The position numbers were made by a program, and so were the translations under genes. From Methanomassiliicoccaceae archaeon (GTDB taxonomy: Archaea > Thermoplasmatota > Thermoplasmata > Methanomassiliicoccales > UBA472), in contig CAVVVD010000007.1 in the NCBI GenBank assembly GCA_963751645.1, forward strand, positions 327,841 through 391,840: a stretch of 64,000 nt of DNA, read 5' to 3'. This document shows, in pieces, positions 1 through 64,000 of the stretch; within the stretch, counting starts at the first letter, position 1; the number at the start of each line of letters is the position of its first letter. Below the pieces are notes generated by a model. The model saw only the letters and a program-made list of their open reading frames with translations, had not been told where the DNA came from and made no database searches.

Positions 1-65
1 TATGTTCAGCGCAGCTCCTCATAAAAGAGTTAAAGGACGAATGCCATGTCCGCCCCGGTGCGGAT

Positions 66-1352
66 ATGAACTATTCTGAGCATACGCTGGCCTTGTTGAA
101 GGGGGCGAGCGCCAAGGAGGGAGACACCCTTTTGGTCAGGGTCGAGGGTGGGGAACAAGAGGGATCCTCATGCCCCACCACGATTTCAGCGACCCGGACG
201 TCATCGTCCTCAAGCTGAAGAGCGGTTACAACATCGGGTCCGGCTCACTGAAGGCGCCGATGTGAAGGTGATCGCCCAGGCCGAGGAGAGGGCCCGACCT
301 CACCGCCGTTCCGGGCACGACCCGAAACTTCCCACGGTGGCCATCAAGGGACCGGGGCACCATCGCCTCCGACGTGGAGCTATAGGACCGGGGCCGTCCA
401 TCCGGCGATGTCCGCGGACGACCTCCTTATCGGCCGTCCAGGATATCCTCCATCTGCAACGTCAAGGCACAGGGCTCGATTCGATCTTCAGCGAGAACAT
501 GGACGCCCAAGCCTGGTCGGGCCTCGCCAGGGCGATCCTTCAGGAGATCGAGGCAGGGGCGAACGGCGTCATCATCCCCCATGGCACGGACACCATGGGC
601 TTTACCGCCGCCGCTCTATCGTTCATGCTGGAGGGCCTCGACCGGCCGGTCGTGCTGGTCGGGGCGCAGCTCCTCCGACGACCCTCCTCCGACGCCTACA
701 CCAACCTGGTGGCCGCGGCGCTTCTCGCCACCGCGGACGCCTCCGGTGTCTTCGTGCTGATGCACGAGGGTCCCTCGGACAGCTCCGCCCCGGTGCACCT
801 CGGGACAGGGTGAGGAAGATGCATTCCAGCCGTAGGGACGCCTTCCGAAGATCAACGCCGCCCCTGTGGCACGGGTGAACTTCGAAGGCAACATCGAGTT
901 CCTATCGGAAGATGCGAGGCGGGGCGCTGGTGAACCATCGCTGCACGATCGCATGGAATCGAAGGTGGCGTTGCTGCAGTTCTATCCGGGAAATGGACCC
1001 AGAGAGCTACTCGGAGTTGCTAATGGCGCATCGAGGTGTAGTGGTGGCGGGTTCCTGGTTGGGGCATGTCTCCGCCCTGATGGTGAAGGTGATCGCACAT
1101 GCCGTTCTCCCGAGGGGTAACCGTGGTCATGACGACGCAATGTCTGCATGGCCAGATCAATCTCAATGTCTATGCCACAGGGAGGGACCTCATCAATGCC
1201 GGGGTCGTGCCCGGTGGGGACATGTTGCCCGAGACCGCGCTGGTGAAATTGATGTGGGTCCTTGGCCAGTCCAAGGACCGGACCGAGGTGGAGCGGCTCA
1301 TGGCCACCGACCTCAGGGGTGAGCGCTCGTCCAGGAGGAGATCGATGGTTGA
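66..1352 (+). CDS. gatD: Glu-tRNA(Gln) amidotransferase subunit D (split by several 1-nt frameshifts, probably sequencing errors)
   Basis: ATG at 66. Motifs across frames: [76 protein letters not shown]. End approximate. Confidence 0.9.
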
Positions 1353-3210
1353 GCGCGTCACGGTCGGGCTGGAGATACACCAGCAATTGGACACGCACAA
1401 GCTCTTCTGCTCCTGTCCATCCGACCTTGTGGAGGTCGAAGGGCCAGCATTGCAGCGCCGCCTCAGGCCCACCTACAGCGAGATGGGGAGATCGACCGCG
1501 CTGCGCTGGCACAGGCGGAACGCCGCATGCACTATCGCTATCAATGCCCATCATCGCATTGTTGCCTGGTGGAGGCGGACGAGGAGCCACCACACGACGC
1601 TGACGCGGAGGCGATGGAGCTGACCTTGCTGGTCGCGGCCATGGCCAAAGCGAAGGTGGTGGACGAGATCCATTTCATGCGCAAGATCGTCATAGACGGC
1701 TCCAACACCACCGGCTTCCAGAGGACGGCGTTGGTGGCAACGGACGGGGTGTTAGAGGTGAACGGGAGGTCCATATCGGTCCTTTCGATCTGCCTGGAGG
1801 AGGACGCCGCTCGCAAGGTCGAGACCAAGGGCAGTGAGGTGACCTATCGCCTGGACCGCCTGGGCATACCCCTCATCGAGCTGGCCACTGGTCCGGACAT
1901 GCATGACCCCGAGGAGGTGCGAGAGGTGGCGGCCCGCATCGGTTCCATCATGCGGGCCACTAAACGGGTGAAGAGGGGCCTCGGAACCATCCGGGAGGAC
2001 CTCAACGTCTCCATCCCTGGGGGGCGCCCGTGTCGAGGTGAAGGGGGTGCAGGAGCTCCGTCTCCTGCCTACCTATGTGGAGAGGGAGATCGAGCGTCAG
2101 TCGGGTTTGCTGAAGATACGGGACACGTTGCATGAGAGGAAGGTGCCTAGGCCTTCCGGGACCATTGTCGATTGCACCGAGGACCTCAAGGGGTCAAGGT
2201 CGAAGGTGATCGTGGGGGCCCTAGGGAAAGGGGGGAAGGTACTCGGCACATCCTTGCCAGGATTCGAGGGCCTGATGAAGAGCCAGGATGGCAAGCTCCG
2301 CCTCGGTGCGGAGATGGCCCAGTACGCCCGCACCCGTGGAGTCGCGGGGATATTCCACTCCGATGAGCTTCCAGGCTATGGTATCGCGGCCGAGGAAGTG
2401 GACGCCATCCGGACCCGGTTGGCCCTTAGTCCTGACCAGGCGTTCGCGATATGCGCCGACGACCCGGCCAAGGCAGACCCGGCCCTGCGCATCGCGGTGG
2501 TCCGCGCGGGGATGGCCTTCGATGGCGTCCCAGAGGAGACGCGGGACCCACTGCCCGATGGGGGATCGACCTACAGCAGACCGCTGCCCGGAGCGGGCCG
2601 GATGTACCCAGAGACGGATGTCCGCCCCATCACCATCTCATCTGAGAGGCTGGCGAAGATAGCGCAGAACCTACCGGAGCTACCGGACGCCAAGGCCGCC
2701 CGGTTCGCCCGGGAGTTCGGTGTCCACGAGCAGCAGGCCCGTCAGATCGTCCGGGAAGGACACGAGGACCTGTTCGAGGAGCTGGCCTTGAAAGGACAGG
2801 CCTCAGTGGCCGCCCGGACCTTCCTGAACACCTATCCATCGCTGGAGAAGGAAGGGGTGAGCCCCGATGGGCTTAGCGACGACCAGGTCAGGTCGGCCTT
2901 CGAAGCGTTACGGCAGGGCCGTTTCGCCAAGGAGGCGTTGCCCGACGTGCTGAAGCAGATGGCACAGGGAAAGGACGTGGAAGGGGCGGTGCAGAGCCTC
3001 GGGCTGGCCAAGGTGGACACGGACGAGGCGACGGCCATCGTGGACGGTATCATTGCCGAACGGGCCTCGTTCGTCCAGGAGAAGGGCATGGGAGCGGTGG
3101 GGCCGCTCATGGCCCCCGTCATGGTCCAGCTGAAGGGGAAATTGGAAGGTAAGGCAGCCAGCGACCTGCTCAGAAGTAGGATCGAGGCTTTCTTGGCCCG
3201 GTCTCGCTGA
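1345..3210 (+). CDS. gatE: Glu-tRNA(Gln) amidotransferase subunit E (frameshifts near 1490 and 2020)
   Basis: [97 protein letters not shown] before ATG 1345. Confidence 0.93.
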
Positions 3211-3772
3211 CCTTGATCTCCAACACCTTCAGCTCCTCGAAGAAGAGGCGCATGGAGGCGAGCTCCCTCACCCGATATCCCTTGAGGACCTTGTCCAGGG
3301 CCCCCTGGTGCATGAGCGAAGAGACCACCACCACAAGGCGACCGCCATCGGCCAGATGGCCATCCGTCTGTTCCAGGAACCGGTGCAGGGTCTCGGTACC
3401 GGTGGGCCCGCCCGCCCAGGAAAGGTCCTGCATGTGCTCCGAGGTCCCACGAAGGTAGGGAGGGTTGAAGACCATGAGGTCGAAGGTCCCAGGGACCATC
3501 TGGAAGAGGTCGGATTCCATCACGTTCAAAAGGAGGTCGTTCCTGGACGCGTTCCACTTGGTGCACTCGACCGCCCGGGGGTTGATGTCCACGCATGTTA
3601 CCTTGCCCCCCTGCTTCGCCATGTGCAACGAGACCACACCGGTCCCGCACCCCATCTCCAGGACACGCTCGTCCCTTATGACCTCCAAGGCATTGATCAA
3701 CAGCCAAGTGTCGTCCGAAGGGCCGTAGACCTCCTCGCAAGGTCTTATCAAAATGCTCGGGTCGACCTGCAT
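3170..3772 (-). CDS. HemK/Mtq2-family SAM-dependent methyltransferase
   Basis: VYGPSDDTWLL, VLEMGCGTG, FNPPYL, WAGG. Start taken at MQVDPS (3772); the ORF extends to 3874. Confidence 0.85.
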   Translation of the reverse strand: MQVDPSILIRPCEEVYGPSDDTWLLINALEVIRDERVLEMGCGTGVVSLHMAKQGGKVTCVDINPRAVECTKWNASRNDLLLNVMESDLFQMVPGTFDLMVFNPPYLRGTSEHMQDLSWAGGPTGTETLHRFLEQTDGHLADGGRLVVVVSSLMHQGALDKVLKGYRVRELASMRLFFEELKVLEIKVSETGPRKPRSYF

Positions 3773-3933
3773 CCCATCATCCCAATGATGTACAATGTCA
3801 AAGTACTGGATAAGCTTGGCGTTCCAATGTATGTCATTGCTCGAGATCTTGTCCGCGTGGATCGAGTGGGCCATTCCCCCATCGAGCGGAAAGTCCCTTT
3901 ATAGCTGAGGGATTATCTGCCCTCCGAGAGACC

Positions 3934-4824
3934 GTGGACCCGTTCACCTTGGCCGCCGTGGTGGTCATGATCATCACCGTCATTGTTGGTTGGCTCAAAC
4001 GCTTCAGCTATGTCCAGGTGCTCATAATTGGGCTGCTGGGCATATATTTCATCGAGTTCTTCGGCGCGCAGTTCGGAGCGGACCTAGTGGTCGACGAGAT
4101 GTCCTTCCGACCCGTATACCTGACCCAAGGCCAGAACATCTACACGATGTTCACCTACATGTTCGTACATGGTAGCTTGGCCCATATAGTGTTCAACGTC
4201 CTTTTCCTGTTCCTGATCGGCTCCCAGCTAGAGATCAGGGTGGGAAAGCCCCGTTTCGCCATATTCTATTACGTGGCGGGCATCGCCGCCGTGCTCACGG
4301 AGGCGTTCATCCTAGGATTGGACAGCAATGCCCTGGTCCTTGGGGCATCCGGTGCGATCGCAGGCACCATGGGCGCCATGCTCTGGCTATACCCCCGTGA
4401 TAAGATCCCCATGTTCCTTGGCCCCATCTTCCTGCCCCGAGTCTCCGTGGCCCTCTCTGTCCTGGTCTGGCTGGCCGTCCAGTTGTTCCTGGACCTGATG
4501 CCAGGGATGGGAGGCGGCGTGGCCTACTCCGCCCACTTGGGCGGCTTCGTGACCGGGCTCGCCCTGGCGGCGGTCCTGCCCAAGGTGGCCCCGAAAGGGA
4601 AGGTGGAGAAGGTGGACGTCGAGTCGCTGCGTCCGCTCGCCACGACCCCCCTGCTCCAGAAGGACCTGGAGCTGATCGGGTCCGAGACCGAACCGGAGGT
4701 GCGCCAGGCCTGGCTGGAGCATTTCGCCAAGCACGCCACCTGCCCCCGCTGCGGCTCCCATCTCGAGCTCAAGGGGAATAGACTTAAGTGCAACAAATGT
4801 GGCTTCGAAGTCCAGGGAAAATGA
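3934..4824 (+). CDS. Rhomboid intramembrane serine protease with C-terminal zinc ribbon
   Basis: MFVHGSLAHIVFN, GASGAI (catalytic Ser), AHLGG (catalytic His). C-terminal CPRC...CNKC. Confidence 0.9.
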   Translation: MDPFTLAAVVVMIITVIVGWLKRFSYVQVLIIGLLGIYFIEFFGAQFGADLVVDEMSFRPVYLTQGQNIYTMFTYMFVHGSLAHIVFNVLFLFLIGSQLEIRVGKPRFAIFYYVAGIAAVLTEAFILGLDSNALVLGASGAIAGTMGAMLWLYPRDKIPMFLGPIFLPRVSVALSVLVWLAVQLFLDLMPGMGGGVAYSAHLGGFVTGLALAAVLPKVAPKGKVEKVDVESLRPLATTPLLQKDLELIGSETEPEVRQAWLEHFAKHATCPRCGSHLELKGNRLKCNKCGFEVQGK

Positions 4825-5399
4825 GAGGTGTACGTTTCGACGTGCTCTGCGAGGGCAGCATTCTCAGGAGAGGGCAGACCATAGTGGAGGCTCACTCCTC
4901 ATGCACGTTGATAACCGGGAACGAACATCTGATCGTCGTGGACACTGGGGATAACCTCTACAGGCAGAGGTTGATCGGGGCCATCCACGCCCATGGCCAT
5001 AGGCCCGAGGAGGTGGACCTGGTGGTGAACACCCACCTCCATTACGACCATTGTTCCAACAACGACATCTTCCCAGAGGCCAAGGTCATCGCCCATGCCC
5101 TCGAGGGGGCCGTGGGGGATTTCATCTTAATGCAGGGGGACCTGATGATGGTGGAGGACGGCATCAGGCTGGTGCACACACCGGGGCACACCCCTGGCGC
5201 GATCAGCGCCTTCGTGGAGGCGGACCGAAGGGTGGTCGTGGCGGGGGATGCGATACCCACCTATGAGAACGTAAGGAAGTGGGTGCCCCCAGGTGTGGTC
5301 ACCGACCCCGTGGCCGCCCTCCATTCCATGGAGCGCATCCTCCAATGGGCGGAGGTCGTGGTCCCTGGTCATGGTGGTCCCTTCGATGTGTCCCATTGA
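4821..5399 (+). CDS. MBL-fold metallo-hydrolase
   Basis: VDTG, THLHYDH, HTPGHT, AGDA, VPGHG. ATGA overlap with rhomboid stop. Confidence 0.85.
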   Translation: MRGVRFDVLCEGSILRRGQTIVEAHSSCTLITGNEHLIVVDTGDNLYRQRLIGAIHAHGHRPEEVDLVVNTHLHYDHCSNNDIFPEAKVIAHALEGAVGDFILMQGDLMMVEDGIRLVHTPGHTPGAISAFVEADRRVVVAGDAIPTYENVRKWVPPGVVTDPVAALHSMERILQWAEVVVPGHGGPFDVSH

Positions 5400-5423
5400 A
5401 ACCATTTAATCCTATGAGCGTTT

Positions 5424-6044
5424 ATGATTGAGGGAGTGATAACGATGAACGTACCTAACGCCCTACAATTGACCTGCGATGAATGCCAGGAAGTGACGAT
5501 GCACGAGGTCCTCCGCGGGCGCATCGGCAAGGACCAGGATGTGATCGAGGCAACGGTCAAGTGCCTGGAGTGCGGCAAGGTGTACACCACGGTGGTGAGG
5601 GAGGCCAAGAGCATGAAGGTCCCCATCATCGTCAGCGAGATGGGGAGCTCCCAACGCCTCGAGCTGGAGCTCGGGGAGGAGGAGATCCTGGCCGTCGATG
5701 ACGAGCTCGTGGCAGGCGACATGCCGGTCATCGTCAGCGCGATCGAGGTGGGGGAGCGGAGGGTGCGCCGTGCCATGGTGAAGGACATCTCCACGATCTG
5801 GGCCAAGCGCTTCGACAAGGTGCGGATACGAGTGGCCATCAATAAGGTCCATAAGACCATCTCGGTCGACCTGGAGGCCTCCCCGGACGAGGAGTTCTTC
5901 GTGGACGACCTATTGAGCATCGGAAGGGAGGAGGTCGTCATCCATTACATCAAGACCAAGGATGGCATGGTGCGACGGGGCTCGGTGCCGGCCAGGGAGA
6001 TCGTCCGCATCTATGCCAAGGCGGCGCGGCGTACCTATTCATGA
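5424..6044 (+). CDS. Conserved archaeal zinc-finger protein (HVO_0476-like)
   Basis: CDEC...HEVL...CLECG and IWAK; adjacent to pcm as in other archaea. Confidence 0.75.
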   Translation: MIEGVITMNVPNALQLTCDECQEVTMHEVLRGRIGKDQDVIEATVKCLECGKVYTTVVREAKSMKVPIIVSEMGSSQRLELELGEEEILAVDDELVAGDMPVIVSAIEVGERRVRRAMVKDISTIWAKRFDKVRIRVAINKVHKTISVDLEASPDEEFFVDDLLSIGREEVVIHYIKTKDGMVRRGSVPAREIVRIYAKAARRTYS

Positions 6045-6715
6045 GGGGCATGGACCCGATCGAGAGCCGAAGGGAGATGGTGTCCCGTCTGCGTGAAAGG
6101 GGATACATAACCGGCCAGAGGGTCTACGATGCCATGATGGCGGTACCGCGCCACCTGTTCTTACCGACCGCCCTCCGGGACAGGGCGTACGTCGACACGC
6201 CGATGGAGATCGGATACGGACAGACCATCTCGGCGCCGCACATGGTGGCGATCATGGCCGAGGCATTGGAGGCCCTTCCGGGCATGAAGGTCTTGGAGGT
6301 CGGGGCGGGATCGGGCTACCACGCCGCGGTACTGGCAGAGCTGGTCAGGCCTCGTGGTTCTGTGTTCACGGTGGAGATCGTCCCAGAGCTGGTCGAGAGG
6401 GCCAGACGCAACCTGGAGGAGACCGGCTATGGAAGCGAGGTCAAGGTGGTGCTTTCAGATGGTTCTATGGGGCTAGGGAACGAGGCGCCCTTCGATCGCA
6501 TATCGGTGGCCGCCGCCGCCCCTTCAGTACCAATCCCTCTGGTGGAGCAGTTGGGGGATGGTGGCATACTGCTCGTTCCGGTCGGTGAACGCGGCTACCA
6601 GGAGCTGATCATGGTGCGGCGCCAAGGGGACAAGGTCATACGATCGGAGATGGGCGGGGTGGTCTTCGTCCCGCTCATCGGGGAGCATGGCCATCACGAG
6701 CATCAGGTAAAATGA
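6041..6715 (+). CDS. pcm: Protein-L-isoaspartate O-methyltransferase
   Basis: VPRHLF, GQTISAPHMVA, LEVGAGSGYHAA, APFDRI, VFVPLIG. Confidence 0.93.
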   Translation: MRGMDPIESRREMVSRLRERGYITGQRVYDAMMAVPRHLFLPTALRDRAYVDTPMEIGYGQTISAPHMVAIMAEALEALPGMKVLEVGAGSGYHAAVLAELVRPRGSVFTVEIVPELVERARRNLEETGYGSEVKVVLSDGSMGLGNEAPFDRISVAAAAPSVPIPLVEQLGDGGILLVPVGERGYQELIMVRRQGDKVIRSEMGGVVFVPLIGEHGHHEHQVK

Positions 6716-7358
6716 ACGGGAGGACCAGGCGGAGGTCGTGCTCGCGGATCACGTGGTCCGCCTTCTCCACCACATAATCGTCGATCGGGTTGAAGGCGAT
6801 GCCCAGGGCGGACAGTTCGAACATCGAGACGTCGATGAAGCTGTCCCCGATGCTGACCGTGCGCTCCGGAGGAACGCCGAAATCCCTCTGGAAGTGCTCG
6901 AGCGCCGCTCGTTTGCTCTTCAACCACACCTTGAGCACGCCGTTACCTGTCAATCGGCCCTCCTGGTCGCACTCGAAGCCGTTGGCGGCGTAATCATCGA
7001 AACCGTATTCCTCGGCCAGCCGTCCCGCCACCATGTCCAGCCCACCGCTGACGATGACGCATTTGATCCCTTGGCCCTTCAATTCCACCATGGTCTCCGA
7101 GAGACCCCTCATGAGCGGGAGGGGATCAAGGATCTGCGTCATGTCGCTGCGGCATAGGCCGGGTTTCTTGCCGACCCATAGCGAGATGTCCCTCCTCATG
7201 AACTCCATGTCGTCGATCTCGTCCCGAAGGAAGGCGTCCACCGCAGCCCGATTGCCGACCCCGAAATGGTCGTGAACCCAGGTCCAGGTGGAGGGATAGT
7301 CGATCAGAACCCCGTCCATATCGAAGGCCACCAGGTCGTACGCGCGCTCCTTGGACAT
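6675..7358 (-). CDS. HAD-IB phosphatase (phosphoserine phosphatase-like)
   Basis: FDMDGVL, IVSGG, K, GDSFID motifs. Confidence 0.85.
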   Translation of the reverse strand: MSKERAYDLVAFDMDGVLIDYPSTWTWVHDHFGVGNRAAVDAFLRDEIDDMEFMRRDISLWVGKKPGLCRSDMTQILDPLPLMRGLSETMVELKGQGIKCVIVSGGLDMVAGRLAEEYGFDDYAANGFECDQEGRLTGNGVLKVWLKSKRAALEHFQRDFGVPPERTVSIGDSFIDVSMFELSALGIAFNPIDDYVVEKADHVIREHDLRLVLPFILPDARDGHAPR

Positions 7359-7411
7359 CAGGGGTGCGAGAGGGCAAAGGGTATAATAACGTTCCCCGCC
7401 ATCGCAAGGCG

Positions 7412-8134
7412 ATGATCACACTGGTTGGCGTTGGCCATGTCTTCGACATCGAACGCCAGGTCCGGTATGTGATCCGTTCCGCCTCCCCGAGGGCGGTGGG
7501 CGTGGAACTAGACCCGGCCCGCTATCAGGCCCTGAAGAACCCCCAAGGGAGGAGCTCCGCCCCCCTGCCCTACCAGCTCCTCGCCTTGACCCAACGCAGG
7601 ATGGCCAAGGAGTTCCATAGCAAGGTGGGCCAGGAGATGCTGGTGGCGGTCGAGGAGGCCCAGGTGTCCGGGGCGCAGGTGCTCTTCATCGATGTGGAGG
7701 CGTCGGTCATGTTCCGCCAGCTTTGGGTCAAGATGCCATTGAAGGAGAAGGTGCTGATGTTCCTTTCCGGAATGGTCGGTCTGGTGGCATCGAAGAAGCA
7801 GGTGGAATCGGAGCTGGAGCGGTTCGAGGAGAACGAAGAGCAATACCTCGAGCTCATGGCCAAGGAGTTCCCCACCATGAAGAAGGTCCTCATCGACGAA
7901 CGGAACGAGGTCATGGCACAGCGCATAGCCAAGGCGGAAGGGCAGTTCGGAAGCGTCCTGGCGGTGGTGGGAGATGGTCACGTCGAAGGGATCATCCGAC
8001 TCCTGGCGCGACCTGATATGAAGATCGTCCGGCTCAAGGACCTTCGCAACATGGCGGTCCCCGAGGAGTGCATCAGCAGCGGCAACAACTGCGATGTGAC
8101 CATCCATTTCACAGTGGGTTCGGACCATAGCTAG
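7412..8134 (+). CDS. TraB/PrgY-domain protein
   Basis: LVGVGHV, VGVELD.R, G.EM, LIDERNEVMA, VVGDGHVEGI. Confidence 0.85.
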   Translation: MITLVGVGHVFDIERQVRYVIRSASPRAVGVELDPARYQALKNPQGRSSAPLPYQLLALTQRRMAKEFHSKVGQEMLVAVEEAQVSGAQVLFIDVEASVMFRQLWVKMPLKEKVLMFLSGMVGLVASKKQVESELERFEENEEQYLELMAKEFPTMKKVLIDERNEVMAQRIAKAEGQFGSVLAVVGDGHVEGIIRLLARPDMKIVRLKDLRNMAVPEECISSGNNCDVTIHFTVGSDHS

Positions 8135-8176
8135 GTTGCAATTTTTTTTAAGGCCGGTGTCCCTACCGTAGAGCGC

Positions 8177-8860
8177 ATGAAAGTGCTGCTGCTGTCCTAT
8201 ACCAAGGATGCCGAGGCGCTCTGCGCCACGGCCGCCAAGACCTGCTATTCCCAAGGGGCTCCGAGCGTGATACGCACGAAGATAACTGAGGACAAGGCTG
8301 GCAAGCTGATCGAGGACGTGGTGGGGATGGGCCACCATTCGGTCATAGAGCATGCATACTACACCTTCTCCCTGGAGGGCGTCTCCCGGGCATTGACCCA
8401 TCAGCTCGTCCGTCACCGCATCGCCTCCTATAGCCAGCAATCGCAACGCTATGTGAACATGCTCAAGGCGGAGTACGTCGTCCCGAAGAGCGTGGAGGAG
8501 GACCCGGAGGCGAAACGCGTGTTCGAGCAGGCCATGGAACAGGCCTGGGAGTCGTACCAGAGACTGGCGGAACGCGTTCCCGTGGAGGATGCCCGCTATG
8601 TGCTACCGAACGCCTGCGAGAGCAACATCATGGTCACGATGAACGCAAGGGAGCTCATGCACTTCTTCTCCCTGCGCTGCTGCGAACGGGCACAATGGGA
8701 GATCCGTGCCGTCGCCGAGGAGATGCTCCGACTGGTCCAGCAGGTCTCGCCCCAGATATTCAAGGACGCCGGTCCGCCATGTGTGCGTGGTCCTTGCCCC
8801 GAAGGTAAGCTCTCCTGCGGGAAACCTCGACGGAGGGCCAGGAAGCCATCCGAAGGTTAG
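8177..8860 (+). CDS. thyX: FAD-dependent thymidylate synthase
   Basis: GHHSVIEH, THQLVRHRIASYSQQSQRY, ARYVLPN, RAQWEIR. Confidence 0.95.
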   Translation: MKVLLLSYTKDAEALCATAAKTCYSQGAPSVIRTKITEDKAGKLIEDVVGMGHHSVIEHAYYTFSLEGVSRALTHQLVRHRIASYSQQSQRYVNMLKAEYVVPKSVEEDPEAKRVFEQAMEQAWESYQRLAERVPVEDARYVLPNACESNIMVTMNARELMHFFSLRCCERAQWEIRAVAEEMLRLVQQVSPQIFKDAGPPCVRGPCPEGKLSCGKPRRRARKPSEG

Positions 8861-8889
8861 GTCCCATCAATGAAGTAGGTGAGCCTTTC

Positions 8890-10161
8890 ATGACCAGACC
8901 TGATCCGCTCAAGGTCTACATCATCAATCAATCCTTCCATTGGTTCATCGTTGGGCTGGTATTCCCGATAATGGCACTGCTCTTCCTGGACAAGGGCGCG
9001 GACATATTCCAGGTGGGGGCATTGATAGCCGCCTACTCTGCCACCGTAATACTGTTGGAGCTGCCAACAGGAGGTTTGGCGGATAGCATCGGACGGAAAC
9101 GGGTGTACTTGATCTCCCAGGGATTCTATGCGATAGCGCTTGCCACAGTGCTTTTCGCCAACGCCTTACCGCTGCTCTTCTCAGGCATGATCCTGATGGG
9201 TACGGCCCGTGCCTTATCCTCTGGTTCCATGGACGCATGGTTCGTGGACGAGTTCAAGGTCGCATGTCCTGGACAGGACCTACAGAGAGCCCTGGCCAAG
9301 GCCAATACCGTCATACCGTTAGGCATCGCCGCCGGTTCCCTGATCGGCGGCCTGCTACCTTTCTATCTCGGTCCACTGGTGGACGAGGCGTTCGGTCTGG
9401 GCATTTATTCCATCAACCTCGTGGTCATGCTCATCGCAGTGGGTGCGCAGATTGTCCTCACATCCTTACTGGTTCGGGAGGACCGTACCTCCAAGGGCGA
9501 GGCATGGTCCGGTGTGAGGCAAATGCCTGAGGTGTTGTCCACATCGGTGCGGTACGGGGTCAGGAATAGAACGGTCCTGATGTTGCTCATCGCAACGGCG
9601 GCTGTGGGGTTCTCCCTCATGTCGGTAGAGGCTTACTGGCAGCCCAGATTGAAGGAGATATTGGGGGGCGACTCGGAAACCTGGATCTTCGGCGTGATAG
9701 CGGCGGGCTATTTCCTGGCCAACTCAGTGGGCAACCTGGTCAGCATACCCTTGTGCTCTAGGCTGAAGGAGCGGAGGACCCTCATCCTTGTCGGTGTCCG
9801 CATGGCCATGGGCGCCACATTGATAGGGCTGGCCCTGCAGAATGGCACATGGGGATTCGCTGCCCTCTACCTGCTCTTCTTTCTTCTGGTGGGTGTGGAA
9901 GGCTCGCCCTTCGCCGCCCTCTTCAATTCGAACGTTCCTAGTGAGAAGCGGTCCACCCTCCTGTCATTGCAATCCTTGGTGCTGCAAGTAGGCGGTCTGA
10001 TCGGCACGCTGGTCCTCGGATACGTCGCCCAGGTCTATTCGTTCGGCACCGCTTGGACCGTCGCCGGGCTTATCCTCGTCTTATCGGCCGGGGCATATTT
10101 CGCCACATCCTCACGGAAGGGCAGCGTTGATATGTCAGAAGACCCATCTGGAACAGCATAG
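8890..10161 (+). CDS. MFS transporter
   Basis: About 12 hydrophobic segments; ELPTGGLADSIGRK motif A. Confidence 0.88.
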   Translation: MTRPDPLKVYIINQSFHWFIVGLVFPIMALLFLDKGADIFQVGALIAAYSATVILLELPTGGLADSIGRKRVYLISQGFYAIALATVLFANALPLLFSGMILMGTARALSSGSMDAWFVDEFKVACPGQDLQRALAKANTVIPLGIAAGSLIGGLLPFYLGPLVDEAFGLGIYSINLVVMLIAVGAQIVLTSLLVREDRTSKGEAWSGVRQMPEVLSTSVRYGVRNRTVLMLLIATAAVGFSLMSVEAYWQPRLKEILGGDSETWIFGVIAAGYFLANSVGNLVSIPLCSRLKERRTLILVGVRMAMGATLIGLALQNGTWGFAALYLLFFLLVGVEGSPFAALFNSNVPSEKRSTLLSLQSLVLQVGGLIGTLVLGYVAQVYSFGTAWTVAGLILVLSAGAYFATSSRKGSVDMSEDPSGTA

Positions 10162-10258
10162 GCGATGGCATATCTTTGCCAGTCTAACATGAAGCTTGGA
10201 AACCAACAACTTTTAAATAGAGCGAACCCTTTTGGCGCCTTTACCATCTGGTGTGTCC

Positions 10259-10453
10259 ATGGGAAACATTAGGCCCACTTACATTAAACGCGTCGCCATC
10301 GAACTGGTAGCAAAGTACCCCAGGGTATTCAGCGCCGATTTTGAGAACAACAAGTTGATGGTAGACAAGCTGACCACCGTTGACTCGATCAAGATGAGGA
10401 ACCGCATCGCCGGGTACATCTCTCGCTACTGGCAGAACCAACAGCATAACTGA
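10259..10453 (+). CDS. rps17e: 30S ribosomal protein S17e
   Basis: [16 protein letters not shown]...DFENNK...RNRIAGYI; TATA-like TTTTAAAT near 10211. Confidence 0.95.
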
Positions 10454-10474
10454 AAGCATATTTCTTCATTCTAA

Positions 10475-11461
10475 ATGAACCATATGGTGGGAGCCATGCG
10501 CCTCGCCATAGAGGTCGACCACGTCACCCGGGTCTTCGGGGGGAACGGCGACAAAGGTCCGGCCAAAGCGCTGGACGACATTTCTTTACAGGTCGAGGAG
10601 GGCGAACTTTTCGGGCTCCTCGGTCCCAATGGCGCGGGCAAGACCACCCTGATCAAGATACTGGCCACCCTGTTGCTTCCCAGTGAGGGCACGGTCAAGG
10701 TACTGGGCCACGATGTGGTCAAGGGATACGACCGCATCCGTCCCCGCATCAACATGGTCGCCGGGGGCGACGTCTCCGGCTATGGCCTACTCACCGTCAG
10801 GGAGAACCTATGGATGTTCTCCCAGTTCTATGGGATAGCGCCCAAGGTGGCGAGGCAGCGAATTGACGAGCTCTTAGGTCTTTTCAGTCTAACTGAAAAG
10901 GCCGATGCCAAGGTAAGGACCATCTCCACGGGCCAGAAACAGAAGATGAACGTCATCAGGGGATTCGTCACCGACCCCGACCTGATATTCCTGGACGAGC
11001 CCACGCTCGGGCTGGACGTCAATGCCAGCATCGCCATCCGCTCCTTCCTGAAGAAATGGGTCAAGGAGCGCCCTGGCAAGACGATGCTGCTCACCACCCA
11101 TTACATGGTGGAGGCGGAGGAGCTCTGCGATCGGGTCGCCGTCATCGATCGCGGTCGCATCCTGGCCTGCGACACCCCCACGAACCTGATGAGGATGCTG
11201 AAGAGAGCGACCACCTTCGACATCGAGACCACTCCCTTCGCAGGCTTGGAATCTATGTCGGGGATCCCGGGGCTGGAGGGCTTCAATTCTCACATCATCG
11301 GGGACCGGGCCCTGACCCGTTTCGTCGTCAACGACGAGTCGGTCATCGCCGAGATAATCTCCTTCATAAACTCCAAAGGGGGCAGGATAATCGCATTGGG
11401 CAAGAGCGAGCCCACCCTCGAGGACGTGTTCATCCATCTGATCGGTCAGGGGCTGGAATGA
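10475..11461 (+). CDS. ABC-2 type exporter ATP-binding protein
   Basis: GPNGAGKT Walker A, FLDEPT Walker B, TTHYM H-loop. Confidence 0.9.
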   Translation: MNHMVGAMRLAIEVDHVTRVFGGNGDKGPAKALDDISLQVEEGELFGLLGPNGAGKTTLIKILATLLLPSEGTVKVLGHDVVKGYDRIRPRINMVAGGDVSGYGLLTVRENLWMFSQFYGIAPKVARQRIDELLGLFSLTEKADAKVRTISTGQKQKMNVIRGFVTDPDLIFLDEPTLGLDVNASIAIRSFLKKWVKERPGKTMLLTTHYMVEAEELCDRVAVIDRGRILACDTPTNLMRMLKRATTFDIETTPFAGLESMSGIPGLEGFNSHIIGDRALTRFVVNDESVIAEIISFINSKGGRIIALGKSEPTLEDVFIHLIGQGLE

Positions 11462-12270
11462 TGGATTGGATGCTCAATCTGAGGGCCATCAAGGGAAGGG
11501 CCTACCCTCGGGCCATCGGGGGTCTGCGCGAACCCTCGTGGATGTTCTTCGATACAGTGCTTCCGTTGTTGGGGATCTCCGCCTTCGTGTTCTATTACCA
11601 GGCCCTGGGCGCGCCCGACGTCTACACGGGATATGTCATCATCGGGGGTGCCATGACCGCATACTGGTTGAACGTGCTCTGGTCTATGGCCACGCAGTTC
11701 TACTGGGAGAAGGAGACGGGGAACCTCGAGCTCTACATGATGGCCCCCATGTCCAAGATGTCCGTCCTGGCCGGCATGGCCCTCGGGGGCATCATCCTCA
11801 CCTCCGTGCGGGCCGTATCCACCATCGTCCTGGGCATAGTGATATTCCATGTGGAGATGACCATCACCTCTCCCTTGCTATTGGTGGCGGTCTTCGTCAC
11901 CACCCTCATCGCCCTGTATGGCATGGGCATGCTCTTCTCCTCCCTCTACATGTTATGGGGGCGGGGGGCCTGGCACATGTCCAACCTCATGCAGGAGCCC
12001 ATCTACCTCGTCTCGGGCTTCTACTTCCCGGTGCGGGAGATCGGTTTCTACGTGGCATTGGGCGCCTCCATCATCCCCATCACCCTGGGGCTGGATGCCA
12101 TGCGGCAGCTCCTGTTCGGCGACCAGACCGTGGGCCTGCTGCCTGTGAACCTGGAGCTGGCCATCCTTGTGGTGCTGGCGGTGGTGTTCGTGGTCTCCGC
12201 GAGGTACGCGTTGAGGTACATGGAGCACTTGGGCAAGAAGGAAGGGAGGCTGACGATGCGATGGCAGTGA
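11458..12270 (+). CDS. ABC-2 type permease
   Basis: Hydrophobic; WEKETGNLE, SGFYFPV, PITLGLDAMR; ATGA overlap with ATPase. Confidence 0.85.
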   Translation: MMDWMLNLRAIKGRAYPRAIGGLREPSWMFFDTVLPLLGISAFVFYYQALGAPDVYTGYVIIGGAMTAYWLNVLWSMATQFYWEKETGNLELYMMAPMSKMSVLAGMALGGIILTSVRAVSTIVLGIVIFHVEMTITSPLLLVAVFVTTLIALYGMGMLFSSLYMLWGRGAWHMSNLMQEPIYLVSGFYFPVREIGFYVALGASIIPITLGLDAMRQLLFGDQTVGLLPVNLELAILVVLAVVFVVSARYALRYMEHLGKKEGRLTMRWQ

Positions 12271-13133
12271 GGGAGAGGCTTCGCCGCGACCTCCGCACGG
12301 TCCGTTGGTCCGCTTGGCTCGGCTGGCAGATGGAGTCCAATTGGACCAATCCCTTGCTTTTCCTGCTCTATTCCATCGTGAAACCGGTCTTCGGGACCTT
12401 CATATTGGTATTCATGTACCTCATCATACTGGGTGACGTGGCCGCCGACCCCGTGCTCTTCTCCTACATGTACGTGGGCAATGCCTTCTACATGTTCGTG
12501 GCCCAGGTCATGTTCGGCGTGGCCTACGTGGTCCAGGAGGACCGGGAGAGGTTCAAGACCCTCAAGCAGGTCTACATAGCGCCGATAAGCTTCTTCCTCT
12601 ATGTGGTGGGCCGGTCCTTGAGCAAGATGGCGGTCACCGCACTGGCGGTGCTTATCACCTTGGTGTTCGGGGTCATCGCCTTGGACGTCGCCGTGGACCT
12701 CGGTGGGATCTCATGGCTCATGTTCACGGTGGGGCTGTTCATAGGATTGGCCTGCATAACCACCATCGGGGTGGCCCTGGCCGGTATCACCTTCCTCACC
12801 GCTAGGCACAGCTCTGGCATCAACGAGGGGATCGCCGGCATATTCTACCTGTTCTGTGGGGTGGTCTATCCCATCACCGTGCTCCCCCAATGGGCCCAGA
12901 ACATCGGGTTGGTCATACCGATAACATATTGGTTGGAGCTGATGAGGCGCAGCCTGGTGCCCTCGATGGATTTCTCTGCCATGAGCGGGCTGGGGCAATA
13001 TTCCGACCTGGACATACTGCTTTTACTGTTGGCCACATCGGTGGTTTTCCTTTTCATCTCCATCGGTATATTCAAGTATGCGGACCATCTTGCGAGGAAA
13101 AAGGGCAAGCTCGACATGAACAGCACTTATTAG
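12261..13133 (+). CDS. ABC-2 type permease
   Basis: Hydrophobic; EDRE, GVVYPITVLP, PITYWLELMR; start MAVRERL within ORF 11466..13133. Confidence 0.85.
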   Translation: MAVRERLRRDLRTVRWSAWLGWQMESNWTNPLLFLLYSIVKPVFGTFILVFMYLIILGDVAADPVLFSYMYVGNAFYMFVAQVMFGVAYVVQEDRERFKTLKQVYIAPISFFLYVVGRSLSKMAVTALAVLITLVFGVIALDVAVDLGGISWLMFTVGLFIGLACITTIGVALAGITFLTARHSSGINEGIAGIFYLFCGVVYPITVLPQWAQNIGLVIPITYWLELMRRSLVPSMDFSAMSGLGQYSDLDILLLLLATSVVFLFISIGIFKYADHLARKKGKLDMNSTY

Positions 13134-13166
13134 TGTGGAATGCCTTGCGCCCGCCGAGTGACACAC

Positions 13167-13243
13167 GCCCGAGTGGGGTAGCTTGGACATCCTAAGAGGC
13201 TGCGAACCTCTAGACCCGGATTCAAATTCCGGCTCGGGCGCCA
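13167..13243 (+). tRNA. tRNA-Arg(GCG)
   Basis: Acceptor GCCCGAG/CTCGGGC, anticodon arm AGAGG-CT-GCG-AA-CCTCT, T-loop TTCAAAT, encoded CCA. Confidence 0.93.
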
Positions 13244-13245
13244 TT

Positions 13246-15163
13246 TCACATTTCTAGGCCGAACCTCTCCACCACTTCCACATCACCGGGCGGCAATATG
13301 CGGGATATCTCCTCCTCGGGGACCTCGAAGACCTTGGCCAACTGGGCCGACAGCTTGCCACGTGCGAGCTCGCCAGGCACGATGATGACGAAGCGTTGCG
13401 AACGCGCCCTCACAGCCTCCTCCGGTCCGCACATGATCTTCCTCGCGCCCTCGTGCTCGATCTCGCCCACAGCCAAACGTAGGGGCAGATGATGGAAGTA
13501 GTTGCGTTTCCCCCTTATGATGAACCCCCCTCTGGGGACGAACTCCCCCGCTTCCGGGGTCTTCGAGACCTGGTCCGGCACAACCCAATAGGCGCTTCCC
13601 TCGCTCACGCCCGCCCCCCAAGCCTTCGAGCTGGCCAATGCGAAGGTGCAGACCTGGCGCATCTCCTCCTCCCCCGCCTCCGACCCGTTCTTGATGATGA
13701 CGCTGGCGGCACCGTGTAGGTCGGCGTGGGCATAGCGGTCAGGATCGCCCAGGTGCTTCTTCACCAGCTGCTCGTTCGACCGGGCGTCGCGACCGCCGAG
13801 GACCAGTCGATTCTCGGAGCTCATGAACCAACGATACGTCTCGAACCAGAACTGCTTGGTCGGCTTGGCCTTGACCTTGGCGGCCCTCGCCACCTCCTGG
13901 CCGTGCCTCTGCCGGTCCTCCACCTTCTTTTCCGTCTCCATCAATGCCTGTTCCGCCCCACGCATCTTCTCCTTGGCCTCCTTGGAGTTGGAGAACAGCA
14001 GGTTGGCGTTCTCATCGATGGAGAGGCGATAGTTCAATGGCACCTCGGCCTCGTCGATCCGGACCACTATCAAGTCCTTTTCCGGTTCCACCTTGACGCA
14101 GAAGGGCAGCCCCTGGGCGAAATCGCGCATCTGCTCCCAATTGAGCTCTTCAGCCTTCTTGCCCAGTACCGATAAGAGCTTTACGACCTCGGCATAACGG
14201 GCGTAGAGGCGGTTGGCCTTGTCGGCCAGGTCCACGCTCTCAGCCCTCAACCGGTCCACGCTCTCCGCCTGCTGCTCCCTTTGTCTCAGGAGCCTTTCCA
14301 GCTCCTCATCGCGCACATCCTCGGCGTCCGGAGCCTTTGCTATGATATATTCGTCCAGGGCATCGGAGAACGTCGGGAACGCCTCAGCCTCCAATGCGGC
14401 ATCCTGGAGCAGAGCGATGGGGGCCACATCGACGGCGTGCTCGGGGCCATAGTAGACGGTGGGCTGAGGCGTGTCCAGTCGGAGGAAGAGCTGCTTGATC
14501 GCCGATGACAGGCCGACGATATCCTCCTCGACTAGGGACTTGGCCTTGCGGTTCTTGTCCACTCCCGCGACCAGACAGGCCTCCTCGGCATACTGCCCTC
14601 CCATGTTGCCGGCGGTGGCCAGGGTGCGGATCGTGTCCGCCGTCGACGCGGATAGGGCCTCCCTCCATGCGGGCAGGTCCATGAGCAAGGGATGAGGACG
14701 GGAAGGTGGGAACTGATAGTCTATCCCGATGCGGATGTCGCGGTGCCTCCAGGTCTTCTGCTCTATGCAGTTGGCGATCTTGCCATCCTGCACCACCAAA
14801 AGGTTGCCCTCACCGAACAGCTCGAAAACTACCTGGTAGCTCCCTTCCCTGTTGCCCATGTCTCAGCACGATGATGCGGTCGAACTCCCTTTGCCAGACC
14901 GCAGTGACGCGAGCGTTGTTGAGCATCTTCCTGAGATGCACGGCGAATCCGCCCGGAGTGTCTGGCGTTTCCGGCCTGTCCTTGGGCATGTAGAGCCATT
15001 TGCCGTCCTTGAGCAAAAGCTCCCGCCTTCCCCCCGGGGCATTGATGCGGAACAGCACGCTGCGCCTGTCCCAGTGGAACACCTTGTCGACGAATCCCCC
15101 CACCAGGCACTGCATCTCCTTCGACATGGCCAGGACGTCGAAGGCCGTCATCTCGCGCTTCAT
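13246..15163 (-). CDS. rqcH: RqcH/NFACT ribosome quality-control protein (frameshift near 14860)
   Basis: MKREMTAFDV, FDRII, ELFGEGNL, WFETYRWF, GGRDARSNEQLVKKH, HADLHGA, VSKTPEAGEFVPRGGFIIRGKRNY. Confidence 0.88.
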
Positions 15164-15278
15164 CGCGCACCGATGTGCGAGGTGTGAGAATAACCTTTCC
15201 AAAGGACCTTGCTGGACCCGGTCCATGAATACCAATCAGAAAGGTTTATGAATGAATATCCGGTTGGGGAGGCCCACT

Positions 15279-15350
15279 GCCACTGTGGCTTAGAGGCATA
15301 GCGACGCCTTGGTAAGGCGTAGGTCGAGGGTTCAATTCCCTCCAGTGGCT
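15279..15350 (+). tRNA. tRNA-Thr(GGT)
   Basis: Acceptor GCCACTG/CAGTGGC, anticodon arm ACGCC-TT-GGT-AA-GGCGT, GGTTCAATTCC; upstream AAAGGTTTATGAA promoter-like. Confidence 0.93.
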
Positions 15351-15426
15351 CATTTCTCTTATCATATCACCAATAGGATTGATATATCCTGGTAACGATA
15401 ATTGGGTAAGGTCTCAAGGTAGCACC

Positions 15427-16323
15427 ATGAAACGAGCCCTTCTACTATCCGTATCCGTCCTATTCATGATCATCATTTTCGGGACAGTTGGGTTCATGAT
15501 AGCAGAGCCGACCGTCAACAATGACCTGGGCACTGCTTTTTGGCTGACCATGGTCACGGTGACGACGGTGGGATATGGTGATTACTATCCCACCAACAGC
15601 ATCTCGAGGGGCATCGCCGTGATCGTGATGGTGGCTGGGATCGGGGCGATCATCTACACCTTGACGAACATCTTCCAACTGGCGGTAACGGCAAATTTAC
15701 GTTCAGAGCTCGGGATAGCAGAAAGGAGGACTCGGATGAAGGACCATTACATCGTTTGCGGTTATGGCAATGTCGGAAGGGAGGTCACATTTCACCTTAA
15801 GTGCAGGGGCGAGAGCTTCGTGGTCATCGAGCGGGACCGCCTCAAGGTCGAATCGCTGGTGGACAAGGGCGTGCCGGTCATCCAAGGTGATGCCGAGGAC
15901 GATGACACCTTGAAGAGGGCCAATGTTGCTGAGGCCAAAGGCCTGATAACGGTTATGAGGGACAGCCAGAACCTCGTCACCATCATAGCGGCGAAAGGGC
16001 TCAACCCCAAACTGATCGTCGTCTCCGAAGTGGAGGAGGACAAGAACATCATCAAGTTGCAGAGGGTGGGCGCCGACAACATCATCAACTGTCACGAGAT
16101 GGGGGCCAGGATAATGGTGGACCAGGTCCGGCACGCCTTCGTCGATCCCGTCTGCGAGGTAGAGCTCACCTCATCGACCAAGAAGCACGAGTACATCTTT
16201 CAGAACATGAAGCTAGGCTTCTGTTGCCAAGAGTGCCTAGAGGCCTTCAAGATGCACCCCGAACGGTTCATCGCCCACCGCAAGGGCATGGACATCAATT
16301 GCGAGATCGGGAAGAAAACCTGA
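15427..16323 (+). CDS. 2-TM potassium channel with RCK (TrkA-N) domain and C-terminal YHS domain
   Basis: TTVGYGD filter; DHYIVCGYGNVG; DPVC...FCCQECLEAFKMHPERF. Confidence 0.88.
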   Translation: MKRALLLSVSVLFMIIIFGTVGFMIAEPTVNNDLGTAFWLTMVTVTTVGYGDYYPTNSISRGIAVIVMVAGIGAIIYTLTNIFQLAVTANLRSELGIAERRTRMKDHYIVCGYGNVGREVTFHLKCRGESFVVIERDRLKVESLVDKGVPVIQGDAEDDDTLKRANVAEAKGLITVMRDSQNLVTIIAAKGLNPKLIVVSEVEEDKNIIKLQRVGADNIINCHEMGARIMVDQVRHAFVDPVCEVELTSSTKKHEYIFQNMKLGFCCQECLEAFKMHPERFIAHRKGMDINCEIGKKT

Positions 16324-17526
16324 TCATTTCATGCGATAGTACACCAGGCCGGACCACATCTTCGGGAAGAAGTAGGTGGACTTCTTAGGCATCTTTCCAC
16401 CTGCCATCGCGATGTCCCAGATGACCTCAAGGGGCGGGGGGTTCAGCATGATGGCATAATCGAACTCCTTTTCCTTTATCCTCTCCATGACGCTCTCCTC
16501 GTCATGGTCGTATGCCACCCTCGACCCCTCGTTCTCCTTGGCCTGCACAATCGGTCTTATGATATGCTCCTCGCAGACCGAGGTGTCCAAACGTTGCAAG
16601 GGGGTGCTGCCTGTCCTCTTGGGAGCGAGGACATGGTAGGCGTGACGGCTTATGAGCCCCAGTTCCTTTCCCTCCGCCTCCTCCATCCGCTCTAAGAGGG
16701 CCTCCTCCGAGGGCACCTTGGTCATGGTAAAGTCCTTGCCCAAGCGCTCTAGGAACTGCGCTTCAGTGATCTTCAGACCAGCGATGAGGCGGTGGGTCGG
16801 TCTGACCACCAGACCAGGGTCCCTCATGCTCACCAGCGTCGCCAGGACGAATCCCTTCTTGCGTTTGCGCGGGTTCTCCTCGGCATAACGGCAGGCCGTC
16901 TCGTAGCGATGATGCCCATCGGCGATGAGGATGCGCTTGGAGGACATCGCCTCCTCGATCTCCTGGACCATCTCCGGCTCGGAGATGCGGTGCAATGTAT
17001 GGGATACCCCCTGGCTGTCAGAGAAGCTGAACAACTTCTCCGCGTGCTCCATCATGCGCTTCTCCAGGGCATCGGGATAATCGTCGAACAGGCCGAAGAT
17101 CGATTCGCAATGCGTCTCCGTTCCCCGGAGCAGTTTGAGCCTGTCTTCCTTGACCTTGGGGAAGGTCTCCTCATGGGGGATCACTCCATCAGGATGGTAG
17201 CCCTCGGCGGCCAGCACCCCAACCAGACCGAAGCGGGTATGTATGAGGCCCCCCTCCACGAACTGCTGTTCGTACAGGTAGAACGATTCCCCCCTGTCCC
17301 GGGCCAGGACATCGCTCTTGATCCATTGCTGTAGCCGTTCCCCTGCGGCGGAGTATTCCCCACCCACCCCGCCGAGGGTGATGTTGGTGACGTTGTATGG
17401 ATGGGATTGCAGCTCCTTCCTCTCCTCCTCGTTGATGACATCGTAGGGCGGCGAGACCCTGTCTTCAATGGACTCTCCTCGGGACAGTTCGGGTAGATAG
17501 GCCCGGAAGGGATGGAATTGCACCAT
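16324..17526 (-). CDS. DUF1015 family protein
   Basis: SPPYDVI, PHEET, IADGHHRY, PTHR, MPKKSTYFFPK. Confidence 0.88.
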   Translation of the reverse strand: MVQFHPFRAYLPELSRGESIEDRVSPPYDVINEEERKELQSHPYNVTNITLGGVGGEYSAAGERLQQWIKSDVLARDRGESFYLYEQQFVEGGLIHTRFGLVGVLAAEGYHPDGVIPHEETFPKVKEDRLKLLRGTETHCESIFGLFDDYPDALEKRMMEHAEKLFSFSDSQGVSHTLHRISEPEMVQEIEEAMSSKRILIADGHHRYETACRYAEENPRKRKKGFVLATLVSMRDPGLVVRPTHRLIAGLKITEAQFLERLGKDFTMTKVPSEEALLERMEEAEGKELGLISRHAYHVLAPKRTGSTPLQRLDTSVCEEHIIRPIVQAKENEGSRVAYDHDEESVMERIKEKEFDYAIMLNPPPLEVIWDIAMAGGKMPKKSTYFFPKMWSGLVYYRMK

Positions 17527-17641
17527 TTTCTAAGCTCCAGGCCCCCTACCGAGACCATCGGTCATAGACTTTACCCCTAGGAGCGGGTCAATGGGAAAAA
17601 CGGTCTTGCTATGGGATCGATCGGGAAAGGCACGATCGCGC

Positions 17642-18199
17642 TCAACCGGAATCCCAATCCGGTCTTTTTTCGAAGATGCGTTGCAAGGCCCAGTCAGCGC
17701 CCTTGCTCACATAGGTGCTGGGGTCCCTCTTCAGCTCGCGCAACGCCTCCACCGAGCTCCTATCGCATAGGTTCGCCCTCTCGGCCAACCGTCCGAGGGC
17801 CCAAGCGGCCATGCCTACGACCTGACGACTTTCGTCCCTCAAAAGATGGTTCAATGGTGGTATGGACGACTCCGTCCCGATGCCGATCCCTGCCAGCTCC
17901 CCAAGGGCCCACGTGGCGTTCTCCCTGACCTCATCATCCTCATCCCCCAAGGCGAGGACAAGGGCCGTCATCGATCGGTCCGCGCCCTGCTTCCCCAGTG
18001 CCAGACGGCCCAAGGCCCAGGTGGCCTTCCTACGCACTTCCACGTCATCGTCCACGACCAGGGGGAGCAGGGGTTCGCTGAGGGACTGGTCAAGACGCTT
18101 CTCTCGCAGGACGGCGATCGCCCGGTCCAAGGCCTGAGCTCGAACGGTCGGGTCAGGGTCGGAAAGGGCCGACCCAAGCTGGGTAATCTCATCGTCCAT
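17642..18199 (-). CDS. HEAT-repeat protein
   Basis: Repeated D.D.EVR..A.WALG units. Confidence 0.8.
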   Translation of the reverse strand: MDDEITQLGSALSDPDPTVRAQALDRAIAVLREKRLDQSLSEPLLPLVVDDDVEVRRKATWALGRLALGKQGADRSMTALVLALGDEDDEVRENATWALGELAGIGIGTESSIPPLNHLLRDESRQVVGMAAWALGRLAERANLCDRSSVEALRELKRDPSTYVSKGADWALQRIFEKRPDWDSG

Positions 18200-18222
18200 C
18201 TCAGCATCTCCATGGCTTGGTC

Positions 18223-18411
18223 TCATGTCTTAGGCGGGATGATCGGCTTCTCCTTGAAGAACTCACATCCTGGATAGTCCTTCTCGGGTGTGCAGGCATC
18301 GTAATCTTGCTTCATTCCAAGGACATCATGTCGGAAGCGTTTGGCCTTACAATTGGCGCAGAAGCCATCAGTGGCCCGCCACAGGCATGTCGTGCGCACA
18401 TTTGTCATCAT
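18223..18411 (-). CDS. Small Cys-rich hypothetical protein (62 aa)
   Basis: Five Cys including CANC; TATA-like TTTTATAC upstream; same strand as HEAT gene. Confidence 0.55.
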   Translation of the reverse strand: MMTNVRTTCLWRATDGFCANCKAKRFRHDVLGMKQDYDACTPEKDYPGCEFFKEKPIIPPKT

Positions 18412-18526
18412 CGTTCTTCAAATCGTGATTCGGGTATAAAATCTGAGCATATGTCGCAAACCCGGACTTCGAAACGACCTTACAAATATGTATGTGGCAA
18501 ACAAACCAAGTTGAGGAACAACAAGC

Positions 18527-18907
18527 TTATACGGGATCATTCTGCCTGGTCCGATAGTCTCTTATGGCATCCCTCAAGGCATCAGGACCGAGTATGGAGC
18601 AGTTGACCTTGCTCTCCGGGATGCCATCGAGGTAGGTCGAGACATCCTCTTTCGATATCTTCGAGGCCTCTTCAATGGTCTTGCCTTTGATCATCTCGGT
18701 GAAAGCGGATGCTCCAGCGATCGCAGCGGCGCACCCGAACACCTGGTGCTTTGCATCGGTTATCACCCCGTCCTTCACCTTGATGGCGATGACGACGATG
18801 TCCCCGTCCACCGCGTTCGCGGCCTTGCCCTTGGCGTCCGCATCGTTCATCTCTCCCGCGTTCCGAGGATTAATGAAATGTTCCATCACCTTCTTGTTGT
18901 AGGCCAC
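18527..18907 (-). CDS. iscU: IscU/NifU-N Fe-S scaffold (variant ligands)
   Basis: EHFINPRNAG, FGCAAAIA, GKTIEEA, CSIL; directly after iscS. Confidence 0.88.
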   Translation of the reverse strand: MAYNKKVMEHFINPRNAGEMNDADAKGKAANAVDGDIVVIAIKVKDGVITDAKHQVFGCAAAIAGASAFTEMIKGKTIEEASKISKEDVSTYLDGIPESKVNCSILGPDALRDAIRDYRTRQNDPV

Positions 18908-18910
18908 GTG

Positions 18911-20089
18911 TCATCCTCCCGTCGATCTTTTCATCGTGCCCAGAGGTGCTAGCGACCTCAACCTTTTAACGGTCTTTTCGATGGCATCAACGAACGAATC
19001 CGCCTCGGCGATGGTGTTCATCTTCGATAAACTGACCCTCAGAGCCCCTCGGCTCTGCTCAGGGGTAAGTCCCAATGCCTTGAGGACGTGGGAGGTCTCG
19101 CTGTTCCTCGCCGAACAGGCCGACCCGGTCGATGTGGCGAATCCCAAGTAATCAAGGCTCAGCACCAAAGCCTCCCCCTCCACATCATCGAATCGAAAGT
19201 TCGCGTTGTTGCACAGCCTTCGTGTCCTATGGCCATTGAGGTAGGAGCCTTGCACACCCTCAAGGGTCCCATCGATCAAACGGTCCCGAACAGCGGTCAT
19301 CCGTTCCACCGAGCTTTCCATATCCTCCATACCGATCTCGATGGCCTTGCCCATCCCGACGATACCGGGAACGTTCTCCGTGGAAGGCCTGAGCCCGCGC
19401 TCCTGTCCGCCTCCATAGGCCAATGGGCGAACCTTGAGCCCCCCCCGGACGAACAATGCCCCCACGCCCTTGGGGCCGTGGAACTTATGGGCAGATATCG
19501 ATAGGAGGTCTATGGGGTCCCTTCCTACATCAAGGGGGATCTTTACGATGGCTTGGACGGCATCTGTGTGGAACGGCACACCGGACTCGTGGGCGATCCG
19601 GCCGATCTCCCTGATGGGCTGTATCGTTCCGACCTCATTGTTGGCCGTCATTATGGAAACAAGAATGGTTTCGTCACGCATTGCCGACCTTACCATATCC
19701 GGATCGACCAACCCCTCTCCGTCCACAGGGAGATATGTCACCTTGAAACCCTCTCTCTCCAGAAATTCGCATGTATGCAGAATGGCATGGTGCTCGATGC
19801 TCGATGTGATGATGTGATCTCCTTTGCCCCTATTGGCGAATGCGATGCCCTGCAAGGCGATATTGTTCGATTCCGTGCCGCCGGATGTGAAGAATATCTC
19901 ATCGGGGGATGCGCCGATCGCTTTGGCCGTCCTTGTTCGGGCTAGTTCCATCCCTTCCTTGGCCTCCTCTCCGAAAGAATGCAGGCTCGAAGGGTTCCCA
20001 TATCTGGACTCATAGTACGGGATCATCTCTTCGAGCACCCTCGGGTCGATCCGCGTGGTGGCGCTGTTATCGAAGAAGGTTTTCACCAA
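18911..20089 (-). CDS. iscS: Cysteine desulfurase IscS/NifS
   Basis: DNSATT, GNPSSLH, TSGGTES, HTDAVQ, SAHKFHGPKG, STGSACS. Confidence 0.93.
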   Translation of the reverse strand: MVKTFFDNSATTRIDPRVLEEMIPYYESRYGNPSSLHSFGEEAKEGMELARTRTAKAIGASPDEIFFTSGGTESNNIALQGIAFANRGKGDHIITSSIEHHAILHTCEFLEREGFKVTYLPVDGEGLVDPDMVRSAMRDETILVSIMTANNEVGTIQPIREIGRIAHESGVPFHTDAVQAIVKIPLDVGRDPIDLLSISAHKFHGPKGVGALFVRGGLKVRPLAYGGGQERGLRPSTENVPGIVGMGKAIEIGMEDMESSVERMTAVRDRLIDGTLEGVQGSYLNGHRTRRLCNNANFRFDDVEGEALVLSLDYLGFATSTGSACSARNSETSHVLKALGLTPEQSRGALRVSLSKMNTIAEADSFVDAIEKTVKRLRSLAPLGTMKRSTGG

Positions 20090-20159
20090 GGTAACACCTT
20101 AACTATCGATGAGACGATTCTAATACTATTTTTACATATTCATTTTCATATATGCCATA

Positions 20160-21080
20160 TCATTCTGGGAACAGGTCAGTGCTAAGATACCTCTCGCCGA
20201 AGTCCGGCGCCACGACGACGATCTTCTTCCCCTTTCCGAGCTTCTTCGCGAGCTGAAGCGCCGCATATATGGCCGCTCCGGAGGAAGTCCCAACGAATAT
20301 GCCCTCTTTCTTGGCGAGTTCCCTCGCGACCACCTTCGCGTCCTCATCCTTGACCTGGACGATCTTATCGATAAACTTGAGGTCCAGGACCGATGGGACG
20401 AAGCCCGCACCAATGCCTTGTATGGTATGTGGCCCAGGTTTACCACCCGATAGGACCGGCGATGCCGCTGGCTCGACAGCCACCAACAACACCTCTTTCC
20501 CATTCTCGCGCAGCCTTCTGCCAACTCCTGTAATGGTCCCACCAGTTCCAACTCCGGCGACGAACGCGTCAAGATCTGGAAGGTCTGTTTGGATTTCCAA
20601 GGCCGTCGTCTCGTAGTGGACGTTGGGGTTGGCGTTGTTGTCGAACTGTTGAGGCATGAACATGTTGGAGTTCTCCTTCTGGATCTCAGTGGCCTTTTCG
20701 ATCGCTCCCTTCATGCCATCGGCCCTGGGGGTAAGGACAAGCTCCGCGCCCATAGCCTTCAACAATCGCCTGCGCTCGATGGACATGGTCTCAGGCATGG
20801 TCAGTACAAGGCGGTATCCCTTTACGGCGCATACCATGGCGAGGCCAATCCCAGTATTGCCAGAGGTCGGTTCGACCAGGACGATCTCGGACCCTGGTCG
20901 AAGTTTCCCTTCGCTCTCCGCACGTTCGATCATAGCGAGAGCTATGCGGTCCTTCACCGACCTCATCGGGTTGGCAGACTCCAATTTGACATAGACCTCC
21001 GCATCTTCCTGCCCCGGAAGGCGGTTCAACCTCACCAAAGGAGTCCGTCCTATCGTTTCCAGTATGTTATTGAACTTCAT
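20160..21080 (-). CDS. cysK: Cysteine synthase A
   Basis: [48 protein letters not shown]. Confidence 0.93.
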
Positions 21081-21217
21081 TGAAATCACCTATCTCTTGA
21101 TTTGATCATATTCCATGGGCGCAGGACCCACGATTTTAGAGGGAAAACCTAGGAATCATCCCCGTCAAAGTCCTACGCTGGTGGAAACACTCGTTCATCC
21201 TCAATCAGTTACGGAGA

Positions 21218-21622
21218 TCACCTCTCCAACAGGGACAGGGCCCCGGTGGGGCAAGCGTCCAGGCACAAACCGCACGCGATGCACCTATCGCTGTGGAAGA
21301 CGACCTTGTAGTCGTCACCTTTCTCAAGGGTGTATGATTCGAAGGGGCAGATGGACACGCACATGCCACAATCGCTACATCGTTCCTCGTCCTTCTTTAC
21401 AAGGCTGAGGAGCTCCTTGACCTCGACCTTCGAATCCCTCAGGTAGTTCAATCCTTCCTCCCGTCGGGCGCCATCTATCTCCAGGAGCAGGTGTCCGCCC
21501 TGCTCGTTGATGTCCGCTCTGAGTATGTTGATCTCCAGGTCGAAGTCTCGGACCAACCGGAAGGTGACTGGCTCCTTTATCAGCCTCGGGGAGAAGTCCA
21601 GTACATAGACGTTCTTGCCCAT
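21218..21622 (-). CDS. NIL-domain 2x[4Fe-4S] ferredoxin, partner of the DUF39 sulfurtransferase
   Basis: INILRA; CSDCGMCVSICP and CIACGLCLDACP. Confidence 0.88.
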   Translation of the reverse strand: MGKNVYVLDFSPRLIKEPVTFRLVRDFDLEINILRADINEQGGHLLLEIDGARREEGLNYLRDSKVEVKELLSLVKKDEERCSDCGMCVSICPFESYTLEKGDDYKVVFHSDRCIACGLCLDACPTGALSLLER

Positions 21623-22800
21623 CAGATCCCCTCCACGACGCTGCGGACCTCAAGGGCCCTCTGTGCCTGTTCCTGGGGCAATGGCTCTACCGGTTGGCTG
21701 ATGAGGAACTGTCCTTTGGTTATCCAGCTTTTCAATGTATCGGCGATCTTGCGCGCCTTGCGATAGCTGGATAACGACGAGGTGCGCACCATCTTACCGT
21801 TGATATCGATGGTCCCGCTGCGAAGCTCCGCATAGCTGACCTCTTTGATCGGTTTGCGCGCCCTTGTCTGATAGGCATAGTCCAGGACGGGTGCGAATAT
21901 CTCAGCGTCTGAGACAGCCGCCGCCCTCAGGACCTCCTCGTCCAGTATGGGGATGGGGACACCGATGCCCACACATAGCGAGGTCCCATACTTGTGGAAA
22001 TATAACGACTCCAGGTACTCTGGGCTCATCTGCTTCAGGTCCCCCGACACGGCAAGGGCCCTGGCCGCGGCTTTGGGCACCCCATTGTGCAATGGCACAT
22101 TGGTCTTGTACTGGGTACCTTCCCAGGATACGTATCCTATACCGCCTCCCAAGAATATCCGAGTACCGATCCCTATGGTGCGCAGGGTCGGGTCGTTCAA
22201 CAATGGTGACAGTTGACCCGCGCTGCAGTAGGTGGCATTACCGAAATGAGGGAGCAGCTTGCCCATGTATGTGTACAGGGTCTTATCCGTACTATTTGTG
22301 GCAACGGCATAGTTCTGATACATGTTGCGTGGGTTGTACAGATACGCCTGGTTGATGTTCTTGAGCGAGATCCAGGTATCGATCTCCCTACGAGGATAGC
22401 AGTCCGTTCCATATGCTGTGGCACGAAGTCTAACGGAATCCCCTTTGACCAGATCCTCGATGACATGGGCGCCACCGTAGCTCAAACCGTCCCCCTCGCG
22501 TAGCTCCGTGGCACCGATATATGCGTCCACCGCTGCCAACCCAGTATAGGCCGGGACATCGTTGAGCCACACCTTCTGCATCTTGATCGGCGGTTCTGCA
22601 TGACCGAAATTAAGGAATGCACCGGAGGAGCACATGGCCCCGAAGGTGCCGGTGGTGACTACGTCAACCTCTTTGGTCGCCTTCTCTAAGCCCTTTTCCT
22701 TGACCAGGTCGATGACCTCTTCCGCCGTAAGTACGACGGCATCACCGCTCTTGATCTTGGTATTGATCTCCTCCACTGTTCTTTTCATTTTCTCACTCAT
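21622..22800 (-). CDS. DUF39 homocysteine biosynthesis protein (L-aspartate semialdehyde sulfurtransferase type), no CBS domains
   Basis: RTVEEINTKI, VDVVTTGTFGAMCSSG, YGGAHVIEDL, TDCYPR, NPRN.YQNY, GQLSPLLNDP. Confidence 0.88.
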   Translation of the reverse strand: MSEKMKRTVEEINTKIKSGDAVVLTAEEVIDLVKEKGLEKATKEVDVVTTGTFGAMCSSGAFLNFGHAEPPIKMQKVWLNDVPAYTGLAAVDAYIGATELREGDGLSYGGAHVIEDLVKGDSVRLRATAYGTDCYPRREIDTWISLKNINQAYLYNPRNMYQNYAVATNSTDKTLYTYMGKLLPHFGNATYCSAGQLSPLLNDPTLRTIGIGTRIFLGGGIGYVSWEGTQYKTNVPLHNGVPKAAARALAVSGDLKQMSPEYLESLYFHKYGTSLCVGIGVPIPILDEEVLRAAAVSDAEIFAPVLDYAYQTRARKPIKEVSYAELRSGTIDINGKMVRTSSLSSYRKARKIADTLKSWITKGQFLISQPVEPLPQEQAQRALEVRSVVEGI

Positions 22801-22860
22801 TCTTGTCCATATGTTCATTTTTCCGTCACTTAATGCTTATTTTAGACGCTAAAAACATCG

Positions 22861-22884
22861 TAACAATTGTTAATATTTATAAAT
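22861..22884 (-). promoter_or_regulatory. TATA box plus perfect palindrome upstream of the sulfur operon
   Basis: TTTATAAA (22876-22883) followed on the minus strand by TAACAATTGTTA (22861-22872). Confidence 0.5.
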
Positions 22885-23014
22885 TACCGCTTAGATTATT
22901 CCTAAATGAATAATCATATGGAATATGGTCCGATCTTCCAGAACCCGACCCCCATCAATAAAAGGTGGATGGTCGATCACATCGGTGTTCGACCCCAAAA
23001 TTCGTTAATTGATT

Positions 23015-23329
23015 TCACTTCGCGTGCTTGATCATGTCCCAGGTCTGCTTGAAGTCCACCACAGGGAAGGTCTTGATGTTCTGGAACGCCATCATCGCCA
23101 TGGTCTCCGGGGTCATGGAAAGGCCTATCATGGCCTCCATGCTCGGTGTGTCGAATAACATAAAGACCAAGTGGTTAGGATGGTCCGTCCAAAATCCGAC
23201 CATCTTTACACCGAACTTTGCACAATTGGCCTCCGCGCTCTCGAACCATTTCAATGTTACTGCCCTAAACTTGTCGTTATAGGCAGGACAGACCTCAGGA
23301 CTGTGCTTTGCTACCTGCATTACCAACAT
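23015..23329 (-). CDS. Hypothetical protein (GYD/DUF3303-like)
   Basis: Clean 104-aa ORF with H..E.CP motif; family call tentative. Confidence 0.6.
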   Translation of the reverse strand: MLVMQVAKHSPEVCPAYNDKFRAVTLKWFESAEANCAKFGVKMVGFWTDHPNHLVFMLFDTPSMEAMIGLSMTPETMAMMAFQNIKTFPVVDFKQTWDMIKHAK

Positions 23330-23761
23330 TTTTCATTCTCCTTCTTTTTGCCGAATCTTTCATCCATCTGTTATACCGTGTTTCAAGGGAATCTCATCAC
23401 TCCTGTAACTGCAAATATGACCTTCTTCCTTCGTTTCCGATCCGATTATAGTCCTATCTCACCTCCTCTTTTTATATCCAATAATTAAACTATTATATGA
23501 TATTATAAACGATTGAGCTATTCAAGCTTATAGTAAACTGACAAAAACAAAAAAAGGACACAAGATATAATTATTTTTATCATCGAAGTCCACGAATGTG
23601 TGGTCCAAGAGCATATGGAAGGAAATGCAATCATCTGGTTTAGCATGTGAGGGTGCTGCACCTCCATAATGATATCTTGATGATTCCAGGAGGCCAATAT
23701 TCAAGTGTTTCGATCGATGCGTCATTCATCAAAAATCATATCGCTGGGATGTAAGAATGAG

Positions 23762-23834
23762 TGGGCTCAGCCGGATTCGAACCGGCGACCTACGCCGTGT
23801 AAGGGCGTCGTCATGACCGCTAGACCATGAGCCC
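23762..23834 (-). tRNA. tRNA-Val(TAC)
   Basis: Reverse complement GGGCTCATGGTCTAG...ACGCC-CT-TAC-AC-GGCGT...GGTTCGAATCCGGCTGAGCCCA. Confidence 0.93.
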
Positions 23835-23916
23835 GGATGGGACCCAACATTCGCTGTACGATAATAAAGCTTGCCGAAAAAATGAAAAAAGAAGGGGTTT
23901 GCGGCAACCAGCGGCA

Positions 23917-26007
23917 TCATCGCTTGGCGGGGACCGGGCTGCCAACGATCCCGAAATCATAGTCCACGCTACCAAGGTTCGGGCTGATCACGATGCAGGC
24001 CGACTTGAGGGTGGAAAGTTGCCAGATACGGTACAAGGCGTCGTTGTATCCGTTCACCTTGAGGTCGATGACGCTCACTGGCCGGTCCCATCGGTACATG
24101 ACCAAGGTCACGATCCATGAGACGTCGGGGTAGACCGGATCGAAGGTGTTGAGATCGATGTTCAGCCCGTCCACTACCACCTCGTTGATGGACCAGCCCT
24201 CACCAGTGGTCCCCCAGTCGGTCATGTAGCGGAACTGCACCCATACCTTCTTGCCATTGTACTCGGACAGGTCGAAGTTCAACCAGGTCCAATCCCCACT
24301 ACTTCCTGTGAACCCCGGTAGTTGGTCTGGAATGGACGGGTATAGCTCTTGGTTAGCGGCCTGCGCCTCCTCCGCGGTGACCGTAACCCCCTCCAGGGAC
24401 AGGGATGTCCATGTCTTCCCATCAGTGGAAACCTGCACCATGCCATAGTCCCAATCCGGTTCGATGTCGTACCAGGTATAGATGGACAATGAATGGTCCG
24501 GTCCGCGTTGGCTGAGGTCGATCTGTCCCCGCAGTTGTAGGTCGCTCTCGTCGTTCGCGCCTGACCACCAGGACCCATCCATCAATTCCCATCCCTTGCT
24601 GGTATCCTTGTCATCGCCGCTGAAGGTGAACTTGGAGTTCAATCGTTGCTTGACCCTCATCTTGTCCTGGGTGACGTAGATGTAGTCAGTCCCATAGGCG
24701 CCAACGGTGGTGGTGGCAGTATCCCCGTCATAGTAATCGGAACGTGAGACCAACCCCGCACTCTGTCCATAGTTCAACAGCGCTAAGGATGAATAGTCGT
24801 CCAGATCGATGGACTTGTAGTTGTACAGGCCATTTCCAGGCGTATTGGCATGGATGAGATTGGCCAATCTCCAGGACTTGAAGACCTTCTCGAAGTTCCA
24901 GCTCTCATGACCGCTCATCTTCAGGGTATCGGTCACAGAGTCTGTCCCGGTCTTGTTATTGTTGAACAGATCTTGAATGATGGTCGAACCTCCGAAATGG
25001 TCGTTCAGGTACATCATGAACAGGACAGTGGCACCATAATCGGCCAGGATATTATCGTCGCCCTGGTCGTTCCACATCGTCAATGAGTTGCTAGGGTCCT
25101 GCAAGTACTCGCTGATGTGGCTGGCCATGGCCTTGCCATATCCACAGAGGAACTCAGCGTAGTCAGCGCAACCCTCGTTGATCCAGGTCTCCTCGGATGA
25201 ATCAACGAAGTCGTGCAAAAGGTGCTGGTACTCGTGGGCCACAACCCCTTCGTACAGGAATGGTCGCCTTGAGTCGTTCCCGGTCCGGTTGGCCCAGTCC
25301 CTGCAATCGATATTGATCATGTTACGGTCATATTGCATAGCCATGGTCGATGAGTAATATCCAGAGATGTAGATCGGGTAGGTCGGGTCGTAGAAGTTCT
25401 CATCGCGGATATTGGAGATCATTATCATGGTCTTGTGACCGTCGGTCGTGTTGAATGTGTCAACATCTCCATAGTAGTCAACGATCACAGCGTTGGACCC
25501 GTTAAAGATGGGCGCCTCCGAGAAGAAGTCCGTCTCTATAGGGTAGATATTCTCATCGAACTGGTCAATCATATAGTCGACCTGCTCGTCCGTGATAGAG
25601 TATTGGGACGTGAAAGCGTTCCGGGGATCCCCCCAGGGGTAGCTCATGTTATCCTGCACCCATATCTCGCAATTGATCCCCTCCCCGCGCTTCACCATGT
25701 CAACTTGGTCATAATCATCGGTGTAATCGTTTGAGATCAAATAGCCCTTCACAGTTCCATTGGAATCCCCCGCGTTCACATCTTCGACGATGGGAGCGGC
25801 GGAGTTCGCGTCACGAACACCTTGGAAATATCCAGACATTTTTGACCAAGCGAACTTATCTGGACTGAACATCATCGGCTCTGGCTCTGGATAACTCGTC
25901 CCTATCTTCTCGGCCTCAGAATCTTGAGGCACCAATATCACCATGGCCGTGAGAACCATAAGTAAGACGGTGACCAGACTGAACAACTTCACTGTAACGC
26001 TCTTCAA
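23917..26007 (-). CDS. Secreted Zn metallopeptidase (HExxH...NEG) with immune-inhibitor-A-type MAM-like domain
   Basis: N-terminal signal-like helix; AHEYQH, WINEGCA; WYDIEPDWDYGMVQVSTDG, FDLSEY.G, FRYMTD. Confidence 0.8.
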   Translation of the reverse strand: MKSVTVKLFSLVTVLLMVLTAMVILVPQDSEAEKIGTSYPEPEPMMFSPDKFAWSKMSGYFQGVRDANSAAPIVEDVNAGDSNGTVKGYLISNDYTDDYDQVDMVKRGEGINCEIWVQDNMSYPWGDPRNAFTSQYSITDEQVDYMIDQFDENIYPIETDFFSEAPIFNGSNAVIVDYYGDVDTFNTTDGHKTMIMISNIRDENFYDPTYPIYISGYYSSTMAMQYDRNMINIDCRDWANRTGNDSRRPFLYEGVVAHEYQHLLHDFVDSSEETWINEGCADYAEFLCGYGKAMASHISEYLQDPSNSLTMWNDQGDDNILADYGATVLFMMYLNDHFGGSTIIQDLFNNNKTGTDSVTDTLKMSGHESWNFEKVFKSWRLANLIHANTPGNGLYNYKSIDLDDYSSLALLNYGQSAGLVSRSDYYDGDTATTTVGAYGTDYIYVTQDKMRVKQRLNSKFTFSGDDKDTSKGWELMDGSWWSGANDESDLQLRGQIDLSQRGPDHSLSIYTWYDIEPDWDYGMVQVSTDGKTWTSLSLEGVTVTAEEAQAANQELYPSIPDQLPGFTGSSGDWTWLNFDLSEYNGKKVWVQFRYMTDWGTTGEGWSINEVVVDGLNIDLNTFDPVYPDVSWIVTLVMYRWDRPVSVIDLKVNGYNDALYRIWQLSTLKSACIVISPNLGSVDYDFGIVGSPVPAKR

Positions 26008-26231
26008 GTCCTATCCTCCTCTCTGAATTTTATCAGTGGGCGAAAATGGCCCTCTGAGTGCTTAATATTCCTGGGAGGAGGATTAGAGATATTTCTTAAT
26101 TATGTACCGATCATTGAAGATGATGGACCTTTAAATGCTCCAGGACGAGGAAAGATCACGGCCGACCTAATGGAAACTATGATAATGGCTACCTACATTC
26201 CATTCATGGATCGGTTCGGAGAGTAAAGCAG

Positions 26232-26819
26232 TTGAGCGATGGGTTCAGAGCGAAGATGCGGAAGGCGTTGTCCGCCCCAGATATTATGCCGGCCATGCGT
26301 CGCTATTTCGTGAACACGGTGTTCGACGCCACCTTCGTGATGTTGGGCATCGTGATCGGGTCCGCCTTCACCAACGAGTCGCAGATGGTGGTCATAGTCA
26401 CCACCATACTGACCAGCGCCGTCGCGCTCTCGATATCCACCGGTTCAAGCGTCTTCGAGGCGGAGAACATGGAACAGGGAAGGCGCATCGATCGTCTAGG
26501 TAGGGCCATGCTATCCGACATGGAGGAGACGGACATAGGTCGCGTCTCACGGGTCGGGACGTCACTCGTAGCATTGTTCAACTCCTTGGCCCCCCTGTTG
26601 GTAGGAGTCCTGATGATGACACCATTCCTCATCATGGGCTCCGACCACGTTCAGGAAGCAGCGGAGGTGGCCATCGGATTGGCCATCGCCACGCTGTTCG
26701 TCACCGGCTTCTTCATGGGCCGTATCGGCAACAAGAACCCCTGGGTCAGAGGGGCCAGGATGGCTGTGATCGGTATGGCGGCCTTCGTGATCTGCTACCT
26801 CATCGGCGGAGCGATCTGA
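26232..26819 (+). CDS. VIT1/CCC1-family membrane protein
   Basis: RRYFVNTVFD, ALSIS, EAE..E; five hydrophobic segments. Confidence 0.78.
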   Translation: MSDGFRAKMRKALSAPDIMPAMRRYFVNTVFDATFVMLGIVIGSAFTNESQMVVIVTTILTSAVALSISTGSSVFEAENMEQGRRIDRLGRAMLSDMEETDIGRVSRVGTSLVALFNSLAPLLVGVLMMTPFLIMGSDHVQEAAEVAIGLAIATLFVTGFFMGRIGNKNPWVRGARMAVIGMAAFVICYLIGGAI

Positions 26820-27866
26820 TCAGCAGATGCGCGGCACCGGGTCTCCGACCGGAGGCTCCAATATGCGCTTGCCGCCCACCTCGGTCCTCATCATCACATG
26901 TTTGGTGCGTTTGCTGGCACAGCCGATGATGGCGGCATCCTTGCCCAATGGGGAGGAGCGCATGACGCGCAGCACCTGCTCGGCCATCTCCGGCACCACC
27001 CCGACCAGGACCTTGCCTTCGTTACCTATGGTAAGAGGGTCCAGGCCCAGCATCTCGCTGGCATTCCTTACCGCGGGGGATAGGGGGATGGCCATCTCCT
27101 CCAGCTCGACCCCCACCTTGGATTTGGACGACCATTCGTTGATGGCGTTGGCAAGACCCCCTCTGGTGGGGTCCTTCATGCATACCACACCCCCGACCTC
27201 GAGGATATTGGCGATGAACTTGTTGAGCGGGGCCACATCGCTCTGCACCTGGCTCTCGAAACCATAGCCCTCTCGGAAGGAGAGCAGGGCGATGCCATGG
27301 TCTCCCATGTTCCCCGAGGCGATCACGATGTCCCCGTCCCGAAGGTTGTCGTCGGTGAGCCATTGGGAATCGACCTTGCGATGTTGCGAGGCGATGCGGT
27401 GGTTATGGTCCATGAATGGGCTCCTCCGACCGATGGCCGCGGTGGTGATGACCATCTTGTCGATCGCCCCCGATTCCATGACCTTGGTGTCGCCAGTGAC
27501 GATAGGGACGCCCGCCATCTCCGAATGTCTCCCCATGCTCTCCATGACCTTCTCCAGGACATCCAGCTCCAGACCCTCCTCCAGGACAAGGGCCGATGAG
27601 AGGGCCAGGGGCTCTCCTCCCATGACCGAGATGTCATTGATGGTCCCGCAGACGGACAGGGCGCCGATGTCCCCTCCCGGGAAGAACAACGGTTTCACCG
27701 TATGGGCATCGGTGGTGAACACGATGCCATTGACGACGGCCGAATCGTCGAAGGAGTCGAGAGGCACGTCGGTCTTGAACTTGGGGAGGTGGGGGGCGAT
27801 ATGCCTGGCTATGAGCTCCTGCATGAGCTCCCCGCCGGCACCATGGCCCATGGTCACGCGCTTCAT
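26820..27866 (-). CDS. hypE: Hydrogenase maturation carbamoyl dehydratase
   Basis: MGHGAGG, TTDAHTVKPLFFPGGDIG, GDTKV, DPTRGG, NEGK, C-terminal PRIC. Confidence 0.93.
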   Translation of the reverse strand: MKRVTMGHGAGGELMQELIARHIAPHLPKFKTDVPLDSFDDSAVVNGIVFTTDAHTVKPLFFPGGDIGALSVCGTINDISVMGGEPLALSSALVLEEGLELDVLEKVMESMGRHSEMAGVPIVTGDTKVMESGAIDKMVITTAAIGRRSPFMDHNHRIASQHRKVDSQWLTDDNLRDGDIVIASGNMGDHGIALLSFREGYGFESQVQSDVAPLNKFIANILEVGGVVCMKDPTRGGLANAINEWSSKSKVGVELEEMAIPLSPAVRNASEMLGLDPLTIGNEGKVLVGVVPEMAEQVLRVMRSSPLGKDAAIIGCASKRTKHVMMRTEVGGKRILEPPVGDPVPRIC

Positions 27867-28005
27867 GAGCGGTCGATGATTCGACGGAGGTTTAAACCTT
27901 GTCCATTTCAAGGCAGATCGACGTGCACTATCTTGCTCGTCCCCAAGATGATTCTCCTTCCGATCCATAAAAGATAGTTTATCCTATCATCGACCATTAT
28001 CGGCC

Positions 28006-28962
28006 ATGCGCAGGTCGATCGTCCTCGGTTCGTTGATAGTCGCCTCATTGGTCCTGGGGTTCGCATTTCTGGAATATCCCTATAGGCCAGACCAGTACAG
28101 CGACCTGATGTACAAGGCATGGCTCTCCGTGACCGTCCTGGCGGCGCTGTATTTCATATTCCGATTCGTGATCGAGCCTCTGGGGGCGAGGAGGTTCAAG
28201 GACCCCAAGATGAGCTACTCGTTCCGGAAGGTCCTATCGATATTACTGGTCCTGATATCGATCACAGCCTTACTGGCCGTTTGGATCGAGGAGACGCCGA
28301 TCCTGCTGGTCTCCTATGGCCTCATCTTGGCTGGGATCGCGGTGGCCCTCCAAGACCTTTTCAAGAACTTCATGGGGGGTATCATAATCTTCACTACGGG
28401 GTTCTACAACGTCGGGGACAGGGTCGACATCGGCGGCAAACTGGGCGACATCGTCGACATTGGGATCATGTACACCACGCTGTTGGAGACGAAGGGATGG
28501 CTGGAGGGGGAGCAGCCGACGGGGAGGTTGACATCGGTACCCAACGGTCAGATACTTTCACAGGCCGTGAACAACTATACCAAGGACTTCTCATTCGTCT
28601 GGGACGAGCTGGTGATCCCGATCACATATGACAGCGATTGGAAGAAAGCCTCGGCCATCATGAAAGACTCTGCCATCCAAATGAGCCAGGATGACACCAT
28701 CAGCGCGGACCGTGAGCTCGACCAGATCACCGGGAAGTACTACATAACCAAGACCATGGTGGAGCCGGTATCCTACCTGCGTCTGACAGATAACTGGGTG
28801 GAGGTATCTGTCCGTTACATCGTATCACCAAGGAACAGGCGGACGACCAAGTCGAAGTTGTCTCTGATCGTCTCGGACGAGTTCACAAAGGTGGGCAATA
28901 TCCGGATCGCCTCCCAGACCGTGGAGATCGTGAGGTTCCCGGATGCTCCGTGTAAGGAGTGA
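28006..28962 (+). CDS. Small-conductance mechanosensitive channel (MscS family)
   Basis: ALQD...NF.GG, VGDRV, GDIVDIG...TTL, VPNG, NYT, ITYDSD. Confidence 0.88.
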   Translation: MRRSIVLGSLIVASLVLGFAFLEYPYRPDQYSDLMYKAWLSVTVLAALYFIFRFVIEPLGARRFKDPKMSYSFRKVLSILLVLISITALLAVWIEETPILLVSYGLILAGIAVALQDLFKNFMGGIIIFTTGFYNVGDRVDIGGKLGDIVDIGIMYTTLLETKGWLEGEQPTGRLTSVPNGQILSQAVNNYTKDFSFVWDELVIPITYDSDWKKASAIMKDSAIQMSQDDTISADRELDQITGKYYITKTMVEPVSYLRLTDNWVEVSVRYIVSPRNRRTTKSKLSLIVSDEFTKVGNIRIASQTVEIVRFPDAPCKE

Positions 28963-29006
28963 GGACAAAGGCTTATGAACGGGGGGTAAGATAAGGGGGA
29001 CCACCC

Positions 29007-29084
29007 GGGCTCGTAGGGTAGTCTGGATTATCCTTTTAGCCTTCGGAGCTAAAGACCGGGGTTCGAATCCCCGCGGGCCCGCCA
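29007..29084 (+). tRNA. tRNA-Arg(TCG)
   Basis: Acceptor GGGCTCG/CGGGCCC, anticodon arm TTAGC-CT-TCG-GA-GCTAA, GGTTCGAATCC, CCA. Confidence 0.92.
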
Positions 29085-29371
29085 TCATCTATAGCCACTC
29101 ATATTGCGTTTTGACGGAATAGCGGGTCTTTTCGCACTTATCGTCTGGCTCCTGATCGACGCATCTTTTTGAACTGTTCCTTCAACTGATATTGCTTAAG
29201 GAAGAAATGGAGAGGATTTATATGTCACTTAAAAAGCGCACAATGAAAATGGTAAAGAGGTTTTCTAACTACCTTCTTACTTCCCTCTATAACAACGTTC
29301 GGCATTTGTCGAAAGGGTCGATCAGATCAACGGGTTTAATAAAATAAAAAAAGATAGTTAGGGGCCTTTCT

Positions 29372-29833
29372 TCAGGCCGCCTTGGGCTTCCAGATGATGG
29401 CCAGGAGCCCGCCGATCACTCCCATTGCCGAACCGATGATCCACCCACCACCGAAAATGAGCCCGATCAATGAGAATATGATGATGCTAGCCCCTGCCGC
29501 TTTGCGTAGTTCTGGTTTCAACAAAAGGGTGACGGCAGCACCGGCGACGATCGACCCAATGAACAGCAGGATTATACCGACCAGTACCCACGAAAGTCCC
29601 GCCCATATGTCTTCATCGATCGCGTAAAAGATGGAACGGAAGAATATCGCCGCGAGCCCCTCGAAGAACATCAACATCCCACCTAATGCCGCTAGATAAA
29701 ATCCAGCCTTAGGGTAGTTATTGGCCGCTAGCATTTCAGGAGTAATCTTAATCGGTTGCGGCGGAGCTGCAGGTGCTTGCTTTGAAGGCGTAGTTGGTTG
29801 TGTAGGCGTAGTTGGTTGTTCTGTTCCGGTCAT
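29372..29833 (-). CDS. Membrane protein with Pro/Thr-rich N-terminus
   Basis: Four hydrophobic segments ending GGGWIIGSAMGVIGGLLAI; QPTTP repeated twice. Confidence 0.7.
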   Translation of the reverse strand: MTGTEQPTTPTQPTTPSKQAPAAPPQPIKITPEMLAANNYPKAGFYLAALGGMLMFFEGLAAIFFRSIFYAIDEDIWAGLSWVLVGIILLFIGSIVAGAAVTLLLKPELRKAAGASIIIFSLIGLIFGGGWIIGSAMGVIGGLLAIIWKPKAA

Positions 29834-29963
29834 AATCTTCCTCCTTTTTTTCGGTCGGTTTAACCTCGGTAAATTAGCTAGGCCTTTTAAGGGTATTGAA
29901 AAAGGACTAGCGACCGGTCTCCCGATTTTCGATACGGTAACCGGTCATTGTGAGTTTATCGAC

Positions 29964-30539
29964 TTACTTCTTCTTAACCGCTCTCTTCTTCTTCGGCTTT
30001 GCCTTTGCGGTCTTTTTCTTCGCGGCTTTCTCGGCGGCCGCCATGGCACCGATCTGCATATACATGTCCCTGGTCAGCATCCCGTGGCCCAGCATCACTG
30101 CGTTGGAGTCGAGGAGCTGTTGCTTCAGGTCCTTTGCCCAGAGGTGCTCTATGATCATGATCAATGCCGAGCTGTTGTTCGGTATGTCATCGGCTATGCG
30201 GTCCATGTCCTCGTATGTGAACCCGAAGCCATTCTCAATTACCGCTTCCTCTCCCTCGCGGTAGCCGACGTTGGCGCCCTGCTCTCCGGCGGCGCCGAAT
30301 CCCATCAAGGCACCGATACCGGCGCCCAGATCGATCATCTCAGCGTCGCCCAGGTCCGACCCCTCGACCTCGATGAGGTTGCCATCATCATCTTTGGCAA
30401 CGAACATGTAATCGATAAATCTGATGATCCCCTTTTCCCTGGCTTCGTCCAAGGCCGGAAGGATCTGTCCGTTGAATTTATTCCCTGGGAAACCGAACGC
30501 GAACATCTGCAATGGTCCAAACATTACCATATTTTTCAC
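29964..30539 (-). CDS. DUF1269/DUF6325-like protein with Lys/Ala-rich tail
   Basis: GP.Q...GFPG..F.G.I, IR.ID..FV.KD.DG, IEHLWA; tail AAKKKTAKAKPKKKRAVKKK. Confidence 0.72.
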   Translation of the reverse strand: MKNMVMFGPLQMFAFGFPGNKFNGQILPALDEAREKGIIRFIDYMFVAKDDDGNLIEVEGSDLGDAEMIDLGAGIGALMGFGAAGEQGANVGYREGEEAVIENGFGFTYEDMDRIADDIPNNSSALIMIIEHLWAKDLKQQLLDSNAVMLGHGMLTRDMYMQIGAMAAAEKAAKKKTAKAKPKKKRAVKKK

Positions 30540-30643
30540 TCCTTTGTTTCATATAAGTTAGGCATGAGATCCATTTCCGAGACGATCTTGCCTCCGGATT
30601 TAGGACGTCTTTTCAGACTATCATCCCATGATTCAGTAAACTT

Positions 30644-30749
30644 TAAAGTAATATATTATCTTTTACATTACTCGACAATAAAGTAATATAATACTGGTAT
30701 CGTTACTTGTTCCAGCGGCTTTGTGTCGGTATAATGCCCTACTGAGTAG
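30644..30749. promoter_or_regulatory. Candidate TetR operator repeats in divergent intergenic region
   Basis: TAAAGTAATATA at 30644 and 30679; CTACT-G-AGTAG inverted repeat at 30739-30749. Confidence 0.4.
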
Positions 30750-30770
30750 TTTGGCAATTTTTCGGCAAGG

Positions 30771-31418
30771 ATGTCGCTCGGCTCGGGAGGCTACTCATTG
30801 CGAATGCGGTTCGACGACGATCGCCGCCAGGAATTGCTGGATGGCGTGATTGGGATCATCACGGTGCGCGGATTCTCCGAGGTCACGATATCGGAGATGG
30901 CTCATGAGCTGCATTGCTCTGTCTCGTCGCTCTACAAGATCGCCTCGAATAAGGACGGTCTCATCTTGCTTGCCATCACCCGCTGGGGCGAACTCGTCTT
31001 GGAAGATATGGAGGTCCACGCGCTTCGAGGCCAGACCGCCGCAGACAGGGCGCGCCTCTACTGGCAGGCCGGAGTTGAGAGTATCCGCCCCCTGTCCCAT
31101 GAGTTCCGCAAAGACGTCGATCGCTTCGAGTCGGCGCGGTTCGCATATTCCAGCATTTCACAACGTTTTATCGATCGGTTCATTGACCTTCTTGAGGGTG
31201 CGGTAGCGGCAGGGGAGATCAGACCTATGAATACTCGTTTCCTAGCTCAAGTCTTCGCGCAGATAGCCCTTGTGGTCCGTGACGAGCAAGAACTTAGCAA
31301 AAGCGGCCTCACAGCCGCACAGGCGATCCTCGAGGTGGACCACATCATCTGGGATGGAATCCTCAAAGGAGGGAGCGGGGCCGATGGTGTGCCTTCGAGG
31401 GCCCCTCGGGGAAAATGA
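30771..31418 (+). CDS. TetR/AcrR family transcriptional regulator
   Basis: RRQELL...GFSEVTISEMAHELHCSVSSLY..ASNK; GVAAGEIR-like C-terminal motif. Confidence 0.85.
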   Translation: MSLGSGGYSLRMRFDDDRRQELLDGVIGIITVRGFSEVTISEMAHELHCSVSSLYKIASNKDGLILLAITRWGELVLEDMEVHALRGQTAADRARLYWQAGVESIRPLSHEFRKDVDRFESARFAYSSISQRFIDRFIDLLEGAVAAGEIRPMNTRFLAQVFAQIALVVRDEQELSKSGLTAAQAILEVDHIIWDGILKGGSGADGVPSRAPRGK

Positions 31419-31631
31419 ATGCACAGTTGATGCTAGAACACTGCTATTAGATGATCTTGCATTATTCACCCTGTTAAGAAACCCTTCTGGATTAAGAAGA
31501 TTGCGGTTTACTATTTGACCTGCATTTGATATTTTACAATAGGTAATTCATAATAGGGATCATCCACTGGAATTAGGTTTAAAAAAATATATGGAAAGAG
31601 GTTTGAAAGATGTTTTGCCGTTACCACCCGC

Positions 31632-33609
31632 TCACATCTTTACGGTTAGGGTATATTGTGCGTAGTCGGTTATCCCTTCAGGAGCGCAATACGTTATCAG
31701 CATCGCCACCTTGGAATACATGGTAAGGCTCGACATCAAGATGCCAGCCATCTCGGTCACGTCGCTGAACATGACCTTGGAGATTGTGTATGTGGTGCCG
31801 AACATCGTGGTGCGGAAACCGACCAGGGTGAGCATGAAGTCGTTCTCGATCGGGAGTACCTCAGTGATGTCCATGAACACCGAGGCGTCCTTGCCGTCAG
31901 AGATCAACGCACCATCGACATAGACGTTGTCGATCCACCATCCACCATAATATAAACTCGTGTCCGTTACCATACGGAACCCGATCAGGATGTCTTGACC
32001 AGCATAGGCAGAGAGGTCAAAGGTCAAGGACTTCCATGAGGTCACATAACTTGTGAGACCAGGTAGGTTCTCAATAACCTTGGGGAGGGCGTTAGGATCC
32101 GGGTTGGAATCGGTATAGGCGTTGGCCAGGCTCTTCCACGTGTGACCGCCATCGGTCGACACCTGCACGAATCCATAATCCCAATAATCCTCCAGGTCCC
32201 ACAAGGAATCGAATTTCAGAGTCCCTCCACCCTGGGCTTCAAAGATGGCCCAATTGTCGAGCATATTCCCGGTCCCGGACCAGAGCACGTTTCCGTCCGA
32301 TGTCCATCTCGTGTCTTGGGCGTTGGTGTCCGCCCCATCGAAGACGACCTGCTTGGCGTTCTTCTGCAACCATATGTAATCCGTGCCCCAGGCCGGAGCT
32401 CCAGGGGTCGCAAATGCCTCAGGGTTCGGTGCGGACGGAGTACCAATGTCTATCTTGAAGTTCTCTCCTTTGAACCCATACTGGTAGTTGTTCATCGACC
32501 AATCGATGAGCAATGCCACAGAGAAGTCCCTATATAGATCGGCAAACCTCCTCGGGGTCCCAAATGATGCCAACGCCGAGTTGATGCCAGAGATGCCATT
32601 CTTCGGTTCGTTGAACATCTTCTTGATCATCGTGGTCCCGAATTTCTCGTATAGGAACAAGGTCCACATGTAGACCAATCCATAATCGGCTAGGACCTCC
32701 AGGCCGCCCTGGTCCTCCCATGCCACCAAGGAGTTCTCTGGATGCGTTACAAGGTCTCCGGTATGGGACACTGGGCTTCCATATCCACACAAGGGTATGG
32801 AGAAGTCCGCTAACCCCTCATTAACGAACGACTCCTCATCAGGATCAGAATCACTCATCAAACAGATGCTCCATCTCATGTGCGATGATGCCCTCGTAGA
32901 GGTATGGTCTGGATCCTCCCGAGCCCATGCGGTTGGCCCAGTCGTAACTGTCGATGCTTATGACGTTCCTATCGAAATATGCCTCAAAGATGGGGAAAAG
33001 AACCCAGCGATATAATTCGGATAGGTAGGATCATAATAGTTCGCGTCCCTGATGTTGCTAACCAGTATCACGAATTTATCTCCTGCATAATAACCGGCTG
33101 GGAAATACCCCCAATCTTCCAGGAGTGAATAGGTTCCATCATGATGATCAGGAGCCCGGAAGTAGTCGGTCATCTTAAGACTGATGACGTTCTCATATTG
33201 GCCTAATAGATAATCGACCTGAGCCTGCGTCACGACCGGGGTAGACAGGATCTCCGGCGGGCCATGCAAGATTGGTTTGGACCCAGATCTCGGCCGATGG
33301 ACCCACTGCCACCTTGTAGAAGTTTGCGAAATAATAACCGGACGTATCATCCAAAATCATCCATGTTTTTACTTCCAGGATGTTCAACGAGGGTGTAGCA
33401 GAGATGGATGCCGCGTCCGACTCAGCATTCCCATTAAGCGATGCGCCCAACCCGTCTTCGGACACATGCCAGGACCGAATCTCCGGCCCTGCATCATACG
33501 GTCGATAATCAGGCAATTTCGCTGTCGCCGCATCAGCATGCTGGACGGGATAAAATAACACCACCAACATGAGTGCCGCTACAGCTATTGGTATCAATTT
33601 CTTGTACAT
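31632..33609 (-). CDS. Second secreted Zn metallopeptidase, paralog of 23917..26007 (multiple frameshifts)
   Basis: Signal peptide MYKKLIPIAV; QVDYL, SNIRDANYYDPTYP.YIAG, AHEMEH, FVNEGLAD, WDLEDYWDYGFVQVSTDGG, FDLSAYAG across several frames. Confidence 0.75.
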
Positions 33610-34139
33610 GTTCCTCCCCCTTCGTTCTTACGCAATGCGTTAGAAGGTGATGTTACAGGTTCATTAGAGATATTTGTAAATTTTTTTAATTATCATTTGA
33701 GATAATTGACATTGAATTTAGCAAACCAACATCAATAATTGGGCCAGAGCGGCTTATTTTCAAATGTAAAAATAAAACTCTATTCATAATTATCGATGGT
33801 GTAATCTCCAAAGTTAAGAGGGTTGATCCTATGGCACGGTAAATCAATTAGAATTTTAGACGGTGCATGAAATCTAAGTCAAGCGCATCGATCTATTGCA
33901 ACGCTTGGGCTCCCGCAACCTCAGAAAATATGTTACTGCGTAGGATATGCTTCGGAAACTCGATTGAGAATGGGGGGGGGGAGATGCACCCATTCAGCCA
34001 TAAGGTCAAGGCATAATTCGAGATGGCCCGACCACCCATCCATTGGGTCGCTGGCCCATTAATATTCCTCATATCGCTCGAGCCAGGTCTTTCCCTCCCA
34101 ATAGGATTTATCTATCTCACCGGGCATGTCGGGACCGTG

Positions 34140-34589
34140 GTGTCAAATAGGCCCCTAGGCGTCACGTTGATCGCCCTGTTCCTGGTGCTGATCGGAATAA
34201 TCGCATTCCTATCGGCCGCTGGAATGGTCTTCCTGGCCACATTGTCCTTAGAACAGATCCTTGATTTCATCGAAGGGGAACCGTCCCAATGGTTGATCGA
34301 AAACTATCCTCTGATATTCGGTACCATCGGGTCGGCGCTCATTGCCGAAGGTGTCGTCGCCTTGATTTTAGCTTATGGGTTCTGGAAGGCCAGTACGTGG
34401 GCTTGGATGGTTGGGATGGTCTTTGCCCTTATATCGATACTAATCGCGTTCATCCAGCCTTGGGTGATCGGGTTCAGCGACCCCGCCTGGGTATCCGAAT
34501 TGGCCTGGTCGTTGCTCTGGCCATGGGTTCTAATAATCTACCTGAACCGACCGAAGATCAAGATCTACTTTGGAAGGGTCCCACATTAA
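34140..34589 (+). CDS. Archaeal 4-TM membrane protein
   Basis: RPLGVTLIA, G.WK...WAW, IIYLNRPKIK.YF; start uncertain (ORF from 34023). Confidence 0.7.
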   Translation: MSNRPLGVTLIALFLVLIGIIAFLSAAGMVFLATLSLEQILDFIEGEPSQWLIENYPLIFGTIGSALIAEGVVALILAYGFWKASTWAWMVGMVFALISILIAFIQPWVIGFSDPAWVSELAWSLLWPWVLIIYLNRPKIKIYFGRVPH

Positions 34590-34665
34590 TTTTGATGAAC
34601 TCCTCCACAAAATGGTCGAAGGAAGCTCGAATTTATTCGAATCGATCCTGGCATAAATGATCCAA

Positions 34666-35001
34666 TCACGATCTGGTGGGAGGATCGCATATGGCTTTCG
34701 TGATGACCTCGGTGAGCTTCTCCTCCGTGGGCACTCCACCGAAGAGCGCCAGCACCTCATTGATGAACAATGCCGGCGTGATAGCCGAACCATACTTCTG
34801 GAACATAGGTCTGATGGGGGCCATGTAAGCGTACTGCATGCTCATCAGGGCGTCCGTGACGGTAACGAGTTCCAGGTCCGCCTCCCAACTGTTCTTCGCC
34901 AGGACCTCCTTGATCAGATCGGCGTATCGTCTGTCGTACTGGGCGAATTTGGGGTCACAACACGCGAACGAGAGGATGGTGAGCTTCAGCTTACTTGCCA
35001 T
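34666..35001 (-). CDS. Thioredoxin-fold CC-motif protein (ArsD/MTH895-like)
   Basis: N-terminal FACCDP; TPALFINE...GGVPTEEKL; overlaps arsA stop. Confidence 0.65.
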   Translation of the reverse strand: MASKLKLTILSFACCDPKFAQYDRRYADLIKEVLAKNSWEADLELVTVTDALMSMQYAYMAPIRPMFQKYGSAITPALFINEVLALFGGVPTEEKLTEVITKAICDPPTRS

Positions 35002-35911
35002 AGAGCACCTCACCGACCATACGGATCCGGTCTATGCCATAGATGTCCGTGTCGAACAAGGGTACCTCCCTCTTGATCTGGTCGGGGAATCGCACCTCGA
35101 TCTCCTGGAGGTACCTGTCCTGGGTGGCCCTCCTCCTTTCCAGGAACCAGTTGCCCTGGAGCACATCTTTGGGTATGACCTCGTTGATGATCATGGCTGG
35201 GACGTTGATCCCAAAGCCCTTGAGGTCGGTGATGGCCCTGGCCGTCTCCTCGATGGGGAGGCGCTCTGGCAGCAGGACCAGGTTGAACGCGGATATGCTC
35301 TCGTCGCTCAATCCGCGAACAGCCTTATCGTAACGCTCCTTCTCCACCTTCAGATCGTCGACCATCTTTTCATCGTAGACGAAACCCAGGGCCTCGGACA
35401 GCTCACGTCTGTTCTTGATCTGGTTGGTCATATAGCTGGACCAATCGAAGGGCATGGAGAGCTCCCGCAAGGTGTGACCGGTGGGAGCGGTATCGAACAC
35501 GACTTTGTCATGGGTCGTGTCCTCGAAGAATGATACGAACTGATCGAAGGCGGCGATCTCCTCGGTGCACGGGGTGCTCAGCAGCTCGCTTCCGAAGAGC
35601 GTGGCGAACCCGGACAAAGTGCCCTCCAGTCGCGTCTGGAACATGCCCATGGCCTTCTTGGGGTTGATGTTGAGGCCACAGAGGTTCCTGGCCGTCCCTA
35701 TCTTGGTGATCTCCGTCTCGCTGATGCGCTGCTCATATATCGCAGATAGGCTGACGGTAGGGTCCGTAGCCACGATCAGGGTGCTATATCCATGGTCCCC
35801 CAACCAGGTGGCGGCCGTCGCTGCCATGGTTGTCTTCCCAACGCCACCTTTACCACCGAAGAATAGGAACTTCCGATCCTCAAGGATCTTGCGCAGATCG
35901 TCTTGGCTCAT
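34991..35911 (-). CDS. arsA: Single-domain ArsA/GET3-family ATPase
   Basis: GKGGVGKTT, TDP, PCTEEIAAFD, FDTAPTGHTLR, PE.LPIEET. Confidence 0.88.
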   Translation of the reverse strand: MSQDDLRKILEDRKFLFFGGKGGVGKTTMAATAATWLGDHGYSTLIVATDPTVSLSAIYEQRISETEITKIGTARNLCGLNINPKKAMGMFQTRLEGTLSGFATLFGSELLSTPCTEEIAAFDQFVSFFEDTTHDKVVFDTAPTGHTLRELSMPFDWSSYMTNQIKNRRELSEALGFVYDEKMVDDLKVEKERYDKAVRGLSDESISAFNLVLLPERLPIEETARAITDLKGFGINVPAMIINEVIPKDVLQGNWFLERRRATQDRYLQEIEVRFPDQIKREVPLFDTDIYGIDRIRMVGEVLYGK

Positions 35912-35924
35912 CGTTCCTGAGAAT

Positions 35925-35949
35925 GTAACCAACGTCAGATAATGGTTAC
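35925..35949. promoter_or_regulatory. Inverted repeat between arsA and heliorhodopsin
   Basis: GTAACCA-N11-TGGTTAC just upstream of the arsA start. Confidence 0.35.
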
Positions 35950-36107
35950 CCTCGTTGGATTCAAACATCATGCGCTATTATACGGTTACTTCCCAAATGC
36001 GTAAGCGATCATCCAACATGGTATATCTGGACATATGAATGGAACGACCCGCGACCCAATGAAACTATTATATCCAATAGGCTCTCTTGATTCCTCAAGG
36101 TGATTTA

Positions 36108-36894
36108 TTGGGAGTTAAATTCGTTGATGCTACAGAGGAGCAGAAATTCGCCAAGTTGAGGAAATTCAACATTGGGGCCGGATTCCTGCACTTATTCCAA
36201 GCTATTTTGATGCTCGTAATTGCCAACTACGCGGTGACGATGACATTCACGACATCATTCCTAGATGCCGCGAACGGGTATCCGCCGACCGTGCCATCCG
36301 TGCCCACCGAACTGTTCTCCGTGGCCGTGGGTCCAATGGTGGCCTTGTTCCTGATGCTATCGGCGATAGCACACCTCAGCGTGTCGACATATGGTTATGA
36401 TTGGTATGTGAAGAACCTGAAGATGGGCATCAACAAGGCCCGGTGGTTCGAGTACGCCCTCTCCTCCTCGATCATGTTGGTGGTCATCGCTTGGCTCGTC
36501 GGCATGTTCGATTTCGTATCGATCTTGCTACTGTTCTGCCTCAACGCCTGCATGAACCTGTTCGGGTACATGATGGAGCTTCATAACCAGACCACCAAGA
36601 AGACCAATTGGACCGCTTTCTACTTCGGCTGCTTCGCCGGGCTCATTCCTTGGGTGGCCCTCATGATGTACTTCTTCGGGGTTTCTGGTGGGAGTCCGCC
36701 GACGTTTGTCTATGGCATATTCGCCTCGATAATCATCTGCTTCAACATCTTCCCAGTTATCATGGTGCTCCAATACAAGAAGGTGGGGAAGTTCAAGGAC
36801 TATCTCTACGGCGAATATTGGTACATCATCCTGAGCCTGGTAGCTAAAACGTTATTGGCCTGGCAGGTGTTCAGCTGGTACCTTGGTATCATAA
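36108..36894 (+). CDS. heR: Heliorhodopsin
   Basis: 7 TM; LRKFN, GFLHLFQ, SAIAH, N..RWFEYALSSSIM, FGYMME, PP.FVY, GE..YIILSLVAKTLLAWQVF. GGTGA RBS before TTG 36108. Removing one A near 36873 gives FAGTLVS-stop at 36894. Confidence 0.93.
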
Positions 36895-38443
36895 ACATCC
36901 AGACAAACCTTTTCCTATCATTTTTCCTCTTTCCATAGACTCCTCAGGATATCGATGGACCTGGCCGTAGGTCTTGAGCTCCTTGCCATCCAGGAAAGAT
37001 ATTGTCCCATGGCCTCCACAGACAAGGCATGGTCTTTGCCCGTCAACATCAGAGAGCTTCTTGGCCAACTCGATCAACACTCGTCTTTCCTGGTCCGCTC
37101 GTACGCTGTCGACGTTCACCGTCGTCATCAGGTTCTTGGCCAGCAGATTATAGCGTGAGCGCTCCTCGTTCAGGCTCTTGAAGTTGATCAAGCTATCACC
37201 TGTGAAAAGCACCCCCTCCTTCTCGGCGACGAAGAACACCTGGCCATGAAGGTGGCCTCCCAAACCATCGAGCACCTTCAGCGTCATATCGCCCACCCGG
37301 ATGGAGCCGATGACATTCAGGCCCATCACCTCCCCGATGGGGGTGAGGTCAAAGAGCTCCATTTCCTCTGGCGGTCTGAACGCGGAGAAAAGGTTGATCA
37401 GCTTGGTATAGACGGCCTCGAGCACCGAGCTTTCCGAAACGGACCCATAGGCCCGATTGGCGGCGTTGATGATGTCCGCCGTCCCTGGATGGACGTATAC
37501 TGGTGCGGGGAAGGACCAAGCCCCGCCAGAGTGATCGGCGTCGGCGTGCGTGATATAGATGCCCCTCAATCGGGACATGTCCCCCAATCCGTAATGGGCC
37601 AGCATATTCCTTCAGATCATCCTTGTATTGACCGTATCCCGTGTCGATTATGACCATGCCTTCCCGGTCATTCAGAACATAGATGTTACCGCCACAAGGA
37701 GGTTGGAAGCAGAACAGCTCCACCTTCTCGGTGACATCGATACTCTGCACTTCCGCATAGAAGTCCGGCCCCGTCGACATCTTCAAGGCCCGTCCCGTTT
37801 CGAGAACGCTATTGAACACAGCCTTGGGGTCCATGTCCTGATTGGTGAGCTCCTGGACGATGTGGTTGATGTCCGATAGCAGCTTCATGAGGAACTGGTC
37901 CTCATGGTCCCCGATGATCTCACGCAGCTCCTGGGCGAAACGGATGTAGAAAACGGTGTCATCCAGATGCTTTCCGGTGACATCGTACTCGAGGATCTCC
38001 AACGGATAGCGCGACCTCAGTTGTTCCAAGAGCCGATCCAGCTTGGTAACGTCATCCAATGTCAAAGAGATGGTCACCTGGTCAGGGTGCTTGCTCTGGT
38101 CATCGAAGTCCAAGAAGGCTATGTTGCTGTGGGCGGTGGTGGTGTAGTGCAAGAACTCGAACAGGGCGCCAGCACGATGGGGCAAGACCACCTTGAACTT
38201 AAGGAAACCCAACTTGGTCAGGGACGTCTGCAGGAAACCGATCGCCTTCAACTCCCTTTCGATGGAAGCATATTCCACCGGATCGCAGATGACCTCGAAG
38301 AAGACCACATAGGGGTCGATGCGCCTATCATAATGGATGCGTTCTATGTTCCCCCGGTAACGCTTGACGATCTCGGCGGCGGTATGCAATGCCCCCGGCT
38401 CGTCAGGCATGCGAGCGATGAAATAGAACTTCTGGGTGCTCAT
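36889..38443 (-). CDS. Tandem ACT-domain + MBL-fold hydrolase (frameshift near 37605)
   Basis: MPDEPGALH and LPHRAGALF ACT starts; IDTGYG, THADADH, GGH, FTGD, GGHG. Confidence 0.8.
36905..36934 (+). terminator. Pyrimidine-rich terminator after heliorhodopsin
   Basis: AAACCTTTTCCTATCATTTTTCCTCTTTCC just after the inferred stop. Confidence 0.45.
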
Positions 38444-38523
38444 CCAGGAAGCGATGGCCAGGGTTAGACAAATACTTTCTCAGGGCCGAATGAAAAAAAT
38501 ATCCAAGGAGGGATATCGGGTCG

Positions 38524-39253
38524 ATGTGCCGTATGTTGGCGGTGGTCACTGTCCCATTGGACACCGAGTTCACATATGGTTCCCTCATGCATTTATTCGA
38601 TCTGTCTGGAGAGCATCGCCACGGGTGGGGCGTGGGTCATTTCACCGAGGATCGGGCGGTGGTGGAGCGGGAACCAGTGCAGGGCGAACCGGTCGGCGTT
38701 AGCTCGGGCCGCGGCGCTAAGGGCGCGGTCACCCACCGTCATCGGCCACATCCGCAAGGGTTCCGTGGGCGGTCAATCCCTCGAGAACACTCACCCTTTC
38801 ACAGATGGCCATTGGATATTCTGTCACAACGGGACGATCGACATTCACGCGATGTTGAGGGCTCGCCTCACCGATATGCGGTCGACCCGATTGAGAGGGT
38901 CCACAGACTCAGAGGTGTTCTTCCAGTGGTTATTGCAGAACATGGAGGAGCAAGGTGATCCCATCGGAGGGATAGAAGAGGCCCTCCAGTCCATATTGAG
39001 AAAAAAGGGCAAGGGGACCACATCTTTGAACTTCCTTCTCAGCGATGGCACAATCACATTCGCCTGCAACCTCTCCTTTGAGAGACATGATTACTTCCGC
39101 ATGCATTACAAGCAGGGTGCTGGGAACAGCCGATCGCCTCTGCAGATCTGCTCCCAACCGTTGGGGGAAATGGATGGATGGGAACCTGTGGACGATGCCA
39201 CTTTGACGATCATCCGAGAAGGCACGAAGATGAGTTTTCAGAGCATCGATTGA
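38524..39253 (+). CDS. Class II glutamine amidotransferase (YafJ-like; frameshift near 38680)
   Basis: N-terminal MCRML, HGWG, HIRK, NTHPF, HNGTI, GSTDSE. Confidence 0.85.
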
Positions 39254-39256
39254 AGA

Positions 39257-39489
39257 TCACTTCTTGCTCTCAGAGAACTTGACGGCGATCTTGAAGGAGT
39301 TGAGCATACAGGGCTCTGCGTAATATCCTTTCATGTTCCTGAGCTCCTCTACATCTGGTCCGCGGAACGCCCCTTCAGGTCCTCCGCATCCCTCACACCG
39401 AGCCGATAAAGGCCCTCTGCCGCATTCTCTCCCACGCCTGGAATCTTCCGCAATCGTGCTATGACCTCAGCTTTGTCCCCTTCTACCAT
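39257..39489 (-). CDS. Small helix-hairpin-helix protein (Cdd1/TfoX-C-like), one frameshift; absent from ORF track
   Basis: My translation: MVEGDKAEVIARLRKIPGVGENAAEGLYRLGVRDAEDLKGRSADQM / EELRNMKGYYAEPCMLNSFKIAVKFSESKK. Confidence 0.7.
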
Positions 39490-39544
39490 CTCAACGACCT
39501 CGAAGAACGAGCGCAACCGGTCCTAGATAATCATACCGCCTTTA

Positions 39545-40162
39545 TCACGGTCGGGTATGGATGAGTCCCATGGCCCGGGACAACATGTCCCTCATGGTGG
39601 AACCGGTCTCCATCCAGCTCAATCGTTCCATCGTCAGATAGGCCAAAGTGAAGGCGAAATAGGGCACCAGGTAGTACCAGGGGAACCAACCCAGGGCCAT
39701 CATCAGCACGAGGGCGACGTCGCTGAGGGGACGATACATCATGATCCACCGGACCAGCTTGTGCGCCCCCGCCTTTTGGGCCAGGTCGTCCACAACCTCG
39801 TCGAGGAACCCGGCCAGGATGAATATCACCAACGGCACCAACAGGATGACCGGGTCGGTGGAAGGCCAAAGCACCAGCAGGGTCGCCGTGGCGGTGAGGG
39901 TCCCGATCAGGAACGCACGATTGTCTATCTTTCGCGCAAGGACCAGGCTGATGACCATCGCCCCGAAGAAGGCGGTGGAGAATGGGGTGTCCATGGCCAT
40001 GAGCCCTCCCATGGTCAGGCCCGCCAGGACGGCCAGCAGATTGGCGAGCTTTCGGGAGTAACGTTCCTCGTCGTATGCCTGGTCTATGAACTTTATCGCT
40101 GCGCCCAGGAAGGCGTAGAAAATTACGATCATATAGATGGGCAATGAAAATAGGAAATCCAT
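39545..40162 (-). CDS. Multi-pass membrane protein, unknown function
   Basis: Hydrophobic ORF with IKFIDQAYDE, KIDN, DE motifs. Confidence 0.65.
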   Translation of the reverse strand: MDFLFSLPIYMIVIFYAFLGAAIKFIDQAYDEERYSRKLANLLAVLAGLTMGGLMAMDTPFSTAFFGAMVISLVLARKIDNRAFLIGTLTATATLLVLWPSTDPVILLVPLVIFILAGFLDEVVDDLAQKAGAHKLVRWIMMYRPLSDVALVLMMALGWFPWYYLVPYFAFTLAYLTMERLSWMETGSTMRDMLSRAMGLIHTRP

Positions 40163-40368
40163 GCTATCCCAACGTGTCTGCCTTTATCGGCCTCAAAGAA
40201 CCGCTTAGAAGCCCATCACCCCTTCCCACGTACTTAATGTTTCCTGGACCTGAAAATGAGGGGGTTGGACATCTGGATGATGGAAATTGTATCGATCCTG
40301 ATATCGGTTGACCGATTGGTCAACAGGAACCGGATATTGATATAGTCCCATCCGAGATTCTATTAGCG

Positions 40369-42234
40369 ATGACGCCCCGAGGACGCGCTCTTACGATGGT
40401 CATTGCGATCACGATCACGGTCGGTCTACTATTGACCGGAATGTACTTCCTTTGGCAACCCTCCAGCCAGGAGCTTCCAGCTGGTAACCTTCCAGCGTTC
40501 CAGACCGACCAACAGCTGCGGACATATCTGGACGACCGCGGGTTAGACCAAGGGCGGTCCATGTATGACAGCATGGAGGCGGCGAGCGGGGCGGAACCAT
40601 CGATCAAGAATTTCCATTCCAAGACCAATATCCAGGTGGCGGGAGTGGATGAGTATGACACGGTGAAGACGGATGGCACCTATCTTTACATCGTCTCAGC
40701 AGATCGGGTGAGCATAGTGAGGGCGTACCCGGCATCGGAGATGGCGAACGTCTCCCATATATTGGCCCAGGACCTTCTGGACGATGATGAGCTCACCATA
40801 TATCTGATCGGCATCTACATCCTTGAGGAGCAGTTGATCATCGTCGGTCAGGTCTATGAGTCCTATGGGCCCCTGGCATACGATGCCATTGACATCTGGC
40901 CCGGCATCATGAGGGGTCAGACCATGGTCTTCCAGGTGGATGTGAGCGACAAGACGGATCCGGTCATTTCCCATCGCTATGCCATCTCAGGATACCATCT
41001 CACCTCTCGTCTCATCGATGACAGGCTCTTCGTTGTGACCGACCAGTACATTTGGTATAGCAACGATCAAGAGATGCCCATGGTCTGGCATGATGACGTC
41101 GGTGCGCAACTCTCCCCCCAGGACATTCGCTTCGATCCAAATGCCAGCTACGTAGGTTCCTTCACAAATATCCTCGGGATAGACCTAGGTGCGGGCTCGT
41201 ACAATGCCACATCGGTGCTGACCAGCTATACCAGTATCATCTATGTCTCCCAATCCGACATCTACCTTACCTATGTGGATTGGCCCAGTGCCATGGTCTG
41301 GGTATCGGAGGGGGATGGGAACGATACCGCGGTGGCCCGGGCCGAGCCCACCATGCCTCAAACGACCATATATCGATTGGAGCTGCAGGGCATATCGGCC
41401 GTCCCGGTGGCCAAAGGTGAGGTGGACGGATTCCTTCTAAACCAGTTCTCCTTGGACGCCAAGGACGGGGTGCTTCGCCTGGCCACCACTAGCGGGTGGC
41501 AGGACCAGGAGAACATGGTCTTCACTTTGGACCATGACCTCCAGGTGATGGGCCGCCTCGATGGGCTCGGTCTGAACGAGAGCATCCAGTCTGCCCGCTT
41601 CCTCGATGACACCCTTTACCTGGTCACCTTCGAGCGCGTCGACCCGTTGTTCGTGATCGATCCTCGGACCCCTATCACCCGACCGCACTGGGAGAGCTCG
41701 TCCTCCCCGGCTTTTCCTCCTACCTGCATCCCCTCGGCAACGGCCTGCTCCTGGGCGTGGGCACGGGAGAACTCTACCCTCAAGCTGTCCATCTTCAATG
41801 TGAGCGACCCGTTGCATCCGGTGGAGGTGCAAAGCTTCAGGGCGCAGGGATGGGCCTACTCCGACGCCCAATGGGACCACAAGGCTGTCCTCTTCGACGA
41901 GAGGAATGGTCTGTTCGTCGTGCCTGTACATTCGTACGACCCCACCAACTGGACGGGACAGCAATCGACGTACGTGTTCGAGGTCTCGGTCGATGGCATA
42001 GGGCTCAAGGGCGTGCTGAGCAATGGCGAGACGGAGAGCGCGTCCCGCTCCGTGGTGATCGAGGACTCCCTCTACACCATCTCCTGCAATGTGCTGGCGG
42101 CCTGGTCTTTGTCCGACCTGGAGGCGCAGGGCAAGTTGTTCTATGACGACCTGTTCCTGGACTGGTATCAATATGGCGGTGTGCCGGTCGAGGCAGAGGG
42201 CTCGGAAGGAGCATCGGGTGGTAAGGCGCTCTGA
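40369..42234 (+). CDS. Membrane-anchored beta-propeller protein (Beta_propel type)
   Basis: N-terminal TM; SKTNIQVAGVDE.D.VKTDG.YLY, LLNQFSLD, LRLATT, E.I.SARF, VTF..VDPLFVID, HKA. Compensating frameshifts about 41660-41765 (GFSSYLHP in alternate frame). Confidence 0.85.
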   Translation: MTPRGRALTMVIAITITVGLLLTGMYFLWQPSSQELPAGNLPAFQTDQQLRTYLDDRGLDQGRSMYDSMEAASGAEPSIKNFHSKTNIQVAGVDEYDTVKTDGTYLYIVSADRVSIVRAYPASEMANVSHILAQDLLDDDELTIYLIGIYILEEQLIIVGQVYESYGPLAYDAIDIWPGIMRGQTMVFQVDVSDKTDPVISHRYAISGYHLTSRLIDDRLFVVTDQYIWYSNDQEMPMVWHDDVGAQLSPQDIRFDPNASYVGSFTNILGIDLGAGSYNATSVLTSYTSIIYVSQSDIYLTYVDWPSAMVWVSEGDGNDTAVARAEPTMPQTTIYRLELQGISAVPVAKGEVDGFLLNQFSLDAKDGVLRLATTSGWQDQENMVFTLDHDLQVMGRLDGLGLNESIQSARFLDDTLYLVTFERVDPLFVIDPRTPITRPHWESSSSPAFPPTCIPSATACSWAWARENSTLKLSIFNVSDPLHPVEVQSFRAQGWAYSDAQWDHKAVLFDERNGLFVVPVHSYDPTNWTGQQSTYVFEVSVDGIGLKGVLSNGETESASRSVVIEDSLYTISCNVLAAWSLSDLEAQGKLFYDDLFLDWYQYGGVPVEAEGSEGASGGKAL

Positions 42235-42248
42235 CGCTGGGAGAGCAC

Positions 42249-42872
42249 ATGAAAGGAATTAATCTCGGAGAACCGCCTATCGTCCTCGGAGAGAGCAAGT
42301 TGCGCGTGGAACTGGACAGGAAGGCGCTGTTCGCATTGGCCTCCGACACCAGGTTGGAGATACTGAAGGCCCTGATGTCCGAGCGCCGGACCGTCTCACA
42401 GCTCGCCGACACGCTCGGTGTGGACAAGGCGGCGGTCTATCGCCACCTGAAGAAGCTGGAGGAGGGCGATTTCGTGAAGAGGGAGGACGACCACGGGTTC
42501 GTCTATTATCGTCTGAGCTGGAAGGCCAGGGACATCATCTCGCCTGGTGAGAACACGCGCATCATCGTGCTGATATCCTCCTCCATCGTCCTGATGGTCA
42601 TAGCCGCATTCCTCCTCATCGGTCTTACGGCTGGGTCGTCCACACCATTTCAAGATGCCCAGGAGGCCGGGAATGATTATGTGCCGACAGACGGTCGAGA
42701 CCCTGGCCTGGGAGGGAACGACGACACATTGTCATATCTGGCGATCGGTCTGATCGCATCGATCTCGTTGATCTTGGTCATCTGGGCGGCCCGAACGTTA
42801 TGGCGACCGAAACAGGCCGACCCCCTCCCGGACGGGACCTTGGACGCCCAAGCGGTCGCTCTGGACGATTGA
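42249..42872 (+). CDS. ArsR-type winged-HTH regulator with two C-terminal TM helices
   Basis: ALASDTRLEILKAL...TVSQLA...AVYRHLKKL...YYRLS; then two hydrophobic segments. Confidence 0.8.
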   Translation: MKGINLGEPPIVLGESKLRVELDRKALFALASDTRLEILKALMSERRTVSQLADTLGVDKAAVYRHLKKLEEGDFVKREDDHGFVYYRLSWKARDIISPGENTRIIVLISSSIVLMVIAAFLLIGLTAGSSTPFQDAQEAGNDYVPTDGRDPGLGGNDDTLSYLAIGLIASISLILVIWAARTLWRPKQADPLPDGTLDAQAVALDD

Positions 42873-42932
42873 GCCTCTCATTTTCGCTCACCCTTGCGGC
42901 GAGCCTTTATATCTTCATTACCTGATGAAAAT

Positions 42933-43680
42933 GTGAAGTGGAAGAGCCATCGGGCCATCACCAGAGAGGTCTGTGCAGCTCTTGGTCTGGAGGACCGATA
43001 TTGCGAGCTGATGGTCGCGGGTGCGGTGGAGCCCGACCGACATCATGAGGTGAGAAGGGATCGGCGTGGTCTGTACAGAAGGGTAAGGCATCATGGCTCC
43101 CCGAACAGCGTGATCATGATGTTCGTGTGGAAGGCCCGAATGGCATTCCTGGAAGGGGACTTCGAGGAGGCCAGCCGGGACATGGGGCGGGCCCTGCATT
43201 ACATCCAGGACCGGTCGGTCTCCAAGGGTTGGCGGGGGCTATCCCATGACCGTAGGGAGGCCGCCGTCGCGGAGGTCCGGGTCCCGGTGAGGGCCATCGA
43301 GATAGGCATCGAGGGCGCGGTATCCTCGCCGATTTTCGTCCGCGAGTGCATCCTAGCCACGAAGGAGCAGCGAGAGCCAGTGCGCAGCGTCTTCCAGGCG
43401 AGCATGATATCGGCGGCGGTGGCCAAGGCCGTGGTCTCAGACCCAGACCCACCTTTTGGCCTGGAGCAGATGCTCACACGGGCAAAATGGTCCTATGTAT
43501 TTGTGGCCTGGCCGGCCGCATTGGGGGCAGGTCTGGGGATTTGTGTCCTATGTTCGAGCTACTGGACAATGGTGGGCGGTGGCCTTCCTCCCTCTGTCCT
43601 TGCTCCCTCCCATCCTCGCCTGGTCCCGCCTACGGAGATTGAGGACCGTCGCTCTCTGGTATGGGTTGACGGAACCGTGA
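42933..43680 (+). CDS. Zn-dependent phospholipase C/P1-nuclease-fold-like protein with C-terminal TM (frameshift near 43570)
   Basis: W..H N-terminus, GAVEPD, HH, GRALHYIQD, HD..E. Confidence 0.6.
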
Positions 43681-43731
43681 CCGGAAATGAATTAACCCTC
43701 GTTCCACCCTCTTACGAGGGAAGGAATACCA

Positions 43732-45108
43732 ATGAAGCTACCAGAGGACCCCTCCCTCAAGGTCGATGCTGATGCGGGCAGGCGGGCCATGATACTTTTC
43801 GAAGGTAAAGGAAGAGGTCCGGTCATCTATTGGATGAGCCGGGACCAGAGATCCTCGGACAATTGGGCCCTTTGGCATGCCTATCGGATGGCTATGGCGA
43901 GGAAGGTCGAGCTGCGCGTGGCCTTCTGTCTTGCGCCGGACTATCTGGGAGCGACGGACCGTCATTACCGCTTCATGCTTAGTGGGCTGAGGGAGCTCGA
44001 GGGCGATCTGGCCAGGAGAGGTGTTCCCTTCGACCTGCTGCAGGGAGACCCTACCAGGTTGATGCCGAGATATCTCTCGTCCCATGACGCAGGAGCGCTG
44101 GTGATGGATTTCGACCCACTCCGGACAAAGACACGATGGCGAACGGACGTAACGGAGCAGGTGGATTGCGATTGCGTGCTGGTCGATGCCCACAACATCG
44201 TGCCTTGCTGGGTGGCATCACCCAAGAAGGAGTATGCCGCGTCCACCATGCGCCCCAAGCTCGGTCGGCTCCTGCCAGAGTTCATCGGATCGCTACCTGG
44301 CCAGGTGCCGAAACTGGCCAATGCCAAGGTTAAGACCACAGTGGACTGGGCGAGCCTAATTCGCCCTGGGCCGCTGACCGGCTCTGACCAAGCCGACCAT
44401 CTCCCGGGCGAAAGGGCGGCCCGGGGTCGCCTGGAGGACCTCCTATCCTTCCGGCTCAAGGGATATGCGGAGAATCGCAACGACCCGAACTTGGACGGGC
44501 AGTCCGGGCTTTCACCGTACCTACATTTCGGGATGATCGGCGCTCAGAGGGTGGCCTTGGAGGTCAAGGCATCCCAGGCCCCATCGATCGACAAGGAGGC
44601 CTTCCTTGAGGAGCTCACCGTTCGCCGGGAGCTCTCCGACAACCTATGCCATTACGATCAGGGGTACGACAGCGTGGCATGTCTGCCATCCTGGGCCCAG
44701 ATGACGCTGCGCAAGCATGAGTCGGACAAAAGGGACTATGTCTACAGCTTGGACGAGCTCGAGGGGGCGAGAACGCACGACCCGTTATGGAATGCCGCCC
44801 AGGTGCAGATGGTCACCTCCGGCAAGATGCACGGTTATCTGAGGATGTATTGGGCCAAGAAGATACTGGAATGGAGCAGGACGGCGGGGGAGGCCATCAC
44901 TAGCGCGATCATCCTGAACGACCGCTATGAGCTGGACGGCCGCGACCCCAACGGATATGCTGGCATCGCCTGGAGCATAGGTGGGTTGCACGACCGAGCC
45001 TGGCCTGAGCGGCCTATTTTCGGAAAGGTCCGGTACATGAACCTCAATGGTGCCAGGCATAAGTTTGATGTGGACAGGTACGTCGAACGCTGGTCGGTCG
45101 GTACCTAA
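43732..45108 (+). CDS. phrB: Class II CPD photolyase
   Basis: YWMSRDQR..DNWAL, VDAHNIVP, SGLSPYLHFG, RRELSDN, GKMHGYLRMYWAKKILEW, LDGRDPNGY, FGKVRYM. Confidence 0.93.
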   Translation: MKLPEDPSLKVDADAGRRAMILFEGKGRGPVIYWMSRDQRSSDNWALWHAYRMAMARKVELRVAFCLAPDYLGATDRHYRFMLSGLRELEGDLARRGVPFDLLQGDPTRLMPRYLSSHDAGALVMDFDPLRTKTRWRTDVTEQVDCDCVLVDAHNIVPCWVASPKKEYAASTMRPKLGRLLPEFIGSLPGQVPKLANAKVKTTVDWASLIRPGPLTGSDQADHLPGERAARGRLEDLLSFRLKGYAENRNDPNLDGQSGLSPYLHFGMIGAQRVALEVKASQAPSIDKEAFLEELTVRRELSDNLCHYDQGYDSVACLPSWAQMTLRKHESDKRDYVYSLDELEGARTHDPLWNAAQVQMVTSGKMHGYLRMYWAKKILEWSRTAGEAITSAIILNDRYELDGRDPNGYAGIAWSIGGLHDRAWPERPIFGKVRYMNLNGARHKFDVDRYVERWSVGT

Positions 45109-46658
45109 CGGATCTCGATCCCCACGCCCTTCTCTGGGACGACGACATTATGCGCGATCGACCGGAACCGCTCCGGATGTGCTGTATGGACCGGGATCAC
45201 CATCTCCGCGCCGATCCGTTCCAGGACCTTGGCGAGGTCCTCCGTGCTCAGGTGACCGGAGGCATGGTATCCCTTCGTGAAGCTGGGGCCATCTCGTCCC
45301 ATGGTGAAACCGACCGCCTCCATGTCGAAATACCTGATCCAGTTCCAAAGACGCTGGAAGTCGAAGACGGACTCCTCTGTGTACGCCTCGCTGCTGGAAT
45401 AGATGTAGACCCCACCGCGCGGGGCGACGTCCAATAGGTCGTTCATGTCAGGATAGGAGAAACAGAGCAGGTGATCGCCCGGTGCGGCGGCGATCTCCCT
45501 GGGGTCCAGTAGGCCATCCTGATGGTCATGGGCCGCCCTTTCCTCTGCGCCCGCCTCATCCGTTCTGACCCGGTCGAAGATATGGACGTCCCGCATGCGG
45601 TCCGCTCCGTCCACACGGCTCACCGCATCGAGAAGATAAGCGTCCTTCTTCGAGACCACCAGCTTCCTTCCCAACTCAGAGGCGATCTCGATGAACGTAT
45701 CGAGGCGTTCGATGTTGCGTGGCCCGAAATCGGCCACCACCAAGCCATCCACACCGTCGGAGGCTCTCAGGCAGTTCTCCTTGACCTCATCCTCAGTGAC
45801 CTCCGCGTCACCCTCCCTCTCTATGCGGGTCCCTTCCACGATCAACGCCCTTGGGGAAAGCCTCCGTGCCTCCTCCACGAACTCCCTGGACCTTTCTTGG
45901 AAACGCCCATGGAGGCGAATGTCCCCCGTGTATACCGCCCAACCCGCCTCGCTGTTTACCGCGAAGGCCGTAGCCCCATAGATGGAATGGTCGACCGGGA
46001 ACGCCTTGATCTGGAGACCGAGGCAGTCCATCCCATCCAGGTCCCGGGATGAATGGCCCTCCCCTCTTCCCAGGTCCTCGTCCCAAAGCTCTTGGAGTGG
46101 GCCATTCCCTTGCTCGGTAAGGCAATATCGTCTGGAACTGTACCTCATCCTTGAGCCCCGCCGGGCAATGATCCTACCGTCATCTGGGTCCAGACGGTCC
46201 TGGGGGCAACGGATGCAATTGTTGGCTATATGGAACCGGTTGACGTCGTTCATGGCCTTGATCAAGGCGGCGGTCATCGGGCTGCAGACGAACGGAACAT
46301 CCTCGCGTAGCAGGCCAGCCATCCCGATGTGGTCCATATGTGCATGTGAGATGAGCAATGCATCCACAGGGACCTTCTGAGCCGTGCCCAGTATCCACAT
46401 CGCTCACGACGTACTCCCTCCGATAGATGTCCAGATGAGGCACCAACCCCATGCTCAGGTAGTCGTGCAGGCCCCGTCCCCCGCGGGGTGCGATGAAGCT
46501 CTCATAGTATTTGCCCATGTGACCATAGTTCAGTCCGAAATCGAGAAGCATCCCTCTGCCATCGCATTCCAGATGGATCTTGTTCCCACCTACGCAGCCC
46601 GCTCCGTCATGGACAGTGATGATCGTCTGACTTCCCCCGACCGGTCAGATATGGCCAT
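45105..46658 (-). CDS. MBL/beta-CASP hydrolase (RNase J-like); frameshifted
   Basis: VGGNKI, LLDFG, SHAHMDH, VDHSI, YTGD, EGT, HASGH, IPVH; start approximate. Confidence 0.78.
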
Positions 46659-46724
46659 GGTGCAATAAATTGATGCCCCAGACCGTATCCGGGCCATTGA
46701 TACGGGGCGATCGTTGCCGTTCGC

Positions 46725-47515
46725 CTACCCCAATCTTTTCGTCAGCCTCTCCACCGACTGCACCAAGGAATCGATGGTCTTCGTCTCCAGGACCACGCTC
46801 ATGCCATGGGCCTGGGCGAAAAGGACCATGCCTATGATGTCGATCTCCCCGGTGAACAGGACCTGATGGTCGGTCCTGCCATCATAATCATGGAGGTGCA
46901 TGTGGGCGAGATTCCCTTCATGCCTCAATAGCACCGGTCTCTCCTTGTAACCGGTCTTGGCATCGTGCCCTACGTCCCAGGTGAGATGGAACCCGTCCAA
47001 TCTCACCAGTTCGTCCAGGACCCTAGCGATGAAGGGCAGGTCGAAGTTGCATACGTTCTCCACGCTCAATTTGATCCCATGGGAGTTCGCCCGGTCCAAT
47101 AGGGTGCCGAAAGCGCCTACGAGGTTCTCACTGAACTGCTCGTAGAACTTGTCGAATATCCACACTCGATATTTCGGCAATGTGAAATAAATTCCTGGAT
47201 TGATGTGGAAGTTCAGCAGCTCCAGCTCCGCATCGATCGCCCAATCCAGTGCTTCCATGGACCGTTCCAGCGTACCCTGCCTCACCGACGCATGGAGCGA
47301 GCCGAGGTCGAAATCATCCGGCATGTGCAACGTGAACCGCAGCCCCAGCTCCAGGAGAGCCTTCGGACCCGTCCGGCCGGCAGATTCTGCGGGAAGCAAT
47401 AGGGCATGTTCATGTTCAGTTCGACAAAGGATAGGCCCAGCTCCTGGCACAACAGTGCGTTCTCCTCCACGCTGGAGAACTCGATGAGAGCGGGCATGCC
47501 CATCTTGAGCTTCAT
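46725..47515 (-). CDS. Sugar phosphate isomerase/epimerase (AP endonuclease 2 TIM barrel); frameshifted
   Basis: MGMP, FVELNMN, SVEN, WDVGH, HMHLHD, DH, LE. Confidence 0.72.
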
Positions 47516-47795
47516 GAGAGGTCCCTCGAGACGCCCTGAAGTCTAGATGACCTCATAATCCTATCTGCCAAAATACGGGGACAAGGCCAAGGGAAAATAG
47601 CGCCCGTATTGCTTTTTCTTATAATGCGTGATCGTTGGCAGATCAACTATTGCATAGGATGAGCACATTCAACGATAGACTATCCATCGTATCTGTCCGT
47701 AATATCTCAGTTGTTTGACCGACCCGATGCTTGGATCCCAGTCCAGACCTTGAACGTCAGCTAATTATTTATCTGAACACGGACTTCGTGAGCCC

Positions 47796-49058
47796 ATGGA
47801 ACATATGACCTTCGCCCAGAAGGTACTTGCCTCGGCCAGCGGGAACAGCTCGGTCGAGCCTGGGCAGATCGTCAATTCCAAGATAGACCTGGCGATGTCA
47901 CACGAGAACGCCGCGCTCGTGTTGCGTTCCTTCCGAGAGATCGGGGCCCCCAATGTCTGGGACAGGGAGAGGATAGTGATACTCTTCGACCACCGCATCC
48001 CTGCCAATACGACCAAGGCCGCGGAAGGGCACAGGACGGTCCGGGAGTTCGTGCGCGCCGAGGGACTGCCTAACTTCTACGACATGAGAGAGGGCATCTG
48101 CCACCAGGTGCTTCCCGAGAAGGGTCACGTCCGTCCGGGAATGCTCATCGTAGGGTCGGATTCGCATACCACATCATATGGTGCCTTGGGCGCCTTCTCC
48201 ACTGGCATCGGGGCCACCGAGATGGCTTCGGTGTGGGCCACCGGGGAGCTCTGGCTGAAGGTCCCCCGCACCATCCGAATACGCTTCGAGGGCGAACTTC
48301 GGCCCGGGGTCATGTCGAAGGACGTCATTCTTCGTACCATAGGGGAACTGGGCGCGGACGGGGCGGACTACCGATGTGTGGAGTACACCGGGCCGACCGT
48401 GGACGCCATGAGCATATCCTCCCGGCTGGTCCTCTGCAACATGGCCGTGGAGATGGGCGCCAAGGCCGGGGTCTGCTTCCCCGACCGCAAGGTGCAGGAA
48501 TACCTCTCAAAGAGGACCTCGGTGAATTGGAGCCCAGTGCTCTCGGACCCAGAGGCCCCGGTGGAGAAAGGGCTGGACCAGGACGTCTCCGACCTCGGTC
48601 CCCAGGTGGCCTGCCCCCACCACGTGGACAACGTCCGACCGGTGGAGGAGGTGGAAGGCCTGCCCATAGACCAGGCGCTGATAGGGTCTTGCACCAATGG
48701 ACGGATGGAGGACCTGATCGCCGCGGCCTCACTGATCAGCGGTAACCAAGTGGCCGATGGGGTGCGCCTCATCATCGTCCCCGCCTCCCGAGAGGTCTAT
48801 CTGGAGGCGATGGAACGAGGGATATTGGCATCGTTCGTGAGGGCCGGCGCGATCGTCCTCAACCCCGGCTGCGGGCCCTGCCTCGGTGCCCACCAAGGGC
48901 TGCTGGCGCCGGGGGAGCGGGCCATCACCACCACCAACCGCAACTTCCGAGGGCGAATGGGGAGCCCAGAGGCCGAGATATATCTGGCCAGCCCGCTCAC
49001 CGTGGCCGCCAGCGCCATCAAGGGCGTCATCACCGATCCCAGGAGGCTGATGTCATGA
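47796..49058 (+). CDS. Isopropylmalate/homoaconitate hydratase family, large subunit
   Basis: DH, GICHQ, DSHTT.YGA, IGSCTNGR, PGCGPCLG, TNRNF.GR. Confidence 0.92.
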   Translation: MEHMTFAQKVLASASGNSSVEPGQIVNSKIDLAMSHENAALVLRSFREIGAPNVWDRERIVILFDHRIPANTTKAAEGHRTVREFVRAEGLPNFYDMREGICHQVLPEKGHVRPGMLIVGSDSHTTSYGALGAFSTGIGATEMASVWATGELWLKVPRTIRIRFEGELRPGVMSKDVILRTIGELGADGADYRCVEYTGPTVDAMSISSRLVLCNMAVEMGAKAGVCFPDRKVQEYLSKRTSVNWSPVLSDPEAPVEKGLDQDVSDLGPQVACPHHVDNVRPVEEVEGLPIDQALIGSCTNGRMEDLIAAASLISGNQVADGVRLIIVPASREVYLEAMERGILASFVRAGAIVLNPGCGPCLGAHQGLLAPGERAITTTNRNFRGRMGSPEAEIYLASPLTVAASAIKGVITDPRRLMS

Positions 49059-49549
49059 AGGGTCGGGTGTGGAGGTACGGGGACCACATCAACACCGACC
49101 TGATAATATCAGGCCGATACCTCGATGATTACGACCCCCGTCATCTGGCCCGGCATGCCCTGGAGGACCTGGACCCGACCTTCAGTCAGGACGTGAGGTA
49201 TGGCGACATCATCGTGGCGGGGCGCAACTTCGGCTGCGGCTCCAGCCGGGAGCAGGCACCGGTGGCGCTCAAGACGGCGGGCGTCGCCGCCGTGGTCGCC
49301 ACGAGCTTCGCCAGGATATTCTACCGTAACGCCATCAACATCGGTCTGCCGGTGGTGGAGTGCGCCGAGGCCCACGACAACTTCCATACGGGGCAGGTGG
49401 CACTGATCAACATCGACAGGGGCGTTCTGGTGAACGAGAGCACAGGGAAGGGGATGAGGTTCGAACCCTTGCCACCGTTCCTGCTCGACATCCTGAGAAG
49501 CGGTGGATTGGTGAATTCGACCAGGAAGAGGTTCCCTCCCAAGTCATGA
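49055..49549 (+). CDS. Isopropylmalate/homoaconitate hydratase family, small subunit
   Basis: [31 protein letters not shown]. Confidence 0.92.
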
Positions 49550-49690
49550 TAGGGGGCGCCCACCTTCTGCCAGTGTCCTTCCAGTCAATATGCGTTTCAC
49601 TATGCCAGTACCCATCAACAGCCCCATCCCTCAGTCAAAAACTTTATAAGGACCCCGTTAATATGGGGAAACCCCCTAATAGGTGAACTA

Positions 49691-49864
49691 ATGAAATATA
49701 CCAGATTTGAGAAGGCGCGCATCATAGGTGCAAGGGCACTTCAGATTTCTTTGGGCGCGCCTGTCCTGCTGGATATCCCTGAGGGTACCATCGACCCCAT
49801 CCAGATCGCAATGATGGAGTTCGACCGGAAAGTTATTCCAATCACAGTAAAACGCGACGAATGA
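49691..49864 (+). CDS. rpoK: DNA-directed RNA polymerase subunit K (Rpo6); 57 aa, below ORF-track cutoff
   Basis: [24 protein letters not shown]...[10 protein letters not shown]...IPITVKR; AGGTGA RBS; TATA-like CTTTATAAG near 49642. Confidence 0.95.
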
Positions 49865-49874
49865 GGGTATTGAA

Positions 49875-50486
49875 ATGAGTGAAGAGGTCAAGACAGAGCT
49901 TCTCGTGCCTGAGGATGTATACCTGACGTCTGGGGTACACATCGGTACGCAGCAGAAGAGCGCTGACATGAAGGAGTTCATTTTCAAGGTGCGGTCCGAC
50001 GGACTGTATGTCCTGGACGTGAAGCAGACCGACAACCGCATCCGTGCCGCAGCCCAGTTCATAGCCCGTTACCCAGCCGAGAAGATCCTTGTCGTATCGG
50101 CTAGGCAATACGGGCAGAAGCCGGTCCGCATGTTCTCCAAGACCATCGGGGCCATGTCCTTCGCGGACCGCCTTATCCCCGGTTCCCTTACGAACCCGAA
50201 GCTCCCCCAGTTCATCGAGCCCGATATCATCCTGGTGACCGACCCGGCCGCTGACCAGCAGGCCGTCGCCGAGGCTTTGAACATCGGGATCCCGATCGTA
50301 GCTCTCTGCGATGCCAACAACGAGACCCGCAACGTCGATCTGGTCATCCCCACCAACAACAAGGGGCGCCGTGCCTTGGCATGTGTCTACTGGCTGCTCA
50401 CCCGCGAGGTGCTCAAGGCCCGCGGTCAGATCGGTCGGGACGAGGACTACAAGCTCACCATCGACGATTTCGAAGCTTCTTTGTGA
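49875..50486 (+). CDS. rps2: 30S ribosomal protein S2
   Basis: [42 protein letters not shown]. Confidence 0.95.
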
Positions 50487-50534
50487 TAGCTTCGTAAAAC
50501 CTTTATTAAACCCCTTCACGCAATAATTATCCAT

Positions 50535-51353
50535 ATGGTCAGACAGGCCGCTGTCGCCGGACAATTCTACGCTTCTCGCCCCTCTAGCCTGCGCGCTGAG
50601 GTGGAGCGTTGCTTCCTTTCACCGATAGGTCCAGGGAAACTACCACCGCATCCAAACGAGGGTCCCCGGAAGATCGTCGGGGCCATGGTCCCCCATGCAG
50701 GGCTGGTGTATTCCGGTCCGGTGGCGGCCCATGCCTATTGTGCCCTGGCCAAGGATGGAATGCCTGATACCTTCGTCGTGATCGGTCCGAACCACCACGG
50801 TGTCGGAAAAGGCGTCGCCACCACCGACGAGGACTTCGAGACCCCATTGGGAACTGTCCAGGTGGACAAGGAGATCGTCTCGAAGCTGAAAGGCGTGGTA
50901 GAACTGGACCGGACGGCCCATGTGTACGAGCACTCCATAGAGGTCCAGCTTCCATTCCTTCAGTACCTGGACCCAAATGTGACCTTCGTCCCCATCGCCA
51001 TGGCCTATCAGGACTATGAGACGGCCGTCGAGGTCGCCAAGAGCTTGCGCGGCGCGATCGAGGGAAGGGACGTGGTCATCCTCGCGTCCAGCGATATGTC
51101 CCACTATGTATCACCCCATCAGGCCAAGGTCGATGACACCAAGGTGATAGACAAGATCCTCGACCTCGATGCCAAAGGCATCTATGATGCCGTTCAGAGG
51201 CATCAGGTCAGTATGTGCGGTTACGGTCCGACGATGGCCATGGTCATGGCCTGCCGCGGCAAGAGCGCCAAGCTGCTCAAGTACGCCAACTCGGGGGACG
51301 TCCAGACGATGGACAGGGTCGTCGCGTATGCCAGCATAGCCGTGTACCGGTGA
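50535..51353 (+). CDS. MEMO1 family protein (AmmeMemoRadiSam protein B)
   Basis: AVAGQFY, PHAGL.YSG, GPNH, EHSIEVQLPFLQ, ASSDMSHY, SMCGYGP. Confidence 0.92.
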   Translation: MVRQAAVAGQFYASRPSSLRAEVERCFLSPIGPGKLPPHPNEGPRKIVGAMVPHAGLVYSGPVAAHAYCALAKDGMPDTFVVIGPNHHGVGKGVATTDEDFETPLGTVQVDKEIVSKLKGVVELDRTAHVYEHSIEVQLPFLQYLDPNVTFVPIAMAYQDYETAVEVAKSLRGAIEGRDVVILASSDMSHYVSPHQAKVDDTKVIDKILDLDAKGIYDAVQRHQVSMCGYGPTMAMVMACRGKSAKLLKYANSGDVQTMDRVVAYASIAVYR

Positions 51354-51443
51354 TCCGGTCCTTCTTTAGATACAGAGTGATTAAATAAATAAAAGGCCCA
51401 TTATAATTGATTGAGCCCTATAAGGGGTCACCAGGGTGTAACG

Positions 51444-52278
51444 ATGGAAGATCAAACATGCCCCGATTGTGGTAGGCAGAACCCTTCCGGGGCTTCATTC
51501 TGTGCCGGTTGTGGGACACATCTGGCAGCGGGCACTTCAGGAGCACAACCTCGGGTCGGAGCTCAACAAGGACCGGCAGGGGAAAGCGCGGCAAAGCAAA
51601 ATATAATATTCTCCATCCAGACGCGTACCCAGGCAGACGTGCTCTATCCTGATTGGTGGGTCGTGCTCCCACTATTGGCCTGGGCGGTCGCCTTTATTGC
51701 CGGGCTGTTCATCTGGCCGCTTGCTCTGGCTGGGTCGGTGCTTATGCTTTTCATTTATGCCTTCTTGGCCTATAAGCTGACGGATCGTTTGAACCATCAC
51801 ATCAAGCGCGAACTCATCCTACGATATAACCTGATCACATACTTCCGAGAGAAGGCGAACCAACAATACAAGCAACAATCCATCGCACCCCAACTGGCGG
51901 CAATGGAGAGCATCAATATGGAAGGCATCCTACAGGGAACAGGAGCACAACGCCCTTGGTTTTGCGATTTTAGCATTGGTCCCCTTCGTGAACCTTTACG
52001 TCCTCTATGTGCTCACTAAGTTCACTGGGCAACATGACCAACGTTGGAACGCTTTCATTCAGAACGCACAATATTGCTCCCAGCAATTCGGCATGAATGT
52101 CGTGGCACCTTCATGGAGGACCATCCCGGAGCGTTCGTTCCTCCTTTATTTCCTATTGACCATCCTGACTCTGGGCCTGTTCCTTTTCTATTGGCTCTGG
52201 AAACTGATCGACGATCCGAATGACCATTTCCGGACCCAATGGCAGTTCGAGGATTCATTGATCACTCAATTGAGGTAA
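51444..52278 (+). CDS. Zinc-ribbon + DUF4234-like membrane protein (frameshift near 51930)
   Basis: CPDCG..N...A.FC.GCG; RLNHH.KRE; ERSFLLYFLLTILTLGLFLFYW; paralog of next gene. Confidence 0.75.
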
Positions 52279-52378
52279 ATAATTTATTTTCAATAAAATA
52301 TCTATATCCCCAGGAATAGGATTATTTACCAGGGAAGTGGATAATTGAACAAATCACCTTAGAGAGGGGTGAACTAAG

Positions 52379-53239
52379 ATGGATGGATTCAAGACATGTT
52401 CTAGCTGCGGTAGACAGAACCCGGCGGATGCTCAGTGGTGCAGCAATTGCGGGGTTAGCCTCGCATCAGCCGCACCCAGCCCGACCCCGGCACAGGCTGT
52501 ACCAATACCAGCACCAACTCCAATGTATTCGGGAGGGGCGAGCAGACAACAGGTGATCAACGCGATACAGTCAAGGACCCAGTCGGACGAGATCCTTGGT
52601 ACGTTCTGGGCATTGCTGTTGTTGATCGCGGTAATTGTACAAATCGTCTTCGTGGTGATCTTCTTCCCATTGGCTTTGGTGGGGTCGCTCATTTTCGAAA
52701 TTTTGGTCATCATATTGCTCTACAAGCTCTTGAAAAGGAACGAGAATCACTTCAAGCGGGAGACTATCTTGAGGGCCGCTTTGGTTAACTACCTACGTGA
52801 GAAGGGAAACGAGACCTATAAGACACAAATGATAGGGGCTCAACTGGGCACTATGGAGAGCATAAACCAGGAGGCAGCATTCAGAGAGAAGGATCACAAC
52901 GTCATCCTGCTTATCATCCTGTTGATCATTCCAATAGTGAGTTTCTTTGCCATGCTGTACGTCCTTTACATCCTGACCAAGGAGCCCTTCGGACACGATC
53001 AGCGCTGGCATGCTTACTCCCAGAACGCCCAGGCCGCGGCTCAACAGATTGGCATGAACGTTATGATGCCCTCATGGAAGACTCTGAATGAACGGAGCTA
53101 TCTGCTCTACATCATCCTGACTTTATTCACGCTCGGCCTCTTCGCGATCTATTGGGTGTACATATTGGTGACCGATATGAACGAGCATATGGAGACCCAG
53201 TGGCAATTCGAGGACCAATTGATGCGCAACTTGATCTAA
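52379..53239 (+). CDS. Zinc-ribbon + DUF4234-like membrane protein
   Basis: CSSCG..N...A.WCSNCG; RNENHFKRE; ERSYLLYIILTLFTLGLFAIYW. Confidence 0.8.
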   Translation: MDGFKTCSSCGRQNPADAQWCSNCGVSLASAAPSPTPAQAVPIPAPTPMYSGGASRQQVINAIQSRTQSDEILGTFWALLLLIAVIVQIVFVVIFFPLALVGSLIFEILVIILLYKLLKRNENHFKRETILRAALVNYLREKGNETYKTQMIGAQLGTMESINQEAAFREKDHNVILLIILLIIPIVSFFAMLYVLYILTKEPFGHDQRWHAYSQNAQAAAQQIGMNVMMPSWKTLNERSYLLYIILTLFTLGLFAIYWVYILVTDMNEHMETQWQFEDQLMRNLI

Positions 53240-53316
53240 ACCATTTATTCTTTTTTATTTATTTTTATATATGCCATTTGTTATTAATAGTAATATTCTA
53301 ATAATTGATTCCATAG

Positions 53317-53796
53317 ATGTTGAAGTTCATTGAAGAAATAAAAAAAGAACCACTTGTATTAGCTCATCATCCCCTATGTGGAAAATTCGATGACCATTTC
53401 TTCATAATCAGGAATAAGAAGGTATGTCGGGGATGCCTAGTTGTTTACCCAACTGCTTTGGTCACGTTGATGATACTCTACATTTTGGGGGTCGATGAAT
53501 TCAAACCTCTAATCCTTGGTGCCATCTTTCTATTCTTAATAAATTTAACAAGATTGGTCATTCCCAGAACCCCCCAAACGAACATCGTCTTCAACGTGAT
53601 CTTAGGAATCACGCTAGCCCTGACGATAATGTCGGTCATTTATTGTCCAGAGGAGCTAAGGATAAGCGTTTATCCTTTAATTATTATAATAAGTGTAATA
53701 TTTATTTATAGCAAAGGCTTGAAGGTTCACTATACCTGCAAGCAATGCAGTAACAATGAAAACCGACCGAATTGTTTTTTGGGACCACAAAAGTAG
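53317..53796 (+). CDS. Cys/His-rich membrane protein (DUF2085-like)
   Basis: HHP.C...H...CRGC, four TM segments, C-terminal CKQC...C. Confidence 0.65.
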   Translation: MLKFIEEIKKEPLVLAHHPLCGKFDDHFFIIRNKKVCRGCLVVYPTALVTLMILYILGVDEFKPLILGAIFLFLINLTRLVIPRTPQTNIVFNVILGITLALTIMSVIYCPEELRISVYPLIIIISVIFIYSKGLKVHYTCKQCSNNENRPNCFLGPQK

Positions 53797-53885
53797 GCCA
53801 GGTATTTTATCTGTTTAGAAATGAACCCAATAATATAATATATGAATAAAGTGAATCAAATAATACCTAGTTTGGGGGGATTAAA

Positions 53886-54110
53886 ATCGGAAAGAAGAAG
53901 TTTCAAGGAAGCCTAGCCATTCTGATAATATTGATAATTTGCTGCTGGCCTGCAGCAATAATATATTATTTCATGAAGCGGGATGAAGCTGTCGAGGAAA
54001 CCAGGACATGCATGAACTGTGGTGCCAATATTCCAGTCACCTACAATGTGTGTCCCCACTGTGGGAAGTCTCCATACGCAGCACAGAATCCACCACCGCC
54101 ACCTCAATGA
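53886..54110 (+). CDS. Small TM + zinc-ribbon protein with no canonical start codon; absent from ORF track
   Basis: Reads (ATC)GKKKFQGSLAILIILIICCWPAAIIYYFMKRDEAVEETRTCMNCGANIPVTYNVCPHCGKSP...; collinear with 55028..55348. Confidence 0.75.
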   Translation: MGKKKFQGSLAILIILIICCWPAAIIYYFMKRDEAVEETRTCMNCGANIPVTYNVCPHCGKSPYAAQNPPPPPQ

Positions 54111-54178
54111 TGAATGATCGAGGTCCAAACGCTTTCCTTTAATTCTATATTTATTAGGCCATAGAATGGATTTCCCAC

Positions 54179-54859
54179 TTACCGAAGAGCATGTTTTATG
54201 ATTTCCATCATGGCGTTTACATCGATGGCTGTACCACAATACATGCAATTTCTTATCTTTGAATTGTTGACATCGTCAATCTGGAGTGAAGCACCGCAAC
54301 CACCACATTTGTATTGAAGTCCTAGACCTCCTTTTTTAACAGTCTCTATCAATTGATTAACATCAACATTGACATTCTTGACCGTTCTACTCATCTTCCT
54401 AGTATCTCCAGCCTCTTTCCACATGCCCAAGGTCTCGTAGTTTAGGGCAGCATCTTCAAATCGACCAGATAGAATCAATCTTTCGATCAACTCAAGACGT
54501 AGACGACGTTCCTCATTAAGAACTGTTTTTGTGTTTGAATACGGGAATTTTCCTTTTATTTGGATCAGTTGAGCCAGTGCATTCTTAAAATCCCCGTTTG
54601 CTTCATATTTCTGAACAATCAATAAATCATCCAAATTGATATTTGATAAACCAGTGCCAGTTTCATTATAAAATTCAGTGTAGATCTTGCGGATGTATGA
54701 ATTATTCATATGATTATCAAAGGTATTTTTATTATATCTCAATAATATTATAGTCTGGGCACATTTTCCACAATACCCGTTAACCGATGGGCCTAATTTC
54801 TCTGTTTCTTTTGGATTATAACGTTGACTACATTTACAACATTTTTGATTAAACAACAT
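54179..54859 (-). CDS. Hypothetical AT-rich protein with N- and C-terminal CxxC pairs
   Basis: CCKC/CGKC; helical middle; CGGCGA...CMYCG. Confidence 0.7.
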   Translation of the reverse strand: MLFNQKCCKCSQRYNPKETEKLGPSVNGYCGKCAQTIILLRYNKNTFDNHMNNSYIRKIYTEFYNETGTGLSNINLDDLLIVQKYEANGDFKNALAQLIQIKGKFPYSNTKTVLNEERRLRLELIERLILSGRFEDAALNYETLGMWKEAGDTRKMSRTVKNVNVDVNQLIETVKKGGLGLQYKCGGCGASLQIDDVNNSKIRNCMYCGTAIDVNAMMEIIKHALR

Positions 54860-55027
54860 GAATGCCAGGTGAATGGGATGTACAAATAAAATGATTGTTC
54901 TAAAAAGTAATATAAATTAAAATGATGGATTCTGGCTTTTCAACTCATAAATTAATGAATACAAATTTATATTGTTTTCAAGAATACAAAAGAAGGATTA
55001 GCTCAACTCAGGAAAAGAGGATTGTAC

Positions 55028-55348
55028 ATGGCGAAGAAAGAGTTTGATGGAAGTTGGTTAATATTGATAATTCTGATCATTTTCTGTTGGCCAGCGGCGT
55101 TGATTTACTTCCTTATTCATTGGGACGAGTCCGGATTTCAGGAGACCAGAACATGCTTGAATTGCGGTGCCAACATCCCCGTTCAATATTCCACATGTCC
55201 ATATTGTGGAAAATCGCCCATGTACAGATATCAGCAAGGCGCAAAAAGTCTACCCGATATCAATGAAGTAAGGTTCTGTAAGAACTGTGGGAGCGGAGTG
55301 ACCGTTGACCAGGATTTTTGCAATAACTGTGGTACAAAATTGAAATGA
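55028..55348 (+). CDS. TM + double zinc-ribbon protein
   Basis: IIFCWPAALIYF; CLNCG...CPYCG; CKNCG...CNNCG. Confidence 0.8.
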   Translation: MAKKEFDGSWLILIILIIFCWPAALIYFLIHWDESGFQETRTCLNCGANIPVQYSTCPYCGKSPMYRYQQGAKSLPDINEVRFCKNCGSGVTVDQDFCNNCGTKLK

Positions 55349-55357
55349 AAAAGGTTT

Positions 55358-56245
55358 TTAAATGATTTTCATTTTCCCAAGCACAGGCTCATAGACCAAT
55401 CCCTTATCTAACAATGAGTTGGTGATCTCATCCAGCTCGTCCCTCTCGATGCCCGCCTTGCCCGCCTCGGAAACGATCTCATCCCAGACCGCTCCCTTTC
55501 CGGTGCGGTCCATCCTTTGCACGATCCCGAGGACCACCTGCTCCTTGTCCACAGACGCCGTTTCCTCCTCGTCCTCTATCTCCTCCGGAATATCCGAAAT
55601 ATGCTCGGGCATTTCCGGTCCAGCCATCTCAGGCAACAAGAACTTCAGGGAATCGGTGACCATGTTGCGATAGCGTTGCGTCTCTACCTCACCATAGTGG
55701 TCCAGGGCTTTCACTACCCCATTTGCCAATGAGGCATTGTAACCAAGTTTGATCAGCTGTTCAGCGTTGGGCGGTGACATCTCCAAGGCCTCCTCCACCG
55801 CATTTATGCGGCGCATGGTCGCCTGACATGTCTCCAATACCCAGAAGTCTCGGGTGGCTATGTCGACCACCTGCACCTTCTCCGGGCGTATGGACACATA
55901 CATCGTGCCCTCCTCCGGTGAGTAGGTGCGATACTTGCCGACCACTGCCACGAACTTGGGGGGTTGGATCTTGGATAAGGCCGCGGTAGCTTCGGGTTGG
56001 TATTGCCCGGAGGACAGGTAGAACGTTCCGGTGGGGTCCTGTATCCTGGCCCTCCATAATGGTTCCTCCTCTGAGCCGATGTTGTCGATGTCCGTCAGCA
56101 CCCCGACCACAAGGACCCGATTGATGAACGCGCCCAATGGTGTGATCAGATGGGACGGCGCCTTATCTCCCTCGCCCTTGATCTCCATTCGCGAGGAGTT
56201 GAACTCCGCTGCGAAGACCCTCCAGGCCAGCTCCCTTCCTATCAT
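55358..56245 (-). CDS. RPA-associated OB-fold protein with C-terminal winged helix
   Basis: RE.AWRVFAAE, TPLGA..NRV..VG.L, DPTG.F, YQPEA, SIRPE, G..YEP. Confidence 0.85.
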   Translation of the reverse strand: MIGRELAWRVFAAEFNSSRMEIKGEGDKAPSHLITPLGAFINRVLVVGVLTDIDNIGSEEEPLWRARIQDPTGTFYLSSGQYQPEATAALSKIQPPKFVAVVGKYRTYSPEEGTMYVSIRPEKVQVVDIATRDFWVLETCQATMRRINAVEEALEMSPPNAEQLIKLGYNASLANGVVKALDHYGEVETQRYRNMVTDSLKFLLPEMAGPEMPEHISDIPEEIEDEEETASVDKEQVVLGIVQRMDRTGKGAVWDEIVSEAGKAGIERDELDEITNSLLDKGLVYEPVLGKMKII

Positions 56246-57576
56246 TGGAATCCCTCCACGTTGGCCAAGATCTCGGCGGCCTTAGCCTGTACATCCATGC
56301 GGACCGAAGAGGCATCGACGACGATCATCATCAGACCGTACTCATCGCTGAGGACGTTTCCACGCAGCTCTAACGGCCTGGCCAGGAGCTTCTCCTCCAC
56401 GATCTCCCTGATGACCTCGGTGTTCATGGCCTCCTTCGCCTGACGGACGCATTCCTCTAAGTTCATGCCGATCAGCGTCTCCGTGACCGGTCTGTTCATC
56501 ACCGCTGTGAGGGAGGCGTTACCATCATCCAGAACCGCCTTGACGCGTAAATCAGGGAAACCATCGACCTTTCCGTGCAGACGGCAAGCCCCCTTTTGGA
56601 CGACGCGCTTGCACTGGGGGCAACGTCTAATCAGGCCAGACCCCTCCTTGATGTCCACGATGGTCCCGATGATCAGGGCATCGGTCGCGCCACCCACCCG
56701 CTCCACGTCCTCGATGGTACGGGGCTTGGGTCTGGACGAGACCACATCGGGCATGCTCGACTCCGGAAGACGGACCACCAAGGCACGTTCGCCGAAGTTC
56801 AACTTTGGGACGCCCTTCCATCCCTTGACATAGGCCTTGGAGACCTTCACCACCTCATTGGGCTTGAGCTCGAAGTCATGCCACGCGGAGAACTGCACCT
56901 TACCAGAGTCATCGGCCATCATGCCTTGGTACACGACCTTGGCAGAATCACCTTGACCGACCTCCTTCCTCTCCACGGTCAAGATCCGGGCGGAGACGAT
57001 GACGTTGTTCATCCCATCGGCCAACTGTGCCACCTTGACGGTCTCCCCCGCCCCATAGGATATCGGGGGGCTCGAGGAGACATCCGCCACCACGGCATCC
57101 TGGGGCAGGACCTCCACGTTCGCCCTGTTGCCCAGATTCAGGTCCACGCGGCCATTGTACTCCTTGGTATAGGCGTTGCGGACCAAGACCACCTCCCCCG
57201 GTCTGAGCGTGATGCGCTGGGGGTCCCATAGGCTATAGTTTATGGTCCCCGTCTCGTCGGCCATAAGTCCATAGACCAGGGACCGGGGCTTGCCATCGAC
57301 CTCGATGTCCTTGGGATTGGCGGTGATCACTTTCACGGCCAGGTCGACGCTCTGTTCGCCTCCTTTGATGTCAGCGACCTTGCGGCGGTTTCCCTTGCTC
57401 AGGCCGTTCGGGTCCCCTCCGAAGTTCTTCACGACACTGCGTTTCGCCGTCTCCAACGAAACGCGGTATACGTTGAGGTAGTTCTCCAGCTCCTCCTCGA
57501 TCCTAGACTCGTCCACTTTGTTTCCGAGCACCCGGGCTATCTCCTTCACATGGGGTGCGAGCTCTTCCTTGTTCAT
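56242..57576 (-). CDS. rpa: Replication protein A (multi-OB fold, Zn finger)
   Basis: ADETG, ADDSG OB motifs; GSGLIRRCPQC.R...C..HG; DLRVKAVLDDG. Confidence 0.88.
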   Translation of the reverse strand: MNKEELAPHVKEIARVLGNKVDESRIEEELENYLNVYRVSLETAKRSVVKNFGGDPNGLSKGNRRKVADIKGGEQSVDLAVKVITANPKDIEVDGKPRSLVYGLMADETGTINYSLWDPQRITLRPGEVVLVRNAYTKEYNGRVDLNLGNRANVEVLPQDAVVADVSSSPPISYGAGETVKVAQLADGMNNVIVSARILTVERKEVGQGDSAKVVYQGMMADDSGKVQFSAWHDFELKPNEVVKVSKAYVKGWKGVPKLNFGERALVVRLPESSMPDVVSSRPKPRTIEDVERVGGATDALIIGTIVDIKEGSGLIRRCPQCKRVVQKGACRLHGKVDGFPDLRVKAVLDDGNASLTAVMNRPVTETLIGMNLEECVRQAKEAMNTEVIREIVEEKLLARPLELRGNVLSDEYGLMMIVVDASSVRMDVQAKAAEILANVEGFQ

Positions 57577-57661
57577 GACATACCTCCTGCTCAAGTAGCA
57601 GAATCGATGCCATATCAGGATATTGCTTAAATGCATTATTCAGGGGGATGGCGAAAGTGTA

Positions 57662-57681
57662 CCTCCGCTCGAACGCGGAGG
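57662..57681. repeat. Inverted repeat (hairpin) between the 57704 ORF and rpa
   Basis: CCTCCGC-TCGAAC-GCGGAGG. Confidence 0.5.
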
Positions 57682-57703
57682 ATAAAAAAGAACGGGACGA
57701 GGC

Positions 57704-58321
57704 TCACTCGGTGAAGGTCTCTCCCTTCTCGTAGTTCTCCTTCAAGTGGGTGATGAGTATGTCCCGGTTGTTCCTCAGGTGCGACTCATACCAGGAAAGG
57801 ACCACATCTCGCAACACCTCATGCATCTGGTCCTCGTCATAGTTGTTCAACGCCGCATCATAGATGATGAACTGCCCGAAGATCCTCTTCCAGCCAGCGT
57901 ACTTGTAGTAGTGCTCCCCCTCACAGTAGTCGAAGACCACACGGATGTGCGGGGTCGAATCGACGGAATAGTACCAGACCTTCAGGGAATCCCCCATGCG
58001 GCCTTGTACCTGGGAGCGGTCTATCAACTGCATGTTGGTTACCGACTCCAGGTCGAATTCGGGACGGAAGCTCCACTTGTCAGGGAAGCCATCCTTCTCG
58101 AATTGGGCGAAGGTGCTGTAGGTGGGCTCCATGGTCATTTGGACAGAGATCTTGCTGAACCGGTTCAGGATGTTCCAGAAGTCCTCGATGAGAGCCTTGT
58201 TGATCCTCGTTCTCTGCATGTGCAGCTCGTCCCGGTCGCGGGAGACTGCGAGGGTCTTCCTCTCGAGCTCAACATCAAGTTTCGCGAACCAGTCATCCTT
58301 TCCTGCCTTGTCTGGAGCCAA
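57704..58321 (-). CDS. Hypothetical protein
   Basis: Long ORF with genome-typical codon use; start uncertain (TTG 58321; ORF extends to 58405). Confidence 0.7.
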   Translation of the reverse strand: MAPDKAGKDDWFAKLDVELERKTLAVSRDRDELHMQRTRINKALIEDFWNILNRFSKISVQMTMEPTYSTFAQFEKDGFPDKWSFRPEFDLESVTNMQLIDRSQVQGRMGDSLKVWYYSVDSTPHIRVVFDYCEGEHYYKYAGWKRIFGQFIIYDAALNNYDEDQMHEVLRDVVLSWYESHLRNNRDILITHLKENYEKGETFTE

Positions 58322-58453
58322 TATTATCCCCGAGGCGGATAATACCCATATGAACATAAATAGATATCCCACCCTGGCGCCAATAAAAAGCGATGATGCT
58401 GGCACCGGGCGCAGTATGAAGTCATCGGGCGATTATACGGCCGTGGGGGTGAA

Positions 58454-58969
58454 ATGGACCTTATCGCGCAGCTATTGGACATCCTGCAGGAGGTGGCCAG
58501 TGACCCCGTCCAATATTTGATAGTGGTGTTCGTATACTCCATCGCCACCGCGGTCTTCCTCCCGTTCCCGGTGGAGGCAGCGCTGTTCCTGAGCGAGTCC
58601 GTGCCCTTCTGGTCCATCGCCCTGGTCCTATCCTTGGGAAAGACCGTCGGTGGGTTCGTCGTGTACTCGATAGGTGGCAAGTTGGAGGAGCCGATAAGGA
58701 CCTCGGCGCAGAGGTGGAGGATATGGGCCGCCTTCGTCGGCGCTTGCGAGAGGTTCGTTCTGAGGTTCGGCTATTTGGGCTTCTATGCCCTGCTCAGCAT
58801 CCCTATCATGCCGGACACGCTTACCCTCTATCTCTTCTCCCTCTTCAACAAGGAGGGCAAGGCGATGGACCGGAGTCATTATCTGATGATCAACTTCCTC
58901 GGGTCCTTGACGCGTTGCGCCATCGTTTACGTCGCCGCTGACATACTGAGGCCGATCCTGGGCATCTGA
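58454..58969 (+). CDS. DedA/VTT-like membrane protein
   Basis: A.FLP.PVE, LGK.VG...VY.IG, FGY.G...LLSIP.MPD. Confidence 0.75.
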   Translation: MDLIAQLLDILQEVASDPVQYLIVVFVYSIATAVFLPFPVEAALFLSESVPFWSIALVLSLGKTVGGFVVYSIGGKLEEPIRTSAQRWRIWAAFVGACERFVLRFGYLGFYALLSIPIMPDTLTLYLFSLFNKEGKAMDRSHYLMINFLGSLTRCAIVYVAADILRPILGI

Positions 58970-59063
58970 TCAATGGGTCGTCCCCAATGGTATCATCGCC
59001 CCATTACCGTACCGACCACCCACTTCCGAGCCTATATAAATTAGGAGCCTTATGACCGGCCAC

Positions 59064-59591
59064 ATGGGTCTCATAGACGACATGGTCAGTTATCTGGAGA
59101 GCGTCGCCCATGACCCCATACTCTACCTGTTCCTTCTGTTCCTATATTCCATCGCGGCCGCCGTCTTCCTGCCCATCCCGGTGGAGTTCGCCCTGTTCCT
59201 GAGTCCTCAAACACCTTTCGCTGCGAAGGCTCTGGTCCTCGCATTGGGGAAGGCTGTCGGGAGCATCCTGGTCTTCTATATCGGTTTCAATGTCGAGGCC
59301 CCCATCCGTCGTTGGTCCGATAAATGGAGCTTCTTCCGGGCCTTCGTACACTTCTGCGAATGGTTCGTCATCAAGTTGGGATACGTGGGCCTCTACCTGC
59401 TTCTCAGCGTCCCCTTCATGAGCGACACCGTGGTGCTCTATGTCTTCGCGGTGTTCAACAAGGAGGGCAAGGTGCTGAACATGAAGATGTTCGCACTGGT
59501 CAACTTCCTAGGAGCGATCACCCGATGCGTCATAGTGTTCTTCGCCGCTGACTATCTGGCAGGCTATTTTGGATACGACGTCACTTTATGA
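59064..59591 (+). CDS. DedA/VTT-like membrane protein, tandem paralog
   Basis: Same motifs as the previous gene, including FNKEGK. Confidence 0.75.
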   Translation: MGLIDDMVSYLESVAHDPILYLFLLFLYSIAAAVFLPIPVEFALFLSPQTPFAAKALVLALGKAVGSILVFYIGFNVEAPIRRWSDKWSFFRAFVHFCEWFVIKLGYVGLYLLLSVPFMSDTVVLYVFAVFNKEGKVLNMKMFALVNFLGAITRCVIVFFAADYLAGYFGYDVTL

Positions 59592-59670
59592 GGGGTGAGG
59601 ACCCGACCTCATTATCTTGATTTTGCAGATGGTTGCAAAAATTTATTAGGGCTATACAAATTCCAAGTTA

Positions 59671-60741
59671 ATGGTCCCGAAGAAAAAGATCTCGAAGATC
59701 ATGGCGGAATATGACAAGGAAAAGCTGACCATCGCTACCTTGTGCTCGCACTCCTCCTTGCAGATATTCCATGGAGCCAAGCAGGAGGGATTCCGCACCT
59801 TGGGGCTGGCGGTCAGGCCTAACAACAAGCATTATGACGCGTTCCCGCTGGCCAAGCCCGACGAGATCGTCAAGCTGCAATCCTACACGGACCTCATCGA
59901 TATGGCCGACGATTTCTTGGCCAGGAACGTCATTATTGTTCCTCACGGTTCCTTCGTCGAGTACATGGGGACCAACAAGTTCGAGGACATGCCCATCCCC
60001 ACCTTCGGGAACCGCCGCGTGCTGGGATGGGAGTCCGACCGCAACAAGATGAGGGAGTGGCTCGAGTCCGGGGGCATCGACATGCCTCGGGTCATCGACG
60101 ACCCCAAGTCCATCGACCGGCCCGTGCTGGTGAAGTACCATGGCGCCAAGGGAGGCAGGGGCTTCTTCATCGCCAAGGACTACATGGACTTCAAGATGGG
60201 GATCGACATGGAGCAGCCCTTCACCATCCAAGAGTACGTACTTGGCACCCGTTACTATCTTCATTACTTCTACTCGCCCATCAAGCAGGATGGTTACCGT
60301 GTCTCCGACGGGTGTCTGGAGCTGATGTCCATGGACCGCCGTGACGAGAGCAACATCGATGAGATGTACAAGCTTGGGGCGGCGGAGGAGCTTAAGAAGC
60401 TAGGTCATTTCCCGACCTTCGTCGTCACAGGCAACATCCCGGTGGTCATCCGGGAGAGCCTGCTACCCAAGGTGTTCGAGATGGGCGAGAAGGTGGTGGA
60501 ACGGTCGGAACAGCTCTTTGGCGGGATGATCGGTCCCTTCTGCCTGGAGTGCATAGTCACCGATAAGCTGGAGTTCAAGGTCTTCGAGATATCCTCCAGG
60601 ATCGTCGCAGGTTCAAATCCCTTCATATCCGGCTCGCCCTATTCCGACCTGGTTGAGCCTGGGATGAGCACTGGGAGACGCATCTCGCGCGAGATCAAGA
60701 TGTCACGGGACAATGACCAAATGGACGTGGTGATTTCATGA
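59671..60741 (+). CDS. purP: Formate-dependent AICAR ligase (FAICAR synthetase)
   Basis: SHSSLQIFHGAK.EGF, PHGSFVEY, GAKGGRGFF, DRR.ESNID, RESLL, FEISSRIVAG. Confidence 0.92.
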   Translation: MVPKKKISKIMAEYDKEKLTIATLCSHSSLQIFHGAKQEGFRTLGLAVRPNNKHYDAFPLAKPDEIVKLQSYTDLIDMADDFLARNVIIVPHGSFVEYMGTNKFEDMPIPTFGNRRVLGWESDRNKMREWLESGGIDMPRVIDDPKSIDRPVLVKYHGAKGGRGFFIAKDYMDFKMGIDMEQPFTIQEYVLGTRYYLHYFYSPIKQDGYRVSDGCLELMSMDRRDESNIDEMYKLGAAEELKKLGHFPTFVVTGNIPVVIRESLLPKVFEMGEKVVERSEQLFGGMIGPFCLECIVTDKLEFKVFEISSRIVAGSNPFISGSPYSDLVEPGMSTGRRISREIKMSRDNDQMDVVIS

Positions 60742-61397
60742 GGGCAACGCTGGCAATCGTCGATACCGAACTCGAGGTGTTACCTAAGGAACAGGCCCAT
60801 GGGGCAAAGCTGAGAGCGAGCTCCGATGCCCTCTTCGGTAAGCGAGACGTTATCCTGGACCATGTTCTCCATGCCGATATCGTGCGCGGCATGAGCGATG
60901 GAAATCGCAGGGGGAGACCCGACATATTACATCACGCTCTCAGCCTGGCCATCAGCTCCATCCCTTACCGTCTCGGGTACATCGATGTGGTCGTTCATAC
61001 GCGCAACAACGAGGCCATATCCTTCGAGCCCAAGGCTCAGATACCTCAGAATTACTTCGAGTTCCTTCGTCTGCTGGGGGACCTCTATTCCAATGGCCAG
61101 GTCGATTGTAAGGACAGGAAGTGGACGATCGAGCCAAACCGCGACCTGGCGCATATCATCGCCAAGAGCCGGGCCGATGTTCGGGTGCTCATGTGCCAGG
61201 ATGGGGAGGTCAAAGGCCTCGGCAAGCTCTTGAAGGGTTTCGATGACAAGAACGCCATCATCATGTTCGGAGGATTCTCTGAGGGCGATTTCAGGAGCCC
61301 CGTGAAAGAACTGGCCGACATCAGCGTTTCGCTCGGACCGGATCTGCTCAATATCAACGCCGTCACGGGAGAGATCCTTCGCTCTTTGCCATATTAG
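60738..61397 (+). CDS. nep1: Nep1/EMG1 rRNA pseudouridine methyltransferase
   Basis: ILD...H, RRGRPDILH, VHTRN, P.NY..F, GGFSEGDF. Confidence 0.82.
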   Translation: MRATLAIVDTELEVLPKEQAHGAKLRASSDALFGKRDVILDHVLHADIVRGMSDGNRRGRPDILHHALSLAISSIPYRLGYIDVVVHTRNNEAISFEPKAQIPQNYFEFLRLLGDLYSNGQVDCKDRKWTIEPNRDLAHIIAKSRADVRVLMCQDGEVKGLGKLLKGFDDKNAIIMFGGFSEGDFRSPVKELADISVSLGPDLLNINAVTGEILRSLPY

Positions 61398-61529
61398 GAA
61401 GGGAAGGTCGCTTAAAACGACGTCCAACACCAATCTCGGCATCGTCACCTAGGTCAGGGTAGGTCCTCGATGGCCCTTCTTTTGACCTTAAGGACATATA
61501 TAGGGTGGTCCCAGGAGATTACCCATATC

Positions 61530-61557
61530 AAAAATTAAAAAGGGCTGATGATCAGCC
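61530..61557 (-). terminator. Hairpin + T-run after pdxS
   Basis: Minus strand GGCTGA-TCA-TCAGCC then CTTTTTAATTTTT. Confidence 0.55.
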
Positions 61558-61560
61558 GGT

Positions 61561-62469
61561 TTACCAGCCACGTTCCTGCATGCGCTGCTGTTCTGGTATG
61601 GTGGAGATCTCGATGCCATGCATCGCCTCACCTAGACCCTTGGAGACTTCTGCTATCACCTTAGGGTCGTCGAAGTTGGTTACAGCGTCAACGATGGCCT
61701 TCGCCCTGGTCTTCGGGTCGCTCGATTTGAAGATACCAGAACCTACGAATACACCGTCGGACCCAAGCTGCATCATCAAGGCGGCATCGGCGGGAGTGGC
61801 GATCCCACCTGCGGCGAAGTTGATCACCGGCAGACGCTGCAATCTTGCCACCTCCTCCACCAGGTACACGGGTGCCTCGATCTTGCGCGCTAGCATGACC
61901 AGCTCCTCATGTTCCTTGCCCTTTAGATCTCGCACCATACCCATTATGACGCGTTGGTGCTTGACCGCCTCGACAACGTTTCCCGTTCCTGGCTCGCCCT
62001 TGGTGCGGATCATCGCGGCACCCTCGTCGATGCGGCGCAGGGCCTCGCCCAGGTCACGCGCTCCGCAAACGAACGGCACAGTGAACTTCTTCTTGTTGAC
62101 ATGGTAGAACGGGTCGGCCGGCGTGAGGACCTCGGACTCATCGATCATGTCCACGCCCAATGTTTCTAGGACCTGGGCCTCCACGAAATGGCCGATGCGG
62201 CATTTGGCCATTACTGGGATGGTCACCGAGTCGATGATCTCCTCGATCTTCAGGGGATCGGCCATCCTGGCCACGCCACCTTGGGCCCGAATGTCCGCTG
62301 GTACGCGCTCCAAGGCCATCACCGCGACGGCTCCGGCCTCCTCTGCGATGACAGCCTGTTCGGCGTTGGTGACGTCCATGACCACTCCTCCCTGTTGCAT
62401 CTTCGCAAAACCTCTTTTCACGAGGTCGCTGCCATGGCGCAGTTTGGTCAGGTCCAATTCAAATACCAT
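61561..62469 (-). CDS. pdxS: Pyridoxal 5'-phosphate synthase lyase subunit
   Basis: [53 protein letters not shown]. Confidence 0.95.
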
Positions 62470-62650
62470 ATACTCACCAGACCGGCTTAGCAGGGCACTC
62501 TTATAAAATTATTTCCTTCGTAATGGACATTTAAAGGTAAGGATGCATTATTTTATACATTTCAGGAAAAACATTTGCTTAAGGAACATCGGGTCTAGAG
62601 GTCGTTAGGTCAGAAAGGCATAAAGAGACCATGAGCATTAATCCGCCCCA

Positions 62651-63808
62651 ATGGTCGCACGCAGGATGGCCAACGTGCCCGAGTCTGGAACGGTCAAGAT
62701 CGCAAATGTGGTCAGCAAGCTGAAGACAGAGGGCGTGAAGGACATCATTTCCTTTTCCATGGGCGAACCAGACTTCCACACCCCGGAGCACATCACCGAA
62801 TCCTGCATCAAGTCCTTACATGACCATGAGACCTATTACACCCCATCGGCAGGCATCCCCGAGCTCAGGCAGGCGGTGGCCGACGACTTATCACGACGGA
62901 ACAACTTGCCATGCGCCATGAGGCACGTCCTCATCACGCCCACAAAGCACGCCATCTTCATGACGATGCTGGCGATGATCGATGAGGGGGACGAAGTGGT
63001 CGTCCCTGACCCTGCATGGGGCACGTTCGACGCATGCGCCCGCCTGGCCGGGGCTAACGTCCGTTATGCCAAGCTCGACCCCGAGAACGGATACAGGTTC
63101 ACACCGGAGTCTTTCGCGGACCAGATCACCAATAATACGAGGTTGGTCGTCTTAAACACCCCATCCAACCCCTGCGGCGCCGTTATGACGGCGGCAGACA
63201 TCAAGGGCATCGCTGACCTTTGCACGGACCATGATATATTCGTCCTTGCCGATGAGATATATGAGCGGTTGGTCTTCGAAGGGAAGCATCTATCTATCGG
63301 GTCGCTCGACGGAATGTTCGACCGGACCATAACGCTGGGAGGGCTTTCCAAGACCTATGCCATGACCGGGTGGCGCATCGGTTGGGCGGTAGCCCCCACA
63401 CCGATCTTCAATGAGCTGAACAAGCTTCAGACCCAGTCCATAACCTGCGTCGCATCCTTCGTGCAGCGGGCAGGCCTGATGGCATTGCAGGGCTCCCAGG
63501 ATCCCGTCCTTAAGATGGCGGAGGAGTTCAAGGCAAGACGAGATTTGATTTATAGTATGATCAAGGACATCCCCAAACTAACCTGCCCCAAACCCAATGG
63601 GGCCTTCTATCTTTTCCCCTCTTTCGACATGAAGATGCCTTCGGAGGACCTCGCGGCCTACCTGCTCGAGAAGGCCCATGTCGCCGTGACCCCTGGCAGT
63701 GCCTTCGGACCCTCTGGCGAGGGAAAGATACGCATCTCTTATGCAACGAGCAGGAAGGACATCATCGAGGGCATGCACCGGATCGGGGTGGCTCTGGATC
63801 AGCTATGA
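62651..63808 (+). CDS. PLP-dependent aminotransferase class I/II (aspartate aminotransferase-like)
   Basis: GEPDF, NTPSNPCG, DEIYE, SKTYAMTGWRIG, GAFY, PGSAFG, IRISYA. Confidence 0.9.
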   Translation: MVARRMANVPESGTVKIANVVSKLKTEGVKDIISFSMGEPDFHTPEHITESCIKSLHDHETYYTPSAGIPELRQAVADDLSRRNNLPCAMRHVLITPTKHAIFMTMLAMIDEGDEVVVPDPAWGTFDACARLAGANVRYAKLDPENGYRFTPESFADQITNNTRLVVLNTPSNPCGAVMTAADIKGIADLCTDHDIFVLADEIYERLVFEGKHLSIGSLDGMFDRTITLGGLSKTYAMTGWRIGWAVAPTPIFNELNKLQTQSITCVASFVQRAGLMALQGSQDPVLKMAEEFKARRDLIYSMIKDIPKLTCPKPNGAFYLFPSFDMKMPSEDLAAYLLEKAHVAVTPGSAFGPSGEGKIRISYATSRKDIIEGMHRIGVALDQL

Positions 63809-63809
63809 A

Positions 63810-63992
63810 TCAGCGGTCCTCGGGCGGTAACATGTTGGGGATCGAACCTTCGATGGGATAGGCCCTCTCGCACTTGGGACAGGTAAGCTCTCCTTCTATG
63901 ACATCCGCTCCCCGCTCGCTGCTCACCCGCAGGAGCAACGGGGAAGCCTTGCACACCGGGCAGGCGAGGATATCCAAGAGGTCCTTCTTCAT
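63810..63992 (-). CDS. Trm112-like methyltransferase activator
   Basis: [10 protein letters not shown]...EG.L.C..C...YPI...IPNML. Confidence 0.88.
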
Positions 63993-64000
63993 AGTGAACG

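Follow-up and report, generated by a model that had tools for sequence, protein, structure and literature searches.

A heliorhodopsin gene from a Methanomassiliicoccaceae archaeon with a class II CPD photolyase as its candidate client

The window (the whole 64,000-nucleotide stretch of DNA analysed here) contains a genuine heliorhodopsin (HeR) gene, its identity being confirmed by profile searches and by a structural model. We hold with moderate confidence that its product is a functional heliorhodopsin from a methanogenic member of the Methanomassiliicoccaceae, most likely signalling to a nearby photolyase, and that the frameshift close to its 3' end is an assembly error. The Pfam Heliorhodopsin family (PF18761) was matched with an E-value of 2.5e-93 (312.3 bits, cut-off 26.7), and the NCBIfam equivalog model NF038020 'heliorhodopsin HeR' with 300.1 bits (cut-off 100). 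The best solved relative is TaHeR (PDB 6is6, E 1e-67). In the AlphaFold2 model (pLDDT 89.6) the protein is predicted to adopt the seven-helix HeR fold, with a beta-hairpin (strands 44-49 and 67-73) in the first extracellular loop, and it superposes on the solved HeRs: the Foldseek TM values are 0.89/0.91 for 6is6 (rmsd 2.1, with 48% of structurally aligned residues identical) and 0.88-0.89 for 48C12, while for type-1 rhodopsins they reach only 0.52-0.64. The family assignment made in the preliminary description thus holds, and all the motifs named there for the 7-TM open reading frame (two TM histidines, RWxEY, FGxxME, SLVAK) were found. They are located as follows, with residue numbers counted from the TTG at 36108:

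36189..36191, forward strand: His28 (TM1), equivalent to TaHeR His-23; invariant in 29 sequences
36372..36374, forward strand: His89 (TM2), equivalent to TaHeR His-82; invariant in 29 sequences
36441..36455, forward strand: RWFEY (R112-W113-F114-E115-Y116), with Arg112 and the putative Schiff-base counterion Glu115 equivalent to TaHeR Arg-105 and Glu-108
36561..36578, forward strand: FGYMME motif of TM4 (F152-G153-Y-M-M156-E157)
36834..36848, forward strand: SLVAK (S243-L-V-A-K247), with the putative retinal-binding Lys247 equivalent to TaHeR Lys-238

R112 and E115 (the single Glu counterion of helix 3) are invariant in the 29 aligned sequences, as are S243 and K247 of the helix 7 SxxxK pattern. 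The residues of the TaHeR Schiff-base cavity listed in PMC9385722 are His-23, Gln-26, Ser-78, His-82, Arg-105, Glu-108, Glu-227, Lys-238, and Trp-243; their equivalents in the window protein (H28, Q31, S85, H89, R112, E115, E236, K247, and W252) are likewise invariant throughout this alignment. The N-terminus together with loops 2, 4, and 6 carries 15 Lys and Arg residues, versus 0 for loops 1, 3, and 5, and by the positive-inside rule an inverted topology is predicted, with the N-terminus in the cytoplasm. Codon comparison with two same-genus relatives shows strong purifying selection on the gene (dN/dS = 0.05 over the first 260 codons, dS 0.36-0.43).

From its family, the protein would be expected to sense light. 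All-trans retinal would form a protonated Schiff base with Lys247, Glu115 serving as the counterion; illumination would isomerise the retinal, the proton being retained within the protein close to His28 and His89, and the resulting long-lived state would act through the cytoplasmic loops on a partner protein, with no ion movement. Light-driven proton transport, reported for some viral heliorhodopsins (as cited in PMC11109279), is extremely improbable here, given that TaHeR and 48C12 are the closest relatives with solved structures, that non-viral HeRs are presented in PMC8612252 as having no demonstrated pumping, and that no transport-specific feature was identified in the window HeR.

The genes around HeR from which a partner may be chosen are:

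43732..45108, forward strand: class II CPD photolyase, the candidate HeR client (PF00875; PDB 8oet/2xry, E ~1e-142; TIGR00591 phr2, 567 bits, cut-off 550)
42894..43772, forward strand: conserved gene overlapping the photolyase start from the 5' side, kept in relatives, with no family hit
39545..40162, reverse strand: conserved multi-pass membrane protein, found between HeR and photolyase in relatives
36889..38443, reverse strand: gene of ACT-ACT-metallo-beta-lactamase fold (ACT-MBL), convergent with HeR, split by one extra base near 37611 and a single 495-aa open reading frame in relatives
34666..35971, reverse strand: divergent pair, comprising an ArsA/GET3-family ATPase (34991-35971) and a thioredoxin-like protein (34666-35013)

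The photolyase gene lies ~7 kb (6.9 kb) from HeR. By our own tally, 15 genomes from four genera carry both genes on a single contig, separated by 3.7-12 kb; such close linkage was seen only in these four genera, all of one family. Within the sample of the order, HeR is present in 42 of the 48 photolyase-positive genomes (related genomes, which are not independent samples), all 12 photolyase genera fall among the 18 HeR genera, and a photolyase match is absent from 20 of the 62 HeR-positive genomes. Direct adjacency of HeR and a class II photolyase is seen in two bacterial loci, one of Erysipelothrix (L067) and one of Acholeplasmataceae (L074). In the window and its relatives the two genes do not form one operon, as they are separated by four to six genes located on both strands.

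A precedent is provided by TfHeR and TfPHR of Trichococcus flocculiformis, where HeR and a class II CPD photolyase likewise share a neighbourhood; according to PMC9769723, TfHeR binds the class 2 CPD photolyase and activates it ~3-fold, the affinity being weak (Kd 21.7 uM). In Trichococcus, as described there, HeR, photolyase, and DUF2238 share an operon, whereas in the window HeR and photolyase belong to separate transcription units at a distance of 7 kb, and DUF2238 has no match. The loop residues given in the same paper for TfHeR are E97, R162, and K227. Lysines are present in the cytoplasmic loops of the window protein (K164/K165 and K224/K225/K228/K230), although positive residues are expected there in any HeR and do not discriminate. 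Taken together, the neighbourhood and the published precedent suggest the class II CPD photolyase as the most likely HeR client, and the pair may constitute a light-damage response module. If so, light would be an environmental cue for widespread wetland and sediment methanogens, and the sole biochemically shown HeR-photolyase partnership would extend from one bacterium to archaea.

Two of the neighbours were considered separately. A DUF2238 identity for the membrane protein at 39545-40162 was rejected, with no Pfam hit even at E <=1 and with archaeal, nameless Atlas clusters. The gene at 42894..43772 gives a weak lead to a Zn-dependent phospholipase C-like protein (feature score 0.91; PF00882 on 20% of cluster members).

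A light sensor with a client other than the photolyase, acting as a general switch for oxidative-stress or metabolic proteins, is in our judgement rather unlikely. Its candidates would include the enzyme of ACT-MBL fold, the ArsA/GET3 ATPase together with the thioredoxin-like protein, and an unlinked glutamine synthetase or ABC transporter. The order Trx-like, ArsA, HeR, ACT-MBL is conserved: among 35 related loci (some of which are one genome reached twice), 16 have ArsA on the upstream side of HeR and 19 have ACT-MBL on its downstream side. Published surveys point the same way, one associating redox, glyoxalase, and glutaredoxin genes with the surroundings of HeR (PMC8612252) and another distinguishing ten HeR partner groups (PMC11109279). 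Against this, ACT-MBL is also found where HeR gave no match (genomes G017, G027, G029, G033, G037, and G038) and, in genus g4, far from HeR (e.g. 1.79 Mb versus 0.49 Mb in G019); its adjacency to HeR may therefore be inherited gene order, and a role as a dedicated HeR partner is unsupported. Moreover, ACT-MBL is convergent and ArsA divergent with respect to HeR, so neither is co-transcribed with it.

The limits of the HeR gene and the signals around it are described by the following features:

36108..36894, forward strand: likeliest true reading of HeR, from a TTG start to a TAA stop, 261 aa after discounting one extra base (from HMMs and relatives' DNA)
36087..36938, forward strand: HeR open frame as assembled, 283 aa from TTG, its C-terminal 21 residues being foreign to the family
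36873..36876, no strand assigned: extra-base site, with the frameshift 7 codons ahead of the family stop; gap in the relatives L012, L014, and L015
36097..36104, forward strand: Shine-Dalgarno-like AAGGTGAT, from the alignment of relatives' DNA
36066..36073, forward strand: candidate TATA-like A/T-rich box TATTATAT, ~38 nt 5' of the start codon, partly conserved in three relatives
36910..36934, forward strand: T-rich tract, a possible archaeal oligo-T terminator, 3' of the stop and inside the 3' end of the convergent gene

The span 36108-36894 had been proposed for the gene from the outset. Its start is well supported, since the TTG at 36108 is kept together with the Shine-Dalgarno-like AAGGTGAT in three close relatives, unlike the TTG further upstream at 36087, but its length of 787 nt is not divisible by three and its end is a stop of the +1 frame. 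The core of the Shine-Dalgarno-like site, CTCAAGGTG, is found in 4 of 4 sequences; the window and L012/L015 share the full CTCAAGGTGAT, and L014 has GTT at that place. Of the transcription and translation signals ascribed to the gene, the ribosome-binding site is conserved and the TATA-like box partly so, while the terminator is reduced to the T-rich tract with no hairpin; a hairpin terminator and promoter scan made for bacteria returned nothing relevant past the HeR stop.

The extra base sits within TTC-AGC-TGG (36873-36876), as located by comparison with L012/L015, L014, and an independent metagenome contig. As assembled, the protein ends in SWYLGIINIQTNLFLSFFLFP, with the stop at 36938, and the family in (A/S)GTLVS, with the stop at 36892-36894; the insertion swaps out the last 6 HeR residues, and the uninterrupted assembled frame does not reach the family C-terminus. 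Correspondingly, the PF18761 match ends at profile position 239 of 242, whereas in most relatives it extends to 242 and in a few to 241. The closest protein, P0002 (97% identical, 261 aa), begins with LGVKF and ends with FSGTLVS. Since close relatives and an independent contig are devoid of the extra base, the frameshift is most likely an assembly error. Independent contigs are one base shorter at 36875 and at 37611; in the X1 set, one contig is shorter at 36875 (only ~96% identical, depth 2.6) and a second continues from 36872 with the relatives' reading.

A gene truly frameshifted in this strain, having acquired a new hydrophobic extracellular tail of 21 residues or standing at an early stage of decay, is unlikely. 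The assembled frame does read through to 36938, HeR has internal stops or is in pieces in relatives such as G043, G107, G004, G010, and G040, and the modest identity and depth of the base-lacking contig would permit a strain-specific change. These points are outweighed by the low dN/dS across the first 260 codons, the intact frame in three relatives and P0002, and the splitting of further window genes in the same manner, the extra base of ACT-MBL being absent from contigs of 98-99% identity from two runs. The completeness of only 59.4% in spite of an assembly of only 9 contigs may also argue against it, as it would be expected if indels break marker genes. Single-base insertions of this assembly thus break genes, and both the HeR tail and the 'split' neighbours need a read check before they are interpreted biologically.

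The source of the chromophore was sought in 41 related genomes, where blh and RPE65 were found in 0 and phytoene synthase in 1. The absence of retinal-biosynthesis genes, previously remarked for the window, is therefore true of the lineage. The known last step of the retinal pathway needs oxygen. Because no known pathway is encoded, and because of this oxygen requirement, retinal would have to be taken up from outside. Apparent blh genes in 9 of the 41 genomes were rejected as weak BCD matches (E 1e-3 to 2e-6), below the cut-off, confined to profile positions 126-255, and mostly with an internal stop. A search for type-1 rhodopsins gave no match in this genome, but none in the control genomes either. 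The lineage-wide absence of the pathway offers a clean anaerobic case for the origin of the chromophore in HeR-only organisms.

The same absence in 41 genomes, together with the strictly anaerobic, sediment-dwelling habit of the lineage and the title RumEn M2 of one relative, could suggest that the protein has no light role here, being either a chromophore-free apoprotein with another membrane function or a neutral leftover. We regard this as very unlikely. The retinal lysine and every cavity residue are invariant in a gene under strong purifying selection, HeR co-occurs with a light-dependent repair enzyme, and it is rare in f7, the largest family of small genomes (9/127). Furthermore, blh is generally missing from HeR-only organisms, as stated in a preprint (10.1101/2021.02.16.431466).

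The source lineage, as read from gene neighbourhoods, is Methanomassiliicoccaceae. Titles with Methanomassiliicocc- are borne by 18 of the 23 nearest loci; of the others, 2 belong to Anaerolineae and 1 each to Ca. Methanomethylophilaceae, a Thermoplasmatales archaeon, and another source; the gene order of the window is common to the nearest Methanomassiliicoccales loci. The mcrA gene is present in 39/41 related genomes, 24/24 genomes of the family, and 4/4 of the same genus. In the present assembly (1.19 Mb, 59.4% complete), mcrA, mcrB, MtaB, MtmB, and MTTB were not found, the 40-kb region around mcr in two same-genus genomes has no equivalent, and MvhD/FlpD gave four matches. The original description of the host as a putative methanogen of the Methanomassiliicoccales is hence borne out for the order, and for methanogenesis by the same-genus genomes but not by this incomplete assembly itself. 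Record titles of the relatives include no cultured HeR-bearing member of the order, all being MAGs except a metagenome chromosome and 'RumEn M2', whose title carries no MAG tag and which we take to be a rumen enrichment. Near-identical DNA is found in sediment metagenomes, an environment where light is scarce, which, like the missing retinal source, speaks against the light-response reading; runs with small shares (wetland and others) were left out of this reading of the habitat.

HeR is common in this lineage, occurring in 33 of the 40 genomes sampled from the family and in 62 of the 201 from the order. A quick tree (SH-aLRT support) places the window HeR inside a well-supported clade of 22 rows, all with Methanomassiliicoccales or same-family labels except one Thermoplasmatales archaeon row and one metagenome chromosome. 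Proteins annotated at NCBI as 'heliorhodopsin HeR [Methanomassiliicoccales archaeon]' (e.g. P0005, P0010, P0012, and P0018) and P0002 belong to the same clade, with 72-97% identity and 257-262 aa; the window copy differs by its one-base frame problem at the 3' end and comes from a different species of the genus. The novelty of the gene had thus been overstated in the preliminary description, as these relatives are already annotated, and HeRs of Thermoplasmata archaea (PMC9585477, PMC8612252) and blh-less HeR hosts are in print. Contigs of the X21 metatranscriptome that align to 36120-36848 (1 at 95-99% and 8 at 90-95% identity) were rejected as RNA evidence, because they come from a relative and cannot show transcription; the thin X21 cover on the HeR flanks is meaningless, as the flanks are less conserved.

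A broader picture is possible, though we consider it doubtful: environmental Methanomassiliicoccaceae may carry a vertically inherited 'light island' of HeR, the class II photolyase, and the two conserved unknown genes, in which scavenged retinal would switch on DNA photorepair. None of its genes encodes a route to retinal, which these strict anaerobes would scavenge from phototrophs or detritus, and, more speculatively, the system may also shield the light-sensitive cofactors of methyl-dependent methanogenesis. Were this true, HeR and photolyase content would mark light-exposed versus host-associated lineages of the order.

With respect to known systems, TaHeR of Thermoplasmatales archaeon SG8-52-1 (PDB 6is6, 7clj, 7u55) shares the family, the fold, and the named cavity residues. 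Its host belongs to the same phylum-level group of anaerobic sediment archaea but to a different order, while the window host is of a methanogenic lineage; the window protein is longer than TaHeR by 3 residues in the first extracellular loop and by 2 in the third. Archaeal HeRs near PhrB/photolyase, read as light-stress sensors, are described for Thermoprofundales subgroup E and as zinc-ribbon HeRs of Thermoplasmatales (PMC9585477, PMC8612252). As reported there, those clusters contain carotenoid genes (CrtB etc.) and some of the proteins an N-terminal zinc ribbon, whereas phytoene synthase is limited here to the single genome mentioned above and the window HeR has no zinc-ribbon extension. 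The schizorhodopsins of Methanoculleus (bioRxiv 10.1101/2025.10.20.683367) are also retinal proteins of a methanogen, but are described as inward proton pumps and belong to a different rhodopsin family and to a different methanogen order.

The window (G000:C7:327841-391840; 55.7% G+C, free of N) belongs to a genome of 1,187,945 bases in 9 contigs, 59.4% complete and 0.37% contaminated. The stretch flagged as a heliorhodopsin (HeR) gene holds a single open frame:

36087..36938, + strand, heliorhodopsin frame as assembled, 283 aa from TTG

A profile search, named in the preliminary description as a check, scored this frame far above the cut-offs of both Pfam Heliorhodopsin PF18761 (E 2.5e-93, 312.3 bits, cut-off 26.7; frame residues 24-263 on profile positions 1-239 of 242) and the NCBIfam equivalog NF038020, 'heliorhodopsin HeR' (300.1 bits, cut-off 100). 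The six distinct PDB sequences matched are all heliorhodopsins, with that of Thermoplasmatales archaeon SG8-52-1 (TaHeR, 6is6) at the top (E 1e-67). The AlphaFold2 model (29 aligned sequences; mean pLDDT 89.6, pTM 0.83) folds into seven helices, and its first outer loop contains a beta-hairpin. In Foldseek it superposes on 6is6 with TM 0.89/0.91 and an rmsd of 2.1 Å (48% identity in the structural alignment), on 48C12 with TM 0.88-0.89, and on type-1 rhodopsins with TM no higher than 0.52-0.64.

All motifs listed in the preliminary description are present (numbering from TTG 36108): H28, H89, R112-W-F-E115-Y116, F152-G-Y-M-M-E157 and S243-L-V-A-K247. The residues named for the TaHeR cavity are His-23, Gln-26, Ser-78, His-82, Arg-105, Glu-108, Glu-227, Lys-238 and Trp-243 (available text of PMC9385722); the counterparts by pairwise alignment are H28, Q31, S85, H89, R112, E115, E236, K247 and W252. 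These nine residues, which the model shares with TaHeR together with the fold, are unchanged across the 29 aligned sequences. The N-terminus together with loops 2, 4 and 6 carries 15 lysines and arginines, and loops 1, 3 and 5 carry 0, which by the positive-inside rule predicts the family-defining N-in topology. Against two same-genus relatives, dN/dS for the first 260 codons is 0.053 and 0.049 (dS 0.36 and 0.43). Family, pocket and selection are direct readings of these data, while we infer retinal binding and signalling. The original observation was correct and, as far as can be judged from sequence, so was its interpretation.

The span first proposed for the gene, 36108-36894, measures 787 nt and therefore cannot be a single reading frame. 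HeRs of relatives end in WQVFAGTLVD or WQVFSGTLVG directly before the stop, and the tail as assembled reads SWYLGIINIQTNLFLSFFLFP before its stop. Aligned at the DNA level with its three nearest loci, the window shows one extra base inside GTGTTC-AGCTGG. Once one base at 36873-36876 is discounted, the reading that begins at 36108 and stops at TAA 36892-36894 reproduces the start, length and end of P0002, the most similar database protein (97% identical, 261 aa, LGVKF start, WQVFSGTLVS end); the proposed stop matches the frame of the relatives, although the span is not one frame in the assembly. Independent metagenome contigs were compared with window 35900-37800. A contig of run X1 over 36827-37017 (7 mismatches, depth 2.6) lacks one base at each of 36875 and 36930, and a second X1 contig continues with the relatives' sequence from 36872. 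The base at 37611 is missing from contigs of two independent runs, X1 (14 mismatches in 741 nt) and X2 (3 in 265 nt), which are 98-99% identical to the window. It is highly probable that the extra base in HeR is an assembly artefact.

The convergent gene 36889-38443 (-), encoding an ACT-ACT-metallo-beta-lactamase-fold protein (ACT-MBL), appears as two overlapping ORFs split at the extra base near 37611 (a single 495-aa ORF in relatives). The NFACT gene at 13246-15235 (-) is similarly broken into two neighbouring ORFs (matching NFACT_N positions 3-100 and 110-425), and the ORFs that open the window (148-3210), one GatD-like with an asparaginase domain and one GatE-like, look truncated, consistent with many single-base assembly errors. 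The low completeness despite only nine contigs would fit an assembly peppered with single-base insertions.

In the DNA alignment, TTG 36108 is kept in relatives and TTG 36087 is not. Of the TATA box, ribosome-binding site and terminator previously assigned to the gene, AAGGTGAT at 36097-36104 is kept in relatives and the A/T-rich box TATTATAT at 36066-36073 is partially conserved; the terminator reduces to a T-rich tract (36910-36934), and a scan for hairpin terminators after the stop found none. Start, promoter and end signals are plausible, putative assignments.

HeR was found in 27 of 41 relatives (own genome counted) and in 20 of the 24 family genomes (own genome left out). In a set of 201 genomes with completeness of 80% or more, sampled evenly across the order, it is present in 62 genomes and 18 of 34 genera; by family, f1 33/40, f6 10/20, f5 5/7, f3 3/4, f2 1/1, f4 0/1 and f7 9/127. 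Of 8000 candidates scored in a protein search, 7378 matched at E ≤1e-40. Those closest to the window HeR that bear a name are entered as 'heliorhodopsin HeR [Methanomassiliicoccales archaeon]' or '[Candidatus Methanomethylophilaceae archaeon]', so the protein is of an already annotated kind. In a quick tree (92 rows, 6 identical rows merged, SH-aLRT support only) it sits in a 22-row clade (support 99) labelled Methanomassiliicoccales or the same family, except for a row titled Thermoplasmatales archaeon and an unnamed metagenome chromosome. Two more HeR lineages of the order are placed elsewhere in this tree, giving at least three separate lineages overall. One of these two consists of second copies that lie in tandem with the first HeR and share 47% identity with it:

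L020:1720-2514, tandem second HeR
L021:5034-5828, tandem second HeR
L030:5100-5852, tandem second HeR

Two genomes of the order carry HeR-like stretches with 5-10 internal stop codons (G043:C1:1016265-1016993 and G107:C11:267125-267880), probably decayed copies. The HeRs of two MAG contigs titled 'uncultured Gammaproteobacteria bacterium' (L046, L099) group with those of Patescibacteria; either the contigs are mis-binned or the reported monoderm-only rule has an exception here.

The assignment of the host to Methanomassiliicoccales stands: in the species-genome collection, the 23 loci nearest to the window include 18 titled Methanomassiliicocc- (the others being one Ca. Methanomethylophilaceae, one Thermoplasmatales archaeon, one unnamed and two Anaerolineae), and the gene order flanking HeR is common to the window and these loci. 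Its description as a methanogen rests on relatives rather than on its own assembly. The mcrA gene (PF02249) occurs in 39 of 41 related genomes (same genus 4/4, family 24/24), whereas none of mcrA, mcrB, MtaB, MtmB or MTTB was found in the window's own 59.4% complete genome. Same-genus genomes are larger (1.7-1.9 Mb, this one 1.19 Mb); the 40-kb surroundings of mcrA in G002 and in G004 have no DNA counterpart in the window's genome, and the proteins of the G002 neighbourhood have scattered hits (24-52% identity) and no orthologous counterpart. The absence of mcr is therefore best read as missing assembly. MvhD/FlpD has four matches in this genome. An HcyBio gene (COG1900-type homocysteine biosynthesis) followed by a NIL-domain ferredoxin, a pair typical of methanogens, lies at 21218-22818 (-).

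Since the known route to retinal ends in an oxygenase reaction, the chromophore of a strict anaerobe would have to be imported. The earlier remark that no retinal gene is at hand extends beyond the window: among 41 related genomes, blh/BCD (PF15461) gave no match above cut-off (9 weak partial ones), RPE65 none, and phytoene synthase one. This single phytoene/squalene synthase match (G020:C8:8368-9111, E 1.5e-50) is an isolated occurrence in a HeR-positive genome. A HeR without a retinal pathway is not unusual; blh is rare alongside HeRs and co-occurs mainly where another rhodopsin exists (available text of Chazan et al., preprint 10.1101/2021.02.16.431466).

The conserved order in relatives is thioredoxin-like (-), ArsA/GET3 ATPase (-), HeR (+), ACT-MBL (-), a membrane protein of no known family (-), a gene without known function (+) and photolyase (+). 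The window has two inserted genes between HeR and photolyase, encoding a beta-propeller protein and an ArsR-type regulator, within a likely operon:

40369-45108, + strand, four co-directional, closely spaced genes: beta-propeller, ArsR-type HTH regulator, PLC-like protein without known function, class II photolyase

The two inserted genes are missing there in relatives whose examined flank reaches the photolyase; they occupy a window-like position in L014 and L015 and lie elsewhere in the stretch in L025 and L026. The photolyase is of class II (TIGR00591, 567 bits, cut-off 550; E about 1e-142 to PDB 8oet/2xry). It falls inside the 6-kb flank of HeR at 6 loci of relatives, and inside the examined flanks at 8 of 98 loci, including two bacterial ones, Erysipelothrix (L067) and Acholeplasmataceae (L074), where it ends about 250 nt from HeR. 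Both genes share a contig, 3.7-11.7 kb apart, in 15 genomes drawn from four genera (g1 4, g2 8, g8 2, g7 1). Photolyase is present in 48 of the 201 genomes (both genes 42, HeR only 20, photolyase only 6, neither 133), and all 12 photolyase-bearing genera fall among the 18 with HeR, a pattern rather than a test, since related genomes are not independent.

According to the available text of PMC9769723, the HeR of Trichococcus flocculiformis (TfHeR) binds class 2 CPD photolyase (Kd 21.7 µM), raises repair about 3-fold and extends its reach to green light via loop residues E97, R162 and K227; photolyase is also one of ten recurrent HeR neighbour groups (PMC11109279, available text). Together with the linkage and co-occurrence found here, these reports suggest that the window HeR may be a regulatory helper of the nearby class II photolyase. 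This is the best-supported mechanism, with about an equal chance of holding or failing: the linkage is observed, and we infer the client. HeR might serve another client, such as the flanking ACT-MBL, its tightest neighbour, given that HeR and photolyase are not co-transcribed, that close linkage is limited to four genera and that 20 HeR-positive genomes of the order sample have no photolyase match. However, ACT-MBL is also found in HeR-less genomes and lies far from HeR in genus g4, so this adjacency may be merely inherited order.

HeR beside photolyase and carotenoid genes has been published for Thermoprofundales and Thermoplasmatales (PMC9585477, PMC8612252), and the methanogen Methanoculleus carries rhodopsins of another family (bioRxiv 10.1101/2025.10.20.683367), as far as the available texts go. 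Abstract-level screening of the accessible literature on heliorhodopsins, rhodopsins and photolyases of Methanomassiliicoccales, and on heliorhodopsins of methanogens, found no HeR report for this order. The analysis contributes three points: that the HeR frame is in error, how HeR is distributed across the order, and its conserved linkage with a class II photolyase.

What little can be said of the gene upstream of the photolyase points weakly to Zn-dependent phospholipase C-like proteins (score 0.91; 20% of the members of one cluster carry PF00882), which, as a lead only, would suit the lipid-remodelling theme of Chazan et al. (available text). Genes at 23917-26007 (-) and 31632-32879 (-) encode two large proteins that contain an InhA-like MAM domain, and genes without known function lie between them.
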